DNA from: an uncultured Bacteroidia bacterium | Lineage (GTDB): Bacteria; Bacteroidota; Bacteroidia; NS11-12g; UBA955 | NCBI GenBank assembly: GCA_943788195.1 | Contig: CALSPH010000002.1 | Coordinates: 393,054 to 457,053, forward strand | Direction of reading: 5' to 3' | DNA length: 64,000 nt | Part shown: positions 1-64,000 of the stretch, piece by piece | Layout: each line of letters starts with the position of its first letter | How positions within the stretch are numbered: the first letter of the stretch is position 1 | Notes under the pieces: model-generated | Databases searched by the model: none | What the model saw: the letters and a program-made list of their open reading frames with translations, nothing else | What the model was told of the DNA's origin: nothing | Position numbers and translations under genes: made by a program

Positions 1-992
1 AATTAGCTTCCATTGTAGGTAATACCAATGCGAAAAGATCAGCACGTATTCACTCTATATTTAATATCATTGGAGTTTCATGGATGGTTATAATTCTTCC
101 ATGGTTCTTACCAGTGCTCATTAATGTGATGGGGAGTATTTCTGGATTCTTTGGATTTTCAGTAGGCGACCCTTACGCCAATGGCGCAGATATGCCAATT
201 GCGCTATCCGGTTTTCATACTGCATTTAACTTAGCAAATGTTATCCTTCTGCTCGGTTTCGTGCCGTGGCTGGTTAAAGCAGCTATTTGGAGCGTGAAAC
301 AAAAAGAAGATGAAGATGATATAAAGGTGCAATTCATCAATAATTTTATTGGCACACCAGAGTTGGCCGTAGTTGAACTGCAAAAAGAAACTGCCCATTT
401 TGGGGAGATCGTGAGCAGAATGAACCGATATACCAAAGAGTTAATCAACGCGACTGAAGTTAAAACACGACAGAAAAAGCTTAAGAAATTAACTAAGTAT
501 GAACGCATTTCAGATGAGATTGAAATTGAAATCACCGAGTACATCACCAAACTTAGCGACCAAGAATTAACTCCTGGCACAAGTTTAATCTTTAGAAGTG
601 CTTTAAACATTTGCAACGACTTAGAACGAATTGGAGATATTTATTTCCAAATATCAAAAGCCATTGAAGATAAAAATGACAAGAAAATATGGTTTGATCA
701 AGCACAACGCGACAATATCAACGAAATGCTAGACAAAGTTGAAGAAGCGTTTACATTGATGGTGATTAATTTAGAATCAGATTATTCAAGCGTTAACACT
801 GTGCAAGCCAGAAAGATTGAAGACGAAATTAACATTCTGAGAAATACATTCCGTAAGCAAAACACAGAAAAACTGGGTAGCAAAGACTACAATATAAAAT
901 CTGCCATGGTTTATAATAATATTTTCTCCTCTCTTGAACGCGTAGGTGATCATATTATTAATGTAACAGAATCTGTTGCTGGCGAAATCTAA
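1..992 (+). CDS. Na+/Pi-cotransporter family protein, 5'-truncated by the window edge; C-terminal PhoU-like repeats
   Basis: The reading frame is open from position 3 with no stop before the listed Met at 84. It encodes hydrophobic transporter helices followed by two PhoU-like helical repeats (ELQKETAHFGEIV...; LERIGDIYFQISKAIE / LERVGDHIINVTESV). Confidence 0.55.
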   Translation, partial: LASIVGNTNAKRSARIHSIFNIIGVSWMVIILPWFLPVLINVMGSISGFFGFSVGDPYANGADMPIALSGFHTAFNLANVILLLGFVPWLVKAAIWSVKQKEDEDDIKVQFINNFIGTPELAVVELQKETAHFGEIVSRMNRYTKELINATEVKTRQKKLKKLTKYERISDEIEIEITEYITKLSDQELTPGTSLIFRSALNICNDLERIGDIYFQISKAIEDKNDKKIWFDQAQRDNINEMLDKVEEAFTLMVINLESDYSSVNTVQARKIEDEINILRNTFRKQNTEKLGSKDYNIKSAMVYNNIFSSLERVGDHIINVTESVAGEI

Positions 993-1056
993 TTTGAACC
1001 CTTTTGATAATGGGTTGTTAATTCTGGTAAGTTAAGTTATTGGGTTTGATGATATC

Positions 1057-2178
1057 ATGAAAAAAGAGAATAGATTAAAGGAAGTTGCAAGCGTATTCTT
1101 TAAATTAGGATGCTTTGCATTTGGTGGTCCTGCTGCGCATATCGCCATGATGCAGGAAGAAGTGGTCCATAAACGAAAGTGGATGACAGAGCAACACTTT
1201 CTGGACTTAATGGGGGCAACTAATTTAATACCCGGGCCCAACTCAACAGAAATGACCATGCATTGTGGGCATGAACGAGCTGGGTGGAAAGGCCTTTTTG
1301 TTGCAGGCTTCTGCTTTATTTTTCCTGCAGTAGTTATAACGGGGTTTTTTGCTTGGCTTTATCAGCAGTATGGGGAGTTACCTAATGTGAAACCAATCAT
1401 TTATGGAATTAAGCCTGCGGTTATTGCAATCATTGTAATGGCAGGTTATAAGTTGGGTAAAAAAGCCATAAAGAATACTGAACTCGCTGTTTTGGGTGCC
1501 GCCGCATTGGCGGCTTGTCTTTTAGGGGTAAATGAAATTTTGGTCATTTTTAGTTTTGGCATAATTGGCTTAATCCTGTATTACATAAAACGAAGTAAGT
1601 CAACATTGCATAGCTTCTTACCCCTTGTTTTGCTTCAGACAGTTACACCCAATACCATCAATTCATTCAAAATATTTTTATCCTTTTTAAAAGTAGGTGC
1701 CATTCTATATGGCAGCGGGTATGTGCTTTTTGCATTTTTAGATACTGAATTAGTCGCTAGGGGTTGGCTGAGCAGGCAAGTAATGATTGATGCGGTTGCT
1801 ATTGGACAAATTACTCCAGGCCCGGTATTATCTACGGCCACCTTTATTGGCTGGCAAATGAACGGTGTTACTGGAGCACTAGCTGCTACATTGGGTATTT
1901 TTCTCCCTTCTTTTCTATTCGTATGGCTACTAAACCCCATTATCCCCAAATTAAGCAAATCAAAACTTGCACGTGCCATACTCGATGCAGTTAATGTTGC
2001 AGCAGTTGCGCTAATTGCTGCGGTTTGTATCGAAATGTCAAAAGAGACCCTAACCGATTGGCGAACCATTGTTATCGCAATCATCAGCTTTGTTTTGGTA
2101 TACTTCGTTAAGAAATTCAACAGCGCATATGTAGTAATTATTGGTGCTGTGTTGGGATATTTACTTTATCTGATATAA
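1057..2178 (+). CDS. chrA: chromate transporter ChrA (CHR family)
   Basis: 373 aa polytopic membrane protein with two CHR half-domains. N-terminal motif FKLGCFAFGGPAAHIAMMQEEVVHKRKWMTEQHFLDLMGATNLIPGP is characteristic of ChrA. Confidence 0.8.
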   Translation: MKKENRLKEVASVFFKLGCFAFGGPAAHIAMMQEEVVHKRKWMTEQHFLDLMGATNLIPGPNSTEMTMHCGHERAGWKGLFVAGFCFIFPAVVITGFFAWLYQQYGELPNVKPIIYGIKPAVIAIIVMAGYKLGKKAIKNTELAVLGAAALAACLLGVNEILVIFSFGIIGLILYYIKRSKSTLHSFLPLVLLQTVTPNTINSFKIFLSFLKVGAILYGSGYVLFAFLDTELVARGWLSRQVMIDAVAIGQITPGPVLSTATFIGWQMNGVTGALAATLGIFLPSFLFVWLLNPIIPKLSKSKLARAILDAVNVAAVALIAAVCIEMSKETLTDWRTIVIAIISFVLVYFVKKFNSAYVVIIGAVLGYLLYLI

Positions 2179-2180
2179 AA

Positions 2181-2207
2181 AACCTGAAGCAAGCTCCAGG
2201 TTTTTTT
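2181..2207. terminator. bidirectional rho-independent terminator between convergent chrA and the UbiA-family gene
   Basis: Hairpin AACCTGAAGC...GCTCCAGG followed by a T7 run. Confidence 0.5.
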
Positions 2208-3084
2208 ATAACCAAACTAAACCCAACAGACTCAGCACAATGGCTATTTTGAGTAAGTTATTGCCTATGCTAGCATAGTTTGGATTCAACTTTTTATGCA
2301 AAATAAATACCGCCATTATGAGCATGAGCCAAATGACACTCATGATCCAAAGAGAATAATGTGCCCATCCATTGTTTATTCCAAACCAAACTAAAGGCAC
2401 AAAAGCCAATAATGTACACAGTCTCAAGAATTGTAAAAATCGTTTTGGGTTGTTTATAATTGAGGTTGAATAATAAGAGTAAACGGCCTTTCCCTTAATT
2501 TGCTCTTGATCTTTTATCCCTTCGCGAATAAGAATGATAAAGAAGATAAACCAACCATACAAGAACATATCCGTGTTAATTACCTGATAATGCAACGTAA
2601 TACTAAAAAATGAAGCAATGGTAAGTAAGGTGGCTGATAACTCCCGCACGTAAGGGATACGTTTTAGCTTATGCGAATAAAACCATAAAAGAAAACTAAA
2701 GCCCAAAAAGAATAATCCAATTTTAAATGAAGCAATAAATGCGATCAAAAGACCTGTTCCAACAAACAGAACATAGGTGTTGAGTAAAAAATTCTTACTG
2801 ATTACCATGAACAGTCGTGTGCGTTTCGGGTAGTTTATTAAATCGACCTCTTTATCGTAATAAAAGTTGATTAAGTAACCCGCTGCAATGAAAATGGTGG
2901 TACATAAAACAATGATATGCAGTTTTGCATCCAACAGGATATCCCATCGGTCATACCATTGATTAAAAACAAAAAAAGCCGCTATATACTGGGCTAAAAC
3001 CGTCAACAAGATATTATACCATCTCGTGATTGATAATAAAACCGTTGCTTTAAAGATCAATGAATTCTTTGATCTAGGGGCCAT
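2206..3084 (-). CDS. UbiA-family prenyltransferase (polyprenyl transferase), integral membrane
   Basis: 292 aa with about 8 TM helices. Aspartate-rich motif NFYYDKEVD and UbiA-like topology. Adjacent to mevalonate pathway genes. Confidence 0.55.
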   Translation of the reverse strand: MAPRSKNSLIFKATVLLSITRWYNILLTVLAQYIAAFFVFNQWYDRWDILLDAKLHIIVLCTTIFIAAGYLINFYYDKEVDLINYPKRTRLFMVISKNFLLNTYVLFVGTGLLIAFIASFKIGLFFLGFSFLLWFYSHKLKRIPYVRELSATLLTIASFFSITLHYQVINTDMFLYGWFIFFIILIREGIKDQEQIKGKAVYSYYSTSIINNPKRFLQFLRLCTLLAFVPLVWFGINNGWAHYSLWIMSVIWLMLIMAVFILHKKLNPNYASIGNNLLKIAIVLSLLGLVWL

Positions 3085-3089
3085 GATAA

Positions 3090-4070
3090 TTATAGATTAC
3101 AAACTACTTCGAGTTCATGTGACTTCAATAGGCGCCTTGTTTCATCTATATCCTTGGTAAAGCCCAAGATATAGCCTCCTCCTCCACTTCCGCAGAGCTT
3201 TAAGTAATACGCATTATTCTCAAGACCTTTTCGCCAGATATCCTCTAAATTAGCTGGTATCATGGGTTTAAAGTTTTCAAACAACAAAGCGCTTAACTTC
3301 TTCAAGTTCCTAAATAAAGGTGCAGAATCTTGTTCCAAATAGGCCTTAATGCAAGCATCATTATATTTCTTTAAGGTGGTTTTTACCATCTTTCTAAAAC
3401 CTTGCTCTTTACATTTCTCCATAAAGATACTCACCATACTACTAGTGCTGCCAGGATGCCCACTGTTAATTAAGAAAATCGCCCCTTTGTTGGGTTCATC
3501 GATTGGCATAACGGTGGTTCCTACTTCTTCTTTTGATTTAATTAAGACAGGCAATTTCAAGTAACAAATCAATGGATCTAATCCTGAACTCTTCCCATGA
3601 AAATACGACTCTATTTGCCCCAACTCTTGCTTAATTTGCGTGATTATTTTGGGGTCGTTCCATTCTGAATCGCTGGATAAATTCAATCCATATTTACTAT
3701 ACAAGGCCGCCACTAGAGCACCAGAGCTGCCTATACCAAATCCCTGTGGGATACTGCTATCAAATGACAACCCATTTGCAATGTCCAAATCTAATTGTTC
3801 CAAATCCAATGACGCAATAAGTTCATTGTTATCATTCAGTCCTTTTAAATAGTTAAATAGTTTGGCCAAATTCAAATTCGACATTTTAGCAATTTCTGAA
3901 TCATCACTGAGAGTCAATTTGCCATAAAACTGATTGTAAGGAATGGATAGACCCATCGAGTCTTCAATTATGCCATACTCACCAAACAGGAGTATTTTGG
4001 AATAAAACAAGGTATCTTTAACTAATCCCACGATTATAATTGTTTTGGGCCATTTCCAATGGAACTGCAA
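3090..4070 (-). CDS. GHMP-family kinase, mevalonate kinase-like
   Basis: GHMP ATP-binding motif PQGFGIGSSGALVAALY. Directly downstream of and co-oriented with the diphosphomevalonate decarboxylase gene. The 5' end overlaps the decarboxylase gene by 37 nt, so the true start may be downstream. Confidence 0.55.
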   Translation of the reverse strand: MQFHWKWPKTIIIVGLVKDTLFYSKILLFGEYGIIEDSMGLSIPYNQFYGKLTLSDDSEIAKMSNLNLAKLFNYLKGLNDNNELIASLDLEQLDLDIANGLSFDSSIPQGFGIGSSGALVAALYSKYGLNLSSDSEWNDPKIITQIKQELGQIESYFHGKSSGLDPLICYLKLPVLIKSKEEVGTTVMPIDEPNKGAIFLINSGHPGSTSSMVSIFMEKCKEQGFRKMVKTTLKKYNDACIKAYLEQDSAPLFRNLKKLSALLFENFKPMIPANLEDIWRKGLENNAYYLKLCGSGGGGYILGFTKDIDETRRLLKSHELEVVCNL

Positions 4071-5086
4071 ATATACTTATTTTCTTGGCAGTACTGTAAA
4101 AGGTGCTCTCCAGCAAATTGAAAGATCGCATCTTGCTCCTCTTGAGGGAATAAAACATGAACATTGGCTCCTGCATCTAAGGTAACAACAGGCCGCAGTC
4201 CAGTTTGTTTTCTAAAATCCCAAACTTTTTCTATGATGGCCAATGTGTTCGGGCGCATCAATACGAAGTATGGATTAGATGTCATCATCAAGGCGTGCAA
4301 CATCATGGCTTCTGATTCAACAATATGGGTAAAAAGCCCCAAGTCGCCTTCTTTCAAGGCTTTTTTCATGAGTGACATGTTTTTCCCTGCCTCCTCATAA
4401 CGCGCTGAAGCAAATGGGTGATTATTCAGCAGGCTATGACCTAAGGTACTGCTCACCAATTTCTTCCCTTCATCCACCAATAAAATCATATCCTTAAATC
4501 CATAGAAGCCACTAAAAACTTCTTTCTCAGAAAGTTGAGTAGCAAATTCATCACTACTGCCCACATAATCTTTGTGAGCACCCCAAGAAACCAATCCACC
4601 ATACAAGGATCTACAAGCACTTCCAGAACCTAGACGAGCTGCAACACTTGCTTTGCGATAAAAGTCTAAGGTCTTGTTTCCTTCTACGTGCTCCTCAATG
4701 GAACACAAGCATAAAGCCAAGGCACTCATTCCACTCGCAGATGATGCAATACCACTGCTGTGTGGAAAGGTATTAACTGTGTTAATTACAATTTTAAACT
4801 GTTTCGTAAAGGTAAAAAGATGTGCAGTTCTATTCAGAAACTGAATAATTTTACCTTCAAACTCTGGAATTTCCTTGCTGTCATACTTTACTAAAATTTC
4901 AAAATCGTCTTTTGTAGTCTTTTCTTCTAAACTAACTTTGGTAATGGTTTTAGCTTCATTGAGTGTAAAGCTTATTGAAGGATTTGCAGGCAATTGTATG
5001 CCCATTTTACCCCAATATTTTACTAAGGCTATATTACTTGGACTTTCCCATTTTGAACTTATGTTCATCACAACAAAAGTAACCAA
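4034..5086 (-). CDS. mvaD: diphosphomevalonate decarboxylase
   Basis: Signature SPSNIALVKYWGK motif and GHMP-like ATP loop (SSGIASSASG). Confidence 0.8.
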   Translation of the reverse strand: MVTFVVMNISSKWESPSNIALVKYWGKMGIQLPANPSISFTLNEAKTITKVSLEEKTTKDDFEILVKYDSKEIPEFEGKIIQFLNRTAHLFTFTKQFKIVINTVNTFPHSSGIASSASGMSALALCLCSIEEHVEGNKTLDFYRKASVAARLGSGSACRSLYGGLVSWGAHKDYVGSSDEFATQLSEKEVFSGFYGFKDMILLVDEGKKLVSSTLGHSLLNNHPFASARYEEAGKNMSLMKKALKEGDLGLFTHIVESEAMMLHALMMTSNPYFVLMRPNTLAIIEKVWDFRKQTGLRPVVTLDAGANVHVLFPQEEQDAIFQFAGEHLLQYCQENKYICSSIGNGPKQL

Positions 5087-5152
5087 TGATCAAATTAAAG
5101 GTTCATTATGATATACACATTAGATAAAGGTGTAACTTATACCCATAATCTT

Positions 5153-5160
5153 TAGCTTTG
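5153..5160 (+). promoter_or_regulatory. putative Bacteroidota sigma-A -7 box (TAnnTTTG) upstream of the MBL-hydrolase gene
   Basis: TAGCTTTG lies about 20 nt upstream of the ATG at 5180. Confidence 0.3.
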
Positions 5161-5179
5161 TGCTTCAAATTATCTCATT

Positions 5180-5827
5180 ATGTTGCGCATACAAAAATTC
5201 ACTTTTAACCCCTTTCAAGAAAACACTTATGTTATTGTAAACGGGTCAACCGCTATTTTAATTGATCCCGGTATGAGCAATAAAATAGAAGAGGAAGAGT
5301 TGATTTCATTTCTCAAGGCACACAACTTAATCTTAGAAGCGGTGTGGCTCACCCATGCACATATTGATCATATTATGGGAATTGGATTCATACAGACTCA
5401 TTTTGATGTTCCATTTTATATGCATAGTTTAGAGCATGAAAATTTAAAAAGTGGCCCATTGGTAGCCAAAGCATATGGTATCCCGTTTAACGATTTTGAA
5501 GCGTTCTCCCCTTTTCTTTTAGATGATATGGAAAGGATATCAATCAATGACCAAACCTTTGAAATAATATTTGCGCCTGGACACAGTGCTGGAAGTATGT
5601 GCTTTTATCATAAAGACACCGGACAACTCATTGGAGGTGACGTACTATTTAGGCAAAGCATAGGAAGAACAGATTTGCCGGGTGGTGATTTTGAAACATT
5701 GCAGCAATCCATTCAGCAGAAAGTATATCTTCTTCCTGATGACACCACTGTATATTCGGGTCATGGTCCTGAGACCACCATTGGTTATGAAAAAGTAAAT
5801 AACGCCTTTATAAAAGCGCTCAATTGA
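5180..5827 (+). CDS. MBL-fold metallo-hydrolase (hydroxyacylglutathione hydrolase-like)
   Basis: HxHxDH metal-binding motif (LTHAHIDHIMG) and downstream His/Asp ligands. Confidence 0.7.
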   Translation: MLRIQKFTFNPFQENTYVIVNGSTAILIDPGMSNKIEEEELISFLKAHNLILEAVWLTHAHIDHIMGIGFIQTHFDVPFYMHSLEHENLKSGPLVAKAYGIPFNDFEAFSPFLLDDMERISINDQTFEIIFAPGHSAGSMCFYHKDTGQLIGGDVLFRQSIGRTDLPGGDFETLQQSIQQKVYLLPDDTTVYSGHGPETTIGYEKVNNAFIKALN

Positions 5828-5829
5828 TT

Positions 5830-7044
5830 TTATTTGGCAGTTTCTCCACCTTTACCTGAAAGCGATGCCATATCAAACAGCAAGCTAAATCGCAATTGAT
5901 TGGATAAAGGGTGTTGGTTGCCATTGGTAGGGGCAACATACGTTACATCCAAACCAAATACGTTATATCGTATACCCAAACCAAGGGTTAAAAATTGTCG
6001 ATCTCCTTTTAATTCATTCTCGTGAAAATAACCGATACGGGCAGCAAATTGCTTCTGATACCACCATTCAAATCCAAAAGAGAGATTGTATTCTTTTAAC
6101 TCCTCACTAAATCCATCTGGAGCATCTGAAAATGATTGTAGCATACCTGCTATTGTTCCAACATCTGGATTTTTACCTTTAACGATAATTAATTGACCCG
6201 TTGCTGTATCACGAATTACTTGTGGATTCGTTGGCACCAAAAGTTTATTGATATCCGTAGTAAACATAATGCTGTTGTACTCATCTATATCCATGTTTAA
6301 GGCTCCACCAATTCTAAGATTTGTAGGAATAAAATCTCTTGCTGTATTATCAGTATACGTGATTTTTGCACCGATGTTGCTAATATTTGCACCCAAAGCA
6401 AGCTTTGAGTTGTATTTTTTCATTTTACTGTTCTTTAACTTGGTTTGATAAAACCATGAAATATCACCTGCTCCAGAACGTCCTGGTCTTACATTGGCAC
6501 TGGTAAAACTTCTTGGTACTAAGTTAGAGTTGATATAACGCAAGGTTACACCAATTGACATTTTCTTACTTAAAGCGGTTGATATACCTGCATCCAATGC
6601 AAACTCGTTTGGAGTACTGTTACCTAACGAGTTACCAAAGTTGTCAGTATATGCGATATTTCCAAGCGAAAAATATCTAAATGAACCTCCAATAGCAAAA
6701 CGATCTCCTACTTTGCTGTAACCAGATAAATATGAATGGTGCATATCGTTAACAATCTTTCTTAACCACGGGGCATAAGAAAGGCTAAAGCCATTGTCTT
6801 TCTCCGCAAATACAAGTTTGGACATATTCCAATACACTGAGTTTACATCTGGACTAATTGCAACACCTGCTTCTCCCAATGCTGCTGAACGAGAATCAGG
6901 AGCAATACCTAAAAAGGGAACGGAAGTAGTAACAGTATTTAGCTGGCCCGAAATAGTACTATTATTAATCGGAGTCTGTGCTTTAACTGACTGATTAGCA
7001 AACAGTAATGTAGTAACGACTAATATGCCTTTATTTATTTTCAT
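5830..7044 (-). CDS. porV: type IX secretion system outer-membrane protein PorV (LptO)-like
   Basis: 404 aa signal-peptide-bearing beta-barrel (alternating hydrophobic strands, aromatic-rich C-terminus). Sits immediately downstream of a PorU-like gene, the conserved porU-porV arrangement. Confidence 0.6.
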   Translation of the reverse strand: MKINKGILVVTTLLFANQSVKAQTPINNSTISGQLNTVTTSVPFLGIAPDSRSAALGEAGVAISPDVNSVYWNMSKLVFAEKDNGFSLSYAPWLRKIVNDMHHSYLSGYSKVGDRFAIGGSFRYFSLGNIAYTDNFGNSLGNSTPNEFALDAGISTALSKKMSIGVTLRYINSNLVPRSFTSANVRPGRSGAGDISWFYQTKLKNSKMKKYNSKLALGANISNIGAKITYTDNTARDFIPTNLRIGGALNMDIDEYNSIMFTTDINKLLVPTNPQVIRDTATGQLIIVKGKNPDVGTIAGMLQSFSDAPDGFSEELKEYNLSFGFEWWYQKQFAARIGYFHENELKGDRQFLTLGLGIRYNVFGLDVTYVAPTNGNQHPLSNQLRFSLLFDMASLSGKGGETAK

Positions 7045-7104
7045 ATAAATTATGTGTGCAAAAGTAATTGTTTAAATGGTTTTTTAGTAATCGACACCCT
7101 TTTT

Positions 7105-10100
7105 CTATTGTTTGGCATAAACGATTTTTTCTGTATGAGATTTAACCTCTCCATCTGATGTGGTAAGCGTACAACGCAGGATATACATACCCGATTTAAG
7201 ATAAGTAATCCAATTGTTTCCCTGATTCATTTCAAACTCTATATGCTGATGCACAGCACTTAGGTTGCGAGTATGATCAATAACTATTTTACCGTTTAAA
7301 TTCATTAATTGACTTTTAATTACCATATCCACTCCAGGTCTATTGTGATCAATAATTATCCGTGGATTGCTAGAAAACGGGTTAGGCACACTTCTTATTG
7401 TGTAGATTTTAAATTCTTCTGTCTTTTTTCCGACATGAAATGTAATTGAAGACTCACTAGAGTTATTATAGGTATCCCAAACCTTCAAATGCAAGGTGTG
7501 AAAGCCAGCTGATAAATCAGACATTTGGTATCCAATTTCACCCTTTTTAAAGGTGCCAGGGGAACTGGTGTAAAAATCATTTACGATAATCTGTTGCTCC
7601 AAATCTGTCCCCTTATCTAAGGTTAAAACGATGTTTCTTCCAATTCCAGAAGAACTCAAATTAATTCCATGATCATCAAATAAATCGGCTATAAGGAAAG
7701 GCGTTTCATCTGTTGACCCACCATTAATAAATGTTCGGTCATCAATAAACAATTTAATTTGTGGACCCAATTCATCTGCTTCAGGGTTTTCGGCAGCTCC
7801 TCCGATATAAATATCATTCTTAACCCCAGCAGCATCATCGATATTGTTGTGTCCATATAGGCTTATTTTACCAAACCCAACTTGATAATTGATATCCTTA
7901 GGGACAATAAAAGAAAAAGCGTATTTACCGTCTTTTGCCAAAACCTTACCGCTGTAAATGATACTGCGCTGATGCTTGTAATCATAAGAGATTCCTTCGG
8001 CTCCGTTACCCAAGGTTTTTTCATCCAATGGTTTATCAAAAATGGTTACATCAATAAGACCCTCAAAATCTGACCATGGGCTTCCATCCCTTAATTCAAG
8101 GTGACCGGATATTGAAACTTTCGATAGCGCCTCAAACGTATCCAGTGGAGCCGCATCATGCCCATTGATGGTATCAATCAATATGCGATTTTTTGGCTTC
8201 GCTAATCGCATGGATGGATCTCCAATAAGCGTAAACCTGCGATCATTGCTATTAATGCTTGGCCTATTTTTCGTACGCATATAAATATCTCCGATTCGGT
8301 CGAAACTATTATCGGCAAGGATATTATTAGTCCAAACCCCTTGATTTAAACTAAAATTTGGACCAGAATACACGATTCGTGTAGTGGTTAACAATGCAAC
8401 TGGACCACCTACTGCATTCAACATCATATGCTCCCCTGCAGATTTCTCCTTCGGGTTATCATAAGAAGTTAATTCACAAGTAGCGGTTACAAAAACAGGC
8501 ATTTGATATCTATTTTCCCATCCATCGATTTGATCAACGGTAACCACACGTTCTTTCGCCATTCCAGCTACTCCACCATGACCTATGTAATTAAACACCA
8601 GTGTGCCTTTATTCATGGTTTCATCAATTTCATTGGATGCTTCTGGATAAGAACCTGCACCTCCTAATAAAACTTCTTTGTACGCATCCATATATATTTT
8701 AGATGGATTGTAGATTGGGTGGTTAGTCTGTGATGTGGATTCTAAGGATTCAGAGTGAAATAAATGAGCACTATCCCATTTTTCATCCATATCATCTGCT
8801 AAGAATGTGATGCCCAAACGCCATTTTCCAAAACTTTTTGGACTATCATATCGCATTAGCTTTTCAACCACTTTGTTGGCTTCATCTTCACTTCCAACTG
8901 GAATTCTTCCTATACTAATTTCGAGGCGTTGATTGCTTAACCATAGACCATCTGAATTGTCTAAAAAGCCATAATAGTCATCACTGCAATACGACCCTAC
9001 ATCCGAATTTGAATTATCACTCTCAAAGGTTGGGACAAAATTGGTGTTGCTTTCAACACGATTTTTATAATCATAAGATGCATCGCCAAATAGTAATAGA
9101 TATTTCAAATCACTTCCCCCGTCTCTATAATAAAGATAACGCATAAAATCGCGTATAGCCGTTATGTCCTGTATCCCAGAAGAGAACTCATTATAAATGG
9201 TTTGCGGGGCAATCACTTCTACCGTGAGCTTATCATGATCTCGCCTGTGCTGCGCTAATTTGTTGGCTGCGCTCCAAAAGGCTGGATGTGCAATAATGAC
9301 CATATCTGGTGGGGTGATACCTGCAATATTTTGGTTGGATACGCCACCCTCATCCACTGGTTTAAGTAATCCAGTACCATCAAAGCTCACGAATCGAAAA
9401 GTACCGCCATTGTTTTCTGCAACAAAGCGACTTTCAGAACCGGAAACTGTTGTATTCATTAATTGAATAGACCATGGGTTAGATATATTCCAAAACGAAT
9501 ACGTTTTACCCCCATTCTGCATTACAAACTCGCTAGTTGCTTTACCAATGATATCTTCATTTTGAATAATACGATTATTGCCCAGTACCAATTCTGATTT
9601 AGCAATCATCTCAAAGTAGTCTAAATAGCCCAAGGAATTGTTCCCTCCTTTTGAATAAGCAATGCGCAACAAATTATTCGCATTTACATTAGGGGTGTAT
9701 TGTACCAACGATTCAGTATACCGAATGTCACCTGATTCTTCAGACCCATACAATCCGCCAACATTCCCAATATTTACACCATTGAATTGATAACTCACAC
9801 TACTCGTTGCTCCCCCACCGGCAAATTTGATTTTAAGCTTGGCAGGAATGCCTGGTGCAGGATTAGGAACTGCTATATTGAAATCCAATGAACTGGATTC
9901 TTGAAAAATCTCGCCATGGTAATCTTTGCCACTTTTATAAATTTTATGTTCTTCTAGTTCATGAAATGAGAGATGATCATATGTACGCACTGTATTATCT
10001 GGTGTTTTCGAACTGGAGTTTAATGCTTGAATTCTTTTTCCAGCGGTTCCGCCAAACGTCATAAAGTAAATCGTTTTATCACTGTAGAGGTTAACTTCAT

Positions 10101-10509
10101 GATAATATCCATTCACTCCCCTTTTCCATTTATGGGGCGCTTCTCCCCAAAACAGAATATAATCCGACTCATTCAACACCCCATCTCCACCATCAACCAC
10201 TTGAATAGCAATCTCATCTAAATTAAAACTACGCGCAACGTTGTTTTCCGGGTTCATCATACCCCCATGGTTGCCAAATAGTTTAATTGTTGCAGGGTCG
10301 ATAGAATTGATATCCCATCCCCAATTTTTAATATCTGCGCCAGTAACCTGATGTACTCCATTCAAGGTTACGTTTAATTTACGCCAAACGCCATTTGCAA
10401 GAGGTGAATTTATTTTACTAATATTCTGTGCTTGCATTACTTCTCCGTTAAACATCGCTAAAATTAGAATTATAACGCTTAACCGTTTGAAGCAAATGGG
10501 TTTGTTCAT
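7105..10509 (-). CDS. porU: T9SS C-terminal signal peptidase PorU-like (gingipain/C25-type peptidase domain protein)
   Basis: 1134 aa with signal peptide and a large multidomain protein of typical PorU size. Synteny with porV and gldJ. Ends with a T9SS-like C-terminal beta-sandwich. Confidence 0.6.
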   Translation of the reverse strand: MNKPICFKRLSVIILILAMFNGEVMQAQNISKINSPLANGVWRKLNVTLNGVHQVTGADIKNWGWDINSIDPATIKLFGNHGGMMNPENNVARSFNLDEIAIQVVDGGDGVLNESDYILFWGEAPHKWKRGVNGYYHEVNLYSDKTIYFMTFGGTAGKRIQALNSSSKTPDNTVRTYDHLSFHELEEHKIYKSGKDYHGEIFQESSSLDFNIAVPNPAPGIPAKLKIKFAGGGATSSVSYQFNGVNIGNVGGLYGSEESGDIRYTESLVQYTPNVNANNLLRIAYSKGGNNSLGYLDYFEMIAKSELVLGNNRIIQNEDIIGKATSEFVMQNGGKTYSFWNISNPWSIQLMNTTVSGSESRFVAENNGGTFRFVSFDGTGLLKPVDEGGVSNQNIAGITPPDMVIIAHPAFWSAANKLAQHRRDHDKLTVEVIAPQTIYNEFSSGIQDITAIRDFMRYLYYRDGGSDLKYLLLFGDASYDYKNRVESNTNFVPTFESDNSNSDVGSYCSDDYYGFLDNSDGLWLSNQRLEISIGRIPVGSEDEANKVVEKLMRYDSPKSFGKWRLGITFLADDMDEKWDSAHLFHSESLESTSQTNHPIYNPSKIYMDAYKEVLLGGAGSYPEASNEIDETMNKGTLVFNYIGHGGVAGMAKERVVTVDQIDGWENRYQMPVFVTATCELTSYDNPKEKSAGEHMMLNAVGGPVALLTTTRIVYSGPNFSLNQGVWTNNILADNSFDRIGDIYMRTKNRPSINSNDRRFTLIGDPSMRLAKPKNRILIDTINGHDAAPLDTFEALSKVSISGHLELRDGSPWSDFEGLIDVTIFDKPLDEKTLGNGAEGISYDYKHQRSIIYSGKVLAKDGKYAFSFIVPKDINYQVGFGKISLYGHNNIDDAAGVKNDIYIGGAAENPEADELGPQIKLFIDDRTFINGGSTDETPFLIADLFDDHGINLSSSGIGRNIVLTLDKGTDLEQQIIVNDFYTSSPGTFKKGEIGYQMSDLSAGFHTLHLKVWDTYNNSSESSITFHVGKKTEEFKIYTIRSVPNPFSSNPRIIIDHNRPGVDMVIKSQLMNLNGKIVIDHTRNLSAVHQHIEFEMNQGNNWITYLKSGMYILRCTLTTSDGEVKSHTEKIVYAKQ

Positions 10510-10641
10510 CTTAAATTATTTTTTTTTAAACAGTGGACTTTGTTGTATCTTTGAGTGTTTATTATATCAAACAACCTCTAAACGAAGTTACGGATAAAAT
10601 ATTTTATTCCGAATTACGTTTCAATGTTATGACCAAAAAAT

Positions 10642-10649
10642 TATATTTG
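10642..10649 (+). promoter_or_regulatory. putative -7 box TATATTTG upstream of the porP/sprF-family gene
   Basis: Perfect TAnnTTTG match 19 nt upstream of the ATG at 10668, in the divergent porU/sprF intergenic region. Confidence 0.3.
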
Positions 10650-10667
10650 CACTAATTACATTATTAC

Positions 10668-11669
10668 ATGAAAAGAATTTTACGAAATGTCCTGTTCTCA
10701 TCTTGCCTGGTTTTAATGGCCAATATCGCAAATGCACAGGATCCACAATTTACTCAGTTCTATGCAGCTCCAATATATACGAATCCAGCAATGGCTGGAA
10801 GTGCTGTATGTGCAAACGGAATGGCTGGAAGATTTGCAATTAACTACAGGAACCAATGGCCTTCTTTGAAAGGAACTTACCAAACGGTTAACGCAAGTTG
10901 GGACCAACATTTTGATGCGGTAGGCGGAGGATTAGGAGCTATGATAACACGTGATGTTGCTGGTTCTGGACTTTTAACCACAACTGCATTCAGCGGGGTA
11001 TATAGCTACGTCATCCCGGTTACCCGAAAGTTCTTTTTTAGAACCGGTTTACAGGCCACATTTGTAAACAAGCGATTGGATTTTTCTAAGTTGCAGTTTG
11101 CGGATCAAATTAATCCAACACAAGGTTTTGTATACCAAACCAATGAACCACTTCCTCAACAGAGTGTAACCTTCCCAAATTTTGCGGCAGGTGTTATCGG
11201 TTATTCAGCAAACTTCTATGCTGGTTTTGCCATGCATAATGTAATTGAACCCAATCAATCATTTTACGGAAGCCAAGATGGTATACTTCCGAGAAGATAT
11301 ACAGCTCATACTGGAGTTAAAATTCCGCTAGAAAAAAGAAGAAACCCAGATGCATTTATTTCTCCAAACATCCTGTTTATGATGCAACAGAACTTTACGC
11401 AGATTAACTTTGGTTTCTATGTAAATAAAGGGCCTTTAGTTTCAGGATTGTGGTTTAGACAAACTGCAGGCGAATTTGGAAACTCTGATGCAATTATTGC
11501 ATTATTAGGATTTAGAAAAGATCGATTGAAATTTGGTTATAGCTATGATATTACGGTATCATCTGCCAGACCAGCGGCACAAGGGTCTCACGAAGTTTCT
11601 TTAACAGTTGATTGGTGCTTAAAAACTGGTAAAAGACCATTTAAGCCTATCCGTTGTCCAGAATTTTAA
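10668..11669 (+). CDS. PorP/SprF-family T9SS-associated outer-membrane beta-barrel
   Basis: Signal peptide ending ANAQ followed by DPQFTQFYAAPIYTNPAMAGS, the hallmark N-terminus of PorP/SprF (TIGR03519) proteins. 333 aa. Confidence 0.7.
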   Translation: MKRILRNVLFSSCLVLMANIANAQDPQFTQFYAAPIYTNPAMAGSAVCANGMAGRFAINYRNQWPSLKGTYQTVNASWDQHFDAVGGGLGAMITRDVAGSGLLTTTAFSGVYSYVIPVTRKFFFRTGLQATFVNKRLDFSKLQFADQINPTQGFVYQTNEPLPQQSVTFPNFAAGVIGYSANFYAGFAMHNVIEPNQSFYGSQDGILPRRYTAHTGVKIPLEKRRNPDAFISPNILFMMQQNFTQINFGFYVNKGPLVSGLWFRQTAGEFGNSDAIIALLGFRKDRLKFGYSYDITVSSARPAAQGSHEVSLTVDWCLKTGKRPFKPIRCPEF

Positions 11670-11698
11670 GAATTAGAATAAATTGAAAATGATACGAA

Positions 11699-11732
11699 AA
11701 AGAGGATTGTTAGGTGCATTCCTCTTTTTTTT
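11699..11732 (+). terminator. rho-independent terminator after the porP/sprF gene
   Basis: AGAGGATT...TTCCTCT stem followed by T8. Confidence 0.55.
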
Positions 11733-11981
11733 GTGCGCCAATCTTTTAAGGTATGGCTTCTGAACTGCTTATACATTTAATTCAGTTGAAGTACTGACTT
11801 AGTGTAATGCTGGTTTCGGTTTGTGGAAGCATGAATTGGGGTTTTCCTACACTCCTAACCAACCAAAGCCCAGTCGCAATTATCGCCTAATCATCTATTT
11901 ACCCTTTTAGAATCGGATTAAAAACCATTTTTTTGTCATTAAATACAATAAATTATCGATATTTGCCGTTTAAGGAAAGTA

Positions 11982-13523
11982 ATGAATCGTAGTAATATGA
12001 AAAAGTATCTTATTCCATGTTTAGCAATTGTTGCTTTGGCTGTTATGCCAGGGTGTAAAAAACAAAAGTCTTCGACCACTGGTCAAGGACTGAACAGCTC
12101 TAAGTGGGGAGGTTTTGAAAAGCATGAGTATCCAGGCCAAGAAACGGGTCCTGGTTTAGTGTTGGTTGAAGGTGGAACATTTGTGATGGGTTCACATGAG
12201 CAAAACGTTATTTTTAGTAATGACAACCTAAAGACGAGAGTGACAGTACAACCTTTTTATATGGATGAAACAGAAGTTTCAAACCATAACTATAGAGAAT
12301 ATTTATATTGGATTGGTCGAGTATTTGTTGATATGCCTGAGGTATTTAGAAACGCTCTTCCTGACACCAACGTATGGAGAAGCAAATTGGCCTACAATGA
12401 GCCTTTTGTTGAATACTACTTTAGACATCCAGCATATCAAGATTACCCTGTAGTAGGTGTAAACTGGTTGCAAGCAACAGATTACGCTGCATGGAGAACT
12501 GACCGCGTAAATGAGTATATCATGGATCGTGAGAAAATTATCAAGTATAATTCAAATGCAGAGATCAATGAGGAAAACTTTAACTCTAAAGCTTACTTGG
12601 CAGGTCAATATGATTTTGCAACGAAAGGCAGAAACCGTCATCAGAAAAGAGACTATACTAAAAAGAAGAAATTCTTAAAGAAAAAGTCTGTTCGTAATGT
12701 AACAATGGAAGATGGTATACTTTTACCAGAATACAGATTGCCTACTGAAGCTGAATGGGAATATGCAGCGATGGCCGGAATTGGTAATTCTCAATTAGAG
12801 AATATTGACCAAGGAAAAATTTACCCTTGGAATGACCTAACCGTAAGATGGACTCAAAACAACGGGGCAACTGAAAAAGTAAGAGGTTTGATTTTAGCCA
12901 ACTTTAAACGAGGAAAAGGTGATCAAGGTGGTATTGCTGGTAAACTGAATGATGCTGGTTTTATAACTACACCTGTATTCTCATACTGGCCTAATGATTA
13001 TGGACTGTATAACATGGCAGGTAATGTTTCTGAATGGACAATGGACGTTTACAGACCATTATCTTCTGCCGATGTAAACGATTTCAATTCTTTCCGTGGT
13101 AACGTTTACAAACAATTACAGTTTGACCAATTTGGTGAACTTGAACTTAAAGATTCTTTGGGACGACTTAAATATGAATTGGTTGATCCTGCTGAGAATG
13201 TAAATAGAAGAAATTACCGAGTTGCCGACAACATTGGATTTAAAGATGAGTTGAGTTACTATGAAGGAGAACAACAATATGAGTATGGAGTAACATCCTT
13301 AGTGGATAACCAAGCGCGTGTTTATAAAGGAGGTTCTTGGAATGATAGAGCTTACTGGTTAAGCCCTGGTACAAAACGTTACTTAGATGAGCAATTGGCA
13401 TTATCTACACTTGGGTTTAGATGCGCAATGATACGTTTTGGAGCTCCAATTGGAAACAGTAAAAAGAAGTTCAATACTTTGCCAAGCAGTGGCATAGGAC
13501 ACAAAAGAAAGAAAAGAAGATAA
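11982..13523 (+). CDS. gldJ: gliding motility lipoprotein GldJ (FGE-sulfatase/SUMF1-like domain)
   Basis: Lipoprotein signal with lipobox (AVMPGC) and FGE-sulfatase signature near the C-terminus (VYKGGSWND). It is not part of a gldKLMN operon, so GldJ rather than GldK. Neighbours porU/porV as in Flavobacterium. Confidence 0.65.
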   Translation: MNRSNMKKYLIPCLAIVALAVMPGCKKQKSSTTGQGLNSSKWGGFEKHEYPGQETGPGLVLVEGGTFVMGSHEQNVIFSNDNLKTRVTVQPFYMDETEVSNHNYREYLYWIGRVFVDMPEVFRNALPDTNVWRSKLAYNEPFVEYYFRHPAYQDYPVVGVNWLQATDYAAWRTDRVNEYIMDREKIIKYNSNAEINEENFNSKAYLAGQYDFATKGRNRHQKRDYTKKKKFLKKKSVRNVTMEDGILLPEYRLPTEAEWEYAAMAGIGNSQLENIDQGKIYPWNDLTVRWTQNNGATEKVRGLILANFKRGKGDQGGIAGKLNDAGFITTPVFSYWPNDYGLYNMAGNVSEWTMDVYRPLSSADVNDFNSFRGNVYKQLQFDQFGELELKDSLGRLKYELVDPAENVNRRNYRVADNIGFKDELSYYEGEQQYEYGVTSLVDNQARVYKGGSWNDRAYWLSPGTKRYLDEQLALSTLGFRCAMIRFGAPIGNSKKKFNTLPSSGIGHKRKKRR

Positions 13524-13548
13524 ACTTCACTTTAACCATTATAAAAAA

Positions 13549-13580
13549 ACCCATTCGTTCTTTGACGGATGGGTTTTTTG
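13549..13580 (+). terminator. rho-independent terminator after gldJ
   Basis: ACCCATTCG...CGGATGGGT stem plus T6. Confidence 0.5.
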
Positions 13581-13637
13581 TTGACTAATGTGGGTAAATC
13601 GGTATATTCAACTTAGATAAATCAGTACATTTGAATA

Positions 13638-14663
13638 GTGAATTTTCAAACTGGGATAAGTTTAAAACCATACAATACTTTTGGATTAGATACCCGCGCT
13701 AAACTACTTGTTGAGGTGACCGATCTAGAAATGCTAAAACGTGTTTTAAAATCTAAAGAAGCTAAGGAAAACCCTATCCTATTATTAGGAGGCGGTAGTA
13801 ATGTATTGCTTTGCAAAGATTTTGACGGATTGGTAATTATCAATCAAATTGAAGGATTAGAGGTGATCTCAAAAACGGATCAACATGTAGTCATTGAAAT
13901 CCTTTCAGGATCCGTTTGGCACGATACGGTTTTGCATTGTGTACAGCAGAATTGGGGCGGAATTGAGAACATGTCATTAATTCCAGGTTCGGTTGGAGCG
14001 GCACCCATGCAAAACATCGGAGCATACGGAGTGGAATTGAAAGATGTTTTCATTTCACTTAAAGCATTAAACCTTACCACACTTGAACTTGAAGAATTTG
14101 ATCACAGCGCTTGTAAGTTTGCTTATCGCGAATCAGTTTTTAAACGAAGTCTAAAAGGAGCGTACTTTATCCACAGCATTACCATTCAATTAACCGTTGG
14201 CGAGCATAAAACCAACACCAGTTATGGGGATATAGAAAATACATTGAAGGAAATGAATATCAATCCTCAAGATGCCAGTATCAAAGACATTTCTTTAGCG
14301 GTAATCCAAATTAGACAAAGCAAATTACCCGACCCCAAGGTTTTAGGTAATTCCGGTTCCTTCTTTAAAAACCCAATAATAGAAGAAGATCGTTTTAAGG
14401 CTCTTAAGGCGCGTTTTCCAGATATTAAAGGATATCCAGTACCAACAGGCGTAAAAGTGCCTGCTGGATGGCTCATTGAAAGCCTGGGATGGAAAGGCAA
14501 ACGGGTTGGGAATACAGGCAGCCATGCCAAACAAGCGCTTGTGCTGGTAAACTATGGAGAAGCAAAAGGGTCAGAAATCAAGTCTTTGGCAATGGAAATT
14601 ATTTCCAGTGTTGCAGCAACCTACCAAATTGACCTGACACCCGAAGTAAATATTATTGAATAG
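13638..14663 (+). CDS. murB: UDP-N-acetylenolpyruvoylglucosamine reductase
   Basis: FAD-binding N-terminal domain (LKPYNTFGLD...LLLGGGSNVL) and MurB C-terminal domain. Confidence 0.85.
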   Translation: MNFQTGISLKPYNTFGLDTRAKLLVEVTDLEMLKRVLKSKEAKENPILLLGGGSNVLLCKDFDGLVIINQIEGLEVISKTDQHVVIEILSGSVWHDTVLHCVQQNWGGIENMSLIPGSVGAAPMQNIGAYGVELKDVFISLKALNLTTLELEEFDHSACKFAYRESVFKRSLKGAYFIHSITIQLTVGEHKTNTSYGDIENTLKEMNINPQDASIKDISLAVIQIRQSKLPDPKVLGNSGSFFKNPIIEEDRFKALKARFPDIKGYPVPTGVKVPAGWLIESLGWKGKRVGNTGSHAKQALVLVNYGEAKGSEIKSLAMEIISSVAATYQIDLTPEVNIIE

Positions 14664-14665
14664 CC

Positions 14666-15421
14666 TTATTTATGGGCAATAATGAACCGGTCATTTCCAC
14701 TCATGTCTTGCAGCATTTCTGCTTGGTAATCGACAAATAGCGCCAAGGTTTCTTTGCCCAATTCTTGGTTTATTTCAACTGCAACTGTACCCCCGGCACG
14801 TAAATGTTCGCTGGCAAAAGAAAGCACCGCCCTATAAAATTTCAAGGCATCATCTGGTGAAAATAATGCCATGTGAGGTTCATATTGCTGCACTGTTTCG
14901 TCCAACTGTTCCGAAGCTTCAATATAAGGCGGGTTACTCACTATCAAATCATAGTCCGAATATGTTTGTGTTGGATTCAACATATCATCGTGTTTGAATT
15001 CTATGTCTAAATCAAGCTTCTGTGCATTCTTTTTTGCAACGTCTAAAGCTTCCGAACTTAAATCTACTCCTAAAATTTTTACTTGAGGCAAGCCTTTCTT
15101 TAAGGCAAGCGCTATGCACCCACTACCTGTGCCAAGGTCAATTACAGAGTTACTCGGCACATGTTTAATAAGATAATCTACAAGCTCTTCAGTTTCAGGT
15201 CGAGGAATCAATACATGTTCGTTTACACTAAGTTCCATGCCATAGAACCAAGATTGATTGATTACATACTGATAGGGCTCACCCTGATTTATTCTATGTA
15301 ATATTTTGCTTTTTGCTGAATCGTCCAATTCATTTTTAACATTAAATTCATTCAAAATTGTGCATAAATGTTCCTTCTCCGAAGAGGTATACCTATACGT
15401 AATTTGATCTGGACTGAACAT
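14666..15421 (-). CDS. prmC: release factor glutamine N5-methyltransferase (HemK/PrmC)
   Basis: SAM-binding motif DLGTGSGCIALAL and catalytic NPPY motif (VSNPPYI). Confidence 0.8.
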   Translation of the reverse strand: MFSPDQITYRYTSSEKEHLCTILNEFNVKNELDDSAKSKILHRINQGEPYQYVINQSWFYGMELSVNEHVLIPRPETEELVDYLIKHVPSNSVIDLGTGSGCIALALKKGLPQVKILGVDLSSEALDVAKKNAQKLDLDIEFKHDDMLNPTQTYSDYDLIVSNPPYIEASEQLDETVQQYEPHMALFSPDDALKFYRAVLSFASEHLRAGGTVAVEINQELGKETLALFVDYQAEMLQDMSGNDRFIIAHK

Positions 15422-15480
15422 TGAATTGCAAACATACTTAAGTAAATCAAATTGAATAAATATATCTTAATATTGCATAC

Positions 15481-16503
15481 TTGACGGATGCAATTTACAT
15501 GAAAAGATGCCTGGAATTGGCTAAACTTGGTTTGGGTAGAACCAAAACGAATCCACTGGTAGGCTGCGTTATTGTACATCAAAACAACATAATAGCAGAA
15601 GGGTATCACAGTGCCTTTGGAAAGCCGCATGCAGAAGTTGAAGCATTTAACAAGGTCAAGGACAAAAGCATTCTAAAAGAATGTGCGGTATATGTTAACT
15701 TAGAACCTTGTTCGTTTGTAGGAAAAACGCCCGCTTGCGCTGCACTTTTTGAAGCTAATCCATGCAAAAGACTGATTGTAGGCATGCTAGACCCAAATCC
15801 AAGAGTTGCGGGAAAAGGAATTGAGCGCTTACGAAAAGCAGGAATTGAAACAACCCTTTCTGTCCTTGAAGAACAATGTCAGCATTTAAACAAGGCCTTT
15901 ATTAAAAGTATACATGCGCAACAGCCTTATGTGATTGCTAAGTGGGCACAGAGCGATGATGGTTTTATTGGTAGCACCAATGAACGGGTCATGATCAGTA
16001 ACGATTTGGTAAATACCGTTTCACAGAAATGGCGTGCCGAGATTGATGCATATCTAATTGGGAATAATACCCTTCGCATTGATCAACCCCGTTTGGACCT
16101 TAGGGAGTTTCAAGGCAATCAACCCTTGCGTTGTATCCTTGGGAATTCAATTGATTTAAACAATCCATTTTTCGAAAACGAGACTCCTGGCATTTTATTT
16201 ACCCATCAGCACCCCAATCAATTACCTTCTCATTTTAAGGCTAAAGACATCTCCAACCCTTTAGGAATTTTAAAATACCTGTATCAAGAAAACGTAGGCA
16301 CCTTGATGATTGAAGGAGGAAGACAAACCATACAAAGCTTTCTGCATCTAGATTTAGTTGATGAATTGAGGATAATTACAAATCACGCTTTAAAACTTCA
16401 GCAAGGGATTTCCGCTCCAGAATTACCAGATGATCTATTTTTTCTTGAAGCTCAAGAGTTTTACCGTGATAATAGCATAAATTATTTCCAAAGGATACCA
16501 TGA
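15481..16503 (+). CDS. ribD: bifunctional riboflavin biosynthesis deaminase/reductase RibD
   Basis: CMP/dCMP-type deaminase zinc motifs (HAE...PCSFVGKTPAC) followed by a RibD C-terminal reductase domain. Confidence 0.85.
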   Translation: MTDAIYMKRCLELAKLGLGRTKTNPLVGCVIVHQNNIIAEGYHSAFGKPHAEVEAFNKVKDKSILKECAVYVNLEPCSFVGKTPACAALFEANPCKRLIVGMLDPNPRVAGKGIERLRKAGIETTLSVLEEQCQHLNKAFIKSIHAQQPYVIAKWAQSDDGFIGSTNERVMISNDLVNTVSQKWRAEIDAYLIGNNTLRIDQPRLDLREFQGNQPLRCILGNSIDLNNPFFENETPGILFTHQHPNQLPSHFKAKDISNPLGILKYLYQENVGTLMIEGGRQTIQSFLHLDLVDELRIITNHALKLQQGISAPELPDDLFFLEAQEFYRDNSINYFQRIP

Positions 16504-17360
16504 CCTTTCTAAGTCTATCGATATTATGTTCTTCATTCATAAATTGGATATTTAGAAGATTTAAGCGAGCTGAAGTCAATACGTTTCATGCTATTGTAAT
16601 CAATTATTTAACCTGTTCAGTGGTTGGTCAAGCACTCGGGAGAACATTTATTTTTTCATCTGAACAGCAACAAACATCCTATTTTTGGTTCGCGTTAATA
16701 CTTGGATTCCTCTTTGTAGGAGTATTTTTTTGTATGGCCAAAACAACAGAAATTTTCGGAGTGGCATCCAACGCGGTTTCATCAAAAATGGCCTTTATTT
16801 TTCCTGCCCTATTTTACTTTTTCTGGCTAAATGAAGAGATCAGTTGGCTTAAGTGGATCGGTCTAGGCTTGGCTTTGCTTGCGGTTCTCGCAATCAACAA
16901 GCGAAGTAAAAAATCAGAAAACATAGATGGCCCTATCTTCTTTCCCATTTTAGTTTTCATCGGCTCAGGTATTATTGATGGCTGCATGAAATGGATAGAC
17001 CTCACATACTTAAATGGGTCTTCACCACTCATGGCTACCACAACCATATTTACCGGTGCATTTTTAGTTGGGTTGGTTATACTTATCATTAAACGGGATT
17101 TCCATATTAAAAAGAAAGACTGGATTGCAGGTTTCTTATTAGGTGTTCCCAATTATTTCTCCATTTATTTTTTAATCTTGGCTTTGCAGCAACTCACTGG
17201 ACAAAGTACGGGAGCCATTTTTGCCGTAAACAATGTTGGTGTAATTCTAGTTTCCACCCTAGGAAGTATTCTTTTCTTTAAAGATAAACTCAATAAAATG
17301 CAAACCATTGGCCTTACATTAAGCATCGTATCCATACTAATTATTACCCTTGCTATTTGA
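16500..17360 (+). CDS. hypothetical integral membrane protein (about 8 TM, DMT-like), translationally coupled to ribD by an ATGA overlap
   Basis: ORF with multiple hydrophobic helices. No recognisable catalytic motif. Confidence 0.4.
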   Translation: MTFLSLSILCSSFINWIFRRFKRAEVNTFHAIVINYLTCSVVGQALGRTFIFSSEQQQTSYFWFALILGFLFVGVFFCMAKTTEIFGVASNAVSSKMAFIFPALFYFFWLNEEISWLKWIGLGLALLAVLAINKRSKKSENIDGPIFFPILVFIGSGIIDGCMKWIDLTYLNGSSPLMATTTIFTGAFLVGLVILIIKRDFHIKKKDWIAGFLLGVPNYFSIYFLILALQQLTGQSTGAIFAVNNVGVILVSTLGSILFFKDKLNKMQTIGLTLSIVSILIITLAI

Positions 17361-17967
17361 CCATTCCTATAGAACCATTCAAGCAAATGCACGGTCTGAG
17401 TTTAAAGACCGTGGCAGTAAATTTTATGGATATGCCCTTAAAACCAATAGCAAAAAAGAATTTGATGCCTGGTTAAAGAAAATCAAAAATAAATATGCTG
17501 ATGCTACTCATCATTGCTATGCATATGTACTTCACCCTGATAAAAGCGAAATGTATTCGTCTGATGATGGTGAACCTGCCAATTCTGCGGGTAAACCGAT
17601 CCTGAGGGCCATTCAAGGAATTGATGCAACGCAGGTATCTGTTATTGTTGTACGCTATTATGGTGGTGTTAATTTAGGAATTCCAGGTCTGATTAATGCC
17701 TATGGAATGGCCGCAAAGCTTGCACTAGAAAAGGCTATAGTTATTACGAAAGACATTGAAGAAATCTATTCCGCTAAATGTCCATTTGGTGAAGAACAAC
17801 AGTGGTATGGATTGCTCAATAATAGTTTAATTGAAATTGTACATCAGGAAACAGACTCAGATAGCTATATCGCTACATTTTCTTGTCCCAAAGGTCGTTC
17901 TGAAGAATTGCAAGAATTGCTGGGCAATTTATTCCATATCCAAGTAAAATTTCTACACTTTACGTAG
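17350..17967 (+). CDS. IMPACT/YigZ-family protein
   Basis: UPF0029 signature region DRGSKFYGYA...HHCYAYVL...SSDDGEPANSAGKPIL. Confidence 0.75.
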   Translation: MLFDHSYRTIQANARSEFKDRGSKFYGYALKTNSKKEFDAWLKKIKNKYADATHHCYAYVLHPDKSEMYSSDDGEPANSAGKPILRAIQGIDATQVSVIVVRYYGGVNLGIPGLINAYGMAAKLALEKAIVITKDIEEIYSAKCPFGEEQQWYGLLNNSLIEIVHQETDSDSYIATFSCPKGRSEELQELLGNLFHIQVKFLHFT

Positions 17968-19048
17968 TTTTTCTTTTCCAATCTGATCTGAAAAAAGGAA
18001 GTAAAAAAGGGTAGATTAATTGAAAGAGTTGATATTGTAAAATCATTACAAACGAAACGCAATTTCTAAATCCTTGTTTTAAACTAACGATATTATAATA
18101 GTCGACCAATGCTTTGGCAACAAGCAATCCAAATGCAAGGCCCCATTCTCCCGAAACAAGTAACAGAATAAAGCATACTAAGATGAACAGGTTGACCCCT
18201 GCAACAAGGAAAGGAATGATATTCGCAAAAGCTAAATCATACTTACCCGTTTTATTTGCCCATCTTTTTCGTTGCCGCATGAACTTTCCAAATTGTTTAT
18301 GTGGAGCCGTATATACCACCGCCTCTTCATCCAGACAATACCCGATCTTGGTGGGATCCTTTTTCCACAATGCATGCATTAAGAAAATATCATCCCCTCC
18401 TAAAATGGCTTTTTTGCCTTCATACCCGCCCACTTCTTTCCATCCATCCTTGTTAAAAACCAGATTGGCCCCATTGCACATTACTGGCATTTTTAGTCGG
18501 AACAATCCCATACCGCTTGCCATCAGTGCACGACTTTCCATCCATTGATACATACCCAACCAATGATCGTTTGAAATGTATTCTACCAAGCCAAACGTAA
18601 AAATATTGTCATTAGACACATGTGTACCAATCAGCTTATTCAGCCAGTTGGGGTGCATGAGACAATCAGCATCTGTAGATACGATAATATTGTTGCGAGC
18701 ATGATTTATCCCCTCTGTTAAAGCAATCTTTTTTCCAGGTTTATTGGTATTAGGTATACATTTAACATGGGGTAGTTTTTTTGTTAGAGTACGCAAAAGT
18801 GTGGCACTAGAGTCTGTGCTGAAATCGTCTACAAAAATAATTTCATCCGGTTGAATAGCTGATTCTTGAAGCGAATCTATTAACCTAGGCAAAGCATCCT
18901 CCTCATTATAATAAGGCACAATGATAGAAAAATTATCTTTCCCGTCCCATTCAATTGGTGCTATCTCCTTTGCAAAACGATTTGCCCAAATAATGGGTAG
19001 GTAAAATAACGCATATGCTAAAAATGATATATATGCTAGGATTTCCAT
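17960..19048 (-). CDS. family 2 glycosyltransferase, membrane-anchored
   Basis: GT-A motifs SIIVPYYNEE and VDDFSTD, with N- and C-terminal TM helices. Confidence 0.75.
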   Translation of the reverse strand: MEILAYISFLAYALFYLPIIWANRFAKEIAPIEWDGKDNFSIIVPYYNEEDALPRLIDSLQESAIQPDEIIFVDDFSTDSSATLLRTLTKKLPHVKCIPNTNKPGKKIALTEGINHARNNIIVSTDADCLMHPNWLNKLIGTHVSNDNIFTFGLVEYISNDHWLGMYQWMESRALMASGMGLFRLKMPVMCNGANLVFNKDGWKEVGGYEGKKAILGGDDIFLMHALWKKDPTKIGYCLDEEAVVYTAPHKQFGKFMRQRKRWANKTGKYDLAFANIIPFLVAGVNLFILVCFILLLVSGEWGLAFGLLVAKALVDYYNIVSLKQGFRNCVSFVMILQYQLFQLIYPFLLPFFRSDWKRKTT

Positions 19049-19908
19049 TTTTTAAGAAAAAATACACCCATCAAAGCAGGCAATAAAATATTTATAAAAT
19101 ATATGATTGAAATTGGCACAATAACGAGCGCACTGTCAAAGAAGTAACTTGCCAAAACCAGTCGCAACCCAATTTCAGATAAAAAGAATGTAGGTACTAT
19201 GGTTTGCACTAATAGGAATACTGGGATAATAATTATTGCTTCTTGCAGACCGGCAATCTGACATGCCCAAAGTAATAACGCATACTGCATAACAAAGACG
19301 CCATAACGCAATACCGATAAGCCAAAAGGCTTGGTAAACTGCCTGGAATCATCCCTTGCATTTGATTGTAAGTTAATTCGCTTCAACAAGGATCTAACCC
19401 AGATAGGCAATAATCGAATGGCCATTACAATTAGAATAATACCCACTACACCAATTGCAAAAGCAGTATAAATATTAAGTGATAAGAGCTTCTCTATAAC
19501 GGGAATAGCAAAAACTGAACAAACCATTCCAACCAGTAGCGTTACCAATAACTGAAGCAAACCTGACCTCATGCTACTGATAATCACCCTACTCCAATTC
19601 TTCTTTTCAAAATAAAGGATACGACCTAAATACTCTCCGGAACGAAATGGCATAAATAAACTGATGGCAGAACCCGATAAAAACGCTTTGGTATGATGCC
19701 AAATCCCATAAGCTGGGAGGTGCAATAAACCCTTCCATTTTATAATTTCGAGAGCATAATTCACAACCGTAAGTAACAGGGCCAGGCTAATGCCAATAAC
19801 AAATCTGCCCTTGGTTATCAAAGATTGAATTGCCAATTGTTCTGGTTTGATTTCTTGATATTTCTGTTGCAACAAAAAACCAATCCCCAGAAGAAGTAAG
19901 ATTTGCAA
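19036..19908 (-). CDS. hypothetical polytopic membrane protein (flippase-like/LPG-synthase-TM-like), overlapping the GT2 gene
   Basis: 290 aa with about 8 TM helices. Co-oriented with the GT2 gene and overlaps it by 13 nt. Confidence 0.4.
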   Translation of the reverse strand: MQILLLLGIGFLLQQKYQEIKPEQLAIQSLITKGRFVIGISLALLLTVVNYALEIIKWKGLLHLPAYGIWHHTKAFLSGSAISLFMPFRSGEYLGRILYFEKKNWSRVIISSMRSGLLQLLVTLLVGMVCSVFAIPVIEKLLSLNIYTAFAIGVVGIILIVMAIRLLPIWVRSLLKRINLQSNARDDSRQFTKPFGLSVLRYGVFVMQYALLLWACQIAGLQEAIIIIPVFLLVQTIVPTFFLSEIGLRLVLASYFFDSALVIVPISIIYFINILLPALMGVFFLKKWKS

Positions 19909-20553
19909 GCTAACAAAAGCAAGGGTTTGGTATCTTTTACTTATGTGTTTAATTACCTTTGTTCTTTAGTGGGATACGACAAATCAAAATATGATAAGAT
20001 TATTCTAGGTATCGATCCGGGCACAAATATAATGGGATATGGCTTAATAGGCATTATTGGAAGTAAAACAGAATTAATAAGCATAGGAATCATTAAACTC
20101 AGTCAATTTGATAACCATGCCCTTAAATTGAAACATATATTTGATCGAGTTACCAGTATCATCGTTCAATATGTACCCGATGAAGTAGCACTAGAGGCAC
20201 CATTTTTTGGTAAAAATGTCCAAAGTATGTTGAAACTAGGAAGAGCACAAGGGGTTGCAATTGCCGCTTCATTAGCCAAGGATCTGCCTGTATTTGAGTA
20301 TAGCCCACGCAAAATAAAGCAAAGCGTTACGGGTAAAGGCACAGCAACCAAAGAACAAGTTGCTGGAATGCTTAAACAGATCTTTAAATTTGATGCCATG
20401 CCCCAAAATTTAGATGCTACGGATGCCTTAGGAGCTGCATTATGCCATTTCAATCAGTTTAGCCCGAAAGGTTTTGGTGTTAATAAAGGGAAAAACAACT
20501 GGGCTAGTTTTATAAAAGAGAATCCAAAAAAACTGGGTGGCAAAAAAAAATAA
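19903..20553 (+). CDS. ruvC: crossover junction endodeoxyribonuclease RuvC
   Basis: ILGIDPGTNIMGYGLI catalytic N-terminus and conserved acidic residues. The true start may lie a few codons downstream of 19903. Confidence 0.8.
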   Translation: MQANKSKGLVSFTYVFNYLCSLVGYDKSKYDKIILGIDPGTNIMGYGLIGIIGSKTELISIGIIKLSQFDNHALKLKHIFDRVTSIIVQYVPDEVALEAPFFGKNVQSMLKLGRAQGVAIAASLAKDLPVFEYSPRKIKQSVTGKGTATKEQVAGMLKQIFKFDAMPQNLDATDALGAALCHFNQFSPKGFGVNKGKNNWASFIKENPKKLGGKKK

Positions 20554-20585
20554 AATAAATCAACTATAGGCAGCGTTGTTAATAT

Positions 20586-21476
20586 ATGAACAATCGTTTT
20601 ATTAAAAATAGCCTTAAACTTTTACTACCCTTTTTAATCCTCTTCTTTTCGTACAGCTTTGTGCTCAAGTCGAATAGACTTGCTACCATCCTATTGAGTG
20701 AAGTTGCAGATCAACCCAATATTACTACTCGGATAAAATCCATTGGTGGCCATTCTGGAAAATGCGTTGAGTTAAAAATCACCTCCAAAAAAGATTTTAA
20801 ATTAAAAATCCCAGCCGGAACGCTATACTATCCAGCTGATGAGGGCGAACAAACCTTGGTGGCTCCAATTGCAATGACTTACATAATAAAGAAAAATGTA
20901 CCTCGAACTATTAAAATCGATGGATATTGTACAGAATCATCGGATCGAAGCCCAAAATCGGAAGGTATTTTTAGCTTAGGATTAACTCAGGACACCGCAC
21001 TTCAAACGCTGGTTGATTTTATTAGTAAATATAAGATTCAAGATAAAGGTGCCATACAAGAAGCCGTTTGGTGCGTTACCGATGATGAATCCATTGCCAA
21101 TGTACATTTAGGCGACCCTGCCCAGAACAAAGCCTTAAGGAGTTTACTCGCGAAAGTAACCCGCAAGGAAATCCCTTGGCACAGTGCATCAAGAGAAATT
21201 GAAACTGATGAGGCTGGTAACATCAGCACACGCACAACCACGGTATTTGGAAATATCAGTTTCGCAAACCCAAAGCCAAGAACCATACAAAGCAAGGTGG
21301 TAAATGCAGAAGGAGTTACTAAATTCACGAATGGGAAGAGCCACACCATTCCTATTGCAGATAATGTTAAATTAAATTTCGAAGTAAGTGTGAGCGGTTG
21401 GAAAAAAGGAAATTATAGTGTGATTTATTACGACACCGAAGGGGTTGAAATTCTTAAAAAAGAATTCGTAATATAA
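20586..21476 (+). CDS. hypothetical secreted/membrane-anchored protein
   Basis: ORF with N-terminal hydrophobic segment. No recognised motifs. Confidence 0.35.
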   Translation: MNNRFIKNSLKLLLPFLILFFSYSFVLKSNRLATILLSEVADQPNITTRIKSIGGHSGKCVELKITSKKDFKLKIPAGTLYYPADEGEQTLVAPIAMTYIIKKNVPRTIKIDGYCTESSDRSPKSEGIFSLGLTQDTALQTLVDFISKYKIQDKGAIQEAVWCVTDDESIANVHLGDPAQNKALRSLLAKVTRKEIPWHSASREIETDEAGNISTRTTTVFGNISFANPKPRTIQSKVVNAEGVTKFTNGKSHTIPIADNVKLNFEVSVSGWKKGNYSVIYYDTEGVEILKKEFVI

Positions 21477-21480
21477 ACAA

Positions 21481-21813
21481 CTATTCCTCTTCTGCTGGAG
21501 CAAGCGTAACTCTTAATCCATTCAAATTGGGTTTAATTGGAATTTGACATCCCAATCTGCTTTTATCGTCATCCACAAAAAAGGCTTCATCCAACATGTC
21601 TTGTTCTGCATCACCCATTTCTGGCAATTCATGTTCACTTTCAATATAGACCTGACATGTGGCACACATTGCCATACCCCCACAGGTTGCTTTCACTGGT
21701 AGTTCATATAGGCGCAAGACCTCCATTAAACTTAAATTCATATCTGTAGGGGCTTCAAGAGTGTGCTCTTCTCCCTCCCGATCAACAACGATTATTTCTA
21801 CGGCATCTTCCAT
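21481..21813 (-). CDS. 2Fe-2S ferredoxin (adrenodoxin-type)
   Basis: Cys ligand pattern CGGMAMCATCQ ... LGCQ typical of adrenodoxin-type 2Fe-2S ferredoxins. Confidence 0.75.
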   Translation of the reverse strand: MEDAVEIIVVDREGEEHTLEAPTDMNLSLMEVLRLYELPVKATCGGMAMCATCQVYIESEHELPEMGDAEQDMLDEAFFVDDDKSRLGCQIPIKPNLNGLRVTLAPAEEE

Positions 21814-21815
21814 TA

Positions 21816-22832
21816 TTAAAAACCGTTCACTCCATTAACTGTGGTATATTTTAAGACTAAATTTTTATCTGGATAGATCCGTTTAAACGCTGATTGAACC
21901 ATCAATGTTCCTTCATGAAAACCGCAAAGTATCAGTTTAAGTTTACCAGGATATGTGTTTATATCTCCAATTGCATAAACCCCTTCAAGGTTGGTAGAAT
22001 AATCTGATGTATCCACCACAATGCTATCTTTTTCCAAAGCCAAATCCCAATCACCAATTGGACCCAAAGTCGGTTTCAATCCAAACAATGGAATAAAATA
22101 TTCCGCATCAATAAAGGTTTTTGAATCATCCCCTTTAATCGAAATGCCCACTTTATTTAATTTTTCGGTCCCTTGCAGCTCATCTACTTCTGCATTGGTG
22201 ACCAATTTAATTTTGCCGGTTTCAGCTAGCTTCATCACTTTTTCAACCGAATCCAAGGCTCCTCTAAAACCTGTTCTTCGGTGCACTAGATAAACTTCCT
22301 TGGCGACATCCGCTAAAAATATAGACCAATCCAAGGCCGAGTCGCCTCCACCACTAATTACAACCCGTTGATCTCTATATTTTTCAGGATCCTTTATCAT
22401 ATAATCTACTCCCTTATCTTCGTAATAGTTAATGTTCTCTATCTGAGGTTTTCTTGGGGTAAACACACCTAATCCTCCGGCAACAGCTACATTAGGCGCT
22501 ATGTGTTTGGTACCTGTATTGGTTTCAACACACCATCTACCATCATCCAACTTCGTTAATTTCTCTGCTTTTTCACCTAATGTAAACGCTGGTTTAAAAG
22601 GAGCAATTTGCTCCATTAGGTTTTCGACTAGATCACCCGCTAATATTTCAGGGAAGCCTGGAATATCATAAATGGGTTTCTTGGGGTAAATTTCCGCCAA
22701 TTGCCCACCTGGTATGGGTAATGAATCAATTAAATGACATTTTAGTTTAATCAATCCAGCCTCAAAAACCGTAAATAACCCCACTGGACCTGCCCCGATT
22801 ATTACGATATCTGTTTCAAATGTTTTGCTCAT
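21816..22832 (-). CDS. thioredoxin-reductase-like ferredoxin--NADP+ reductase
   Basis: N-terminal FAD fold IVIIGAGPVGLF and second NAD(P) Rossmann VVISGGGDSALD. 338 aa. Adjacent to and co-oriented with the ferredoxin gene. Confidence 0.7.
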   Translation of the reverse strand: MSKTFETDIVIIGAGPVGLFTVFEAGLIKLKCHLIDSLPIPGGQLAEIYPKKPIYDIPGFPEILAGDLVENLMEQIAPFKPAFTLGEKAEKLTKLDDGRWCVETNTGTKHIAPNVAVAGGLGVFTPRKPQIENINYYEDKGVDYMIKDPEKYRDQRVVISGGGDSALDWSIFLADVAKEVYLVHRRTGFRGALDSVEKVMKLAETGKIKLVTNAEVDELQGTEKLNKVGISIKGDDSKTFIDAEYFIPLFGLKPTLGPIGDWDLALEKDSIVVDTSDYSTNLEGVYAIGDINTYPGKLKLILCGFHEGTLMVQSAFKRIYPDKNLVLKYTTVNGVNGF

Positions 22833-22919
22833 ATTCTCAAATGATGCGCGAAATTACAACCTTTTTAAACCTTTTGTAAGGAAGGCATCATCTAATTTTG
22901 GGATTAACCTCATAAAAAC

Positions 22920-22927
22920 TACTTTTG
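22920..22927 (+). promoter_or_regulatory. putative -7 box TACTTTTG
   Basis: TAnnTTTG match 10 nt upstream of the ATG at 22938. Confidence 0.25.
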
Positions 22928-22937
22928 TTTTCAGGTA

Positions 22938-24965
22938 ATGAACATTGTTTTTTCCAGTCATCTTTTTTGGGTTCCTCTATTGTTTATCAGTAGCTTTTTA
23001 TTGGCCTATTTTTTATATGCTGGTCTAAAGAAACCCAGTTATAAAGTTCTAAAATATCCTGTTTTTCTACTTCTTATATTACGTACCCTAGGATTATTTC
23101 TGCTATCCATTTTATTACTTGCGCCATACCTTAAATATGAAACTAAGGTCAAACATAAACCAGGCATTTCATTCTTGTTAGACGAATCTTTATCGGTAAA
23201 GAACCAAGACAATATTGAAACGTATTATAGTGATTTCATTCGCAAAGCGAAACTGCAACTTAAAGACTATGATTTACGGTTTACCAATTTAAAAGGCGAA
23301 ATCATTCAAGATTCATTGAGACCATCATCCATTGAAACTAACCTATCCGAAGCCATAGAAAACGAAGGCAATCACAGTTCTTTTGACAAGGCCATCGTAC
23401 TTTGTAGTGACGGTATAATAAATGCTGGAGCCAACCCCAATTTCTATCCGCTGTCCATCAATAAACCTATATACACCCTAGGACTTGGAGATACCAATGC
23501 ACTTAAAGATATTAAAGTAAGCAATGCCAAGACGAATGACTTTGTATTACTGGGCAACGACTTCCCGTTGGAGTTTAATATACTTGCCAATGCCTGTAAG
23601 GGAGAACGCATTACGTATCAAGTTACCAATAATGGAGTAAACGTAGGGCAAGGTGCTTTCGAAGTGAATTCAAACCAAGACTTCTATGCCAAGCAGATTA
23701 AAATCGCTGCAAAGCAACCAGGCGTGCAGCGTATTGTAATACAGACCAATGTCCTGAACGATGAAAAGAATAAGGCAAACAACAGCTTAGAGGTTTATGT
23801 AAATGTTTTAGACAATCGCAAAAAAGTGAGCATATTATATCAAGGAGCTCATCCAGATGTCAAAGCCATCCGTACTGCATTAAAAGCGCAGAAAAATTAT
23901 GAATTAACGGTTACGAATTCTACACAAATCGCATTGGAATCTGACGTTATCATCGCTGTACAGGTCCCAAATCGACTATCCGAAGCCAATGCTGGGTATA
24001 ATCTCATCAACAGTAAAAAACCGGTACTCATAGTTGGTGGTGAAATGATGGATTGGAATAAATGGGTGGATGAAATAGGCGAATTACAGGTTAGAACTGC
24101 ACAACCTAATCTGGCTGGATTTAGCTACAATGAAACATTTAATGGATTCTCTACCGAACCTGAAGACCTTGAATTAATGGAACAGTTACCCCCCTTAACC
24201 GTGCCTTTTGCAATTTATCCGAAAAACTTAAACGCAATGTCCTTTCAGATGATTAATGGGATAGCAACCAATTACCCACTCATAGCTACTAGTGCAAAAA
24301 AGCGAAGAGCTGCTATCATATTTGGGGAGGGAATCTGGAGATGGTCGATGCGTGAATATGCTTTGGAAGGCCATCACAACGTAACCGAAAACCTGCTTGA
24401 TCACTTAGTCCAATGGCTTTTATCCGGCCAAGACAAACCATTGTTTTCTATTAGTGCGAGTAAAAGTCGCTTTACAAAAAACGAAAACATATTTCTGAAA
24501 GCAGAGCTATACAATCAAGTATTTGAGCCAATTGTTGATGCCGAAGTGAAAGGCATTCTTACAAAGGATAGTTTTAAGAAAGAAATTATCCTAAGCAATA
24601 ATGGAAGCTATTATACCTACAATTTGGGCGGCTTAGAACCCGGCAATTACCAAGTGGTAGCAAGCACCAAAGGTAAAACGGCCAGTACGGGCTTTTCGGT
24701 GAGTAAAGTTTCACAGGAAGAGCGAATTTTAAAGGCCAATTGGAGTTTGTTATCGCGGTTGAGCGATGATTATAAAGGCTCCTTTTATAGCTACAAGCAA
24801 AATGATTTACTCTTTAATGAACTGAACAACACAATAGATAAAACAGTAGTTGTTAAACACATAAAGAAACTAAAGGACCTTATTCAAATCCCCTACGTGC
24901 TCATGCTCATTGCCTTTCTTTTTGGTTTGGAGTGGATTTTACGTAAATACTATGGAAAACTTTAA
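22938..24965 (+). CDS. membrane-anchored protein with VWA-like (MIDAS DESLS) domain
   Basis: Two N-terminal TM helices and a C-terminal TM helix. DxSxS MIDAS-like motif (LLDESLSV) near the N-terminal extracytoplasmic region. Confidence 0.4.
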   Translation: MNIVFSSHLFWVPLLFISSFLLAYFLYAGLKKPSYKVLKYPVFLLLILRTLGLFLLSILLLAPYLKYETKVKHKPGISFLLDESLSVKNQDNIETYYSDFIRKAKLQLKDYDLRFTNLKGEIIQDSLRPSSIETNLSEAIENEGNHSSFDKAIVLCSDGIINAGANPNFYPLSINKPIYTLGLGDTNALKDIKVSNAKTNDFVLLGNDFPLEFNILANACKGERITYQVTNNGVNVGQGAFEVNSNQDFYAKQIKIAAKQPGVQRIVIQTNVLNDEKNKANNSLEVYVNVLDNRKKVSILYQGAHPDVKAIRTALKAQKNYELTVTNSTQIALESDVIIAVQVPNRLSEANAGYNLINSKKPVLIVGGEMMDWNKWVDEIGELQVRTAQPNLAGFSYNETFNGFSTEPEDLELMEQLPPLTVPFAIYPKNLNAMSFQMINGIATNYPLIATSAKKRRAAIIFGEGIWRWSMREYALEGHHNVTENLLDHLVQWLLSGQDKPLFSISASKSRFTKNENIFLKAELYNQVFEPIVDAEVKGILTKDSFKKEIILSNNGSYYTYNLGGLEPGNYQVVASTKGKTASTGFSVSKVSQEERILKANWSLLSRLSDDYKGSFYSYKQNDLLFNELNNTIDKTVVVKHIKKLKDLIQIPYVLMLIAFLFGLEWILRKYYGKL

Positions 24966-25293
24966 TGATTTAACCCTACCACAACTCCAATCTAAAGTGG
25001 ACGAGTGGATTAAGAAATATGGTGTCAGGTACTTCTCAGAACTAACCAATATGACCATTCTAACCGAAGAGGTTGGAGAATTAGCAAGATTAATGGCTCG
25101 CACCTATGGTGAACAAAGCTTTAAAACATCGGATAAGGAAAGTACCATTAGAGATGAATTGGCAGATATCATTTGGGTTACAATATGCCTTGCAAACCAG
25201 ATGAACATTGACTTAAGCGACTCATTAAAAAATAACTTTGAAAAAAAAACAGCTCGTGATCAGAAGCGTCATATCGAAAATGACAAATTATAG
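24952..25293 (+). CDS. MazG-like nucleotide pyrophosphohydrolase
   Basis: EEVGELARLMAR...ELADIIWVTICLAN alpha-helical NTP-PPase motifs. Start moved to the ATG at 24952, which still overlaps the upstream gene by 14 nt. Confidence 0.65.
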   Translation: MENFNDLTLPQLQSKVDEWIKKYGVRYFSELTNMTILTEEVGELARLMARTYGEQSFKTSDKESTIRDELADIIWVTICLANQMNIDLSDSLKNNFEKKTARDQKRHIENDKL

Positions 25294-25364
25294 ATTCAAA
25301 GTTTTTGGTATTGACTGCGAATACAATTAAATTAGCGCAGAAATTTAAAAATAATAAGCAAAAC

Positions 25365-27545
25365 ATGAAAAAAGTATTACTATCAACTTTGGCGATTTTT
25401 ACTTTTGTGCTCAGTTCAAGTGCACAAAACTATTATGCCGTTAAAGGATCCAACTATGCCCCTGCCGGATATGACTTTCAGAAAACGTTTGAAACAGGTG
25501 TGAACACCTTGTTAAATAAAACGAGTAATGATTTAATGTCTACAGAGCAAACTATTCCATTTTCTTTTAATTTCTATGGAACTCCATACACAAAATTTAA
25601 AGCAAGTGACAATGGTTATCTAACATTTAACACAACTTCAACCACTTCGAAGCCACCCTCATTGACTGCATTGCCCACAGCTCCAGGGCCAAACAATGCT
25701 ATCTATGCTTTTTGGCATGATTTTGAGCTTAAAGCAGCTCCAAATCCTAATTTTGCAGTTAAAGTGGTATCTTATACCACAGGTACTGCTCCTAACCGTG
25801 TGCATCACATACAATGGTTTGGTGTTTCAAGGAAAGGTGCTGCTATCGCAGCTAACTCAGATGTGTATTCATTTGCCGTTTCTTTGCATGAAGGAGCTGA
25901 AGGAAATTTCGACTTAACATATAATGTATACGGTAGCACAGCTCCTTCTGGAATTATCGGTTGTGAAAATAATGGTGGAACCGCTGCTAAAATGTTAGGT
26001 GACGCTGTAACTAATTTTAAAAATGCAACGGGTGCTTCTGGAGATATTGTTTATCGTTTTATTTATGGCACTCAAGCCCCTCTTGATGCGGCAGTAATCT
26101 CTACAGACCTAGAAGGTTTTTATAAAACAGCATCAACAGTAAATATTGCAGCTACAGTAACCAATTTTGGTACAACAGCAATCACTACTTTAGATTTAAA
26201 TTACACCATTGGTGCAGGGGCAACACAAACCACCGCTCTTACCGGTCTTGACATTAAAGCAAATGGTGAAAATGCGGTTAAAGTAACAAGCAATAAGCCT
26301 TGGACAGTAGGCACAGCGGGTGACATTGAAGATGTACGTGTTTGGGTATCTAATCCAAATGCCGGAACAGATGGTAACTTAGCTAATAACGAAATAACTA
26401 GAGCCAATGTAATTAGTGTTAATGGAACAAGCGCACAACGTAACTTGTTGTTTGAAGAAGCCACAGGTGCTTGGTGCCAACATTGCCCTGATGCTGATGT
26501 TTATATGGCTAATCTTCGTTCAACTCACGTTGATCGTATTATTATAGCAAGACACCACAATTCAGATTTAATGACGAATTCCCAATCAGATATATTGAAT
26601 TCAGCTTATGCTGCAGGATATCCTTCTGGATACTTTGATCGTACGAAACAATCAGGTCAAACTAATGTTGGAATATCACGTATATTATGGAACCAAGTTG
26701 CTAATAACAGCCTTAGCGTGAGTACTCCTGCCAAGATTAATGTTACTAATGTGGTTTATAATAACACCACAAGAGTGTTAGACTTTACTATCGAAGCAGA
26801 ATTTGTGGATTACTATGGTGGAGATCTTCGAATTGGTGCAATGATCAAAGAAGATGAGATTAGAGGTAACGGTACAGGTTATAACCAAGTAATTTCTGGT
26901 GTTTATACAGGCAACCCAAGTCATATTTTTAGTGGCAAGAAAAACCCAATGGTTGGCTATCCACACGAAGATGTAATTGTTGCTATTCCTTCAGGTGCAT
27001 GGGGATCACCAGGTTCGGTGCCTACAACAGTAGCACCTGCTCAAAAAGTAACTTTTGACTATAGCTATACTCTGCCTGCGCTTACGACTGCAAACATTCC
27101 AACCACAGCAGAATTTTATCCTGTAGGTACTCAAACCAGCAGAAACAAACCTGCGAACACATGGATTATCGGTTTTATTGCTGAATATGATGCAACGGAT
27201 GATACCAAACGTAAAATCTTGAATGCAAACGAAAGACAAATGTGGAATACAGCTGCAGGTGTAACAACCAATGATATTGCTGCTAACACCTTCACATTGG
27301 TGCCAAATACAGCAAACAACCATGTAGAGATTGCGTTGAATTACAACAATCCTGCAGCCAACAATGCTAAGGTAACCATTACCAACCTTGCAGGACAAAC
27401 CATTGGCACGTATAATATGAATGATTTGAAAACAGGAATGAACACATTAAAAATCAATACATCTGATTTTGCAAATGGAATGTATCTTGTAAATATCACT
27501 GGTACAAAAATGAACTTAACGCAAAAATTAGTGATCGCGCATTAA
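25365..27545 (+). CDS. secreted protein with T9SS C-terminal sorting domain
   Basis: Signal peptide starting at internal Met (MKKVLLSTLAIFTFVLSSSAQ). C-terminal about 80 aa beta-sandwich ending ...GMYLVNITGTKMNLTQKLVIAH, typical of a type-A T9SS CTD. Confidence 0.6.
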   Translation: MKKVLLSTLAIFTFVLSSSAQNYYAVKGSNYAPAGYDFQKTFETGVNTLLNKTSNDLMSTEQTIPFSFNFYGTPYTKFKASDNGYLTFNTTSTTSKPPSLTALPTAPGPNNAIYAFWHDFELKAAPNPNFAVKVVSYTTGTAPNRVHHIQWFGVSRKGAAIAANSDVYSFAVSLHEGAEGNFDLTYNVYGSTAPSGIIGCENNGGTAAKMLGDAVTNFKNATGASGDIVYRFIYGTQAPLDAAVISTDLEGFYKTASTVNIAATVTNFGTTAITTLDLNYTIGAGATQTTALTGLDIKANGENAVKVTSNKPWTVGTAGDIEDVRVWVSNPNAGTDGNLANNEITRANVISVNGTSAQRNLLFEEATGAWCQHCPDADVYMANLRSTHVDRIIIARHHNSDLMTNSQSDILNSAYAAGYPSGYFDRTKQSGQTNVGISRILWNQVANNSLSVSTPAKINVTNVVYNNTTRVLDFTIEAEFVDYYGGDLRIGAMIKEDEIRGNGTGYNQVISGVYTGNPSHIFSGKKNPMVGYPHEDVIVAIPSGAWGSPGSVPTTVAPAQKVTFDYSYTLPALTTANIPTTAEFYPVGTQTSRNKPANTWIIGFIAEYDATDDTKRKILNANERQMWNTAAGVTTNDIAANTFTLVPNTANNHVEIALNYNNPAANNAKVTITNLAGQTIGTYNMNDLKTGMNTLKINTSDFANGMYLVNITGTKMNLTQKLVIAH

Positions 27546-27565
27546 TTATTGACCTTACCATAAAA

Positions 27566-27597
27566 AAGGCCTCCACAAATGTGGAGGCCTTTTTTTA
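27566..27597. terminator. bidirectional rho-independent terminator
   Basis: GGCCTCCAC...GTGGAGGCC perfect 9-bp stem plus T7, between convergent genes. Confidence 0.6.
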
Positions 27598-27617
27598 TAC
27601 CCTTTAAATATTGCGCT

Positions 27618-28421
27618 TTAAAATGGTGAGCCAGGCTCCTTGCTCACATTTTTATAAATCAAATAATCCACGAATTTAGGAACTCTCCTTGAAAGCCAAA
27701 CCACCAATTTACCTTGGGTGGTTAATATGACCTCATCTTTTCGCTTCAGCATCGATTTAAATATGATTTCTGCCACTTTTTCTGCTGACATGACCTTGTT
27801 CTCGTCTATAGGAGTTTCTCCCTGCTTAGAGCCATCGCTAATCAAAGCTTCTCTTCTGATATTACTTTGCGTATAACCCGGACTGGCTTCCATCACATGG
27901 ATATGATATTTTTTGTTTTCTAGTCTAAGCGACTGTAGAAAACCTCTCAAAGCAAATTTACTCGCCGAATAACCCGTTCTTCCAGGTAAACCTCGGTAAC
28001 CAGCAATGCTGCTAATACCGATCACGCTTCCCTTGTTTTTGATAATATGTTCTAAGGCATGGCGGGTGCAATATACACATCCCATAAAATTTACTTGCAT
28101 AAGTTGCTCCATTACACGCATGCTGGTTTCTGCAAAAACAGAACGCATGCTAATGCCTGCATTATTCACTAAAACATCTATTCTTTGGAAATTGGCTACC
28201 GTCTCATTGATTAAATTGATGCAATCATTTTCAATGGCCACATCACATTGTATTGCAATGGCCACTCCACCTAAACGCTTAATTTCTTCAACCAATTCAT
28301 CCAACTTCGCTTTGCTACGCGCTGCTAATGCCACAGCATATCCTTCCTTAGCATATTTAAATGCCAAAGCTTTTCCAATTCCGCTGCTCGCTCCTGTTAT
28401 TATTGAAACTTTTCTTTCCAT
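27618..28421 (-). CDS. SDR-family oxidoreductase
   Basis: TGASSGIGKALA cofactor motif and YSASK catalytic motif. Confidence 0.8.
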   Translation of the reverse strand: MERKVSIITGASSGIGKALAFKYAKEGYAVALAARSKAKLDELVEEIKRLGGVAIAIQCDVAIENDCINLINETVANFQRIDVLVNNAGISMRSVFAETSMRVMEQLMQVNFMGCVYCTRHALEHIIKNKGSVIGISSIAGYRGLPGRTGYSASKFALRGFLQSLRLENKKYHIHVMEASPGYTQSNIRREALISDGSKQGETPIDENKVMSAEKVAEIIFKSMLKRKDEVILTTQGKLVVWLSRRVPKFVDYLIYKNVSKEPGSPF

Positions 28422-28936
28422 TTAACACTGCATCCAGTTGGAGCTTTATAAGGAAAATCAACATCCACACCATCCAATGCATCTTCAATTGCATCTTCTA
28501 GATAGACATGTGTTACCATTTCTGGGGATTCCCAATTATCATCAATTGCACCTTGATACACCAATTCTCGCTTTGAATTAAACACAAAAGCTTCTGGCGT
28601 TTTAGTAGCCCCAAGTTTATGCGTAAACGTTTGTTTATGATCTCTTAAATAAGGGAAGGCCAATTTTTTTTGATCCGCTAAGCGCACCATATTCTCAAAG
28701 TTATCTTGCGGATACGTTACTTCATTGTTTGGATTAATGGCTATCATCGCTAAGCTATCATCCTCATAACGAGCATATAACTTGGTTAACCGCTTCCAAT
28801 AAGCTTGCGCATATGGACAATGATTGCACGTAATAATAATGACCATCGCGAACTTATCAGCAAAATCATATTTGGTATATTTCTTTCCGTCAACACCTTG
28901 CAAAGAAAAATTAAATAACTTTTGACCTGTTTCCAT
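28400..28936 (-). CDS. thioredoxin-fold protein (CxxC)
   Basis: CNHCPY redox motif in a thioredoxin-like fold. Confidence 0.55.
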   Translation of the reverse strand: METGQKLFNFSLQGVDGKKYTKYDFADKFAMVIIITCNHCPYAQAYWKRLTKLYARYEDDSLAMIAINPNNEVTYPQDNFENMVRLADQKKLAFPYLRDHKQTFTHKLGATKTPEAFVFNSKRELVYQGAIDDNWESPEMVTHVYLEDAIEDALDGVDVDFPYKAPTGCSVKWKEKFQ

Positions 28937-29000
28937 TTTAGCTTGGTTATTTTTGCAAACCTAATTAATAATTCGCATTATTATAAACCAAATTAGTCCA

Positions 29001-30098
29001 ATGAGTATCGAAATAAAGGAAGTTAGCCAGGCAGAAGAAAATGCATTTATTCAGCTGCCCTATGCCATCTATAAAAACAACCCCGATTTTATCCCGCATA
29101 TTGAGTCAGATATTGCAGCAACATTTGATCCCTCCAAAAACAATTATTTTGAGGAAGGCCAAATTAAACGCTGGCTGGCCTATCAGAATAATCAATGTGT
29201 TGGGCGCATTGCAGCCGGATTCAAACCGAATGAAGAAGATGGAAGAATTGGATTCTTTGAATGCATTGATGATCAAAGTGTTTGTGACCAACTTTTTACG
29301 GTAGCCGAAAAATGGCTCAAATCAGCAGGCAAACAAAGAGTTCAAGCACCCGTTAATTTTGGGAGTCGCGACAGCTTTTGGGGACTAATGATCACCGGAT
29401 TTAAGCGACCCAGTTATCGCGAAAGCTTTAATCCAAGGTATTATCAAACATTAATTGAAAATCAGGGTTATGTTGAAGATTTTAAGCAAACCACATCAGA
29501 AATCGACCCTAAAATATTTAACCATGAGCGCTTTAGTAAGTTAGCAGGGCGCGTGTTGCAAAATGATGCCTATGAATTTAAACATTTGGATTACAGCAAA
29601 ATAGATCAATTTGCAGATGACTTTGTTTACATCTATAATAAAGCCTGGGAAAACCATGATTTCTTTAAACCGCTAAAAAAAGAAGCATTATTGTTAGAAA
29701 TGAAAAAGATGAAACCCATAGCACCGGAAAAGTATAATTGGTTTGTATATGCCAATGGTGAACCGGCAGGTTTCTATATCAATGTGTTGGATGTAAATCA
29801 AGCTTTTAAGCATGTAAATGGGAAACTCAATCTCATTGGTAAGCTTAAATTTTTATGGTATCGAAAGAAAATTGATCGCATTCGTGGGATTGTTTTTGGC
29901 GTAATACCTGCTTATCACAATAAAGGATTGGAAACTGGCATGATTATGAATTTTTATGATTCCATTAGCGAACAAAGCCAATTAAAGAGTGCAGAGCTGT
30001 CATGGATTGGCGACTTTAATCCAAAGATGCAAAGCATGTTTAACAGTTTGGGAGCGGTTACATCAAAGGAACACATGACCTATGCTAAACAAATTTAA
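29001..30098 (+). CDS. hypothetical protein (possible GNAT-like fold)
   Basis: ORF only. No integrase or recombinase motifs despite its position beside the tRNA. Confidence 0.35.
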   Translation: MSIEIKEVSQAEENAFIQLPYAIYKNNPDFIPHIESDIAATFDPSKNNYFEEGQIKRWLAYQNNQCVGRIAAGFKPNEEDGRIGFFECIDDQSVCDQLFTVAEKWLKSAGKQRVQAPVNFGSRDSFWGLMITGFKRPSYRESFNPRYYQTLIENQGYVEDFKQTTSEIDPKIFNHERFSKLAGRVLQNDAYEFKHLDYSKIDQFADDFVYIYNKAWENHDFFKPLKKEALLLEMKKMKPIAPEKYNWFVYANGEPAGFYINVLDVNQAFKHVNGKLNLIGKLKFLWYRKKIDRIRGIVFGVIPAYHNKGLETGMIMNFYDSISEQSQLKSAELSWIGDFNPKMQSMFNSLGAVTSKEHMTYAKQI

Positions 30099-30178
30099 AA
30101 TTTTCTTGTTAGATGTAAAATAATATTTAGATTTGCACCCTCGTTAGAGAAACACGTTCTTAATAACGATTATAATAT

Positions 30179-30251
30179 GATTCCTTAGCTCAGCTGGTAG
30201 AGCATATCCCTTTTAAGGATAGGGTCCTGGGTTCGAACCCCAGAGGGATCA
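30179..30251 (+). tRNA. tRNA-Lys (anticodon TTT)
   Basis: Manual cloverleaf: acceptor GATTCCT/AGGGATC (one G-U), D-arm GCTC/GAGC, anticodon stem TATCC/GGATA with loop CTTTTAA, T-arm CTGGG-TTCGAAC-CCCAG, discriminator A. Confidence 0.85.
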
Positions 30252-30257
30252 CAAAAT
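30239..30257 (+). repeat. attL-like core: CCCAGAGGGATCACAAAAT at the tRNA-Lys 3' end, directly repeated at 41249-41267
   Basis: Exact 19-bp match between the 3' part of tRNA-Lys (T-stem 3' half, acceptor 3' half, discriminator and 6 nt downstream) and a site about 11 kb downstream. Confidence 0.6.
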
Positions 30258-30258
30258 A

Positions 30259-30298
30259 AAAACGCAACCAACTATTAATTAAGTGGTTGCGTTTTTTT
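30259..30298 (+). terminator. rho-independent terminator after tRNA-Lys
   Basis: AACGCAACCA...TGGTTGCGTT stem plus T7. Confidence 0.5.
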
Positions 30299-30567
30299 AT
30301 GCGCTTTATTTGTACGATTTCTGTATTGTAGAGGTGCTTTAATCACTTTTCGCTCTTTAAAGATATTATATTCTAATTAAGGATTACTAAAAGTATTAAG
30401 TTTTATTCCTTAAAAATAACTTCATTATAATACTTCTTAGATGGTCTATACCACCAGGGTCGATTAGGGTGGGTAAGTATTAAACCAATTCCAATTAGTT
30501 TTTTTAAAATTAGCATAAACTACTAAATACACATACTACTATCTCCAGAGAATATTCGGCTACACTG

Positions 30568-30639
30568 CACATAAGCAGATAAGGGAAATAAACTCCATGT
30601 CCAAACTATTAGACATGGAGTTTATCTACTAGTTATGGG
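30568..30639 (+). repeat. attC-like imperfect palindrome A (CACATAAGC ... AGTTATGGGC), containing a perfect 13-bp inverted repeat
   Basis: TAAACTCCATGTC-(10 nt)-GACATGGAGTTTA palindrome flanked by CATAAG / GTTATGGG termini. The downstream ORF's ATG lies inside the GTTATGGG motif. Confidence 0.4.
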
Positions 30640-30922
30640 CAAGTTTATTACATTTGCAACTAAAGTAAACATGAATACAGATACATTAAAACTAATTCTC
30701 GATAGTATGAGAAAAGAGATCAAGGATAGAAAAACCTATCTTGAATCTTTACGAAAACTAACTACAAAAAAAAGGTTCGAAGTAAATGACGTACTCTTAC
30801 ATCAAGAAATTGTTGGAATCGAAAAATATTTGGAAAATGAGCAATTGTCATTAGAAGAAAAAGAAGAACTTGAAACTATAAAATCTGAATTAACGAAAAT
30901 ATCAACCTCAAAAAACAAATAA
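30635..30922 (+). CDS. hypothetical small coiled-coil protein (cassette-borne)
   Basis: 95 aa ORF. Its stop is 1 nt before the start of the next gene. Confidence 0.35.
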   Translation: MGKFITFATKVNMNTDTLKLILDSMRKEIKDRKTYLESLRKLTTKKRFEVNDVLLHQEIVGIEKYLENEQLSLEEKEELETIKSELTKISTSKNK

Positions 30923-30923
30923 A

Positions 30924-32645
30924 ATGAAAAAGAAATTTTTATTAACTGCAATGATTACAACCTTATTCATAGGTAAATCATACTCTCAAACAAATTTAAT
31001 ACAACAAGACACAATGATTTATTGTGATCAAGATAGTGCAATCATTCAATTAAACAATTCTTATAATCTTGTGGCTTGGGAAAAAGTAGGTTCATCTGGA
31101 TTAGTTTTAAATAATCAATTGACAATACGCGAATCTGGCTTTTACTATGTCTTTGCGGCAGATTCCACCTTAGGTGACACTACAATATGTTTTAGCACTA
31201 CTGATGCTTCTATGTCTACTTTGGTAAATGTTCCTGTTGGTTATATTATTACTGATGTTATTGCAGGTTATTATGGTACTCCAATCGCAAATTGCAGTAA
31301 TCCGTTACCTGGTTCTTGTCATTTTGATGCGACAAATATTATTAGGAAAGGACTTGTTGGAAAAAAAAGCTTTCAATATTACCAAGGTTTTCATCCTGAC
31401 TTGTGCACAGGTGTAGTAAAATCATTATATGTTAAGTTACGGTGCATGAAATATATTCAAGATTCAATTTATGTTTCGTTAATAAAAAAACCATTGAATT
31501 ATACTCTAATTTCTGATACAATAATTTGTTCCAATAATAATGTTTCTTTAACATTACCTGCCTTAATATGTGACACTACTTTTATACCTGTCGATACGCT
31601 CAATCTATCTGTTACATCAAATAATGACGTCAATTCTATATCTACAAAATCTGGCAGGCTATACCAAATAAAAGTATCAAATGCTGTTTCCTACGGTGGA
31701 GGTTCGGGTAATCAGGCTGATGGAGCCTATACAAATATTACTGCTAGTCCACTTGAGAACATAACTTGGCGTATAAATGGAATGCAATTTGGTACACTTA
31801 CTGATTTTCGACCAATTCCAAATGGTTATAACCCTTCCCACGAATATTATTTTTACTTAATAGGAAATGGTGAACCGTTTGTTTTTCGTGCAAATGATTG
31901 TTGCTTGGGGGATAATTCAGGTCAATTTCAATTTATTATAAGCGAAGTGTTAATCAACCAACAATGCAACCTAAATTACATATGGTCTAATGGTAACATT
32001 GGTAATACCGTTAATTTAGCTCCTTCAAATATTCCTTACACACTGTCATTAAGCAATGGTAATAATACTTGCACGATAGATACTTTTAATGTTACTGCCC
32101 AAAACACAATTAACACACAACCACAAAATCAAATCGTAAACATTAATGCTAATGTATTTTTCTTAGCCACATCGTCTAACCTAAGCGCCAATTACCAATG
32201 GCAAACCGACCTTGGTGTAGGCTTTCAAAATTTAAATAATGTTGGGCAATATAGTGGAACTACTAACGATACACTAACGGTTTTAAATGTAATGATTAGC
32301 AATAACAATCAACCATTCCGTTGCATTGTTTCTTCTGGTTCATGTTCTGACACATCAAATGTTGCAGTTTTAACCGTGAATAATAATGTTGGCATAAATG
32401 AAACCTCACAAGACAAACTATTCTCAGTGTTTCCAAACCCTGCGCAAAGTGTAATTAATGTAAAGGCAGACAGCAAACTTATCGGGTCGGTTTATTCCAT
32501 TTATGATAACACAGGAAGAGTTGTATTATCAGGAAAGCTAAACGCTGAAAGCACAACAATTGAGTTAGATAATTTATCAGGTGGTATTTATATGATCAGT
32601 GTTGGAGAAAATATGAAGCAGGCATTTAAGGTAATAAAGGAGTAA
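30924..32645 (+). CDS. secreted protein with T9SS C-terminal sorting domain (cassette cargo)
   Basis: Signal peptide MKKKFLLTAMITTLFIGKSYSQ. C-terminal 75 aa (FPNPAQSVINVKAD...GGIYMISVGENMKQAFKVIKE) is a T9SS CTD and about 55% identical to the CTD of the 36060-37238 product. Confidence 0.55.
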   Translation: MKKKFLLTAMITTLFIGKSYSQTNLIQQDTMIYCDQDSAIIQLNNSYNLVAWEKVGSSGLVLNNQLTIRESGFYYVFAADSTLGDTTICFSTTDASMSTLVNVPVGYIITDVIAGYYGTPIANCSNPLPGSCHFDATNIIRKGLVGKKSFQYYQGFHPDLCTGVVKSLYVKLRCMKYIQDSIYVSLIKKPLNYTLISDTIICSNNNVSLTLPALICDTTFIPVDTLNLSVTSNNDVNSISTKSGRLYQIKVSNAVSYGGGSGNQADGAYTNITASPLENITWRINGMQFGTLTDFRPIPNGYNPSHEYYFYLIGNGEPFVFRANDCCLGDNSGQFQFIISEVLINQQCNLNYIWSNGNIGNTVNLAPSNIPYTLSLSNGNNTCTIDTFNVTAQNTINTQPQNQIVNINANVFFLATSSNLSANYQWQTDLGVGFQNLNNVGQYSGTTNDTLTVLNVMISNNNQPFRCIVSSGSCSDTSNVAVLTVNNNVGINETSQDKLFSVFPNPAQSVINVKADSKLIGSVYSIYDNTGRVVLSGKLNAESTTIELDNLSGGIYMISVGENMKQAFKVIKE

Positions 32646-32650
32646 GCCAG

Positions 32651-32784
32651 CCCTTAACAGCACCTAAAAGAAATTGGCGGAAATGTGCTCCGCAGAAAGA
32701 TTTGTGATGAAAGAAAAATTCTTCTCCACAAAAGCATCTCGGTTAAAACCCGCCAACTTCTTTTAGCTGCAAACCGTTATGGGT
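32651..32784 (+). repeat. attC-like imperfect palindrome B (134 bp)
   Basis: 5' CCCTTAACAGCACCTAAAAGAAATTGGCGG pairs with 3' CCGCCAACTTCTTTTAGCTGCAAACCGTTATGGG (21/23 complementary). Termini AAC/GTT. Begins 6 nt after the stop codon. Confidence 0.5.
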
Positions 32785-32935
32785 AATATTAATAAACAAG
32801 ATTAAGACAAAATCCACTGAATCAAACTGACTAATAAAAGAATGGTCATAGAATAGTTCAAAAAATAATATCGGGTCAGAATAAGCCGAACAAGACCAAA
32901 AAATTTGAAGTAGGCAAAACTTAAATTATAATGAG

Positions 32936-33343
32936 ATGAAAAAAAATATTTTCCTAAGTCTTCTTTTAGTAACACTTTTTGGTTTCTCCGCAATGTCGCA
33001 GTCAATTATTGTAAAAGATGGAAATTATAATATCCAATTGCGTATTGACGGTGATATTGTGAAAAATAATAATTATGATATTATTGGCCGAATTGACGGT
33101 AGCATAATTAAAGACGGTAATTATAATATTATTTGCCGAATTGACGGGAACACAATTAAAGATGGTAATTATAATATTATTGGCCGAATTGACGGGAACA
33201 CAATTAAAGATGGTAATTATAATATTGTTGGCCGAATTGACGGGAACATAATTAAAGATGGCAATTATAATATTGTTGGCCGAATTGACGGTTCACCAAG
33301 AAGTAAACAAATGATTTCAATTCTGTATTTTCTTGTATTGTGA
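32936..33343 (+). CDS. small secreted protein made of six 16-aa tandem repeats (KDGNYNIIGRIDGNxI)
   Basis: Signal peptide plus six in-frame 48-bp DNA tandem repeats (33014-33301) with a few substitutions each. Confidence 0.5.
   Translation: MKKNIFLSLLLVTLFGFSAMSQSIIVKDGNYNIQLRIDGDIVKNNNYDIIGRIDGSIIKDGNYNIICRIDGNTIKDGNYNIIGRIDGNTIKDGNYNIVGRIDGNIIKDGNYNIVGRIDGSPRSKQMISILYFLVL
33014..33301 (+). repeat. 48-bp coding tandem repeat x6
   Basis: aaagatggtaattataatattattggccgaattgacgggaacacaatt and five close variants, head to tail. Confidence 0.8.
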
Positions 33344-33448
33344 TATTTTGTACCATATACATTAGAGAAAAATGGAATTATTGGAAATGCTTGGAAGTTA
33401 AATAAATGACACCGTTATTATTTTGACTACTACTCCGATAAATAAAAA

Positions 33449-33510
33449 CCCATAACACAGTGTATAGTGCATACCCTTCGGGATACGCACCATACACAAA
33501 ACGTTGTGTT
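33449..33510 (+). repeat. attC-like imperfect palindrome C (62 bp)
   Basis: CCCATAACACAGTGTATAGTGC ... GCACCATACACAAAACGTTGTGTT. Inner stem GTGTATAGTGC/GCACcATACAC and a central CCC-TTCG-GGG tetraloop hairpin. Confidence 0.45.
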
Positions 33511-33515
33511 TAATT

Positions 33516-34193
33516 ATGAGAATTACTTTTTCCATATTTACCATTCTAATTTGCTCAAACTTATTTGGGCAAAGCATACTTCTGGATACCAATATTGTTG
33601 GTGCATTAAACGAGGTAAATAGAATAAGGCATATCGCAGGATTGGATAGTGTGTCTCTTTCAAAAGAATTAAGTAAAGGCTGTTCCCTTCATGCAAAATA
33701 CCTTGCGATTAATAAAGGGAACCCCAAAATACAAGGTCTTAATGCTCATAAAGAATATAAATCATTAAAAGGAGCTACGCTTGAAGGAATGAAGGCAGGT
33801 AAAAACTCTGTCATCAATTATATTATGCCAAAAGAGTCAGTAGCTGGTTGGGAAGCTACTTTTTATCATAGAATCCCATTATTACAACCAAAATTAAAAG
33901 AAATAGGAATCGGCTATTTTATCCCTAACAATTCTTACCCTATCAGCCTAGTTGAATGTATAACTGGAGCAACAGGAACCGACACGACTTCAATAGTCTA
34001 CTACCCTGCAAAGGAACAGCAAGATGTTCCAACAGCTATGGGAGCAGAAATTCCACACCCAATGGGAAGTCAAGGAGATTATGGTTACCCAATTACAATT
34101 TATTTTTGCAAATGGCAGGAAATCAAAAATGTAACATTAAGACTGAATAAATCAGACACACTTATTGATTGCAATATATCAACACCAGAATAA
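33516..34193 (+). CDS. CAP/SCP-domain secreted protein; the frame continues in another frame to 34362
   Basis: Signal peptide MRITFSIFTILICSNLFGQ and CAP-domain core (GCSLHAKYLA...NAHKE...AGWEATFYHRIP). The ATG at 33516 is preferred over the TTG at 33504. An overlapping 65-aa ORF (34165-34362) is in another frame. Confidence 0.6.
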   Translation: MRITFSIFTILICSNLFGQSILLDTNIVGALNEVNRIRHIAGLDSVSLSKELSKGCSLHAKYLAINKGNPKIQGLNAHKEYKSLKGATLEGMKAGKNSVINYIMPKESVAGWEATFYHRIPLLQPKLKEIGIGYFIPNNSYPISLVECITGATGTDTTSIVYYPAKEQQDVPTAMGAEIPHPMGSQGDYGYPITIYFCKWQEIKNVTLRLNKSDTLIDCNISTPE

Positions 34194-34535
34194 ACCAGCA
34201 ACAAACTTTCCCCAATGGAACACAATATGTGCCATACCTAAAAAGCCTTTAGAACCGAATACTGTTTACAAAATTTCATTTAGCTGTACAATAAATGGAG
34301 TACTTCATCGAGAAGAATATCAATTTAAAACTAAACACAACGGGTTAGTATATGAAAAGTAGGCGATTTCTAAACACAAAACTTTCAGTTAAGCACAAAG
34401 TTTGATATGAGCCAAAAGCCTTGAATTTACTACTATTCCGCCTATTTTTTATATACATTGTTACCAAACGTGTTTTTTAAATGAGCTCGATTAAACTTTT
34501 ACAATTAAGGTAAATGGTTAAATCTGTCCTATTCT

Positions 34536-35864
34536 TTAAAATGATATCTGTGCTCCTAAAACAATTCCCATGCTATTGGCATCTCTATCACTATGAGTGG
34601 TGCCAGGAGGGAATGGATCAAAGTCAGCACTTCCACTTATAAAATTTAATGGAGCAAAACCTTCAGTTCTGAATATTTCAACAAATAGTTTTGCTGATTT
34701 ATTCATTAAGGCTTGATATCCTAGAACATACTGGTTTTGTCTTTCCCAGGGAGCCCCATTTGGTCCAGCTATAAAATTTGAAAATTCTCCAGAAAGTGTA
34801 TGTTTGATTTTACCTACTTTATTTAAATCATATTTTGCACCAAGACTCAATGAACTAACTTTAGAGGCTTCAAATATATTTAGTGGTGGTGTTGGATTAA
34901 ATGTACCTTCCCATTCATCAAAAGTTTTTGCAAATGAAGCCATTACGATAAGACGATTATTTACATCTAATGTACCGTATACAGTATACTCAGGATTGTT
35001 TTCTTCACAAGGTGTAAAATGAAAAACAGGAAAGCCTTGGCAATATGCACCTCCTTTTTTATATGATGCACCAGCTTTTAAATTTACTTTATCAGAAATA
35101 ACTAATTTATAGTTTAAATCTGCAACAAGATTGTTAAGTTTTGAAGGCACAGCAGTTGCATTCCCAACAGGTACATGTAATGCTCTAAATTGAGCACCTC
35201 CTTGAGCCAACATGATTTTAGCATGAAGCCCTCCTTTATTATATCCAATCTGGGCACCGTAACCTAGACCACCGAATGCATGCCACATAGTTGAATTAGT
35301 AAATGGGTTTACAGTTCCCATTTGTCCGAATGGAGCATCCATTTTTCCCACAGCACTGTAAAATGGTGATTTATTCAAGTTTCCAAAAACTACAAACGCT
35401 TTCCTTAATTGAATTTGATTTCTATTTAGATTTGTAATAGTACCTGAGCCAAAACTTTGTTCAGGGTTATATAATAATTCAGCATAGGAAGTTATCCAAC
35501 TATTAATGGTAGCTGTGACTGATAACTGAAAAGAATGAATCACGGCCTCACTTACATCTTTTCCAATCTGATTATTTGCAGTTGGATGCCTCATAAGATA
35601 ACCAAATTTTGAGTCTGTATTAGAATGCTGGTAATCAACAATAGAAATTAATGAAGTACCAATAATTAAATTGTTATTTTTAATAAGTTCATTTTTCTTT
35701 GAATTGAGAAGTATTTCTACTTTTCTTAAATTTTGGTTTTGATCTAGCATTTTGTAACTAAACTCAGGGTTGATTCCAATTCTTTTAATAGCGGTTGTGT
35801 CGATTTGAGCTAATGCGTAATTCCCTATCAGAAGTAGGGTTAGGAGGAAGAATATTTTTTTCAT
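34536..35864 (-). CDS. outer-membrane beta-barrel (porin-like) protein
   Basis: Signal peptide, alternating amphipathic strands rich in G, Y and N, and a C-terminal ...GAQISF with terminal Phe. Confidence 0.45.
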   Translation of the reverse strand: MKKIFFLLTLLLIGNYALAQIDTTAIKRIGINPEFSYKMLDQNQNLRKVEILLNSKKNELIKNNNLIIGTSLISIVDYQHSNTDSKFGYLMRHPTANNQIGKDVSEAVIHSFQLSVTATINSWITSYAELLYNPEQSFGSGTITNLNRNQIQLRKAFVVFGNLNKSPFYSAVGKMDAPFGQMGTVNPFTNSTMWHAFGGLGYGAQIGYNKGGLHAKIMLAQGGAQFRALHVPVGNATAVPSKLNNLVADLNYKLVISDKVNLKAGASYKKGGAYCQGFPVFHFTPCEENNPEYTVYGTLDVNNRLIVMASFAKTFDEWEGTFNPTPPLNIFEASKVSSLSLGAKYDLNKVGKIKHTLSGEFSNFIAGPNGAPWERQNQYVLGYQALMNKSAKLFVEIFRTEGFAPLNFISGSADFDPFPPGTTHSDRDANSMGIVLGAQISF

Positions 35865-35918
35865 ATTTTAAAGTATTTAAGTTTTATTTGTTTCAGTTAA
35901 TTTATGTTTGGTAACAAA

Positions 35919-35981
35919 GGCTAAAATACATAACCTAACCTACCAAACCAATTTTACGTATTTTAGCCAGAACGTTATGGG
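35919..35981 (+). repeat. attC-like imperfect palindrome E
   Basis: GGCTAAAATAC / GTATTTTAGCC perfect 11-bp stem. ACATAAC ... AACGTTATGGGCAAG termini shared with other copies. Confidence 0.4.
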
Positions 35982-36059
35982 CAAGTTTGAAAAATCACAA
36001 ACTAAATTATACTATTTGATAGGGAATTAGACTTAAAAAAACTTAATAATATATCTAAA

Positions 36060-37238
36060 ATGAAAAAAATAACATTACAATTTCTTTTATTCTGTTGCTT
36101 AAGCGTTTCAGCTTATGGCCAATGGCAACCATCTGCAGGAACGGCTGGATTAAATATGCAGTCATTATTAACAAATGGCATCTACAATTTTGCAGGAGGA
36201 CAAACGGGAGCTTACCTTTCCACTGATAGTGCCGCAAATTATTCATTATCAAATACCGGAAATGACAATATTGGTCCTACAAGAGGTTTTACAAAGGATA
36301 ACAATTATATCTATACTTGCACAAGTCAAGGTGCTTTTAGAAGCTCTGACAATGGAGCAACTTGGGTTTCTAAAAGTGTTGGATTAACCAATTTACTAGG
36401 AGGCGGAATTTTAAATGCAGGCACAAGATTGTTTTATGTAGGACCAACTGGTGTTTTTATGTCAACGAACCAAGGAGATAATTGGAGTGCAGCAGGTTTA
36501 TCAACAACAGATGTAAGATGCATTACAGCAATAAATGACACATTATTTGTTGGAACAAATGGCGCTGGTATTTATAAAAGTATTGATTGGGGAGCTAACT
36601 GGATTCCAATTAATAATGGCTTAGGCGGTTCTACAAATTTTAGAGCCATAGAAAGCAAAGGAAACATACTTTTCGCTGGTGGACAAATAGGAACAGGCGT
36701 TTATCGCTCCACAGATTTTGGTGCAAATTGGACATTATTAGGAGGAGGGCTTGCATCAGGATCTTATAGGGGATTTGCCAGCAACTCACAGTTAATTGTT
36801 GCTGGCTCTTTTGGCGCAGGTGTTTTTTACTCAACAGATAATGGCAATAATTGGACAGCAATCAATACTGGTTTAACTGATTTGACTATTTTTGATTTAG
36901 AACTTAACGACAATTACATAATTGCAGCTACTAATACTCAAGGGGTATTTCGTTTTGCGCTTTCTAATCTGAATTTATCTACCGACATATCTGATTTTGA
37001 TTTAAAAAATGCAATTTCTCTTTTTCCTAATCCAACCACAAATCAAATCAATGTAAAATCCGATTGTAAAATTATTGGAACGGCATATACTATCTATGAC
37101 AATTTAGGTAAAGCCATTTTATCAGGATTAATAAATTATGAGAATGCTATTATAGAAATGGGGCATTTAACTGGTGGCATTTATACGTTGAGTATTGGAG
37201 AAAATAAGAAACAAGTGTTCAAAATAATTAAACAATAA
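36060..37238 (+). CDS. BNR/Asp-box repeat protein with T9SS C-terminal sorting domain (cassette cargo)
   Basis: Signal peptide. Repeated SxDxGxxW Asp-box motifs (SDNGATW, TNQGDNW, SIDWGANW, STDFGANW, STDNGNNW). CTD paralogous to that of the 30924-32645 product. Confidence 0.6.
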   Translation: MKKITLQFLLFCCLSVSAYGQWQPSAGTAGLNMQSLLTNGIYNFAGGQTGAYLSTDSAANYSLSNTGNDNIGPTRGFTKDNNYIYTCTSQGAFRSSDNGATWVSKSVGLTNLLGGGILNAGTRLFYVGPTGVFMSTNQGDNWSAAGLSTTDVRCITAINDTLFVGTNGAGIYKSIDWGANWIPINNGLGGSTNFRAIESKGNILFAGGQIGTGVYRSTDFGANWTLLGGGLASGSYRGFASNSQLIVAGSFGAGVFYSTDNGNNWTAINTGLTDLTIFDLELNDNYIIAATNTQGVFRFALSNLNLSTDISDFDLKNAISLFPNPTTNQINVKSDCKIIGTAYTIYDNLGKAILSGLINYENAIIEMGHLTGGIYTLSIGENKKQVFKIIKQ

Positions 37239-37244
37239 AACCAG

Positions 37245-37322
37245 CCCATAACAGCGTGTAAGCAATATTGCCTTGCCGCGGGCGCAACACAAGGAAAAAT
37301 CGCCTACACGCAAAACGTTAGC
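37245..37322 (+). repeat. attC-like imperfect palindrome F
   Basis: CCAGCCCATAACAGCGTGTAAGC ... GCCTACACGCAAAACGTTAGCG. Its first 15 nt (CCAGCCCWTAACAGC) are shared with copy B. Confidence 0.5.
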
Positions 37323-37341
37323 GTTAATAAAATCAAAATAA

Positions 37342-38211
37342 ATGAATAAGATGACGAAAATAATTTTAAGTGCGATGATGGTTTTTACTATGACTATTGC
37401 AAATGCACAAAGTAAGAAGGAACAGATTGAAAATCTAACTTTTTCATTAGATAGCTTGAATCAATTAGTAGCTGTCGAACGGCAAAACTTCATCACTACT
37501 TTAGATAGCTTGAATCAACTTCTTAGTAAGAACAAACAAGATTTTGAATTAGAGATGGACAAATCTAGTATCACAATCGAGAACCTCAATTCTCAATTAA
37601 TTAGATTGTATTCGATAAATGATTCAATAAACATTGAACTCATAACTAAGGATCAAAAAATAGACTCACTAACACTAAAGAACTTGAGGCTTTTAGCAGA
37701 TATAGATTCGTTAAGTAACCCTAAAATTGACAAAGAGAATAATTGGATTTTAATCGAAAGTAATCTTAAATGGATAGAGAAAGATTATAGTACAACAATA
37801 CAATGGCTTAATAATAATATTTTTGATGAAGGCTCAGAAATTCAAACAACTCGCCAAGACATTTACACCCCCACCTGCTATTCATATGTAATGGATGCTA
37901 TGGACTATTATTGGGGCTATCCTGGTAGTATAGAAGAAGACGAATTTAAATCAAAATGGAATTCAATGTTTGATTTGAAGTACTCGTCTTTCGGTCACGC
38001 ATTCCAAAATGGAAATTGTGGTTGGGCATCATTTAAATTGGAAAACATAGAGTTCCTAGGGTCTCTAAATGACGGGGATTGGTGTAAATTAACAATTTTA
38101 GGAGGATGTGGTGAAAATGATTATTCACAAACGCTTGTAAGAGTAGTAAAAATAATAGAAGAAAACGGCTCTTTTAGAATCGCAAATTTTATATCACTAA
38201 GAGATGAATAA
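37342..38211 (+). CDS. hypothetical secreted protein (N-terminal coiled coil with duplicated LDSLNQL segment, Cys/Trp-rich C-terminal domain)
   Basis: Signal peptide MTKIILSAMMVFTMTIANAQ. No family recognised. Confidence 0.4.
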   Translation: MNKMTKIILSAMMVFTMTIANAQSKKEQIENLTFSLDSLNQLVAVERQNFITTLDSLNQLLSKNKQDFELEMDKSSITIENLNSQLIRLYSINDSINIELITKDQKIDSLTLKNLRLLADIDSLSNPKIDKENNWILIESNLKWIEKDYSTTIQWLNNNIFDEGSEIQTTRQDIYTPTCYSYVMDAMDYYWGYPGSIEEDEFKSKWNSMFDLKYSSFGHAFQNGNCGWASFKLENIEFLGSLNDGDWCKLTILGGCGENDYSQTLVRVVKIIEENGSFRIANFISLRDE

Positions 38212-38264
38212 CGCTAACAACACCTAAACTGCATTAAAACGCAGTTTAGCCTAAACGTTATGGG
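38207..38264 (+). repeat. attC-like imperfect palindrome G (58 bp)
   Basis: AATAACGCTAACAACACCTAAACTGC-ATTAAAAC-GCAGTTTAGCCTAAACGTTATGGG. Perfect 9-bp inner stem. Overlaps the stop codon of the upstream gene. Near-identical to copy I. Confidence 0.5.
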
Positions 38265-38374
38265 TAAGTTGAAAACATATTGCGGTCAAAGAGATCATCT
38301 AAAACATAATGGTTCATCCAAAATATTTGTAAAACTCTTTTTATATTTGAAAATAAAATTATAAAAAACCCAAC

Positions 38375-38443
38375 CCATAACAATTTGTATAGCGCATATG
38401 CTCCCTGCGGGATGCAAACGCATCATACTAGGACCGTTATGGG
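38375..38443 (+). repeat. attC-like imperfect palindrome H (69 bp), apparently ORF-less cassette
   Basis: CCCATAACAATTTGTATAGCGCAT...TGCTCCC-TGCG-GGATGCA...GGACCGTTATGGG. Only 110 bp separates it from copy G, with no plausible ORF between them. Confidence 0.45.
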
Positions 38444-38557
38444 CAATTAAAAAGAATAATTGTAAATCTAGATAATGTGGAGTCCAGAACCCACAAAAAT
38501 AAACGGGGCGATACTGAAATGCCTTATGATTAGGAACAAAATTTAAATAAAATAATT

Positions 38558-39157
38558 ATGAAAAAAGTAATGACAATTTTTGGAGCAATTCTATTTGCTT
38601 CAATAAACTTAACAAGTTGCGGGAGCGATTCAAAGTCGAAATCTGTTGAAAAGACAAATGAGGAATCTGCTGCAATAACTGAAGATACAAATCAGAAATC
38701 TACTGCAATTATTGAAGATATTGTAAATGACGATAATACTGAATATTACATAATTGAAGACCCAGACGGTTATTCTAATTTAAGAGAAGTGCCAAGTGGT
38801 AATGTTATAAGAAAAGTATATAGCAGTGAGAAGTTTGAGATAATAGGTGAGGAAAATAAATATAAAAAAGTGCAGTTCCCTGACGCCTCAACCGGCTATA
38901 TCCACAACTCAAGAGTTGTTAACTTTAATGTCAAGGTTTGCGAATGTCTCCATTCAGCTGATGAAATGATAAATAAAGATTTAGATAAAGACTTCAGTAC
39001 TGGTTCAGAAACAGGTTTTTCAGACAACTGGAAGCCATCATACACAGAAAGACTTGTTGAAATTTTTAGATATAATCAATGCCCAAAGGGCTGTGATTTT
39101 CTGGGTGATCATGATGTAATAGATTTTCAAAGTGAAATTCAACGTTGCTCAGAGTAG
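38558..39157 (+). CDS. lipoprotein with SH3b-like domain
   Basis: Lipobox INLTSC. Bacterial SH3-like segment DPDGYSNLREVPSGNVIRKVYSSEKFEI...YKKVQF...GYIHNSRV. Confidence 0.4.
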   Translation: MKKVMTIFGAILFASINLTSCGSDSKSKSVEKTNEESAAITEDTNQKSTAIIEDIVNDDNTEYYIIEDPDGYSNLREVPSGNVIRKVYSSEKFEIIGEENKYKKVQFPDASTGYIHNSRVVNFNVKVCECLHSADEMINKDLDKDFSTGSETGFSDNWKPSYTERLVEIFRYNQCPKGCDFLGDHDVIDFQSEIQRCSE

Positions 39158-39202
39158 TTTAACGTTTTATATCAGGAAGTTTTAATAAAAATTAAACTTT
39201 CA

Positions 39203-39257
39203 CATAACAACACCTAAACTGCATTAAAACGCAGCTTAGCTAAAACCGTTGTAAACC
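39203..39257 (+). repeat. attC-like imperfect palindrome I (paralog of G)
   Basis: CATAACAACACCTAAACTGCATTAAAACGCAGCTTAGCTAAAACCGTTGTAAACC, about 90% identical to copy G. Confidence 0.5.
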
Positions 39258-39280
39258 AATTAAAAATCAAATTATAAATA

Positions 39281-40075
39281 ATGAATAAAATAGAGTATAT
39301 AGAAAATGAGATTTCTGAATTAAGAAATGAATTGAAAAATCATAAACTTTATGAAAATTTACGTAACATTAATGACGTGAAAATTTTTATGGAAAATCAC
39401 ATATTTGCAGTATGGGATTTTATGTCTCTTTTAAAAAATCTTCAAATAAATCTCACTAAAGTTCAAACACCTTGGACACCGCCAAAAAACGCAAAACTAT
39501 CAAGATTTATAAATGAAATTGTTCACGGAGAGGAAAGTGACATTAATGAATTGGGAGAACCAAAGAGTCATTTTGAGATGTATTTAGATGCTATGCTCCA
39601 AGTAAATGGGAATACGAATGAAATCAATGATTTTATTAAGCTTATTGAATTGGGAAATTCAGTTGACTATTGTTTTAGTCAAGTTAATGTCGATAACAGA
39701 ATAGCTGATTTTGTTAAATTCACATTTTCGATTATTGAAACAAATAAGCCACACCTCGTAGCTTCTGCATTTACGTTTGGGCGAGAAGACGTTATTCCAG
39801 ATATGTTTATCGAAATTCTTAAAAATTCAGATTCTGAAAACAAATTATATAGCAAAATAAATTACTATCTCGAACGACATATTGAACTTGACGGAGATGA
39901 ACACGGTCCTCTATCTCTTGAGATGATTTCTGAATTATGTAAAGATGATGAGCAAAAATGGAATGAAACACTAACTGTAGCTAAACAATCATTAGAAAAA
40001 CGAATTGAACTTTGGAATGCTATATCTGATTTAATACAGAATAAAAAGCCTGCATATAACACCGTGTATAATTAA
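39281..40075 (+). CDS. hypothetical protein, possibly DUF3050-like (heme-oxygenase-like fold)
   Basis: 264 aa cytoplasmic all-alpha protein ([13 protein letters not shown]...). Family assignment is from memory only. Confidence 0.35.
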
Positions 40076-40168
40076 TTGCTTTGGCAAGTGCCTATTTGGA
40101 AAATTCCTTCGGAATTTTCTCGCGTTCGTTTTTGTTTACTAAATTAGTTGCTTAAACACGCAACTAAC

Positions 40169-40956
40169 GGTTCTGTCGCGTTAACTATTGCAATGTAATA
40201 AATCTTTAGGTTTGCTATGTAAAAATTACCTTCATGTTCAAACGTCACAGATATCCAAGAGCAATCATTCTTCAAGCGGTTTATTTCAAGTTGAGATTCA
40301 CATTGAGTTATCGAGATGTGGAAGAATTACTAAAAATTCGAGGTGTTAAAGTAGACCATTCCACTATTCAAAGGTGGGTGTTTAAGTTCAGCCCAATGAT
40401 TGAGGCTACTATGCACAAGAGGAAGAAACAGGTATGTGATAGTTGGCGAATGGACGAAACCTACATCAAGGTAGCAGGTAAAGACAGATACTTATATCGA
40501 GCTGTAGACAAGCAAGGAAATACTGTAGACTTCCTACTAACTAAACGGAGAATGAAGGGTTCTGCACAGAGGTTTCTAAACAAAGCCATAGGTAACAATG
40601 GAAAACCAAGACTGATTAATATTGATAAAAGTGGAGCAAATACTGAAGCTATCCGTATTATCAATAGATATAGTTTAACCTTCAAGAAGATAAAGACCAG
40701 GCGAGTCAAGTATCTAAATAACATAGTGGAGCAAGATCATCGGACGATCAAACGTCGAATAGCCATTACAACAGGATTCAAAGAATTTGAATCCGCTCAG
40801 AGAACACTTGCAGGAATAGAAATCATAAACATCATCAGAAAGGACCAACTTACAAATCCAAAGAAAAGTTGGTTTGCTACATTTAAGTCATTGGCTGCTT
40901 GATGAAAGTTGAATTCTGCTAAATTTAAATCCTCAATGATTTAATGCGACAGAACC
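40169..40956 (+). mobile_element. IS6-family insertion sequence (788 bp)
   Basis: Terminal inverted repeats GGTTCTGTCGCGTTAAC (left) and GTTTAATGCGACAGAACC (right), 16/17 complementary and resembling the IS257/IS26 ends GGTTCTGTTGC. Single transposase ORF. No 8-bp target-site duplication detected. Confidence 0.7.
40234..40902 (+). CDS. IS6-family transposase
   Basis: 222 aa. DDE region with DETYIKVAGKDRYLYRAVD and the typical IS6 N-terminal HTH (RYPRAIILQAVYFKLRFTLSYRDVEELL). Confidence 0.8.
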   Translation: MFKRHRYPRAIILQAVYFKLRFTLSYRDVEELLKIRGVKVDHSTIQRWVFKFSPMIEATMHKRKKQVCDSWRMDETYIKVAGKDRYLYRAVDKQGNTVDFLLTKRRMKGSAQRFLNKAIGNNGKPRLINIDKSGANTEAIRIINRYSLTFKKIKTRRVKYLNNIVEQDHRTIKRRIAITTGFKEFESAQRTLAGIEIINIIRKDQLTNPKKSWFATFKSLAA

Positions 40957-41248
40957 TAAACAAAGTCATTGCCCTCGTGCCTAAAAAGTAGTCGTAAATT
41001 TAATTTTGACTCGCTTCTTATTGAGCGGTACAAAAAACTAATAGTTGCCATAGATTAATAAAAGCCTGAACTGTACAAATATAAAATTTTTGTACGGCAT
41101 TTGTACGGCAGATTGCAATTTGTTGAAATCTAAAACAATCTAATTCAATATGCCTTAAGTTTGAAATCGTTTACCTGTATTGCATTAATGAAGATATTTG
41201 TGAATCAATAAGGATTTTAGCCTTACCTTGTTTTGCATCGTTCTTACT

Positions 41249-41267
41249 CCCAGAGGGATCACAAAAT
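41249..41267 (+). repeat. attR-like 19-bp direct repeat of the tRNA-Lys 3' end
   Basis: CCCAGAGGGATCACAAAAT identical to 30239-30257, followed by a hairpin plus T-run (41286-41325). Confidence 0.6.
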
Positions 41268-41285
41268 CCAAATCAGGAAACCATT

Positions 41286-41325
41286 AAAAACCCCTTTTAA
41301 CATTGTTTGAAAGGGGTTTTTCTTT
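41286..41325 (+). terminator. rho-independent terminator-like hairpin after the tRNA fragment
   Basis: AAAACCCCTTT...AAAGGGGTTTT stem plus T run. Confidence 0.4.
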
Positions 41326-41442
41326 AATTAAAATTTCAAATCCTTTTTTTGCTGCATTAAATATTTATACTAATCTTTGCGCATCGAATCGTAGGATGTT
41401 TTTCTAATGAATAATCCCCTCAGAAAAACAAATATTTCAATT

Positions 41443-41516
41443 CGGGATGTGGCGCAGTCCGGTAGCGTACACGGCTGGGGGCCGTGCGGTCGCAGGTTCA
41501 AATCCTGTCATCCCGA
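41443..41516 (+). tRNA. tRNA-Pro (anticodon GGG)
   Basis: Manual fold: acceptor CGGGATG/CATCCCG, D-arm GCGC/GCGT, anticodon stem CACGG/CCGTG with loop CTGGGGG, T-arm GCAGG-TTCAAAT-CCTGT, discriminator A. Confidence 0.8.
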
Positions 41517-41548
41517 CAAACAAAAACGAATAAAAACATTGTCAACGA

Positions 41549-41807
41549 AATGAATGAAACAAATCAACGATTTGATTTCATGAGAGATTTGACAATGACG
41601 AGCGTTAGCGAGATTCGTTTTTAATTCCAGCGTTGGATGTAATTGGATTCACGTAAGTAAATCCATTCCAATTAATCCTACTATTTTTAACAATGAATGA
41701 AACAAATCAACGATTTGATTTCATGAGAGACTTGACAATGACGAGCGTTAGCGAGATTCGTTTTTAATTCCAGCGTTGGATGTAATTGGATTCACGTAAG
41801 TAAATCC
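41549..41807 (+). repeat. tandem direct repeat: two about 115-bp copies (41549-41664 and 41693-41807; one mismatch), period 144 bp
   Basis: aatgaatgaaacaaatcaacgatttgatttcatgagag[a/c]tttgacaatgacgagcgttagcgagattcgtttttaattccagcgttggatgtaattggattcacgtaagtaaatcc occurs twice. Each unit contains an AAATCAA-CGAT-TTGATTT hairpin. Confidence 0.8.
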
Positions 41808-41836
41808 TAACGGAATCACTTCCAAAGCAAGCTTTC

Positions 41837-42958
41837 TTAAAGCGATTCTAGAATTTTATGTAACTCATCCGCCACATAGGTATAATCATCCATACTCATT
41901 TTATTATGCATGGGTATAGCAATGCTTTGTTCATAGACTTGTTGGCTCATGGGCAAGGCATTTGCGGCCAAACCATACTTTTCCTGATAGTATCCCAACA
42001 TATGAACCGCTTGCGTTCCAGGGCGCGTTGCAATTCCCCGTATAGCTAATCTTCCCATAACTTCATTCCGATTATATTGGGCATCCAACAATATCACAAA
42101 AGACTGCCAACAATGCACAATATGCTCTCCTTTGGGTGGCAAAGTCAACCCATTGATTTCCGACAAGGTGTTATAATAAATGGCAGCTCCATTGTTGCGT
42201 TCATCAATCATACTTGCTAAACGTTTCATTTGTGTTACGCCAATGGAAGCCTGTATATCTGTCATTCTAAAATTATACCCCAGCACATTCACTTCAGGCA
42301 TATCATGGTTCGCTTTTTTTACAAAATCAGCGGACAGTCCATGGTTACGTAACTCAATCAATTGTTTGTAATAGGCTTCGCTATTTGAGGTTACCATTCC
42401 ACCTTCTCCTGTTGTAATGGATTTTCTGGGGTGGAAAGAAAACGCAGCCATCTCACCCATGGCACCTGCTTTTTCTCCATTTATCGAACTGCCCGCAGCA
42501 CATGCGGCATCTTCTATAATGAGCAGATTAGGGAACTGGTCCTTAATATGTTTCACATTCACACATAAGCCAAACAGATGCACCGGAATGATTGCTTTGG
42601 TTTTTGGGGTTATTGCCGCTTCAATCAAGTCACAATTGATATTAAACGTTTCATCCACATCCACAAACTTCACTTTCGCACCAACAAACTCAACTGCATT
42701 GGCTGTTGCAACCCAAGAAAAAGAAGGCACAATTACCTCATCGCCCGGGCCTATTCCCAATACCAATAAGGCTAGATGCAGCGCTGTGGTACAACTTGTA
42801 ACTGCTACAGCGTAATCGGCACCCACAAATTTTGCAAAGGATTCTTCAAATTCTTTAACACGCGGACCCTGCATTACCCAACCTGTTCTTAGACATGCAA
42901 CTAAGGCTTCTTCATCTTCAATGGTAAATGCGGGTATGGATAAAGCAATATTTCTCAT
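41837..42958 (-). CDS. DegT/DnrJ/EryC1/StrS-family PLP-dependent sugar aminotransferase
   Basis: 373 aa with the fold-type I aminotransferase pattern of this family (…DAACAAGS…, active-site Lys region SFHPRKSITTGEGG). Confidence 0.8.
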   Translation of the reverse strand: MRNIALSIPAFTIEDEEALVACLRTGWVMQGPRVKEFEESFAKFVGADYAVAVTSCTTALHLALLVLGIGPGDEVIVPSFSWVATANAVEFVGAKVKFVDVDETFNINCDLIEAAITPKTKAIIPVHLFGLCVNVKHIKDQFPNLLIIEDAACAAGSSINGEKAGAMGEMAAFSFHPRKSITTGEGGMVTSNSEAYYKQLIELRNHGLSADFVKKANHDMPEVNVLGYNFRMTDIQASIGVTQMKRLASMIDERNNGAAIYYNTLSEINGLTLPPKGEHIVHCWQSFVILLDAQYNRNEVMGRLAIRGIATRPGTQAVHMLGYYQEKYGLAANALPMSQQVYEQSIAIPMHNKMSMDDYTYVADELHKILESL

Positions 42959-43047
42959 TATACTCGCAAATGTAAATCAATTTAAAATATCTTAATATTT
43001 CTCCTATCAACATTTCTTGAATGCTTCAATTAGGTTAATTTTGCAAT

Positions 43048-43929
43048 ATGTTCAAATTTTTGGACCCATATCTCCGCGTTGTTGTTTTCCATATTGGGAA
43101 AGTGGATATCAAGATTGAAAATATTCTCAATATTTTAACGATTTACCTCGGAACGATATTCGTGTTGTATCTCATTCGTTATTATCTCTCCTACCGGGCC
43201 AAAAAATCCCTTTTTGATAAAAAAAGAAATCATTCCATTTATCTTTTTATCAAATACTTTTTATGGGTTTTTTCAATCATCCTGATGGTGCGAAGCACTG
43301 GTCTGGATGTAACGTACTTCCTTGCGGGTTCTGCGGCCTTATTTGTGGGTATTGGTTTGGGTGTTCAGGATATTTTTAAGGACATCGTATCTGGAATATT
43401 TCTTTTAACAGAAGGCACCATACGGATTGATGATATTCTAGAAATTGATGGCAACGTGGGCAAGGTTACAGATATTAAATTGAGAACTTCTGATTTTCTA
43501 ACAAGAAACGGAAGCACAATCGTGGTGCCTAATCACAAATTCATTACAGAAAAGGTAATTAACTGGAGTCACAATTTAACGCCAACCCGATTTGAAGTGA
43601 AAGTGGGTGTGTCGTATGATAATGATGAGAAAAAAGTTAAAGAAATCCTTTTACGAGTTGCACAGCAACATCCTGAAGTAATCACCAGTAAAAAAGACAA
43701 ATCGCCTTTTGTACGAATCACGGATTTTGGAGATAATGGAATTATGTACTCTTTATTTTTTTGGAGCTCCCATATGTTCATGATTGAAGATACCATAAGC
43801 GACTTGCGTTTCGATATTCGTGAAGAATTCAGAAATAACGAAATCAGCATTCCCTTTCCTCAGCGTGTTTTGCATACCTATAAGGCCAATAATCCGGTTG
43901 ATGAAAGTAGCTCAACTAAAGAGTCTTAA
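43048..43929 (+). CDS. MscS-family mechanosensitive channel
   Basis: Three TM helices followed by the conserved MscS beta-domain (GSTIVVPNHKFITEKVINWS). Confidence 0.75.
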   Translation: MFKFLDPYLRVVVFHIGKVDIKIENILNILTIYLGTIFVLYLIRYYLSYRAKKSLFDKKRNHSIYLFIKYFLWVFSIILMVRSTGLDVTYFLAGSAALFVGIGLGVQDIFKDIVSGIFLLTEGTIRIDDILEIDGNVGKVTDIKLRTSDFLTRNGSTIVVPNHKFITEKVINWSHNLTPTRFEVKVGVSYDNDEKKVKEILLRVAQQHPEVITSKKDKSPFVRITDFGDNGIMYSLFFWSSHMFMIEDTISDLRFDIREEFRNNEISIPFPQRVLHTYKANNPVDESSSTKES

Positions 43930-43985
43930 TTCAGTTTATTCAAAATAACCACGCCATTCATGTTCCATTTTGGAAGAATAACTTG

Positions 43986-43993
43986 TATTTTTG
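43986..43993 (+). promoter_or_regulatory. putative -7 box TATTTTTG upstream of adk
   Basis: TAnnTTTG match 21 nt upstream of the ATG at 44015. Supports 44015 rather than the TTG at 43991 as the start. Confidence 0.3.
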
Positions 43994-44014
43994 CGTCTCT
44001 TTAAATCAAACCAC

Positions 44015-44590
44015 ATGTTAAACATTGTTTTATTTGGCCCTCCTGGAGCCGGAAAAGGAACCCAATCATCTAAATTGGTGGATAAATACAACTTGATCCA
44101 TTTGAGTACAGGTGATATTTTTAGATATAATATTAAAAACGAAACTGATCTTGGCGTACTAGCTCGTTTCTACATTGATAAAGGAAATTTAGTGCCTGAT
44201 AAAGTAACGATCGATATGTTACAAGCCGAGGTAAAAAAGAACCCAAATGCAAAAGGATTTATTTTTGACGGGTTCCCAAGGACCATTCCCCAAGCCGAGG
44301 CCTTGGATGTTTTAATGACTGAGCTGGGAACCAAAGTAGACCTTATGCTTTCTTTGGATGCACCTGAAGATGAATTGGTAGAGCGATTGCTTCTTCGTGG
44401 GAAAGATAGTGGTAGAGCAGATGACAGCAATGAAGAAGTGATCCGTAATCGCATCGGTGTTTATAACGATCAAACCGCAGTTGCAGCTTCTTATTACGAT
44501 AATCAAAATAAATACTTTCCAATTAATGGTGTTGGGAGCATCGATGATATTTTTGAACAACTCTGTTCAGTGATTGATAAATTCAACTAA
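44015..44590 (+). CDS. adk: adenylate kinase
   Basis: P-loop GPPGAGKGTQ at the N-terminus (MLNIVLFGPPGAGKGT) and LID/NMP-binding motifs. Confidence 0.85.
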   Translation: MLNIVLFGPPGAGKGTQSSKLVDKYNLIHLSTGDIFRYNIKNETDLGVLARFYIDKGNLVPDKVTIDMLQAEVKKNPNAKGFIFDGFPRTIPQAEALDVLMTELGTKVDLMLSLDAPEDELVERLLLRGKDSGRADDSNEEVIRNRIGVYNDQTAVAASYYDNQNKYFPINGVGSIDDIFEQLCSVIDKFN

Positions 44591-45087
44591 TGAAGTATCT
44601 CAATATTTGGTTGGCAATTATACTCTTCTCTTCAATCACCTTAGTGAAAGGTCAGGAAGAATCTGCTCCAAATTTGAGTAATTACATCAAAATGGATATT
44701 TCACATCGATCATCCGGCATTTCGTTTTTTGGACTGTCAGAAAAACAAAATGTTAGTTTAGGGCTCGGTTATTATTCGAGCTTTATTGATACGGTAGGTA
44801 CAAGCGTCCGAAACAATTCCTACAAGTTAAACTCCTTCCCTATACAACTGGCAATTCATAAAAATTTATTCCAGAAAAAATTACACTTTCGAGCAGAAGC
44901 TGGAGTCCATTTATTTGGTTCAAATAGGTATGACATAAATACATATTACCATGTTAGCTCAGAACTTCTATTTACCAAGGATTTCTTTTTTCTTGGAGTT
45001 GGGTTAAAAAAACCTTTTTCAGTAAGTACTGCTCATAACATTATAGACAAGCCCTTTGTGCAACTTGCATTAGGGGTTAATTTTTAA
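44590..45087 (+). CDS. hypothetical signal-peptide protein (small beta-barrel-like)
   Basis: ORF with N-terminal signal and a C-terminal ...LALGVNF. Confidence 0.35.
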   Translation: MKYLNIWLAIILFSSITLVKGQEESAPNLSNYIKMDISHRSSGISFFGLSEKQNVSLGLGYYSSFIDTVGTSVRNNSYKLNSFPIQLAIHKNLFQKKLHFRAEAGVHLFGSNRYDINTYYHVSSELLFTKDFFFLGVGLKKPFSVSTAHNIIDKPFVQLALGVNF

Positions 45088-45090
45088 GCT

Positions 45091-46086
45091 ATGGCAGAAT
45101 CTAATTTTATTGACTATGTAAAGATTCATTGCCGGAGTGGTAATGGTGGTGCAGGAAGCGCTCACTTTTTTCGCGACAAAATGAATAGCAAGGGGGGACC
45201 TGATGGCGGAGATGGCGGAGCAGGTGGTGATATCGTATTGGTTGGAAACAGTCAATTATGGACGCTGCTTCCGTTGAAATACCGAAAACACGTTCGGGCA
45301 GATAATGGAAAAAATGGTGGACGAAGTAGAAGTACAGGCGCTTCTGGCAAGCCCATTCTTTTAGAGGTTCCTTTGGGTACGGTAGCAAAAGATGCCGAAA
45401 CAGGCGAAATATTATTTGAAATTACCGAAGATGGTGAGAAAAAAGTATTGGTACCTGGAGGAATGGGTGGATTGGGGAACTGGCACTTTAAATCAGCACA
45501 AAAGCAAAACCCAAAATATGCACAGCAAGGGATACCTGGTACAGAATCTTGGAAAATTTTAGAACTTAAAGTACTGGCAGATGTCGGATTAGTTGGATTA
45601 CCGAATGCGGGAAAATCAACTTTATTATCTGTGCTCACCGCTGCAAAACCCAAAATAGCATCCTATCCTTTTACGACCTTAGTACCCAATTTAGGCATCA
45701 TTCGCCATCGCGATTGGCAATCATTTGTAATGGCAGATATCCCTGGAATTATTGAAGGAGCACATGAAGGCAAAGGACTCGGACACCGGTTCTTAAAGCA
45801 TATCGAGCGTAATGCGCTGTTATTATTTATGGTGCCCTGTTTCTCTGAAAACATTAAAAAAGAATACAAAATATTGCTGGATGAATGCGCCAAGTTCAAT
45901 CCAGAGCTCATGATAAAAGATCGACTATTAGCCATTACGCAATGTGATGCTATTTCTCCCGAAGACTTGAAGAAATTAAAAAAGAAACTCGCTCCATTAA
46001 AGCCTGTATTTATCTCAGCAGTGAGTGGCTTAGGTTTAGAAGAATTAAAAGACACCCTCTGGGAGCAGATAAACAAAAATCCCTAA
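45091..46086 (+). CDS. obg: GTPase Obg/CgtA
   Basis: Gly-rich Obg fold N-terminus ([14 protein letters not shown]...[14 protein letters not shown]) and G-domain motifs GLPNAGKST and DIPG. Confidence 0.85.
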
Positions 46087-46087
46087 G

Positions 46088-46095
46088 TATATTTG
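46088..46095 (+). promoter_or_regulatory. putative -7 box TATATTTG upstream of pheT
   Basis: Perfect TAnnTTTG 17 nt upstream of the ATG at 46113. Confidence 0.3.
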
Positions 46096-46112
46096 CCCTT
46101 TTAAAGTAGAAA

Positions 46113-48449
46113 ATGAAAATTGCCCTAAACTGGTTAAAAGAGCACATTGATATCAATGATACCGTAGAAAACATCGCAGATAAACTAACCTTTGCAGGGT
46201 TAGAAGTAGAGCATCTGGAGCAAAAATCTTCCATTAAGGGCGGTTTATCTGGATTGGTTGTGGGCGAAGTACTTACCTGTGAACGAATTCCTGAAACCGA
46301 TAAATTAAAAATTACCAGCATCAACGTGGGTGCTGAACAAGCACTTAATATCGTTTGCGGTGCACCGAATGTTGCCACGGGCAACAAAGTTATAGTTGCC
46401 ACGGTTGGTACCACCATTCACCCCACTGGGAATGATCCATTTACCATTAGAAAGGCAATGATTAGAGGGGTTGCCAGTGAAGGCATGCTTTGTGCCGAAG
46501 ATGAAATCGGTTTAGGCTCAAGCCATGATGGAATCATTGTACTACCACATGAAGCGGAGGTAGGCACAAAAGCAAGCGATTATTATGGTGTAGAAACCGA
46601 AACTGTTTTGGACATTGGGCTGACCGCAAATCGAGGTGATGCGGCATCCCATCGAGGAGTAGCTAGGGATTTATCGGCATTGTATAATGTACCGCTTAAA
46701 GACTTGAGTAATAAGCTAGATTTTGGGAAAGGTAATTCACCCATTGAAGTGATCATTGAAAATGAAGATTGTCCAAGATACTCAGGTCTATATATCGAGA
46801 ATATTAAGGTAGCAGAAAGTCCACAATGGTTAAAAAGCGCATTGTTAAGTATTGAAATCGCACCTATTAACAACGTTGTAGACATTACAAATTATGTGCT
46901 GCATGGCATAGGTCAACCCATTCATGCTTTTGATGCGGATCAAATCAAAGGAAATCAAATTCGCGTGCGAGCTGCCAAAAAAGGAGAAAAAATCACCACG
47001 CTTGATGATAAGGAACGTGAACTGAACCCCTCACATCTAATTATTGCGGATCAGGAAGCACCACTTGCAATTGCAGGTGTTTTTGGAGGGCTTCATTCAG
47101 GAATCACAGAAAAAACAACCCGAATTTTCATTGAGTCGGCCTACTTCGACCCAGTTTCAGTGCGTAAAACAGCCAAGCATTTTGGATTAAACACAGATGC
47201 CTCGTTCCGTTATGAAAGAGGAACCGACCCTGACATTACCGTGGATGCACTTAAACTAATTGGAAAGCTTATCCTCGAAAATGCTGGTGGTGAAGTAAAA
47301 GGTGAACTCATCGATGTACATCCTTTGGGGCATTTCAATTTTAAATTTCCTTTTAGAATTAATCAAATCAAACGAATCTTAGGCATAGAAATTCCTCATG
47401 AAAAAGTGAAGGAAATTATTCAAAACTTGGGCATAGAAATTAACACTGAAAGCGCAGAAACCTTCGAGTTAACTGTACCCGCTTTTAAGAGTGATGTTAC
47501 CCGAGAGATTGATGTCATTGAGGAGATTATTCGAATTTACGGATTTGATGCAATCCCACTTAAAGACAATAGCAAGCTATATTTATCCGAATTTGAATCA
47601 AGCGGCATGCATGATTTGAAAGAGAAAGCCAGTGCAATTTTGCAAGGTGCCGGTTTAACAGAAATAATGAACAATAGCATGATTGCGACTTCGGACGACT
47701 CAGACCAATTAATACGACTCACAAACCCGTTGAGCAAGGATACCAACACGATGCGTCCGAGCATGCTAAAAGGGATGGTAGAGTCTATGGATTATAACAT
47801 TAAACGCAAGAATGAAAATTTAAAGTTTTTTGAGTTTGGTAAAACTTTCAAAAAAGTGAAAGGCGGCAAAATGATTGAAAAAAACAATCTAGCCATTGCT
47901 TGCACCGGGAATGTATTTAATGAGTCTTGGCAATATAAGTCCTTACCCTTAAATTTAGCTTACCTTCAAAATATTGCGAATGAATTAATGCAAAGCTTGG
48001 GTGTACTGCCAAAGAAAACGGATTCGACCTTTACCATAAAGCCCTACCCTATTGAAGCATTCTTTCTAAAAAAGTACAAGCTTGATCAATCCATTTATTA
48101 TTGTGAAATCAATCTAGATGGTTTGACTTCAACCAAAAAAGATATCACAGTACGAGAAATTCCTAAATACCCTACTGTTCGAAGAGATTTATCTTTGGTG
48201 TTGAACAAAAAAACAGAGTTCAAGGAAATAAAATCGATTACACAACAATTGGGTGGCGATAAACTCATTGATATCAATGTGTTTGACGTGTATGAAGGAA
48301 AGCCCTTATTGGATAATGAAAAATCTTACTCCATCAGCTTTAAATGGCAAGATGTGAGTAAAACTTTAGAAGATAGTGAGATTGATTTAATCGTAGAAAG
48401 TTTAATCACTCGTTTTGAAGAAAAATTAGGGGCCAAAATCCGCAGATAA
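46113..48449 (+). CDS. pheT: phenylalanine--tRNA ligase beta subunit
   Basis: Canonical N-terminus MKIALNWLKEHIDI, B3/B4, B5 and FDX-ACB domain arrangement. 778 aa. Confidence 0.85.
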   Translation: MKIALNWLKEHIDINDTVENIADKLTFAGLEVEHLEQKSSIKGGLSGLVVGEVLTCERIPETDKLKITSINVGAEQALNIVCGAPNVATGNKVIVATVGTTIHPTGNDPFTIRKAMIRGVASEGMLCAEDEIGLGSSHDGIIVLPHEAEVGTKASDYYGVETETVLDIGLTANRGDAASHRGVARDLSALYNVPLKDLSNKLDFGKGNSPIEVIIENEDCPRYSGLYIENIKVAESPQWLKSALLSIEIAPINNVVDITNYVLHGIGQPIHAFDADQIKGNQIRVRAAKKGEKITTLDDKERELNPSHLIIADQEAPLAIAGVFGGLHSGITEKTTRIFIESAYFDPVSVRKTAKHFGLNTDASFRYERGTDPDITVDALKLIGKLILENAGGEVKGELIDVHPLGHFNFKFPFRINQIKRILGIEIPHEKVKEIIQNLGIEINTESAETFELTVPAFKSDVTREIDVIEEIIRIYGFDAIPLKDNSKLYLSEFESSGMHDLKEKASAILQGAGLTEIMNNSMIATSDDSDQLIRLTNPLSKDTNTMRPSMLKGMVESMDYNIKRKNENLKFFEFGKTFKKVKGGKMIEKNNLAIACTGNVFNESWQYKSLPLNLAYLQNIANELMQSLGVLPKKTDSTFTIKPYPIEAFFLKKYKLDQSIYYCEINLDGLTSTKKDITVREIPKYPTVRRDLSLVLNKKTEFKEIKSITQQLGGDKLIDINVFDVYEGKPLLDNEKSYSISFKWQDVSKTLEDSEIDLIVESLITRFEEKLGAKIRR

Positions 48450-48450
48450 T

Positions 48451-48750
48451 ATGGCGAACGAATCTATTTTAAATAAGCTTGATCTAATTGCGGAAAAAAC
48501 ATCGTCAATAATCGATGAAAATAAGAAACTAAAGCAGCAAAATGGTGAAGCTAACTTGCTGATTAAAAAACTAAAGAAGATCAACGAGGTTCAAAAAAAC
48601 AGCCTCGAAATATTAGAACAGAAGAATAAATTAACTAATATTGCAAGTATTGTATCAACCTTGTCTGATGAAGATAAAATTGGTTTAAAGAAAACCCTAT
48701 CTATTCAGATAAAAGAGATTGATAAATGTTTAAAACTACTAAAAAATTGA
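48451..48750 (+). CDS. hypothetical coiled-coil protein
   Basis: 99 aa, heptad-rich, between pheT and zapA. Confidence 0.35.
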   Translation: MANESILNKLDLIAEKTSSIIDENKKLKQQNGEANLLIKKLKKINEVQKNSLEILEQKNKLTNIASIVSTLSDEDKIGLKKTLSIQIKEIDKCLKLLKN

Positions 48751-48769
48751 ATTTTAGGCGTTAGATAAC

Positions 48770-49066
48770 ATGCAGGAAAATCGAGAAATATCAATTCGTG
48801 TTCAAATAGCAGACAGGCAATATCCCCTGAAGGCTCAATTGCATGAAGAAGAGTATTTAAGAAAAGCCGCACGGCTTATAAATGAAAAACTGATGGGATA
48901 CAGCAAAAGCTTCTCTTTTAAAGATAAGCAAGATTTGCTAGCCATGGTCTGTCTAGAGTTTGCAACTGATGCACTCACCGTAACAAATACACTGGCGGAA
49001 ACAGACACGGATATCCTTGATAAAGTAAGAGAATTAGAAAACCTCTTTCATTCCCCTGCAGAGTAA
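48770..49066 (+). CDS. zapA: cell division protein ZapA-like
   Basis: 98 aa. ISIRVQIADRQYPLKA...EEEYLRKAARLINEKL matches the ZapA N-terminal domain pattern. Positioned upstream of rny as in many Bacteroidota. Confidence 0.55.
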   Translation: MQENREISIRVQIADRQYPLKAQLHEEEYLRKAARLINEKLMGYSKSFSFKDKQDLLAMVCLEFATDALTVTNTLAETDTDILDKVRELENLFHSPAE

Positions 49067-49123
49067 TTATTCTAACCCCAATTTTCAATCGGTAGTATTT
49101 GTTAAATACTAAATAAGAAGAAA

Positions 49124-50668
49124 ATGGTAAACATCGTATTATTAATTGTTGGGCTTATAGTTGGCGCTGCTGCTGGCTACATTATTGCCAACCAATTGCA
49201 AAAGAAGAAAACTGTATCAACGGGTAACAAAATTATTCGTGAAGCAAAACAAGCTGCGGAGAACATTAAAAAAGAGAAAAAACTTGAAGCAAAAGAACAC
49301 TTTCTTAAGCTTAAGTCTGAGCATGAACAATCTGCCAACAAGAGAAATCAAGATATTGCATCCGCGGAAAACAGAATCAAACAAAAAGAGCAAAGTTTAA
49401 ATGATCGGATCAATGCTTACACAAGCAAGGAAAAACAGATTGAAAAAAAGCAAGAGCAAATAAGTCAGCAATCTGAAGCAAACCAATTAAAGTCTGCTGA
49501 ACTTGACAAATTAATTGGAGAACAGATTAAATCTCTTGAAAAGGTAGCTAACTTAAGCGCTCAAGAAGCCAAAGATCAAATGATTGTTGCGGTTCAGAAA
49601 GAGGCTCAAACCGATGCAATTAAAGCGGCTAATCATATCATAGAAGAGGCCAAGTTGAATGCAACTAAAGAAGCGAAGAAAATGATTCTTCAAACCATCC
49701 AACGTACTGCGGCAGAGCAAGCCATTGAAAATTCTGTAACTGTTTTCAATATTGAAAATGATGAAATGAAAGGAAGAATCATTGGACGTGAGGGAAGAAA
49801 CATTAGAGCACTAGAAGCTGCAACAGGGATTGAAATTATTGTTGATGATACTCCTGAAGCAATTATTCTTTCTGGTTTTGACCCTGTTAGACGCGAAGTG
49901 GCGCGTTTATCCTTGCACCGTCTTATTGCTGATGGTAGAGTGCACCCGGCACGTATTGAGGAGGTTGTAGCGAAAACTAGAAAAGAAATCGAAGAGGAAA
50001 TCATTGAAATTGGGCAACGTACCGTTTTGGACCTGGAAGTAACTGGACTTCATCCTGAATTAATTCGTAAAGTGGGCCGAATGAGATATCGTTCATCTTA
50101 TGGACAAAATCTATTGAGACACAGCAGAGAAGTGGCTAATTTATGTGCTACTATGGCTGCAGAATTTGGCTTGAATGCAAAATTGGCTAAACGAGCAGGT
50201 TTGTTACACGATATTGGCAAAGTGGCCGAAGATGATGCTGAAACACCTCACGCACTATTGGGTATGAAATGGGCCGAAAAGTTTGGAGAACATCCTGAAG
50301 TTTGCAATGCGATCGGAGCGCATCACGATGAAATTGAAATGACCAGTTTATTATCCCCTATCATACAAAGTTGTGATGCAATCAGTGGGTCTAGACCTGG
50401 TGCACGTAGAGAAGACTCTGAGAAGTATGTTAAGAGGTTAAAAGATTTAGAAGCATTAGCTATGGGTTTTGACGGAGTCGAAAAAGCATTTGCCATCCAA
50501 GCAGGCAGAGAATTACGCGTAATTGTTGATAGTGATGTCGTAGATGATAAGATTGCAGATGAACTTTCGTTCAAAATATCAGACAAAATCATGAAAGAGA
50601 TGATTTACCCTGGACAAATAAAAATCACCTTAATACGGGAGAAACGGGCTATTAATTACGCGAAATAG
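49124..50668 (+). CDS. rny: ribonuclease Y
   Basis: N-terminal TM helix, long coiled coil, KH domain ([24 protein letters not shown]) and HD domain (HSREVANL...LLHDIGK). Confidence 0.85.
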
Positions 50669-50711
50669 AAAAATCGAACTGTTTGGCAACGTTTTTGCAA
50701 ATAGAACTGTA

Positions 50712-51083
50712 ATGAAGAAGTTAGTCTTATTTTTACTGATGGGTGTATTTGGCGCAATTTCCGCTGGAAACCAATCACTGATGGTAGATGTAGTGAATGC
50801 ATTTAGAAAGAAAGATGCAGGAACTATGGCTATTCATTTTGATAGTAATTTAGAAATAGATATCCCTGGAAACAAAGGCATGTACAGTTCTGGACAAGCC
50901 AAAGTTATCATGCAGCAATATTTAGACAACAACAGTCCTTCTGATGTTAAACTCTCGCACTCTGGCAATTCTGCCAATGGAAGCAAGTTTGCTATTATAG
51001 ATTTCTCAACTTCTTCTGGATCAAAGAAGGCTAAAGTCTACTTTAACACTTCTGAGAAAATTTCAGAAATCAAAGTAGAATAA
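50712..51083 (+). CDS. hypothetical secreted protein (DUF4783-like)
   Basis: ORF with signal peptide. Confidence 0.35.
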   Translation: MKKLVLFLLMGVFGAISAGNQSLMVDVVNAFRKKDAGTMAIHFDSNLEIDIPGNKGMYSSGQAKVIMQQYLDNNSPSDVKLSHSGNSANGSKFAIIDFSTSSGSKKAKVYFNTSEKISEIKVE

Positions 51084-51119
51084 CAATCCTAAATTTTACA
51101 ATATCTTTGAAGGCATTAT

Positions 51120-51977
51120 ATGCTTGATATAGAAATCGTCCACCTTTTTATTGAAAATGCTTTAGCAGAAGATGTTAAAGAAGGAGACCACAGCAGTCTT
51201 TCATGCATTAGCGATGAGGCTATCGGAAAGGCCAAACTGATTTTTAAGAGTGAAGGTGTGGCAGCAGGTATTGAGCTTGCTGCAGTGATACTAAAATATT
51301 TAGACCCAGATATTAAGCTAGACGTTAAATTAAAAGATGGCGATGTATTTACTTACGGTGATATCGGCTTCTACGCTGAAGGGAAAATTCATGCACTTCT
51401 AAAGGGCGAACGTCTGTTGCTTAACTGCATGCAGCGTTTCAGTGCTATTTCTACTGAAACTGCTAGATATGTGGAGCGCATTAAACATACCAACTGCAAA
51501 CTGCTTGATACACGTAAAACAACCCCTAACTTGAGATATTTCGAAAAATGGGCGGTTCGTATTGGAGGAGGTCATAATCATCGGTTTGGACTCTATGACA
51601 TGATCATGCTTAAAGACAATCACATTGACTTTTGTGGTGGTATAACCAATGCTCTTACACTGGCCAAAAAATATCTGCAGGAAATTAACAGGACCGACAT
51701 TCCAATTGAAATCGAAACACGCAATATGGATGAAGTGCAAGAAGCATTGGATGCGGGTATTGCAGATCGAATTATGTTGGATAATTTTAAGCCTGAGTTA
51801 ATAAAAGAAGCGGTGCAGCTGATTGGCAACCAAGCAGAAACGGAAGCAAGTGGTGGGATTAATTACGAGACGATTCAGTCCTATGCTGAAACAGGCGTTA
51901 ATTTTGTCAGCGTAGGTGCTTTGACCCATGGTGTAAATTCGCTGGATATCAGCTTCAAAACCGTTCGTCAAGTTTAA
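51120..51977 (+). CDS. nadC: nicotinate-nucleotide pyrophosphorylase (carboxylating)
   Basis: QPRTase motifs (LLNCMQRFSAISTETARY..., LLDTRKTTPNLR, GGGHNHRFGLYD). Confidence 0.85.
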   Translation: MLDIEIVHLFIENALAEDVKEGDHSSLSCISDEAIGKAKLIFKSEGVAAGIELAAVILKYLDPDIKLDVKLKDGDVFTYGDIGFYAEGKIHALLKGERLLLNCMQRFSAISTETARYVERIKHTNCKLLDTRKTTPNLRYFEKWAVRIGGGHNHRFGLYDMIMLKDNHIDFCGGITNALTLAKKYLQEINRTDIPIEIETRNMDEVQEALDAGIADRIMLDNFKPELIKEAVQLIGNQAETEASGGINYETIQSYAETGVNFVSVGALTHGVNSLDISFKTVRQV

Positions 51978-52035
51978 GCCATATTTGCTCAAGACCCCAT
52001 TAACCCTTTAAAAATATATCTGTATATTTGTGCGG

Positions 52036-52728
52036 ATGAAAAAAATAATACTATCTAGTTTATTGATATGCAGTTTTGCCTTATTCGGCACTGCACAGGT
52101 TTATGAGAAAGATTATCTCTTTGCGAACATGCTCATTGAGCAAACGGGAGATCAAGATTTCTCTTTATATGTGAACATAAAAAATCCGAGTAAATATAAA
52201 AACTATACTTGGACCAGAAACATAAAAGGTCTTGGCACCAGCTGGACGACTGCGGTATGTGACCCTTTCTTATGTCATGGTGATGATGTTAACACCGCTA
52301 AGTTTTTTATGGACAGTGGAGAAACTGCTTTAATGACCAATCATTTCTATATGAAAGATACTGCAGGTGGTGGACAAGAGGGCATCGTTGACATCATTAT
52401 TGAAAATGACTCAACCAATGCAAAAGATACAGCTACATTTAAAATTACTGTTTGGAATCGAAGACTGAGCATAGAACGAATTGGGCAGGAAGTTCTTAAT
52501 GTATACCCAAACCCAAGTGCGGATCAAATCAATATAACTTCATCAGAAGCCATTGAATTAATCGAAATAGTGGATTTAAACGGTAAAGTGCTTCAAACAA
52601 GAAATATTTCGGAGGGACTTAGAACAGCTGAAGTGAAAACTCAATTTATACCCACTGGTCTCTATTTAGTTCGTGTGCGCACGAATACTGGACAAGTAAC
52701 CACCAAAAAAATAACAGTTAATAAGTAA
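52036..52728 (+). CDS. secreted protein with T9SS C-terminal sorting domain
   Basis: Start moved to the ATG at 52036 (MKKIILSSLLICSFALFGTAQ signal peptide). C-terminal CTD (VYPNPSADQINITS...GLYLVRVRTNTGQVTTKKITVNK). Confidence 0.5.
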   Translation: MKKIILSSLLICSFALFGTAQVYEKDYLFANMLIEQTGDQDFSLYVNIKNPSKYKNYTWTRNIKGLGTSWTTAVCDPFLCHGDDVNTAKFFMDSGETALMTNHFYMKDTAGGGQEGIVDIIIENDSTNAKDTATFKITVWNRRLSIERIGQEVLNVYPNPSADQINITSSEAIELIEIVDLNGKVLQTRNISEGLRTAEVKTQFIPTGLYLVRVRTNTGQVTTKKITVNK

Positions 52729-53556
52729 TTAATTAAGCCAACGCTTAATTCTGGGGGCATAAATATTTAGTAATACCCCAATAACTACAATTAGAAACCC
52801 AGTTACTTCAAGGTAGCTGGGTTTTTCATTAAATAGAATTAAGCCAAAGAACAAGGCATAGCCCAGACCAATGTATGTAACGGAGGCCACCTTAGCAGCT
52901 CGCTCAATTTGATATGCCAAGGTCATCGCAAATTGAGCTATTTGGGTAGATACCCCAATTAATAACAATAAGCCAATTTCAGGCCATGTAGGGAGGTTTA
53001 AAATACCCTGCCATATAAGTATGATCAAAGAAACGGGAAGTGTCACCAGTGGAAAGTAAAACACAATCAAATTTGGCGATTCAGTAGTTTTCAATTTTCG
53101 AATAACATTATATGCAGCACCTGAAAAGACTGCGCTCAATATTCCCAAGGTAAAGTACAGCGGATGAATGCTTCCGAACTGTTTAATCATCACCAAACCA
53201 GATAGACAAATCAAAAAAGCAAACCATTGAATTTTAAGAATCTTCTCTTTGAGCACAATTAAGGCAATAAGCATAGTAAATATTGGACTGGTATATTGCA
53301 GCACAACTGCGTTTGCCAAATTCATCTGTTGAATGGTTGAATAATATAATAATAAGCCAACAAACCCGAATAAACCACGCAGCACCAGTAGCTTCGTATT
53401 GTTCCCCTTAATGGATACTCCCCTTCGCCATAAATAATATCCACTAATCACCAAGGTGACCAAAGCCCGATAAAAAACGAGTTCTATAGCCGAATAGGTG
53501 GGCAAATACTTAATTGCCACATTCATCACTGCAAATGAGAATACAGCAATGGACAT
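52729..53556 (-). CDS. EamA/DMT-family transporter
   Basis: 275 aa with 10 TM helices and duplicated EamA-like halves. Confidence 0.55.
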   Translation of the reverse strand: MSIAVFSFAVMNVAIKYLPTYSAIELVFYRALVTLVISGYYLWRRGVSIKGNNTKLLVLRGLFGFVGLLLYYSTIQQMNLANAVVLQYTSPIFTMLIALIVLKEKILKIQWFAFLICLSGLVMIKQFGSIHPLYFTLGILSAVFSGAAYNVIRKLKTTESPNLIVFYFPLVTLPVSLIILIWQGILNLPTWPEIGLLLLIGVSTQIAQFAMTLAYQIERAAKVASVTYIGLGYALFFGLILFNEKPSYLEVTGFLIVVIGVLLNIYAPRIKRWLN

Positions 53557-53676
53557 ATATTGGACTCCGGATAGTTGTTTTTTAATGGCACAAAACTAAT
53601 TCAATAATTAGATATGCCATTGTAAATACAAGGTGTATAACTTCATGTAAAATAGCCCTTATTTTGTAGTCAATAT

Positions 53677-55023
53677 ATGGCCAATACACTTTCCCCGCTC
53701 AACGCAATATCTCCCATTGATGGCAGGTATCAATCTAAAACGGATTCTCTTTCTCCATATTTCAGCGAATTTGGACTCATTAAATATCGTGTAATCATCG
53801 AAATAGAATATTTAATCGCACTTTCCGAATCCAAAACAACTCCATTAGATTTCAATGCAGATCAACAATCTGCCTTACGATCGGTGGTGAAGGATTTTTC
53901 AGAAGTCGATGCACTGCGTATTAAAGAGATTGAAAAAATCACCAATCACGATGTGAAGGCTGTCGAATATTTCATCAAAGAACAATTGGCAGAGGTACTA
54001 AAACCCAATGAAATAGAATACATACATTTTGGTTTGACATCTCAGGATATTAACAATAGTGCCGTTCCATTGTCCATTAAAGATGCCAAGGAAGAAATAA
54101 TTATCCCGATGCTGAGAAAGCTCATTGGTCAAATAGAAATGATGGCTAGCAATTGGAAAGATATTCCTATGTTAGCTAAAACACACGGTCAACCAGCCTC
54201 TCCTACTAAATTAGGCAAGGAGTTTTTGGTTTTTAGTGAGCGCCTGCATAAACAAGTGAACAAACTCGAAAAGCAACAACTCGAAGCCAAGTTCGGTGGA
54301 GCAACCGGTAACTTGAATGCACACTATATCGCCTATCCAGATGTTGACTGGGTTACTTTTGCCAATAATTATATTGAGTCGTTGGGAATGATAAGGCAGC
54401 AAACAACCACTCAAATCGAGCAATATGACGAACTTGCTAGCCTGTTTAACACCATCGCGCGTATTTGCACGATCCTCATTGATTATGCTCGAGATATCTG
54501 GATCTATGTAAGTATGGATTATTTTAAACAGAAACTAAAAGAGGGTGAAATTGGTTCTTCCGCAATGCCACATAAAGTTAACCCAATCGATTTTGAAAAT
54601 GCGGAAGGGAATTTAGGAATCGCCATTGCCATTTTAAACCATCTTGCAGATAAACTGCCTGTTTCTCGGCTTCAAAGAGATTTAACAGATAGTACTGTCC
54701 TTAGAAACATTGGGGTTCCTTTTGGTCACTTACTAATCGCAGTAAATTCTATCTTAAAAGGAAACGATAAACTCTTGTTGAACGAAAGTGCGATTCATGC
54801 AGATCTAGAAAAAAACTGGATCGTTGTTGCAGAGGCTATTCAATCTGTTTTAAGAACTGCAGGCTTTGAAAAGCCTTATGAACTGCTAAAAGATCTTACG
54901 CGAACCAACAAAGTGATTGGAAAGGCAGAAATTCATGAATTTATTCGAAATTTAGATGTTTCCGATGTAATTAAAGATAGATTATTACTGATATCTCCTC
55001 AAAATTATACGGGTAACGCATAA
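53677..55023 (+). CDS. purB: adenylosuccinate lyase
   Basis: N-terminus SPLNAISPIDGRYQSKT and fumarate-lyase signature region (GSSAMPHKVNP). Confidence 0.85.
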   Translation: MANTLSPLNAISPIDGRYQSKTDSLSPYFSEFGLIKYRVIIEIEYLIALSESKTTPLDFNADQQSALRSVVKDFSEVDALRIKEIEKITNHDVKAVEYFIKEQLAEVLKPNEIEYIHFGLTSQDINNSAVPLSIKDAKEEIIIPMLRKLIGQIEMMASNWKDIPMLAKTHGQPASPTKLGKEFLVFSERLHKQVNKLEKQQLEAKFGGATGNLNAHYIAYPDVDWVTFANNYIESLGMIRQQTTTQIEQYDELASLFNTIARICTILIDYARDIWIYVSMDYFKQKLKEGEIGSSAMPHKVNPIDFENAEGNLGIAIAILNHLADKLPVSRLQRDLTDSTVLRNIGVPFGHLLIAVNSILKGNDKLLLNESAIHADLEKNWIVVAEAIQSVLRTAGFEKPYELLKDLTRTNKVIGKAEIHEFIRNLDVSDVIKDRLLLISPQNYTGNA

Positions 55024-55173
55024 TTGCTGTTTTAATATAATATAAATTATTTAAACAATGAAGCGTTTTTGATTAAACTGTTTACATATATCCTTTTTTT
55101 GGTGCTATTCCCCTGAAAATCATAGCACAATCGATTTTTTGTTTAATCTTTTTCATACATTTGAACAGTCAAA

Positions 55174-55698
55174 GTGAAAAAGTTAATCGTTTATACCGTT
55201 TTGGGAATGCTTGTACTCAGCTCATGTGGTAAAAAGGAATCATTCATAGAACCCAGTGCAACAAGAACAATAGAAAGTAACTCCAGTTCCATTACACTAA
55301 ACAATTACGCTTTTATTAAATCTGCAGATGTATATGCTACCCAAGTGGAGCAAAAAACGGATGCGATAAGATTTCATTCATCTTTTGATGTTAATAATCA
55401 TAAAAGCGCGGGAAACTTAGCTTTTGAAATAACCTCTGTTGCCAAAACCCTTAAGACAGGCGATTATATGTTAAGTTCTGAAAATGAACAAGCGGTTATA
55501 AAATACATTAGCAATGGCATTACTTGGAAATCTAGCATGGGCCATCAGAAAGGATCCATTTTTAAAATTCTAAGTTCAAAAGACTTAGAAGCAGCCAGTG
55601 GTTATGTAAAAGAAGCAACGGTTCAAGTTAATTGCTTTCTGTATAATGCAAAAGGAGAAAACATTCCTTTTACTTGCATCACTCAAATTAAATTTTAA
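55174..55698 (+). CDS. hypothetical lipoprotein
   Basis: Lipobox LSSC, no other motifs. Confidence 0.35.
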   Translation: MKKLIVYTVLGMLVLSSCGKKESFIEPSATRTIESNSSSITLNNYAFIKSADVYATQVEQKTDAIRFHSSFDVNNHKSAGNLAFEITSVAKTLKTGDYMLSSENEQAVIKYISNGITWKSSMGHQKGSIFKILSSKDLEAASGYVKEATVQVNCFLYNAKGENIPFTCITQIKF

Positions 55699-56630
55699 TT
55701 AATCTCATCCAGGTAAGACTGGATATGACGATTTTTCTTCTGTTCGTAAATATCACGAATTGTTATCATGATTGCAGTTTCTTCCACATTCCCAAAATGA
55801 GGGTTTTCAGCCGTGCCGAATGTTTTCATTGTTGGCGATAAATTCATATACGAGTTAACTAAGGGGGGTATATTTTCGCCCATATTTCTGACTTCTTGGT
55901 TGAGTACTTTATAGGCATCTACAAAGTCCAATTGATGAAAAACCGCCTTCATTTCAGAAACCGATGTTTTGATTTTCAATGGATGAATAGGCCTAAGTAA
56001 ATTTTCGTAATCGGGGAAGTACGCCTTTAAGAAATAAAGGATATAATCACGTGCTTTGGAGTTGAAACTTTTGTACATGGTTACCTTACCAAAGAAAAAC
56101 TCGATTTTAGGATTGTCCACAACAATGGCACCTAGGCCATCCCAAATATTATCCAATGCAAACAACCCTTTTCTAGGGTTTACTGCAGGTTGATATTTAG
56201 GTTGCACCCAACTGCGCCCCAGTTCTATGGTTCTAGGAAGAAAATTTCGAATAAATGCAGGTGAAAAATAGAAATAATCTGCGGTAGAAAGACTTACTGA
56301 ACGCTTATCTGCACTTATCGACTTTTCGCAGTCAATAAACCGATAGCCCCCAACAATTTCTCGGTCCTCTGGACTATAAACAACTAATTGCTCATAGTAT
56401 CTCTCTTCTTGGGTATCATAATCATCTATATCGATAGATTTGCCCGTTCCTCCGCCCCCTTGCCGAAAACTTAGTTCCCTTAAACGTCCAATCTCTTGAA
56501 GTACATTAGGTGCATTATGGAAGTTACAAATGTATATTTCATTATCCCCTTTATTGGTCTTGCGCACAAAAAAAGGTTTTAGTTCATCCTCTAACAAAGT
56601 TCGGTCTATGGGATCGATTATCTGTTCCAT
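55695..56630 (-). CDS. GNAT-fold N-acyltransferase, OlsB/GlsB-like (N-acyl amino-acid lipid synthase)
   Basis: About 310 aa acetyltransferase-like protein encoded immediately downstream of a lysophospholipid-acyltransferase-family gene. This is the conserved two-gene arrangement for ornithine/glycine lipid synthesis. Confidence 0.5.
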   Translation of the reverse strand: MEQIIDPIDRTLLEDELKPFFVRKTNKGDNEIYICNFHNAPNVLQEIGRLRELSFRQGGGGTGKSIDIDDYDTQEERYYEQLVVYSPEDREIVGGYRFIDCEKSISADKRSVSLSTADYFYFSPAFIRNFLPRTIELGRSWVQPKYQPAVNPRKGLFALDNIWDGLGAIVVDNPKIEFFFGKVTMYKSFNSKARDYILYFLKAYFPDYENLLRPIHPLKIKTSVSEMKAVFHQLDFVDAYKVLNQEVRNMGENIPPLVNSYMNLSPTMKTFGTAENPHFGNVEETAIMITIRDIYEQKKNRHIQSYLDEIN

Positions 56631-56635
56631 ACAAT

Positions 56636-57454
56636 CTACTCCGCTAAATTATACAATTCTTTCCTAACATAAGAACAAATTTCATCATTCGTCCATGATG
56701 TATCCAATTGATTGACAAAAATTGGTTTCCCAATTCGGTATCGTATCGTTCTACCTCGCTGCTTAAACATTTCATCCGCCAGATAAAGCATTTCAATATT
56801 TGCCTTAATTCCCAAGCGTTTCCGGATATTACTCAAGCTGTAAAACCAATTACTTAGTCTACCTTCCGTATAAATGGGGATGATAGGATGGTCATATTTT
56901 TTTGCTCTGCTAACAAAAGATTTTTGCCATTTCAAATCAATTATTTTGCCTTCTATTCTTCTAGATACTAGACCTGAGGGGAAGATCATGATTAATTTCT
57001 CAGAAGCAAAAAGCGCTTCCACTTTTCGTAAACTTTCTCTCGAAGAAGTGCCCACTTTATTGACACCGGTAAAAATATCATTCAGTTGAGTTATGTGCAA
57101 TAAAATGTCATTGACTATGTACTTTAAGTCTGTTCTTATATTTTGTATTTCAGGAACAATAGCCATCGCATCCAACCCTCCTAAAGGATGATTGGAAACA
57201 GCAATACAACCCCCTTCTTTGGGAATATTTTCTAATCCAACCATTTCAATGGTTACACCAAAATAGTCTCTTACTTCTCTAGTAAACTCAAATGCATTTT
57301 TGTCGGCATGCCGTTCAATAAAAGTATTGATCTCTTTTTGATGAACGATCCGTTTTATATAACGGGCGATAAATGAAGGCAGCCAAGGATAAATTCTTGG
57401 AGACTTTGTTTTTAGAACTTTATCTATATCTATTAGGTCGTTATCCTTCCCCAT
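56636..57454 (-). CDS. lysophospholipid acyltransferase-family protein (OlsA/GlsA-like O-acyltransferase)
   Basis: PlsC-type region (VSNHPLGGLDAMAI ... FPSGLVSRR). Confidence 0.55.
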   Translation of the reverse strand: MGKDNDLIDIDKVLKTKSPRIYPWLPSFIARYIKRIVHQKEINTFIERHADKNAFEFTREVRDYFGVTIEMVGLENIPKEGGCIAVSNHPLGGLDAMAIVPEIQNIRTDLKYIVNDILLHITQLNDIFTGVNKVGTSSRESLRKVEALFASEKLIMIFPSGLVSRRIEGKIIDLKWQKSFVSRAKKYDHPIIPIYTEGRLSNWFYSLSNIRKRLGIKANIEMLYLADEMFKQRGRTIRYRIGKPIFVNQLDTSWTNDEICSYVRKELYNLAE

Positions 57455-57493
57455 ACTGGAAGCTCAAACTTAAGCCTAATTTTTAAAATAATT

Positions 57494-59083
57494 TTACTGA
57501 ATTACCATTGACTTGGTAATTCTATTTGCTTGATAACTCAATTGATAATAATAGTTGCCGGCTTTCAAATTGCCCTTTTCAAATAATATATCCTGAACAC
57601 CTGCTTCTGATTTACCATGGTAAATAGTCTGAACTTTACGCCCCATTGCATCAAATAATGCAATATCAACTATTCCACCAGGTGTGTTAAACTGAATAAA
57701 GGCTTTATCAACTAATGGGTTGGGATAATTCTGTTCTAGCACAATTCCTTTCTCAATTTTCAAAGGTTTATGAATGCTAGACGTTGTGTCAAACACCGGT
57801 AAATTATCAAAATTCTTGAGTAATACATCTTTATCCGTTGTTTCATCATCCAGTTCAAACCATTGTTGCAACACAGATGCATAGACTTGTCTAAAATCAT
57901 ACTCCATTGGCAAGTTATCATTCACTGAAACGGTGCTTGAAATGGTAGGATTGTTTCCAATAATACCAGGATTCACTTTATTCCCAAAAACAAACATGGG
58001 TGCTGCAGCTCCGTGATCTGTTCCTAAACTAAAGTTACTTTGAATTCTCCGTCCAAATTCACTAAAGGTCATTCCAGCCACTCGATCATCTATTTTCAAC
58101 AGTTTGCAATCATCCATAAATGCATCAATTGCAACAGATAATGTGCTCAACAGATTTGCATGTGCACCAGTTGAAGTATCTGAAGCCACTACTTGTTGAG
58201 CATGGGTGTCAAAACCACCCATAGAAACGTAGTATAATGGTGTTTTAAGCCCTCCAGAAATTAATCTAGCCACTATCTTTAATTGTTCAGATAGCGAATT
58301 CGCCCGCCCACCTGTTGGATATTTGGTTGATTTATTTTCACCAACAGTTGAGGCTGCCTTAATTACGGCTAAATAACCTTGTGTTTGCTGAGATACTTTA
58401 CGAATAAACGTTAACTCATGACCCGCAGGTGTGCTTGGTGCGGGATCAACAATATCATTGGTCATGGCATAAAAATCATCGGGATTCGAGATATTCATGG
58501 CCATATTATTGGCTCCAGGCCCAATCAAGGATAAAGATACTGAGGAACCAATCTGAATCGCCAAAGGATCGGGATTAGCAACGCTTGGATAATTATCTGG
58601 ATAATTAGGATATTCATGATCAAGGAAACGCCCCAACCATCCATCAACTAAGTTTTGATTGCTGTCTGAAGCCGACTTCCATATATCGGTAGATCTAAAG
58701 TGCGAGAAATTCGGTTGAGGGTATCCCACATTTTGAATAATACACACTTTTTCATCATTGTATAAGTTTTGCAAACCTGTCATAGCAGGGTGCAATTTAG
58801 TTTTAGTAATACCATTTAAAGCTAAGGCCTTATTTTCTTCTATAAGGACATTTGACCTTGCGGTGCTTAAATTTGAGTATTGGTCTACAGGTATAACCAT
58901 GTTTAGACCGTCATTCCCACCGTTCATTTCTATCACAACGAGAACCTTTCCATTTATCGCGGCTCTTCGCGCTAATTTTTTCAGGAATTTTCCAGTTCCA
59001 TGGGCTTTTATACTAAAACCGCCAATTAAACTAGGGATCATTACAGCGGGTACTGTGGCTTTTAAAAATTCTTTTCTTTTCAT
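57494..59083 (-). CDS. DUF1501-family (sulfatase/phosphatase-like) protein with T9SS C-terminal sorting domain
   Basis: N-terminal Tat-like KRKEFLK segment and GGNDGLNMVIPV motif. The last about 80 aa (NYPNPLVDKAFIQF...GNYYYQLSYQANRITKSMVIQ) resemble a T9SS CTD. Paired with the DUF1800 gene. Confidence 0.55.
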   Translation of the reverse strand: MKRKEFLKATVPAVMIPSLIGGFSIKAHGTGKFLKKLARRAAINGKVLVVIEMNGGNDGLNMVIPVDQYSNLSTARSNVLIEENKALALNGITKTKLHPAMTGLQNLYNDEKVCIIQNVGYPQPNFSHFRSTDIWKSASDSNQNLVDGWLGRFLDHEYPNYPDNYPSVANPDPLAIQIGSSVSLSLIGPGANNMAMNISNPDDFYAMTNDIVDPAPSTPAGHELTFIRKVSQQTQGYLAVIKAASTVGENKSTKYPTGGRANSLSEQLKIVARLISGGLKTPLYYVSMGGFDTHAQQVVASDTSTGAHANLLSTLSVAIDAFMDDCKLLKIDDRVAGMTFSEFGRRIQSNFSLGTDHGAAAPMFVFGNKVNPGIIGNNPTISSTVSVNDNLPMEYDFRQVYASVLQQWFELDDETTDKDVLLKNFDNLPVFDTTSSIHKPLKIEKGIVLEQNYPNPLVDKAFIQFNTPGGIVDIALFDAMGRKVQTIYHGKSEAGVQDILFEKGNLKAGNYYYQLSYQANRITKSMVIQ

Positions 59084-59107
59084 CTTAATCTTCTTGTTTA
59101 ATTGTGT

Positions 59108-60802
59108 TTAGTGTAGTTGAAATTCTGGTAATTCAAATATGAATTTAAACATGGCAAAAAGGCGCAATAAGATCGCATTTTTCTTAGCTGTATCCGCTGG
59201 ATTTGCCTTATGGTCATTCCATTCTGTGGTCCAAACTGAATCTGCTAACCCATTGGTTAATGAGCCTGCCTTAATTTTATCTTTGGAGGCCTTAGAAATA
59301 TCCAATCCCAACATGAATTCACAAGTATGATCAATCAACTTATTTGGATCTGCAGCATCGGCACCATATGAATCGGCAAAAGCGATGGTATCAAACAAGA
59401 TTTTTTCATCCTTAACCGGCCAGCCTTGGAATGCTAAATATACACAATATTGGACTCTTTTCGGATAGGTATCTGAATTAATCCATATTTCATGAAACTT
59501 AGGTGTTTGATAAAATGCTGGCCATCCGGCAACTCCTGGCGGTTCACCAATCTCCATGCCGAGTTGGGCACCAACAAAATAGGGTAATTGCCATGATAAG
59601 TATTCTTTCTCTGTAGTGGCATTTGGATGGAAAGAATTTAAATTCTTAGCCAAATTACCATAAACATCCATAGGGGTTTTAATAAAACATCCTTGATTTA
59701 ATGGATCATAAAAGTGATCGCTAATTAAAAGCGCCTTTAATAACGGTTTAATTTCCCAATTCTGTTTAAAATCATCCGCCAAAGGAATAATTACATTCGT
59801 TTCAATTGCTGGCGTAATATTGTAGTAAACAAAGTACTTATAGAATTCTCTAACCATGTAACGTGCAATGACATCGCTTTTAGTAAAAATCATGTTGATT
59901 AGTTCTTGCGTCTCACCAGAACCCGCGGCACCAGTTTTACCCGTTATAGTTGTTCCTCCAAAAAAGCTTGAGAATGTCTTGTCCGTAACATCATGTGCAT
60001 TGCTATTGAAGTTAGATCCTCTCCAATCTGCATTCAATTTCCAACCGGTTAGTACGCGTGCCGCTGCTTTAACATCATCCTCAGTATACTGGCTGGCAGG
60101 ATCTTTACCTAAGGTAAACAACTCCATTAATTCTCGCGCATAGTTTTCATCTGGTGCAAATTTGGTATTATATATTCCATTCAAATACCTTAGCATTGCT
60201 GGGTTTACCGTTATTTTCTCAATTAAGGTTTTAAAATTGCCCAGTGCATTATCTCTCAATAATTTGAAATAATCATATGCCGCACGAGGTCTTCCAACGG
60301 CTACTACCTCCGTTGCCAAATGGTTGTGCCAAAACATGACCATTTTCTCAAGGATGGTATTGTCATGGTTCACTATATTTCCGGTTAGCCACCATTTCAG
60401 TGAATTTCTATATACCCCATTCTTAGTTGGATCATACGTAAGATTATCCCATTCTTGTCCATAAGTTAATGATGCAGGTTGATAGTCTTTTGGCTTCGCT
60501 GCAACGCTTGTATTTACATTTAGAAGGTCATCTACAGCCTGAGTTACCGTTTTAATGGAATTGGCGTCCCAAGTCGCTTTGCTGAATCCGTATAAGGTTC
60601 TGCTAAGCAAATGCTTGGCCTCAACCTTACCAAATGATCCTGTATGGGGAGCAATACCGCTAATTGGAGTATCAATGTCTATTGGAATTACTGAGTTAGA
60701 GAATTTGTTAAATATCTCGTCTTTCGTTATATCATAGTTGCTTGCAACAGGCTTATCTATGCCTTTGGCTAGCAACAAATCTTGTCTTGATAATTTAGTC
60801 AT
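59108..60802 (-). CDS. DUF1800-family protein
   Basis: 564 aa protein upstream of and co-oriented with the DUF1501 gene, the canonical DUF1800-DUF1501 pair. Confidence 0.5.
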   Translation of the reverse strand: MTKLSRQDLLLAKGIDKPVASNYDITKDEIFNKFSNSVIPIDIDTPISGIAPHTGSFGKVEAKHLLSRTLYGFSKATWDANSIKTVTQAVDDLLNVNTSVAAKPKDYQPASLTYGQEWDNLTYDPTKNGVYRNSLKWWLTGNIVNHDNTILEKMVMFWHNHLATEVVAVGRPRAAYDYFKLLRDNALGNFKTLIEKITVNPAMLRYLNGIYNTKFAPDENYARELMELFTLGKDPASQYTEDDVKAAARVLTGWKLNADWRGSNFNSNAHDVTDKTFSSFFGGTTITGKTGAAGSGETQELINMIFTKSDVIARYMVREFYKYFVYYNITPAIETNVIIPLADDFKQNWEIKPLLKALLISDHFYDPLNQGCFIKTPMDVYGNLAKNLNSFHPNATTEKEYLSWQLPYFVGAQLGMEIGEPPGVAGWPAFYQTPKFHEIWINSDTYPKRVQYCVYLAFQGWPVKDEKILFDTIAFADSYGADAADPNKLIDHTCEFMLGLDISKASKDKIKAGSLTNGLADSVWTTEWNDHKANPADTAKKNAILLRLFAMFKFIFELPEFQLH

Positions 60803-60908
60803 AAATGGGATTGTTTATTACTTGAATGTCAAAGTTAGACAATTCGAATTAAAAAAGGGTTGCACGTACCAAAAAATTGCTTTGTTTTAATACCTTTGCG
60901 CGCCTTAT

Positions 60909-61340
60909 ATGACCACAGCAACTATACGTACAAGCAAAGGAGAAATGGTTTTTGAATTATATGATTCGGAAACTCCATTAACCGCCAAAAATTTTATTGA
61001 CCTTTCTAACAAAGGATTTTACAACGGCCTAAACTTTCATAGAGTAATACCTAATTTCGTTCTTCAAGGTGGATGTCCTGACGGAACAGGTGCTGGAGGA
61101 CCAGGCTATTCCATACCATGCGAAACTTCAGGAGACAAGCAGTTTCATGACCGAGGTGTATTAAGCATGGCTCATGCCGGGCGAGACACAGGGGGCTCGC
61201 AGTTCTTTGTAGTTATGAGTAGAGAAAGTACATCTCATTTAGATGGTGTACATACTTGTTTTGGGAAAATAACTTCAGGAGACGAAGTAATTGACTTAAT
61301 AGAACAAGGAGACAAAATAGAGTCTATCACAATAAGTTAA
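60909..61340 (+). CDS. cyclophilin-type peptidyl-prolyl cis-trans isomerase
   Basis: FHRVIPNFVLQGGCP ... GGSQFFV motifs. Confidence 0.85.
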   Translation: MTTATIRTSKGEMVFELYDSETPLTAKNFIDLSNKGFYNGLNFHRVIPNFVLQGGCPDGTGAGGPGYSIPCETSGDKQFHDRGVLSMAHAGRDTGGSQFFVVMSRESTSHLDGVHTCFGKITSGDEVIDLIEQGDKIESITIS

Positions 61341-62960
<1,620 letters not shown>

Positions 62961-62965
62961 TATTT

Positions 62966-63394
62966 TTATGATTTTGAAGCAGGTGGGTTCATATATTTTT
63001 CAACCACTTCTTCTACTTTATCTAAGGTAATAGGCTTGGAAAGGTATCCAGCAACTTCCTCAAACGTATTCGCCTTGTGAACATCATCTGGGTAAACAGA
63101 TGATGAAAGCATTACAATTACAATCTTTGATCTGTCAATATCAGCGAGCGCTTTGTATTCATTTAAGAAATCCCAACCCGACTTAACTGGCATCTTGATA
63201 TCCAGCAAAATCAAGCTAGGTAAATGATTGGCTCCTTTACTTGCCAATTTGGTGAGAAGTTTAATACCTTCATCAGCACTCATTACAACATCGATTTCCT
63301 TAACTTTATTGGATTGTTCCAGTATAGACTCAGTGATGAAGTTACTGATTTCATCATCATCAATTATTAAAACTTTATCTATTCTATTGGACAT
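62966..63394 (-). CDS. orphan response-regulator receiver domain protein (CheY-like)
   Basis: VLIIDDDE...LDIKMP receiver motifs. No output domain. Confidence 0.7.
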   Translation of the reverse strand: MSNRIDKVLIIDDDEISNFITESILEQSNKVKEIDVVMSADEGIKLLTKLASKGANHLPSLILLDIKMPVKSGWDFLNEYKALADIDRSKIVIVMLSSSVYPDDVHKANTFEEVAGYLSKPITLDKVEEVVEKYMNPPASKS

Positions 63395-63569
63395 TAATAT
63401 GCTTAATTTTAGGCGAATTAAAGGAATTAAACTGAAAACATTACGCTTTGTTTAAGAAACTTACAAAGAAATTTACAATATGATATTAAATCAACAAATA
63501 CAAAATTGTTTCACGAATATTTGTAGTAATATATAATCGTTTGGTTTAAATTCGCCCCAATTTTAGTAC

Positions 63570-64000
63570 ATGAAAAACTTAACCCCTATTATCACCAGCT
63601 TAGTTGCAGCCATTTTATTAACCGCGTGCAACTCCAATCCAAAAGTTTACAAAGCAAGCGACTTGAAAAATATTAGCGATTCTGCTAGTTATCTTTCTGG
63701 TGTATTGACTGGAGAACAAATGAGGAAAGACACACTTTATAAAATCAATATCGATGTATATATCGCAGGAATAAAAGAAGCCTACAGTAAAGACTCAGGA
63801 TTTGCCATTGCAGCAGACCAACGTCAAGCTGTTTTTCAACGATTTCAGCAAGAAATGGATAAGAAATTATCTAAATTAGGTGATGAATTTTTAGCCAATA
63901 TTGAAAAAAATAAAACGGTTCAGAAATTAGATGGAGGGGTTTTACTTGAGGTGATTAGTGAAGGTTCTGGCGATTTTATTGCTATTGATGATTCTGTTTC
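63570..64000 (+). CDS. FKBP-type peptidyl-prolyl isomerase (FkpA-like), 3'-truncated by the window edge
   Basis: Open frame from the ATG at 63570 to the window end. Lipoprotein-like signal (LLTACNS) and FkpA N-terminal dimerisation-domain-like sequence. Confidence 0.45.
   Translation, partial: MKNLTPIITSLVAAILLTACNSNPKVYKASDLKNISDSASYLSGVLTGEQMRKDTLYKINIDVYIAGIKEAYSKDSGFAIAADQRQAVFQRFQQEMDKKLSKLGDEFLANIEKNKTVQKLDGGVLLEVISEGSGDFIAIDDSV

Follow-up and report, generated by a model that had tools for sequence, protein, structure and literature searches.

A probable tRNA-Lys-integrated island carrying an integron-type cassette array without an integrase in an uncultured Bacteroidia bacterium

Results

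The tRNA-Lys 3' end is repeated 11 kb downstream

The DNA analysed here is a stretch of 64,000 nucleotides from an uncultured Bacteroidia bacterium, referred to as the window. An earlier note on this DNA had described an exact 19-bp direct repeat of the tRNA-Lys 3' end and read the two copies as attL and attR of an integrated island. Searches of the whole 64-kb window identified exactly two exact copies of this 19-mer, CCCAGAGGGATCACAAAAT, both on the plus strand, and no third copy when 2 mismatches were allowed. Only 0.01 matches were expected by chance, and 0 of 100 dinucleotide shuffles contained two or more copies. The features that frame the locus are listed below.

30179-30252, plus strand: intact tRNA-Lys(UUU) gene, the insertion target (ARAGORN; Rfam RF00005, 68.7 bits)
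30239-30257, plus strand: left 19-bp repeat, the proposed attL core, consisting of the final 14 nt of tRNA-Lys and AAAAT (exact match)
30258-30631, no strand: left arm, non-coding and without an intI remnant, present in all conspecific contigs (sequence)
40958-41248, no strand: right arm, non-coding (sequence)
41249-41267, plus strand: right 19-bp repeat, the proposed attR core, a displaced tRNA tail (exact match)
41286-41321, plus strand: terminator-like hairpin 3' of the right repeat (terminator scan)
41443-41517, plus strand: tRNA-Pro(GGG), the ancestral neighbour of tRNA-Lys (ARAGORN and Rfam)

The sequence 5' of the right repeat bears no resemblance to the tRNA-Lys body. The block of identity is thus sharply bounded, and a tRNA pseudogene at this position was ruled out. 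Each copy of the repeat is followed by a terminator-like hairpin, as had been noted before; the left one was recognised by direct reading of the sequence (approximately 30262-30299, with an 8-bp stem, CGCAACCA/TGGTTGCG, followed by T7) and the right one by the terminator scan. These hairpins differ from each other, which is expected if one was borne by an element and the other belongs to the native region downstream of the tRNA. The G+C content of the interior (0.30-0.36) is lower than that of the flanks (approximately 0.37-0.41). Domain searches and gene tables revealed no Phage_integrase, rve-type integrase or resolvase in the island interior or elsewhere in the 64-kb window, in agreement with the integrase-less island of the earlier note, and an integrase was also missing from the structural variants L024 (the longest), L004 and L013.

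No coding remnants were identified in either arm; the left arm (374 bp) contains no ORF longer than 37 aa and the right arm (291 bp) none of 32 aa or more. The left arm carries its terminator-like hairpin, the motif TTTGTACG at 30309-30316 and a perfect hairpin with a 17-bp stem at 30591-30627 (fold z = -5.9), which sits just 5' of the first cassette junction. In the right arm, TTTGTACGGCA occurs twice in tandem at 41089-41110, with an inverted GTACAAA 5' of the pair; these elements are candidate arm-type recombinase binding sites. Three of the five window copies of TTTGTACG lie at the island ends, an enrichment of weak significance (at least five copies in 4 of 100 shuffles), and the copies near both ends resemble a repeated motif adjoining the integrase gene of a distant relative, L091. 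The right-arm motif had no matches in a scan of IMG/VR, and neither arm matched the phage collection by blastn.

The island cargo is an integron-type cassette array

Clusters of attC sites lacking an integron integrase are known as CALINs (Cury et al. 2016, PMC4889954; Néron et al. 2022, PMC9024848). The cargo between the arms appears to be a genuine CALIN with nine predicted cassettes, each of which terminates in an attC site and most of which encode secreted or surface proteins. The earlier note had recognised a cassette array; that array is real but was under-described, and its bona fide CALIN nature is the more informative feature. The cassettes and the insertion sequence that caps them are as follows.

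30633-32776, plus strand: cassette 1, a 95-aa ORF and a 573-aa protein with a T9SS C-terminal sorting domain (Pfam); attC1 at 32649-32782
32777-33503, plus strand: cassette 2, a 135-aa Bflower_2 protein with internal 48-bp tandem repeats (Pfam); attC2 at 33447-33509
33504-34460, plus strand: cassette 3, a CAP-domain protein (Pfam); attC3 at 34332-34466
34461-35974, minus strand: cassette 4, a 442-aa porin-like protein (NCBIfam, LbtU-like, below the cut-off); attC4 at 35906-35980
35975-37317, plus strand: cassette 5, a 392-aa protein with BNR/Asp-box repeats and a T9SS sorting domain (Pfam); attC5 at 37243-37323
37318-38257, plus strand: cassette 6, a 289-aa protein with no family match; attC6 at 38209-38263
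38258-38436, plus strand: cassette 7, 179 nt, ORF-less, a shared leader and attC7 at 38372-38442
38437-39248, plus strand: cassette 8, a DUF805 RNA motif at 38472-38540 followed by a 199-aa SH3_3 lipoprotein-like ORF (Pfam); attC8 at 39199-39254
39249-40168, plus strand: cassette 9, a 264-aa DUF3050/HamA_HO-like protein (Pfam, 3.4e-98)
40169-40957, plus strand: IS6-family insertion sequence of 789 bp with its transposase gene at 40234-40902 (profile match, ends and flanks)

An attC site is characterised by inverted R'' and R' core boxes with an imperfect palindrome of 50-140 nt between them. Nine sites of 55-135 nt with R'' (..AAC) and R' (GTT....) boxes were identified. The ninth, which begins at about 40050, is interrupted by IS6 at 40168; it is whole in the variant L024, where its R' box reads GTTGGCA. 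We compared each R'' 10-mer with the reverse complement of the first bases of its own cassette (8-10 of 10 positions matching) and of the abutting neighbour (3-8 of 10), and its own start gave the better match in all eight complete cassettes. The match was perfect in three, for which the neighbours reached 3-7 of 10: attC3 (TAAACACAAC, neighbour 3/10), attC4 (GTTTGGTAAC, neighbour 4/10) and attC6 (TAACGCTAAC). For attC1 (AGCCCTTAAC) it was 8/10. Further perfect matches between R'' and the cassette's own start were present in the L024 sequence. The motif GTTATGGG is concentrated in the island, which holds eight of its ten window copies (1.7 expected for the whole window).

Folding of the bottom strands supported these assignments. 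All seven attC sites that were folded over their full span were more stable than shuffled sequences (z of -2.1 to -5.9), with the lowest value for attC1 (z = -5.9). The z of -0.04 for attC3 was obtained from a span missing its R'' box; over its full span attC3 formed an L''/L' hairpin at -12.4 kcal/mol, a value without a shuffle control. No Rfam family matched the attC sites at the gathering score. The array starts at 30632 with the junction ctactaG/TTATGGGC (the slash marks the recombination point). This site lacks an R'' partner and is not recognisable as an attI or an attC. A complete integron has intI and attI beside the first cassette; no such arrangement was present here, and no tyrosine recombinase was identified in the 64 kb.

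Individual cassettes have features of their own. Cassette 3 is frameshifted in the window compared with other strains, with a 1-nt insertion relative to L001. The DUF805 RNA motif of cassette 8 scored 68.8 bits against Rfam RF03081 (gathering score 51.1). The leader of the ORF-less cassette 7 was found again in L024. Defence systems were searched for with PADLOC, which returned no match among all cassette proteins; a TIR/ThsB-like protein was seen only in the cargo of the sister species L033 (see below).

The array and its IS6 junctions differ between strains

The island interior differs between conspecific contigs, in keeping with the accessory status previously proposed for it; each structural variant described here is represented by one metagenome contig. 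In L007 (contig ERZ10646630:contig_16784) exactly positions 37321-38252 are missing, so that cassette 6 is absent. The resulting junction reads ...gcaaaacG/TTATGGGTAAG, i.e. AAACG/TTATGGG, and the loss is precise at G/TT. In L013 one block of cassettes is replaced, and the right boundary of the exchanged block lies 26 nt inside attC3, off the G/TT point. The longest variant, L024, has approximately 6.5 kb of extra cassettes before IS6. In one strain the array comprises at least 14 cassettes.

The IS6 element reported in the earlier note was identified by its transposase (NF033587, 240 bits against a cut-off of 125; PF13610, 1.6e-42) and by its inverted repeats, GGTTCTGTCGCGTTAA and GGTTCTGTCGCATTAA, which match at 15 of 16 nt. 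It is not flanked by an 8-bp target duplication: the window flanks are caactaac and taaacaaa, and the flanks likewise differ in L024 and L004. Such an absence is expected after adjacent deletions. Four IS6 junction states were observed among the strains, all without target duplication. The left junction lies at 40168 in the window, at 36012 in L004 and L017, and past the approximately 6.5 kb of extra cassettes in L024. In L030 (contig ERZ27295583 k141_4680847) the right junction lies at 41331, and the right repeat and its hairpin are deleted. From this junction polymorphism, the four states would correspond to nested adjacent deletions into the array, with one strain deleted outward through attR. 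At least two further IS6 copies were present in conspecific genomes, both in housekeeping contexts, and no integrase or array was found beside them.

Taken together, the array is under continuing remodelling in the natural population, through IntI-type recombination at attC G/TT and through IS6 deletions. An integron integrase encoded elsewhere in the genome probably edits the array. The earlier note had also suggested that IS6 removed the island's recombinase. In other strains, IS6 has indeed eliminated island sequence next to it; since no variant retains an integrase, however, we infer rather than observe a loss of that gene through IS6.

Relatives show empty-site-like arrangements or other inserts at tRNA-Lys

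To place the repeat in context, we examined the interval between tRNA-Lys and tRNA-Pro in related genomes. In L116/L117 and in L139-L141, tRNA-Lys and tRNA-Pro(ggg) are only 35 and 33 nt apart, and the neighbouring GNAT protein is 63% identical. Elsewhere the gap measures 1,025 bp (L114), 2,992 bp (L033) and 11,190 bp (the window), and the extra DNA in the L114 spacer carries no repeat. Adjacency of tRNA-Lys and tRNA-Pro is the ancestral arrangement. Among 80 loci listed by a contig search with a GNAT alignment, all from relatives no more than 53% identical and none from this species or its genus, 40 showed the linkage of GNAT and tRNA-Lys, in confirmation of an old synteny. Two further genomes, L031 (86%) and L119 (70%), were left out of the occupancy comparison because their contigs stop at or inside tRNA-Lys and so carry no information on occupancy.

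Other inserts have used the tRNA-Lys tail repeatedly. In the sister species L033 (81%), CCCAGAGGGATCAC is repeated 1.7 kb 3' of tRNA-Lys, and the repeats enclose a single TIR (ThsB-like) gene and a left arm unrelated to that of the window. Its right repeat is followed by a AAAACCCCTT...AAGGGGTTTTT hairpin similar to the one at 41286-41321. In the distant relative L091 a gene for a 446-aa Phage_integrase/Phage_int_SAM_5 protein lies 165 bp past the orthologous tRNA-Lys; resolvase and McrBC genes come next. L092 and L073 carry 102-bp mini-inserts between repeats of the tRNA-Lys tail; L073 has two such units in tandem, and in L092 different hairpins follow the two copies. The ancestral adjacency, the differently filled, repeat-bounded insert of L033 and the tyrosine integrase next to tRNA-Lys in L091 lend good support to the attL/attR reading. 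As a separate observation, a 143-bp unit 3' of tRNA-Pro varies in copy number, and in L033 its first 31 nt are those of the tRNA-Pro tail.

The earlier note had looked to close relatives for an empty site. Empty-site-like arrangements do occur in two independent, more distant relatives (the spacers of 33-35 nt), but no conspecific empty site was found among the at least 10 contigs that carry the locus, all of which are occupied. After excision, the expected attB junction would read GGTTCGAACCCCAGAGGGATCACAAAATCCAAATCAGGAAACC and the expected attP junction GCATCGTTCTTACTCCCAGAGGGATCACAAAATAAAAACGCAACC. Neither attB nor attP of this species was recovered from the viral or JGI collections by exact-pattern searches. 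An exact scan for the 19-mer gave 0 matches in IMG/VR and nine in JGI metagenomes, all of them unrelated tRNA-Lys genes or chance matches. Several of the JGI matches lay within large tRNA arrays. Nothing in the 33-35-nt spacers of the empty-site relatives corresponds to the 175 nt that separate the right repeat from tRNA-Pro, and the history of the locus is therefore longer than a single insertion.

Discussion

We consider it probable that 30258-41267 is an integrase-less island in the 3' end of tRNA-Lys, with a CALIN as its cargo, that has been remodelled by IntI-type recombination and by IS6. Under this explanation, the 3' end of tRNA-Lys(UUU) would have been the entry site of an element, most probably one integrated by a tyrosine recombinase that uses a core of approximately 19 bp. 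The incoming DNA would have brought a substitute tRNA tail together with a terminator of the element's own, forming attL, and the original tail with its downstream sequence would have been displaced by 11 kb, forming attR. An integrase is the likely maker of the repeats, and it would since have been lost, possibly by an IS6 deletion. The island would now be either immobile or moved solely by an enzyme supplied in trans. Within it, cassettes would be exchanged by IntI-type recombination at attC G/TT, as indicated by the one cassette precisely absent from one strain, and IS6 at the distal end would have generated adjacent deletions that are nested in the array; in one strain the deletion extends outward through attR.

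The alternative that survives best, although we regard it as unlikely, is that the array grew in situ. The 19-bp repeat would then have been left behind by a small, unrelated insertion of earlier date, comparable to the 102-bp mini-inserts in L092 and L073; IntI would have placed a first cassette at an attG-type genomic site in this remnant, the array would have grown by attC x attC recombination, and the 11 kb would never have been one mobile island. The first junction at 30632, which lacks both an R'' partner and an intI beside it, fits such an origin, as do the mini-inserts between tRNA-Lys tail repeats in relatives and the repeat-less extra DNA in the Lys-Pro spacer of L114. Loot et al. 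(bioRxiv 10.1101/2022.09.11.507474) also report that IntI places cassettes at genomic positions other than att sites. However, the non-coding arms of 374 and 291 bp far exceed the mini-inserts in length, TTTGTACG lies near both ends and resembles the motif beside the L091 integrase, and L033 shows that gene-carrying, repeat-bounded inserts occur at the tRNA-Lys site. In addition, in-situ growth also needs site-specific integration to account for the repeat, and so differs from the integrated island only in when the cargo arrived.

Far less probable is an origin of the repeat without recombination, by tandem duplication or slippage of the tRNA-Lys tail, with unrelated DNA gathered between the copies afterwards. 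The clade does contain tandem units with tRNA tails (the two 102-bp units of L073 and the 143-bp unit after tRNA-Pro), but a tandem duplication would have copied the downstream DNA, and the sequences after the two copies are unrelated. The sharp limits of the identity block, the same tail around different cargo in L033 and the different hairpins that likewise follow the L092 copies also speak against it. Chance recurrence of the 19-mer is effectively refuted by the expectation of 0.01 and the shuffles, and by the coincidence of the repeat with the tRNA 3' end, a compositional boundary and the edge of strain-variable DNA.

The integrated island resembles several known systems. The Bacteroides elements NBU1 and NBU2 integrate at the 3' ends of tRNA-Leu and tRNA-Ser genes through a 13-14-bp common core. 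Like such tRNA-integrated islands and integrative mobilizable elements, the locus has a repeat that copies the tRNA 3' end and leaves the tRNA intact, its own downstream hairpin, accessory cargo of lower G+C, and relatives that use the same tRNA, one of them with a Bacteroidota-type tyrosine integrase (Phage_int_SAM_5 and Phage_integrase). Unlike them, no variant carries integrase, excisionase or mobilisation genes, and the cargo consists of integron cassettes instead of resistance or mobilisation modules. CIMEs (cis-mobilizable elements), described beside ICESt1 and ICESt3 of Streptococcus thermophilus, are flanked by att sites and lack recombination and transfer genes. The island shares with them att-like flanking repeats and the lack of its own recombinase, and would consequently depend, as CIMEs do, on an enzyme acting in trans; it differs in lineage and target. 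No partner element with a cognate integrase was identified in this species, and only the distant L091 was found to have an island with an integrase at the orthologous tRNA.

With CALINs and sedentary arrays the cargo shares R'' and R' boxes, the G/TT recombination point, the lack of a nearby intI, mostly promoterless single-ORF cassettes in one orientation, content that varies by strain, one ORF-less cassette and one duplicated cassette. It is unlike known CALINs in its uncultured Bacteroidia host and in lying inside tRNA-tail repeats with an IS6 cap. Members of the IS26/IS6 family generate adjacent deletions by intramolecular replicative transposition. The present element agrees with them in transposase family, in inverted repeats starting with GG and in a length of approximately 0.8 kb, and its junctions agree with adjacent deletions in that one flank is constant, the other shifts and the 8-bp target duplication is lacking. 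Unlike clinical IS26 it is an environmental Bacteroidia element, and its mechanism is suggested by junction polymorphism alone. Integration into a tRNA gene, CALINs and IS6 erosion are each already known, none of these mechanisms is new, and the island type is well documented and fairly ordinary.

What the locus offers is a strain-resolved natural case in which tRNA-targeted integration, cassette exchange and IS6 erosion are layered on one site. It should be useful for understanding how integrase-less arrays persist, are edited and might move. Integron elements are rare in complete Bacteroidetes genomes, among which one complete integron, that of Salinibacter ruber, has been reported (PMC9024848), and a nine-cassette array with population polymorphism shows attC/IntI-type recombination operating in this group. 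A more speculative idea, which we think doubtful, is that the att-flanked island is a functional vehicle, by which intI-less arrays are moved between Bacteroidia genomes via tRNA-Lys by an integrase acting in trans and are edited by an IntI encoded elsewhere. If this were true, it would amount to a two-recombinase, two-level mobility of integron cargo in a phylum where integrons are considered rare.

An exact repeat of the tRNA-Lys tail bounds the island

The 19-mer CCCAGAGGGATCACAAAAT occurs exactly twice in the 64-kb window, both times on the + strand, and no additional copy was found in the window when up to two mismatches were allowed.

Features of the locus
29001-30098: GNAT-family gene, 5' of tRNA-Lys
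30179-30252: tRNA-Lys(UUU), called by ARAGORN and Rfam
30239-30257 (+): left copy of the 19-mer
30258-30631: non-coding left arm
40169-40957: IS6-family element, 789 bp (NF033587, 240 bits; cut-off 125)
40958-41248: non-coding right arm
41249-41267 (+): right copy of the 19-mer
41443-41517: tRNA-Pro(GGG), called by ARAGORN and Rfam

From the tRNA-Lys coordinates, the left copy consists of the final 14 nt of the tRNA and five downstream bases, in agreement with the earlier note, which had described an exact direct repeat of the tRNA-Lys 3' end. Sequence comparison revealed sharp edges to the identity block around the two copies, and no likeness to a tRNA body was found 5' of the right copy, which disposes of the possibility that this copy is part of a tRNA pseudogene. 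Each copy is followed by a hairpin, as had also been reported, and then a T-run, and the sequences 3' of the two copies are unrelated. The G+C content of the island interior is 4-8 points below that of the flanks. No tyrosine recombinase gene was identified in the island or elsewhere in the 64-kb window, so its description as integrase-less stood, and in the 374 bp separating tRNA-Lys from the first cassette junction the ORFs do not exceed 37 aa. In the flanks lie genes for housekeeping functions and for T9SS components of the kind usual in Bacteroidota. A 746-aa T9SS-sorted protein encoded upstream (25305-27545) is represented in conspecific contigs by 715-726 aa or by two to three split ORFs, and could be the product of a hypervariable or repeat-rich gene, or reflect long-read assembly errors.

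The 19-mer was also observed in unrelated tRNA-Lys genes within dense arrays of 12-22 tRNAs (JGI contigs L121, L123, L126 and L128). Directly 3' of tRNA-Pro, a 143-bp tandem unit is present in 1.8 copies with 99% identity (41549-41807) and as a single copy in conspecific contigs L011, L028, L029 and L030. Each such unit in L033, the sister species (14320-14640), opens with an exact match of about 31 nt to the tRNA-Pro 3' end, which amounts to a second signature of tRNA-tail repetition, here at the adjacent tRNA.

The island carries an integron-type cassette array

Imperfect palindromes of 55-135 nt, starting with a ...AAC box and ending with a GTT.... box, lie between the ORFs. Cleavage by IntI falls between the G and TT of R', so that the terminal attC bases come to lie at the 5' start of their own cassette, and R'' is expected to pair with that start and not with the abutting neighbour. 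This permutation rule, the decisive test of the array, held in all eight complete cassettes (8-10/10 against the own start, 3-8/10 against the neighbour). Three cassettes have perfect 10/10 own-start matches with a quite different neighbour (TAAACACAAC, GTTTGGTAAC and TAACGCTAAC), and additional perfect pairs were read in the extra cassettes of L024, a longer conspecific variant. Eight of the 10 window copies of GTTATGGG lie inside the island, compared with 1.7 expected for the whole window. When attC bottom strands were folded over their full span, 7/7 were more stable than shuffles (z -2.1 to -5.9). Folding attC3 over a span lacking the R'' box gave z -0.04; its full span formed an L''/L' hairpin of -12.4 kcal/mol, a value calculated without a shuffle control. 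Thus, the cargo is a genuine integron-type cassette array, showing every testable feature of such arrays. IntegronFinder definitions separate CALINs from complete integrons (PMC4889954, PMC9024848); as the array does not have the intI and attI of a complete integron, it is, judged from sequence, a CALIN.

Contents of cassettes 1-9
Cassette 1: 95-aa protein and 573-aa T9SS-sorted protein
Cassette 2: Bflower_2 repeat protein
Cassette 3: CAP-domain protein
Cassette 4: porin-like protein, opposite strand
Cassette 5: BNR/T9SS protein
Cassette 6: 289-aa orphan
Cassette 7: no ORF
Cassette 8: SH3 lipoprotein, DUF805 RNA motif upstream
Cassette 9: DUF3050/HamA_HO-like protein

Several cassettes showed further particulars. 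The Bflower_2 gene (135 aa) contains a 48-bp tandem repeat (33070-33291, 4.6 copies, 94% matches) that gives 16-residue protein repeats. In the CAP-domain gene (33516-34362), which other strains have in a 276-aa version, a 1-nt insertion yields ORFs of 229 and 65 aa; either the gene is a true pseudogene or the assembly is in error here. The DUF805 RNA motif (38472-38540, +; Rfam RF03081, 68.8 bits; gathering score 51.1) immediately precedes an SH3_3 lipoprotein-like gene and not a DUF805 gene, and its position in the leader at the 5' end of cassette 8 makes it a candidate cis-regulatory RNA carried within an integron cassette. A leader of about 90 nt (TTATGGGTAAGTTGAAAACATATTGCGGTCAAAGAGATCATC...) is common to ORF-less cassette 7 (38258-38350) and, in L024, to an SH3-protein cassette and a second ORF-less copy (2884-2975 and 3998-4090). 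The start of cassette 9, roughly 40 nt, also occurs in L024, ahead of another ORF of 199 aa.

Conspecific strains differ in cassette content and at the IS6 element

Conspecific metagenome contigs, recovered by exact-protein look-ups from many samples of one study and from others, were 99.3-99.96% identical across the locus, with L013 more divergent. Most share the structure of the window; four variants, each represented by one contig, were informative. ERZ10646630:contig_16784 (L007/L024) lacks exactly 37321-38252 (cassette 6), and its junction, ...gcaaaacG/TTATGGGTAAG, matches the expectation for attC x attC recombination. The same contig has about 6.5 kb of extra cassettes separating cassette 9 from the IS6 element, encoding a Peptidase_C92 protein, three orphans, an SH3 protein and small ORFs, together with the second ORF-less cassette copy, broken by an IS4-type (DDE_Tnp_1) element. 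In ERZ10646601:contig_17473 (L013/L023), window 30636-34433 (cassettes 1-3) is replaced by a small, cassette-like segment of about 390 bp whose 95-aa ORF is a different one (reverse complement of about 2207-2598). Its left edge is exactly the first G/TT; its right edge misses G/TT and falls in the L' box, 26 nt into attC3, which does not fit a simple attC x attC exchange.

The two remaining variants involve the insertion sequence, an IS6 family member with inverted repeats GGTTCTGTCGCGTTAA and GGTTCTGTCGCATTAA that cuts the final attC (attC9) and has no 8-bp target duplication at its flanks. In ERZ10646555:contig_18587 (L004/L017), 36012 abuts the IS6 left end and cassettes 5-9 are missing. 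In ERZ27295583 k141_4680847 (L030), the IS6 right end abuts 41331, and the right arm, right 19-mer and following hairpin are all lost. Across strains, one IS6 flank was therefore constant and the other shifted, with target duplications absent. Intramolecular replicative transposition of IS26-like elements gives a fixed and a moving flank without target duplications. Conspecific genomes hold at least three identical copies of the transposase, which carries the NCBI label 'Bacteroidia bacterium'. Two of these copies, elsewhere in the same genomes, inverted and about 17 kb apart around housekeeping genes (contigs L129/L130, L132/L133 and L136/L137), could form a composite structure or serve as a substrate for inversion.

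The tRNA-Lys tail is a recurrent target in relatives

The GNAT-family gene is conserved across Bacteroidia. Of the 80 distant MAG loci among the matches listed from a genome-contig scan, in which close relatives are missing, 40 keep its synteny with tRNA-Lys.

Interval between tRNA-Lys and tRNA-Pro(GGG), with GNAT identity
Window: 11,190 bp
L033, sister species (81%): second copy of CCCAGAGGGATCAC 1.7 kb downstream, the two enclosing one TIR/ThsB-like gene
L114 (68%): 1,025 bp, one lipoprotein-like gene, repeat absent
L116/L117 (63%): 35 nt
L139-L141 (63%): 33 nt

The earlier note had proposed a search for an empty site. The two 63% relatives, with the tRNAs 33-35 nt apart, show an arrangement like an empty site, but none of the recovered conspecific contigs is empty. 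The ancestral state is tRNA-Lys adjoining tRNA-Pro. The left arms of L033 and the window are unrelated; the hairpins that follow their right repeats are similar, and in L033 1.1 kb more precedes tRNA-Pro and DegT. In L091, a 446-aa Phage_integrase/Phage_int_SAM_5 protein is encoded 165 bp past the orthologous tRNA-Lys, followed by a resolvase and McrBC, and the stretch from the tRNA to the integrase gene contains a doubled CTGTGAACCGCA motif. L092 (2402-2526) contains a 102-bp mini-insert with flanking 23-bp tRNA-Lys tail repeats and a different terminator hairpin per copy, and L073 (11554-11780) two tandem 102-bp units; tail repeats in the two loci are 20-23 bp. These mini-inserts may be minimal island remnants or miniature att-flanked elements. 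Together, the L033, L091, L092 and L073 inserts indicate that recombination has repeatedly targeted the tRNA-Lys tail in this group.

Other observations were made in these genomes. The motif ttttgtgcc(cc)gctgg is common to the L092 and L073 MAGs. In the 70% relative L119 (1-3800), the DegT-MscS-Adk block is on the opposite side of the Fer2...GNAT-tRNA-Lys block and the contig terminates exactly at the tRNA-Lys 3' end, a gene order that indicates a rearrangement with one breakpoint in the tRNA-Lys/tRNA-Pro interval. L139 (15060-19100) carries, directly after trmE (mnmE), a small element encoding a tyrosine integrase (Arm-DNA-bind_5, Phage_int_SAM_5, Phage_integrase), an HTH_17 protein and a Phage_CRI replication protein. 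L140/L141 lack the element, which gives a clean occupied/empty site pair.

Origin of the locus

The best-supported account is integration of an island at tRNA-Lys with later loss of its integrase or mobilisation in trans, a CALIN as cargo and erosion by IS6. A tyrosine-recombinase crossover inside the 19-bp core would have integrated the mobile element, rebuilding tRNA-Lys with a tail and terminator brought by the element and displacing the original tail. The integrase would since have been lost, or never carried, the element moving in trans. The array would be edited by an IntI-type enzyme encoded away from the locus, and IS6 would be eroding it, starting distally. Comparison with L091 suggests that the doubled TTTGTACGGCA of the right arm and TTTGTACG of the left arm could be arm-type sites, for which the statistics are weak.

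The main alternative also derives the repeat from integration but has the array built later in situ, beginning when a cassette entered a non-att site. IntI can insert cassettes at such genomic sites, attG (bioRxiv 10.1101/2022.09.11.507474), and the first cassette junction, which has no attI or attC signature, fits growth in situ; we regard this history as fairly unlikely. Duplication alone is an unlikely source of the repeat, as unrelated DNA follows the two copies, and chance recurrence is excluded (0.01 matches expected from dinucleotide shuffles).

Functionally, the locus compares with a tRNA-integrated island or an integrative mobilizable element, differing from the former in having no integrase. 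We take its nearest phylum-level analogues to be the NBU elements of Bacteroides, and in its present att-flanked, integrase-less state it is CIME-like. Nothing here is categorically new, as island, CALIN and IS6 element are all of known kinds. The locus is mildly unusual in its clear strain-level record, in the nesting of a CALIN within tRNA-tail repeats, and in its Bacteroidia host, given that integron elements are rarely found in complete Bacteroidetes genomes (PMC9024848).

Follow-up and report, generated by a model that had tools for sequence, protein, structure and literature searches.

Introduction

Groups of attC sites found without an integrase are termed CALINs (Cury et al. 2016, PMC4889954). 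Surveys with IntegronFinder have found integrons to be rare in Bacteroidetes, and In0-type IntI genes have been reported from the same group. The rarity in these surveys suggests that standard models may miss sites of the type described here. Here, a 64-kb stretch of DNA (the window) from an uncultured, T9SS-bearing Bacteroidota species is analysed, in which the region from 30.6 to 40.2 kb is likely to hold nine gene cassettes in an integron-type array that has no integrase of its own (CALIN-like) and lies in the chromosome between tRNA-Lys and tRNA-Pro. The array probably belongs to a Bacteroidota-wide, non-canonical class of integron, of which no published description was found. The original prediction of an integron-like array is supported, with its boundaries corrected, and 'integron-like' is more apt than 'integron' since in relatives such arrays are headed by an integrase that lacks the IntI additional domain.

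Results

The 10-kb array has tRNA-Lys on one side and an IS6-family element on the other. The left chromosomal boundary of the island is tRNA-Lys(UUU) (30179..30252, + strand; ARAGORN; Rfam tRNA, 68.7 bits) and the right boundary is tRNA-Pro(GGG) (41443..41517, + strand; ARAGORN), with a G+C content of 31-34% in the array region and 36-39% in the flanks. The insertion sequence (40169..40956, + strand; inverted repeats GGTTCTGTCGC; transposase 40234-40902, DDE_Tnp_IS240 1.6e-42) has removed ~6.4 kb from the distal end of the array in the window strain. The lost part is kept in strain L033, and strain L004 has a larger IS-adjacent deletion than the window.

Within the window there are ten hairpin sites, all on the + strand, of the form ...AAC–imperfect stem–GTT.... 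The eight or more attC-like elements originally listed are all present where they had been placed, but the list was incomplete and two further boundaries were found. The motif GTTATGGG occurs six times in the 64 kb, five of them within the array region. The first site, E1 (30568..30640), is attI-like or a degenerate attC (bottom-strand fold z = -6.8), with a perfect 17-bp hairpin (30589-30625) followed by CTACTA and the GTT at 30632-34; of the 6 nt after this GTT, 5/6 agree with the R'' flank of E2. E2 (32651..32782) is attC-like, comprising R'' CCCTTAAC, a 117-nt imperfect hairpin and R' GTTATGGGT, and its bottom strand folds at -27.5 kcal/mol (z = -5.3), the top strand being less stable. In E3 (33449..33509; CCCATAAC ... 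GTTGTGT; fold z = -3.9) all 3/3 stem mismatches become G.T on the bottom strand. E3b (34333..34469; AAACACAAC ... GTTACCAAAC), identified by a heuristic scan, has its R'' at 34333-34341 and the GTT of its R' at 34460. This R'' is the exact reverse complement of the E3 R' flank, and the R' matches the E4 R'' equally well (6/6 in each case; 10/10 by eye). Since E3b, which had been overlooked, lies between a CAP gene and a reverse-strand 442-aa gene, these are two separate cassettes and not one. E4 (35906..35982) runs from GTTTGGTAAC to GTTATGGGC, its true start being GTTTGGTAAC (35906-35915) and not the ACATAAC at which its 5' core was first placed. E5 (37245..37325; CCCATAAC ... GTTAGCGTT) folds at -14.5 kcal/mol on the bottom strand, where it has G.T pairs, versus -10.6 kcal/mol on the top strand, and its body is seen again in E11 and E12 of L033. 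E6 (38210..38265; loop TGCATTAAAACGCA) belongs to a phylum-wide family, here called type B, and its R'' overlaps the stop codon of the preceding gene. E7 (38374..38444; CCCATAAC ... GTTATGGGC) has an identical copy in L033, E8 (39201..39256; CACATAAC ... GTTGTAAAC) is again type B, and the last site, E9 (40053-40168), is cut at 40168 by the IS6-family element, intact copies in other strains (L007, L033) ending in GTTGGCACAC. In 12/13 sites the fold of the bottom strand is more stable than that of the top strand (p = 7e-4); the two extrahelical bases that the original prediction suggested looking for do not appear as a consistent pair across sites.

The attC-like identity was assessed with a covariance model of structure and sequence, R1, trained on 83 related sites, all from other genomes. 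The model matches E6 (73.8 bits, E = 3e-14), E8 (65.3 bits, E = 3e-12), E3 (50.9 bits, E = 8e-9), E4 (45.3 bits, E = 1.7e-7) and E7 (29.8 bits, E = 7e-4), and E5 marginally, all on the + strand. It gives no other match at E < 0.01 in the 64-kb window, and the original observation that such elements are missing from the other ~53 kb is borne out. The type-B family is present in at least 120 genome stretches, almost all from Bacteroidota and from many families, and covariation in the stem is seen at pair 17-44 (CG/GC/AU) and at pair 24-39 (CG/AU), with 0/500 shuffles reaching the observed score. The bottom strand is the more stable in 77/83 type-B sites, a bias that is partly built into the search because a conserved A.C mismatch lies in the search pattern. 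Single type-B hairpins also stand far apart in Tenacibaculum nBUS_03 (at 1.14, 1.22, 1.64 and 3.65 Mb), and the hairpin is found in 72 viral contigs.

The sites are linked through their flanks. Across 12 junctions, the 6 nt 3' of a GTT and the 6 nt 5' of the next AAC are reverse complements at 66/72 positions, whereas a site's own two ends match at only 21/72; permutation gave a mean of 31.1 (sd 5.7, maximum 63) and 0/200,000 permutations reached 66/72. Intact E9, E10, E11 and E12 of L033 are perfectly complementary to their neighbours over 9-10 nt, and perfect neighbour-to-neighbour chains of 9-11 nt occur in L160, L103, L114, L061 and L075. Complementarity between the flank after a GTT and that before the next AAC is the pattern left by circular cassettes that recombine at G|TT. 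The junctions from E7 to E8 (4/6) and from E8 to E9 (3/6) are weak and the DUF3050 cassette of the window has a swapped 5' leader, so some boundaries are not clean site-specific products.

It could be argued that the hairpins are REP/BIME- or MITE-like repeats or terminators clustered in an island, with strain differences arising by homologous recombination or slippage. Their position 3' of genes, the dispersed single copies in Tenacibaculum nBUS_03 and in viral contigs, the direct repeat at one strain deletion (see below) and the IS-mediated deletions of L004 and the window are in keeping with this. However, neither repeats nor terminators predict the junction complementarity or the perfect 9-11 nt chains. 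Furthermore, the A.C mismatches lie on the transcribed strand, making the hairpin weaker on the transcript, no T-run was seen in the sites read, no copies lie in the remaining 53 kb, and the orientation-specific tie to a tyrosine recombinase described below would be unexplained. This explanation is already disfavoured and is considered highly improbable.

Each cassette begins with the TT of one GTT, ends with the G of the following one and holds 0-2 genes, with an imperfect hairpin site at its end (...YAAC - stem - C-GTT...). Cassette 1 (30633..32776, + strand) carries the Bacteroidota -7 promoter motif TACATTTG at 30649, a small ORF (30671-30922) and a 573-aa T9SS-sorted protein (30924-32645; Por_Secre_tail 6.6e-11). 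Cassette 2 (32777..33503, +; junction 6/6) encodes a 135-aa beta-flower protein (32936-33343; Bflower_2 2.9e-12) and cassette 3 (33504..34460, +; junction 6/6) a CAP-family secreted protein (ORF 33504-34362; CAP 6.3e-8), the gene being a split ORF in the window and intact at 276 aa in other strains. From the ORF list, cassette 4 (34461..35974), bounded by GTTACCAAAC and GTTTGGTAAC, encodes the 442-aa outer-membrane-like protein on the - strand (34536-35864). Cassette 5 (35975..37317, +; junction 6/6) encodes a 392-aa BNR-repeat T9SS-sorted protein (36060-37238; Por_Secre_tail 1.6e-8) and cassette 6 (37318..38257, +) a 289-aa protein of unknown function (37342-38211); the initial TTAGCGTT of cassette 6 is complementary to the AACGCTAA that precedes its own AAC. 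Cassette 7 (38258..38436, +), with a promoter-like TATATTTG at 38342, has no ORF, as noted originally, but is better described as a recurring ~115-nt ORF-less leader module than as an empty cassette: in L033 the module precedes a 302-aa ORF as its 5' leader, and a second copy there is split by an IS4-like element. Cassette 8 (38437..39248, +) combines a DUF805 RNA motif (38472-38540; RF03081, 68.8 bits) with a 199-aa SH3-domain lipoprotein (38558-39157; SH3_3), and cassette 9 (39249..40168, +) a DUF3050 (HamA/heme-oxygenase-like) gene (39281-40075; DUF3050 3.4e-98) with E9.

Judged by nucleotide identity, single cassettes have been transferred horizontally. The DUF3050 cassette, including E9, is 96.4% identical to one in Winogradskyella sp. 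PC-19, and the 90% cluster of its protein covers at least five genera and families; the SH3 cassette is 89.5% identical over 582 nt to a recombinase-adjacent cassette in L077.

The strain comparison proposed with the original prediction showed that strains differ by whole cassettes and that the change falls precisely at the GTT junction. Strain L007, which co-occurs with the window strain and is otherwise 99.8% identical, lacks exactly one cassette, cassette 6, from GTT to GTT, and E5 is joined directly to the cassette following E6 (...cacgcaaaacG|TTATGGGTAAG). An 8-nt direct repeat, AAACGTTA, flanks this deletion, and slippage could also account for that single loss. In strain L032 a different first cassette follows the GTT of E1, cassette 1 being absent or replaced, and divergence starts right after the E1 GTTA (GTTATGGGC in the window versus GTTAGCTTT and a different cassette in L032). 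Low G+C, the tRNA-Lys and tRNA-Pro borders, the IS6 element and a cassette order that is the same in most of ~20 strains could also reflect a tRNA-linked island of secreted-protein genes gained as one block, its hairpins being relics without recombination in this lineage. This is very doubtful for three reasons: L007 and L032 are two independent cassette-level variants among strains at least 99% identical, the near-identity with other genera is per cassette and not for the whole block, and an island integrase is absent.

No IntI-like gene was found, as originally stated for the window: tblastn with IntI1 and three Bacteroidota recombinases, run against the window and 39 related loci, gave no match at E ≤ 1. 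Nor was a recombinase found across the 64 kb or in ~40 kb of additional flanking sequence from other strains. The array is therefore of the CALIN type. In other Bacteroidota, chained arrays of the same type begin directly downstream of a co-oriented tyrosine recombinase, the first chained site lying ~45-70 nt past its stop codon in the recombinase-bearing loci examined. This association is based on ~16 loci: 11/120 site-anchored tiles hold the recombinase or a fragment (11/11 co-oriented with the site and 10/11 upstream of it), and 4/5 recombinase-anchored loci have chained sites directly downstream, with at least 13 sites in CP138991.1. The enzyme is 375-385 aa long, its catalytic residues are RKHRHY, and it carries ~100 additional aa at its N-terminal end. 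In sequence it is about equally close to XerA and IntI (archaeal XerA 4a8e, 6e-46), the structures most similar to its predicted fold are XerA and VchIntIA, and the region between the catalytic Lys and His is of Xer length. The IntI additional domain is absent from the array-head recombinases examined, and by current criteria such an enzyme 'is not IntI'.

Discussion

The locus might instead be the remnant of a canonical integron, an ordinary CALIN served by a standard IntI, complete with the additional domain and encoded elsewhere in the genome, the domain-less recombinase being a mere neighbour. The AAC/GTT cores, bulged hairpins, bottom-strand bias and G|TT junctions are attC architecture, the In0-type IntI genes come from the same phylum, and the top match of the foreign-site model in plasmid R100 is the aadA1 attC (14.1 bits, E = 0.13). 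However, this is unlikely: each recombinase-bearing locus examined has a co-oriented array-head enzyme of the domain-less family, no IntI with the additional domain was found in ~1 Mb of site-anchored tiles, and standard models may overlook sites of this type.

Under the preferred reading, a non-canonical integron-type array, a recombinase of the array-head family encoded elsewhere in the genome would excise and insert cassettes in trans; it counts against this reading that no recombinase gene was found in the window or the extra flank. Recombination may act on folded bottom-strand hairpins, by analogy with IntI and attC; as the sites lack a consistent extrahelical pair and the enzyme lacks the domain that reads these bases in IntI, the details of the mechanism may differ from those of IntI. 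Cassettes would exist as circles, opened and joined at G|TT, with E1 as a putative attI-like entry site. Most of them are probably promoterless, and their transcription would start from the promoter-like leaders found in cassette 1 and in the ORF-less module. The IS6-family element later removed the distal part of the array in the window strain.

With REP/BIME elements the array shares short conserved hairpins 3' of genes, at times as dispersed single copies, but REPs lack cassette-specific complementary flanks, precise gene-plus-site indels and polarity to a recombinase gene. With Xer systems (XerA/XerC/XerD at dif; the pdif modules of Acinetobacter plasmids) it shares discrete gene modules bounded by the presumed sites of a recombinase, and the array-head enzyme is as near to archaeal XerA as to IntI, with a Lys-His region of Xer length. 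In contrast, dif and pdif are duplexes of 28 bp that carry a pair of binding arms in inverted orientation, and successive sites alternate in orientation in pdif modules, whereas the array sites are long hairpins in a single orientation with cassette-specific outer arms; unlike Xer modules, the arrays adjoin a recombinase gene. From integrons, the Bacteroidota arrays differ in a recombinase that lacks the additional domain, has the extra N-terminal region and is co-oriented with the cassettes, in R-box complementarity reaching 9-11 nt, in hairpin bodies, even the loop TGCATTAAAACGCA, whose sequence is conserved across families of the phylum, in sites without a consistent G/T extrahelical pair, and in that no Pc promoter was identified. 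Nevertheless, the features shared with integrons and CALINs include mostly co-oriented, mostly promoterless cassettes, some of them reverse-oriented, TA-like or ORF-less; a cassette-end imperfect palindrome of 52-200 nt with an ...AAC 5' core and a GTT... 3' core that folds better on the bottom strand; exchange at G|TT, seen in circular-permutation complementarity and strain indels; cargo of unknown or secreted function, with horizontal transfer of single cassettes; and, in relatives, an array-head tyrosine recombinase, about equally IntI- and XerA-like, followed by an attI-like site.

Anatomy of the array

The array lies between the genes for tRNA-Lys (30179-30252) and tRNA-Pro (41443-41517), in a region with a G+C content of 31-34% against 36-39% in the flanks. 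By Pfam, the flank genes are housekeeping genes (SDR, AhpC, DegT, MscS, Adk, Obg and PheT) and the search of these flanks returned no integrase. Sequence reading and core location found the elements of the original prediction where it had placed them; in each, an imperfect hairpin separates a 5' core that ends in AAC from a 3' core of the form (A/C)C-GTT. Of the six copies of GTTATGGG in the 64 kb, five fall within the array region. Two points of anatomy required correction following a stem-aware scan: a site had been overlooked, E3b, with its R'' (AAC) side AAACACAAC at 34333-34341 and its R' (GTT) side GTTACCAAAC at 34460, and the start of E4 had been misplaced and is revised to GTTTGGTAAC at 35906-35915. 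Since E3b was found between them, the CAP gene and the reverse-strand gene are two separate cassettes. A direct pairing of E3 with E4 gave poor complementarity and the matter was settled by the intervening E3b. The window contains ten sites in all (E1, E2, E3, E3b and E4-E9) within 9.6 kb, and these, together with five more in the strain variant L033, share the arrangement of a 5'-core AAC and a 3'-core GTT around an imperfect palindrome whose length varies (38-181 nt for the inner part). The simple AAC-stem-GTT heuristic is of only moderate specificity, and two scan matches (13534-13582 and 22482-22594) were discarded for showing no cassette signature.

The cassettes, taken as units running from the TT of one GTT to the G of the next, encode two T9SS-sorted proteins, a beta-flower protein, a CAP-family protein, an SH3 lipoprotein, a DUF3050 protein, a 442-aa outer-membrane-like protein on the reverse strand and a 289-aa unknown protein. 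The CAP-family gene (33504-34362) is split into overlapping ORFs (33504-34193 and 34165-34362); given that the gene is whole in other strains, at 276 aa, the split is attributed to a frameshift or a sequencing error. The beta-flower gene contains a 48-nt repeat in 4.6 in-frame copies, 94% identical (33070-33291), and a 143-nt tandem repeat (1.8 copies, 99% identical, 41549-41807) lies between tRNA-Pro and the DegT gene. The DegT spacing of two strain-variant loci, L011 and L012, differs by 143 nt, which suggests copy-number variation of the latter repeat between strains.

An Rfam search of the region assigned no family to the elements and returned only the two tRNAs and a DUF805 RNA (RF03081; 38472-38540, + strand), full-length at 68.8 bits against a gathering score of 51.1. 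This cis-regulatory motif belongs to the 5' leader of the gene for the SH3-domain lipoprotein and, because it sits within the cassette, is a candidate riboswitch-like element carried as cassette cargo. Most cassette leaders are 12-38 nt and have no Bacteroidota -7 motif. Such motifs are present at 30649 (TACATTTG) in cassette 1 and at 38342 (TATATTTG) in an ORF-less module and, judged from these motifs, transcription probably starts at both. This module, read in the original prediction as an empty cassette, is a recurring unit of ~115 nt that begins TTATGGGTAAGTTGAAAACATATTGCGG and contains the promoter-like TATATTTG, with copies at 38258-38373 of the window and at 2885-2985 and 3997-4106 of L033. 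In another strain the module forms the 5' leader of a 302-aa SH3 gene, and an IS4-like element splits a further copy in that strain.

Complementarity at the junctions

The array has a cassette structure, which is seen most directly at its junctions. If cassettes are circles opened at G|TT, the bases after the GTT in front of a cassette form part of it and are expected to pair with the bases before the AAC of the cassette's own site. Across 12 consecutive junctions of the window and strain L033, the 6 nt after the GTT of site n-1 matched the reverse complement of the 6 nt before the AAC of site n at 66 of 72 positions, against 21 of 72 for the control, in which the two ends of the same site were compared. 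When partners were permuted (n=200,000) the mean was 31.1 (sd 5.7) and the maximum 63, with no permutation as high as 66. The informative pairs, given as post-GTT and pre-next-AAC bases, are GTTAGCGTT with AACGCTAAC, GTTGTGTTTA with TAAACACAAC, GTTACCAAAC with GTTTGGTAAC, GTTGGCACAC with GTGTGCCAAC, and GTTAGTAAAA with CTTTTACTAAC. Perfect complementary chains of 9-11 nt are found in seven loci of foreign genomes (L160, L163, L168, L103, L114, L061 and L075). This junction pattern is not predicted by REP elements or by terminators.

Hairpin folding and the site family

The sites are biased towards folding of the bottom strand. Compared with shuffled sequences, bottom-strand folding gave z = -6.8 for E1, -5.3 for E2, -3.9 for E3, -3.3 for E6 and -3.1 for E8. 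With DNA parameters, the inner region was more stable on the bottom than on the top strand in 12 of the 13 sites from this species (p = 7e-4; mean difference -2.9 kcal/mol), in 8 of 12 sites of the foreign locus L160 and in 77 of 83 sites of the sequence-conserved type-B family, for which the bias is partly imposed by the search pattern. Stem mismatches in E3, E5, E6 and the L160 sites are A.C on the top strand and G.T on the bottom. This bias fits a single-stranded bottom-strand substrate, by analogy with attC, and disfavours terminators of coding-strand transcripts; moreover, the stems read run into (A/C)CGTT and a variable flank without T-runs, unlike intrinsic terminators. The spacers are unpaired and unequal (0-5 nt versus 4-7 nt), a single-base bulge on the '' arm is confined to one type-B subfamily, with mismatches rather than bulges elsewhere, and no L-box could be defined.

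The loop TGCATTAAAACGCA is common to E6, E8 and E10, the last being one of the extra sites of L033. A scan of species-representative genomes for TGCATTAAAACGCA-N12-13-CGTT gave at least 120 stretches; among the matches listed, nearly all were from Bacteroidota (Flavobacteriaceae, Crocinitomicaceae, Vicingaceae, Saprospiraceae and Cytophagales) and a few from Balneolaceae or Marinimicrobia. Within this type-B family the body is conserved and the outer 4-7 nt on each side are variable, and in the multi-copy loci L114, L103, L075 and L061 these outer bases pair between neighbours. The stem covaries over 83 distinct sites, pair 17-44 being CG in 39, GC in 31 and AU in 8, and pair 24-39 being CG in 40 and AU in 30. 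The covariation score of 0.206 was reached by none of 500 shuffles, which gave 0.061, and sliding the partners brought it to no more than 0.04.

A covariance model trained only on these 83 sites of foreign genomes, with none from the window, stood in for the attC model by which the elements were to be checked, and it does score the window sites: E6 at 73.8 bits, E8 at 65.3, E3 at 50.9, E4 at 45.3 and E7 at 29.8, all on the + strand. E5 (+) reached 17.7 bits, which is not significant (E = 0.5), and nothing else in the whole window had E < 0.01. In the R100 class 1 integron, the best match of the model was the aadA1 attC on the correct strand, a weak match of 14.1 bits (E = 0.13). BLAST of the region upstream of E1 and of the leader module against all foreign loci gave no match.

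Dispersed single copies of the type-B hairpin are present in other genomes. The hairpin also occurs, mostly in single copies, in 72 IMG/VR viral contigs (L169-L240), where a third stem variant, GTATAAAG/CCTTATAC, is compensatory when set against both chromosomal subfamilies; contigs L207 and L215 also encode a related recombinase. The viral hairpins may be Bacteroidota phage cassettes or attachment sites, or may reflect host contamination.

Variation between strains

The locus was found in ~20 metagenome contigs at 99.3-99.96% identity, and these strains differ by the gain or loss of cassettes, with exchange at or within the GTT. The cassette-level variation anticipated for an integron-like array is borne out: L007 is without exactly 37318-38257 of the window, which is cassette 6, a one-cassette difference from GTT to GTT whose junction (...cacgcaaaacG|TTATGGGTAAG) fuses the body of E5 to the cassette after E6, and L032 departs from the window right after the GTTA of E1, where a different cassette, of 95 aa, replaces window cassettes 1-3. 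By this comparison E1, which is followed by a TAnnTTTG motif, behaves as the first exchange site. L032 was rejected as a clean cassette deletion; its right junction is inside a related attC and its left flank is 97.5% identical, and for these reasons homologous exchange was possibly involved.

In L007 and L033, E9 carries no IS and the array runs ~6.4 kb further, with at least five more sites. Cassettes in this extension include those for a C92 peptidase, for an SH3 protein and for two unknown proteins. The extension further holds an ORF-less module copy split by an IS4-like element and a gene for a 199-aa membrane protein, and it ends with a reverse pair of small genes followed by the same IS6 copy. 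In the window, E9 is interrupted at 40168 by this IS6-family element (IRs at 40169 and 40956; DDE_Tnp_IS240 transposase) and, since L007 and L033 continue past E9 without an IS there, the end of the window array is read as an IS6-adjacent deletion. The deletion at the window end and the larger one in L004 were accordingly rejected as cassette events. A single IS6-family copy is at the distal array end in all strains (window 40169-40956; L004 17010; L033 7264) and has given rise to at least two distinct adjacent deletions into the array, ending at window positions 40168 and 36012. The two small reverse-oriented genes at the distal end of the full array (L033 6466-6951, - strand; 74 and 41 aa) resemble the reverse-oriented toxin-antitoxin cassettes of chromosomal integrons. 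No recombinase was found between tRNA-Lys and tRNA-Pro in any strain.

Cassettes shared with other taxa

Individual cassettes are shared between genera, which extends the cassette-level variation beyond the species. The 90%-identity protein cluster of the DUF3050 protein spans Polaribacter, Winogradskyella, Lacinutrix, Crocinitomicaceae and Salibacteraceae, whereas the clusters of the flank proteins Obg, PheT and MscS contain the window's species alone. The DUF3050 gene and its attC (E9) recur at 96.4% nucleotide identity in the complete genome of Winogradskyella sp. PC-19, in a different array, where the preceding GTTATATGC is the exact complement of the cassette's own GCATATAAC; an unassigned contig (L017) has the same arrangement. 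A second example involves a Vicingaceae single-cell genome (L077), in which the cassette following the recombinase matches the SH3 cassette plus E8 at 89.5% identity across 582 nt.

The leader of the DUF3050 gene in the window (39249-39285) is short, 32 nt (TTGTAAACCAATTAAAAATCAAATTATAAATA), and the same leader precedes an unrelated 199-aa gene in L033 (5521-5560). In Winogradskyella (L165) and L017 the DUF3050 leader is ~170 nt and begins TTATATGC, matching its own R''. As this leader differs by genome and recurs before an unrelated gene, leaders have seemingly been swapped independently of ORFs. The Winogradskyella locus also has, between ordinary sites, two ORF-less mini-units of ~75 nt (5605-5680 and 6903-6975) that share a core and whose 13-nt ends are perfectly complementary (GTTGGTATGTAAT...ATTACATACCAAC and GTTGGTGAGTAAT...ATTACTCACCAAC).

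A recombinase in related genomes

The sites of relatives have a polarity towards a recombinase. The probe was IntI1, whose sequence was checked and agrees at 100% identity with the intI1 annotated in plasmid R100. In the 8-kb tiles surrounding type-B sites it revealed related tyrosine recombinases, 377-397 aa long, in L130, L077 and L115, and fragments in eight further site-anchored tiles. All 11 genes or fragments are co-oriented with the site and 10 are upstream of it (chance ~1e-6 under random side and strand), L067 being ambiguous in that sites flank its fragment on both sides. Many tiles (L057, L074, L072, L099, L065, L066, L145 and L067) have only C-terminal fragments upstream of sites, which suggests that the integrase gene beside arrays often decays. 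At E < 1e-20 the family numbers no fewer than 7,994 proteins, which share 55-65% identity between genera and are annotated as 'site-specific tyrosine recombinase/integron integrase' or XerD.

Five family members, chosen solely for their long contigs, provided a recombinase-anchored sample, and in four of these five loci chained co-oriented sites directly follow the recombinase. CP138991.1 (L160) has at least 13 sites of ~185 nt with perfect neighbour complementarity, a GTTGTACAAC site ~45 nt past the recombinase stop codon that pairs with the first attC, and one cassette with the Pfam integron-cassette domain Hfx_Cass5. L163, L167 and L168 have shorter chains and L162 has one hairpin site. Every complete platform examined has, ~65-100 nt upstream of the recombinase and divergent from it, a conserved gene of 122-131 aa to which Pfam gives no confident domain (L160 9563-9934, L162 9547-9915, L163 9562-9936, L167 9507-9902, L168 9532-9909 and L077 3479-3856), and just past this gene L163, L167 and L168 encode a second tyrosine integrase, of CTn type (412-443 aa).

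The recombinase retains the catalytic R, K, H, R, H and Y residues. Its match to the integron-integrase model TIGR02249 is broken into two segments (model positions 8-177 and about 240-315) and, at 190-197 bits, falls short of the cutoff (265); NF040815, the XerA/integron-integrase model, gives about the same score. Among solved structures XerA (4a8e) was best, at 6e-46 in one stretch, and VchIntIA (2a3v) followed at 5e-38 in two stretches. VchIntIA residues 178-243 have no counterpart, with 24 query residues against 66 in the chain, and ~43 residues are missing at the same place in the IntI1 alignment; the missing segment is the IntI 'additional domain'. An AlphaFold model (pLDDT 82.7) is about equally near XerA and VchIntIA, and its added region spans the first ~100 residues and includes a beta-beta-alpha-beta-beta-alpha-beta unit at residues 1-75.

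Discussion

The reading of the region as an integron-like CALIN, a cluster of attC sites lacking an integrase, holds, with ten sites in 9.6 kb and no tyrosine recombinase in the 64-kb window or its strain variants, the label being conditional on accepting the window sites as attC. From its sequence, the array would work like an integron. In the proposed mechanism, the recombinase would bind folded bottom-strand hairpins and cut at the AAC/GTT box, and cassettes would be excised as circles and inserted at the first site, which would be E1 here and the post-stop site in the complete platforms. In this species the enzyme would act in trans from another locus. In place of the extrahelical-base and additional-domain recognition of IntI, the system may rely on a long R box of 9-11 nt, a conserved loop, a conserved G.T wobble and the N-terminal domain.

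Whether this is an integron in the strict sense is a separate matter. Integrons are considered mostly Proteobacterial and are defined operationally by an integrase domain "necessary for activity"; the additional domain is reportedly needed for IntI activity (a finding ascribed to Messier and Roy). The array-head recombinase of the relatives has no counterpart of an intI_Cterm-type additional domain and, as far as these relatives indicate, the array would fail as a strict-sense integron on its integrase. Cury et al. (2016; PMC4889954) use the intI_Cterm profile of this domain to define IntI.

On balance, we lean towards the view that Bacteroidota (Flavobacteriales, Cytophagales, Saprospiraceae and neighbours) have their own ancient and widespread class of integron, with an integrase intermediate between Xer and IntI that has an N-terminal extra domain and lacks the IntI additional domain, and with attC sites of sequence-conserved hairpins and extended R boxes; cassette capture would be routine, including in secondary integrase-less arrays like that of the window and possibly at phage sites. 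This view draws on the sequences of ~160 loci. If it is true, a phylum at present counted as almost free of integrons would in fact use them regularly, since such a class would escape both of the profiles by which today's integron finders define their targets. IntegronFinder surveys give Bacteroidetes only In0 elements and one complete integron (Salinibacter), and reviews merely place Bacteroidetes among the phyla in which integrons are detected; no description of a Bacteroidota cassette system was found in the full-text literature accessible without subscription. It would also follow that hairpin-based cassette recombination is possible without the IntI additional domain, that an intermediate in the evolution of IntI from Xer, or a branch parallel to it, is still living, and that secreted, T9SS-sorted, defence and other accessory genes are exchanged by an unrecognised route in a major phylum, both environmental and host-associated. 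The recombinase family, the attI-like sites and the three compensatory stem variants of one site offer material for direct tests.

Three known systems invite comparison. Xer/dif (pdif) modules rely on 28-bp duplex sites with two inverted arms, a 6-8 bp spacer and alternating orientation, whereas the sites here are hairpins of 52-200 nt in one orientation. REP/BIME-like repeats, against which the prediction was to be judged, are scattered after unrelated core genes without gene-specific flanks; the window array is unlike them, given that no such elements are present in the other ~53 kb of the window and the flanks of the sites are cassette-specific. Finally, intrinsic terminators have a G+C-rich perfect stem and a T-run, while the stems read here carry A.C mismatches on the coding strand.
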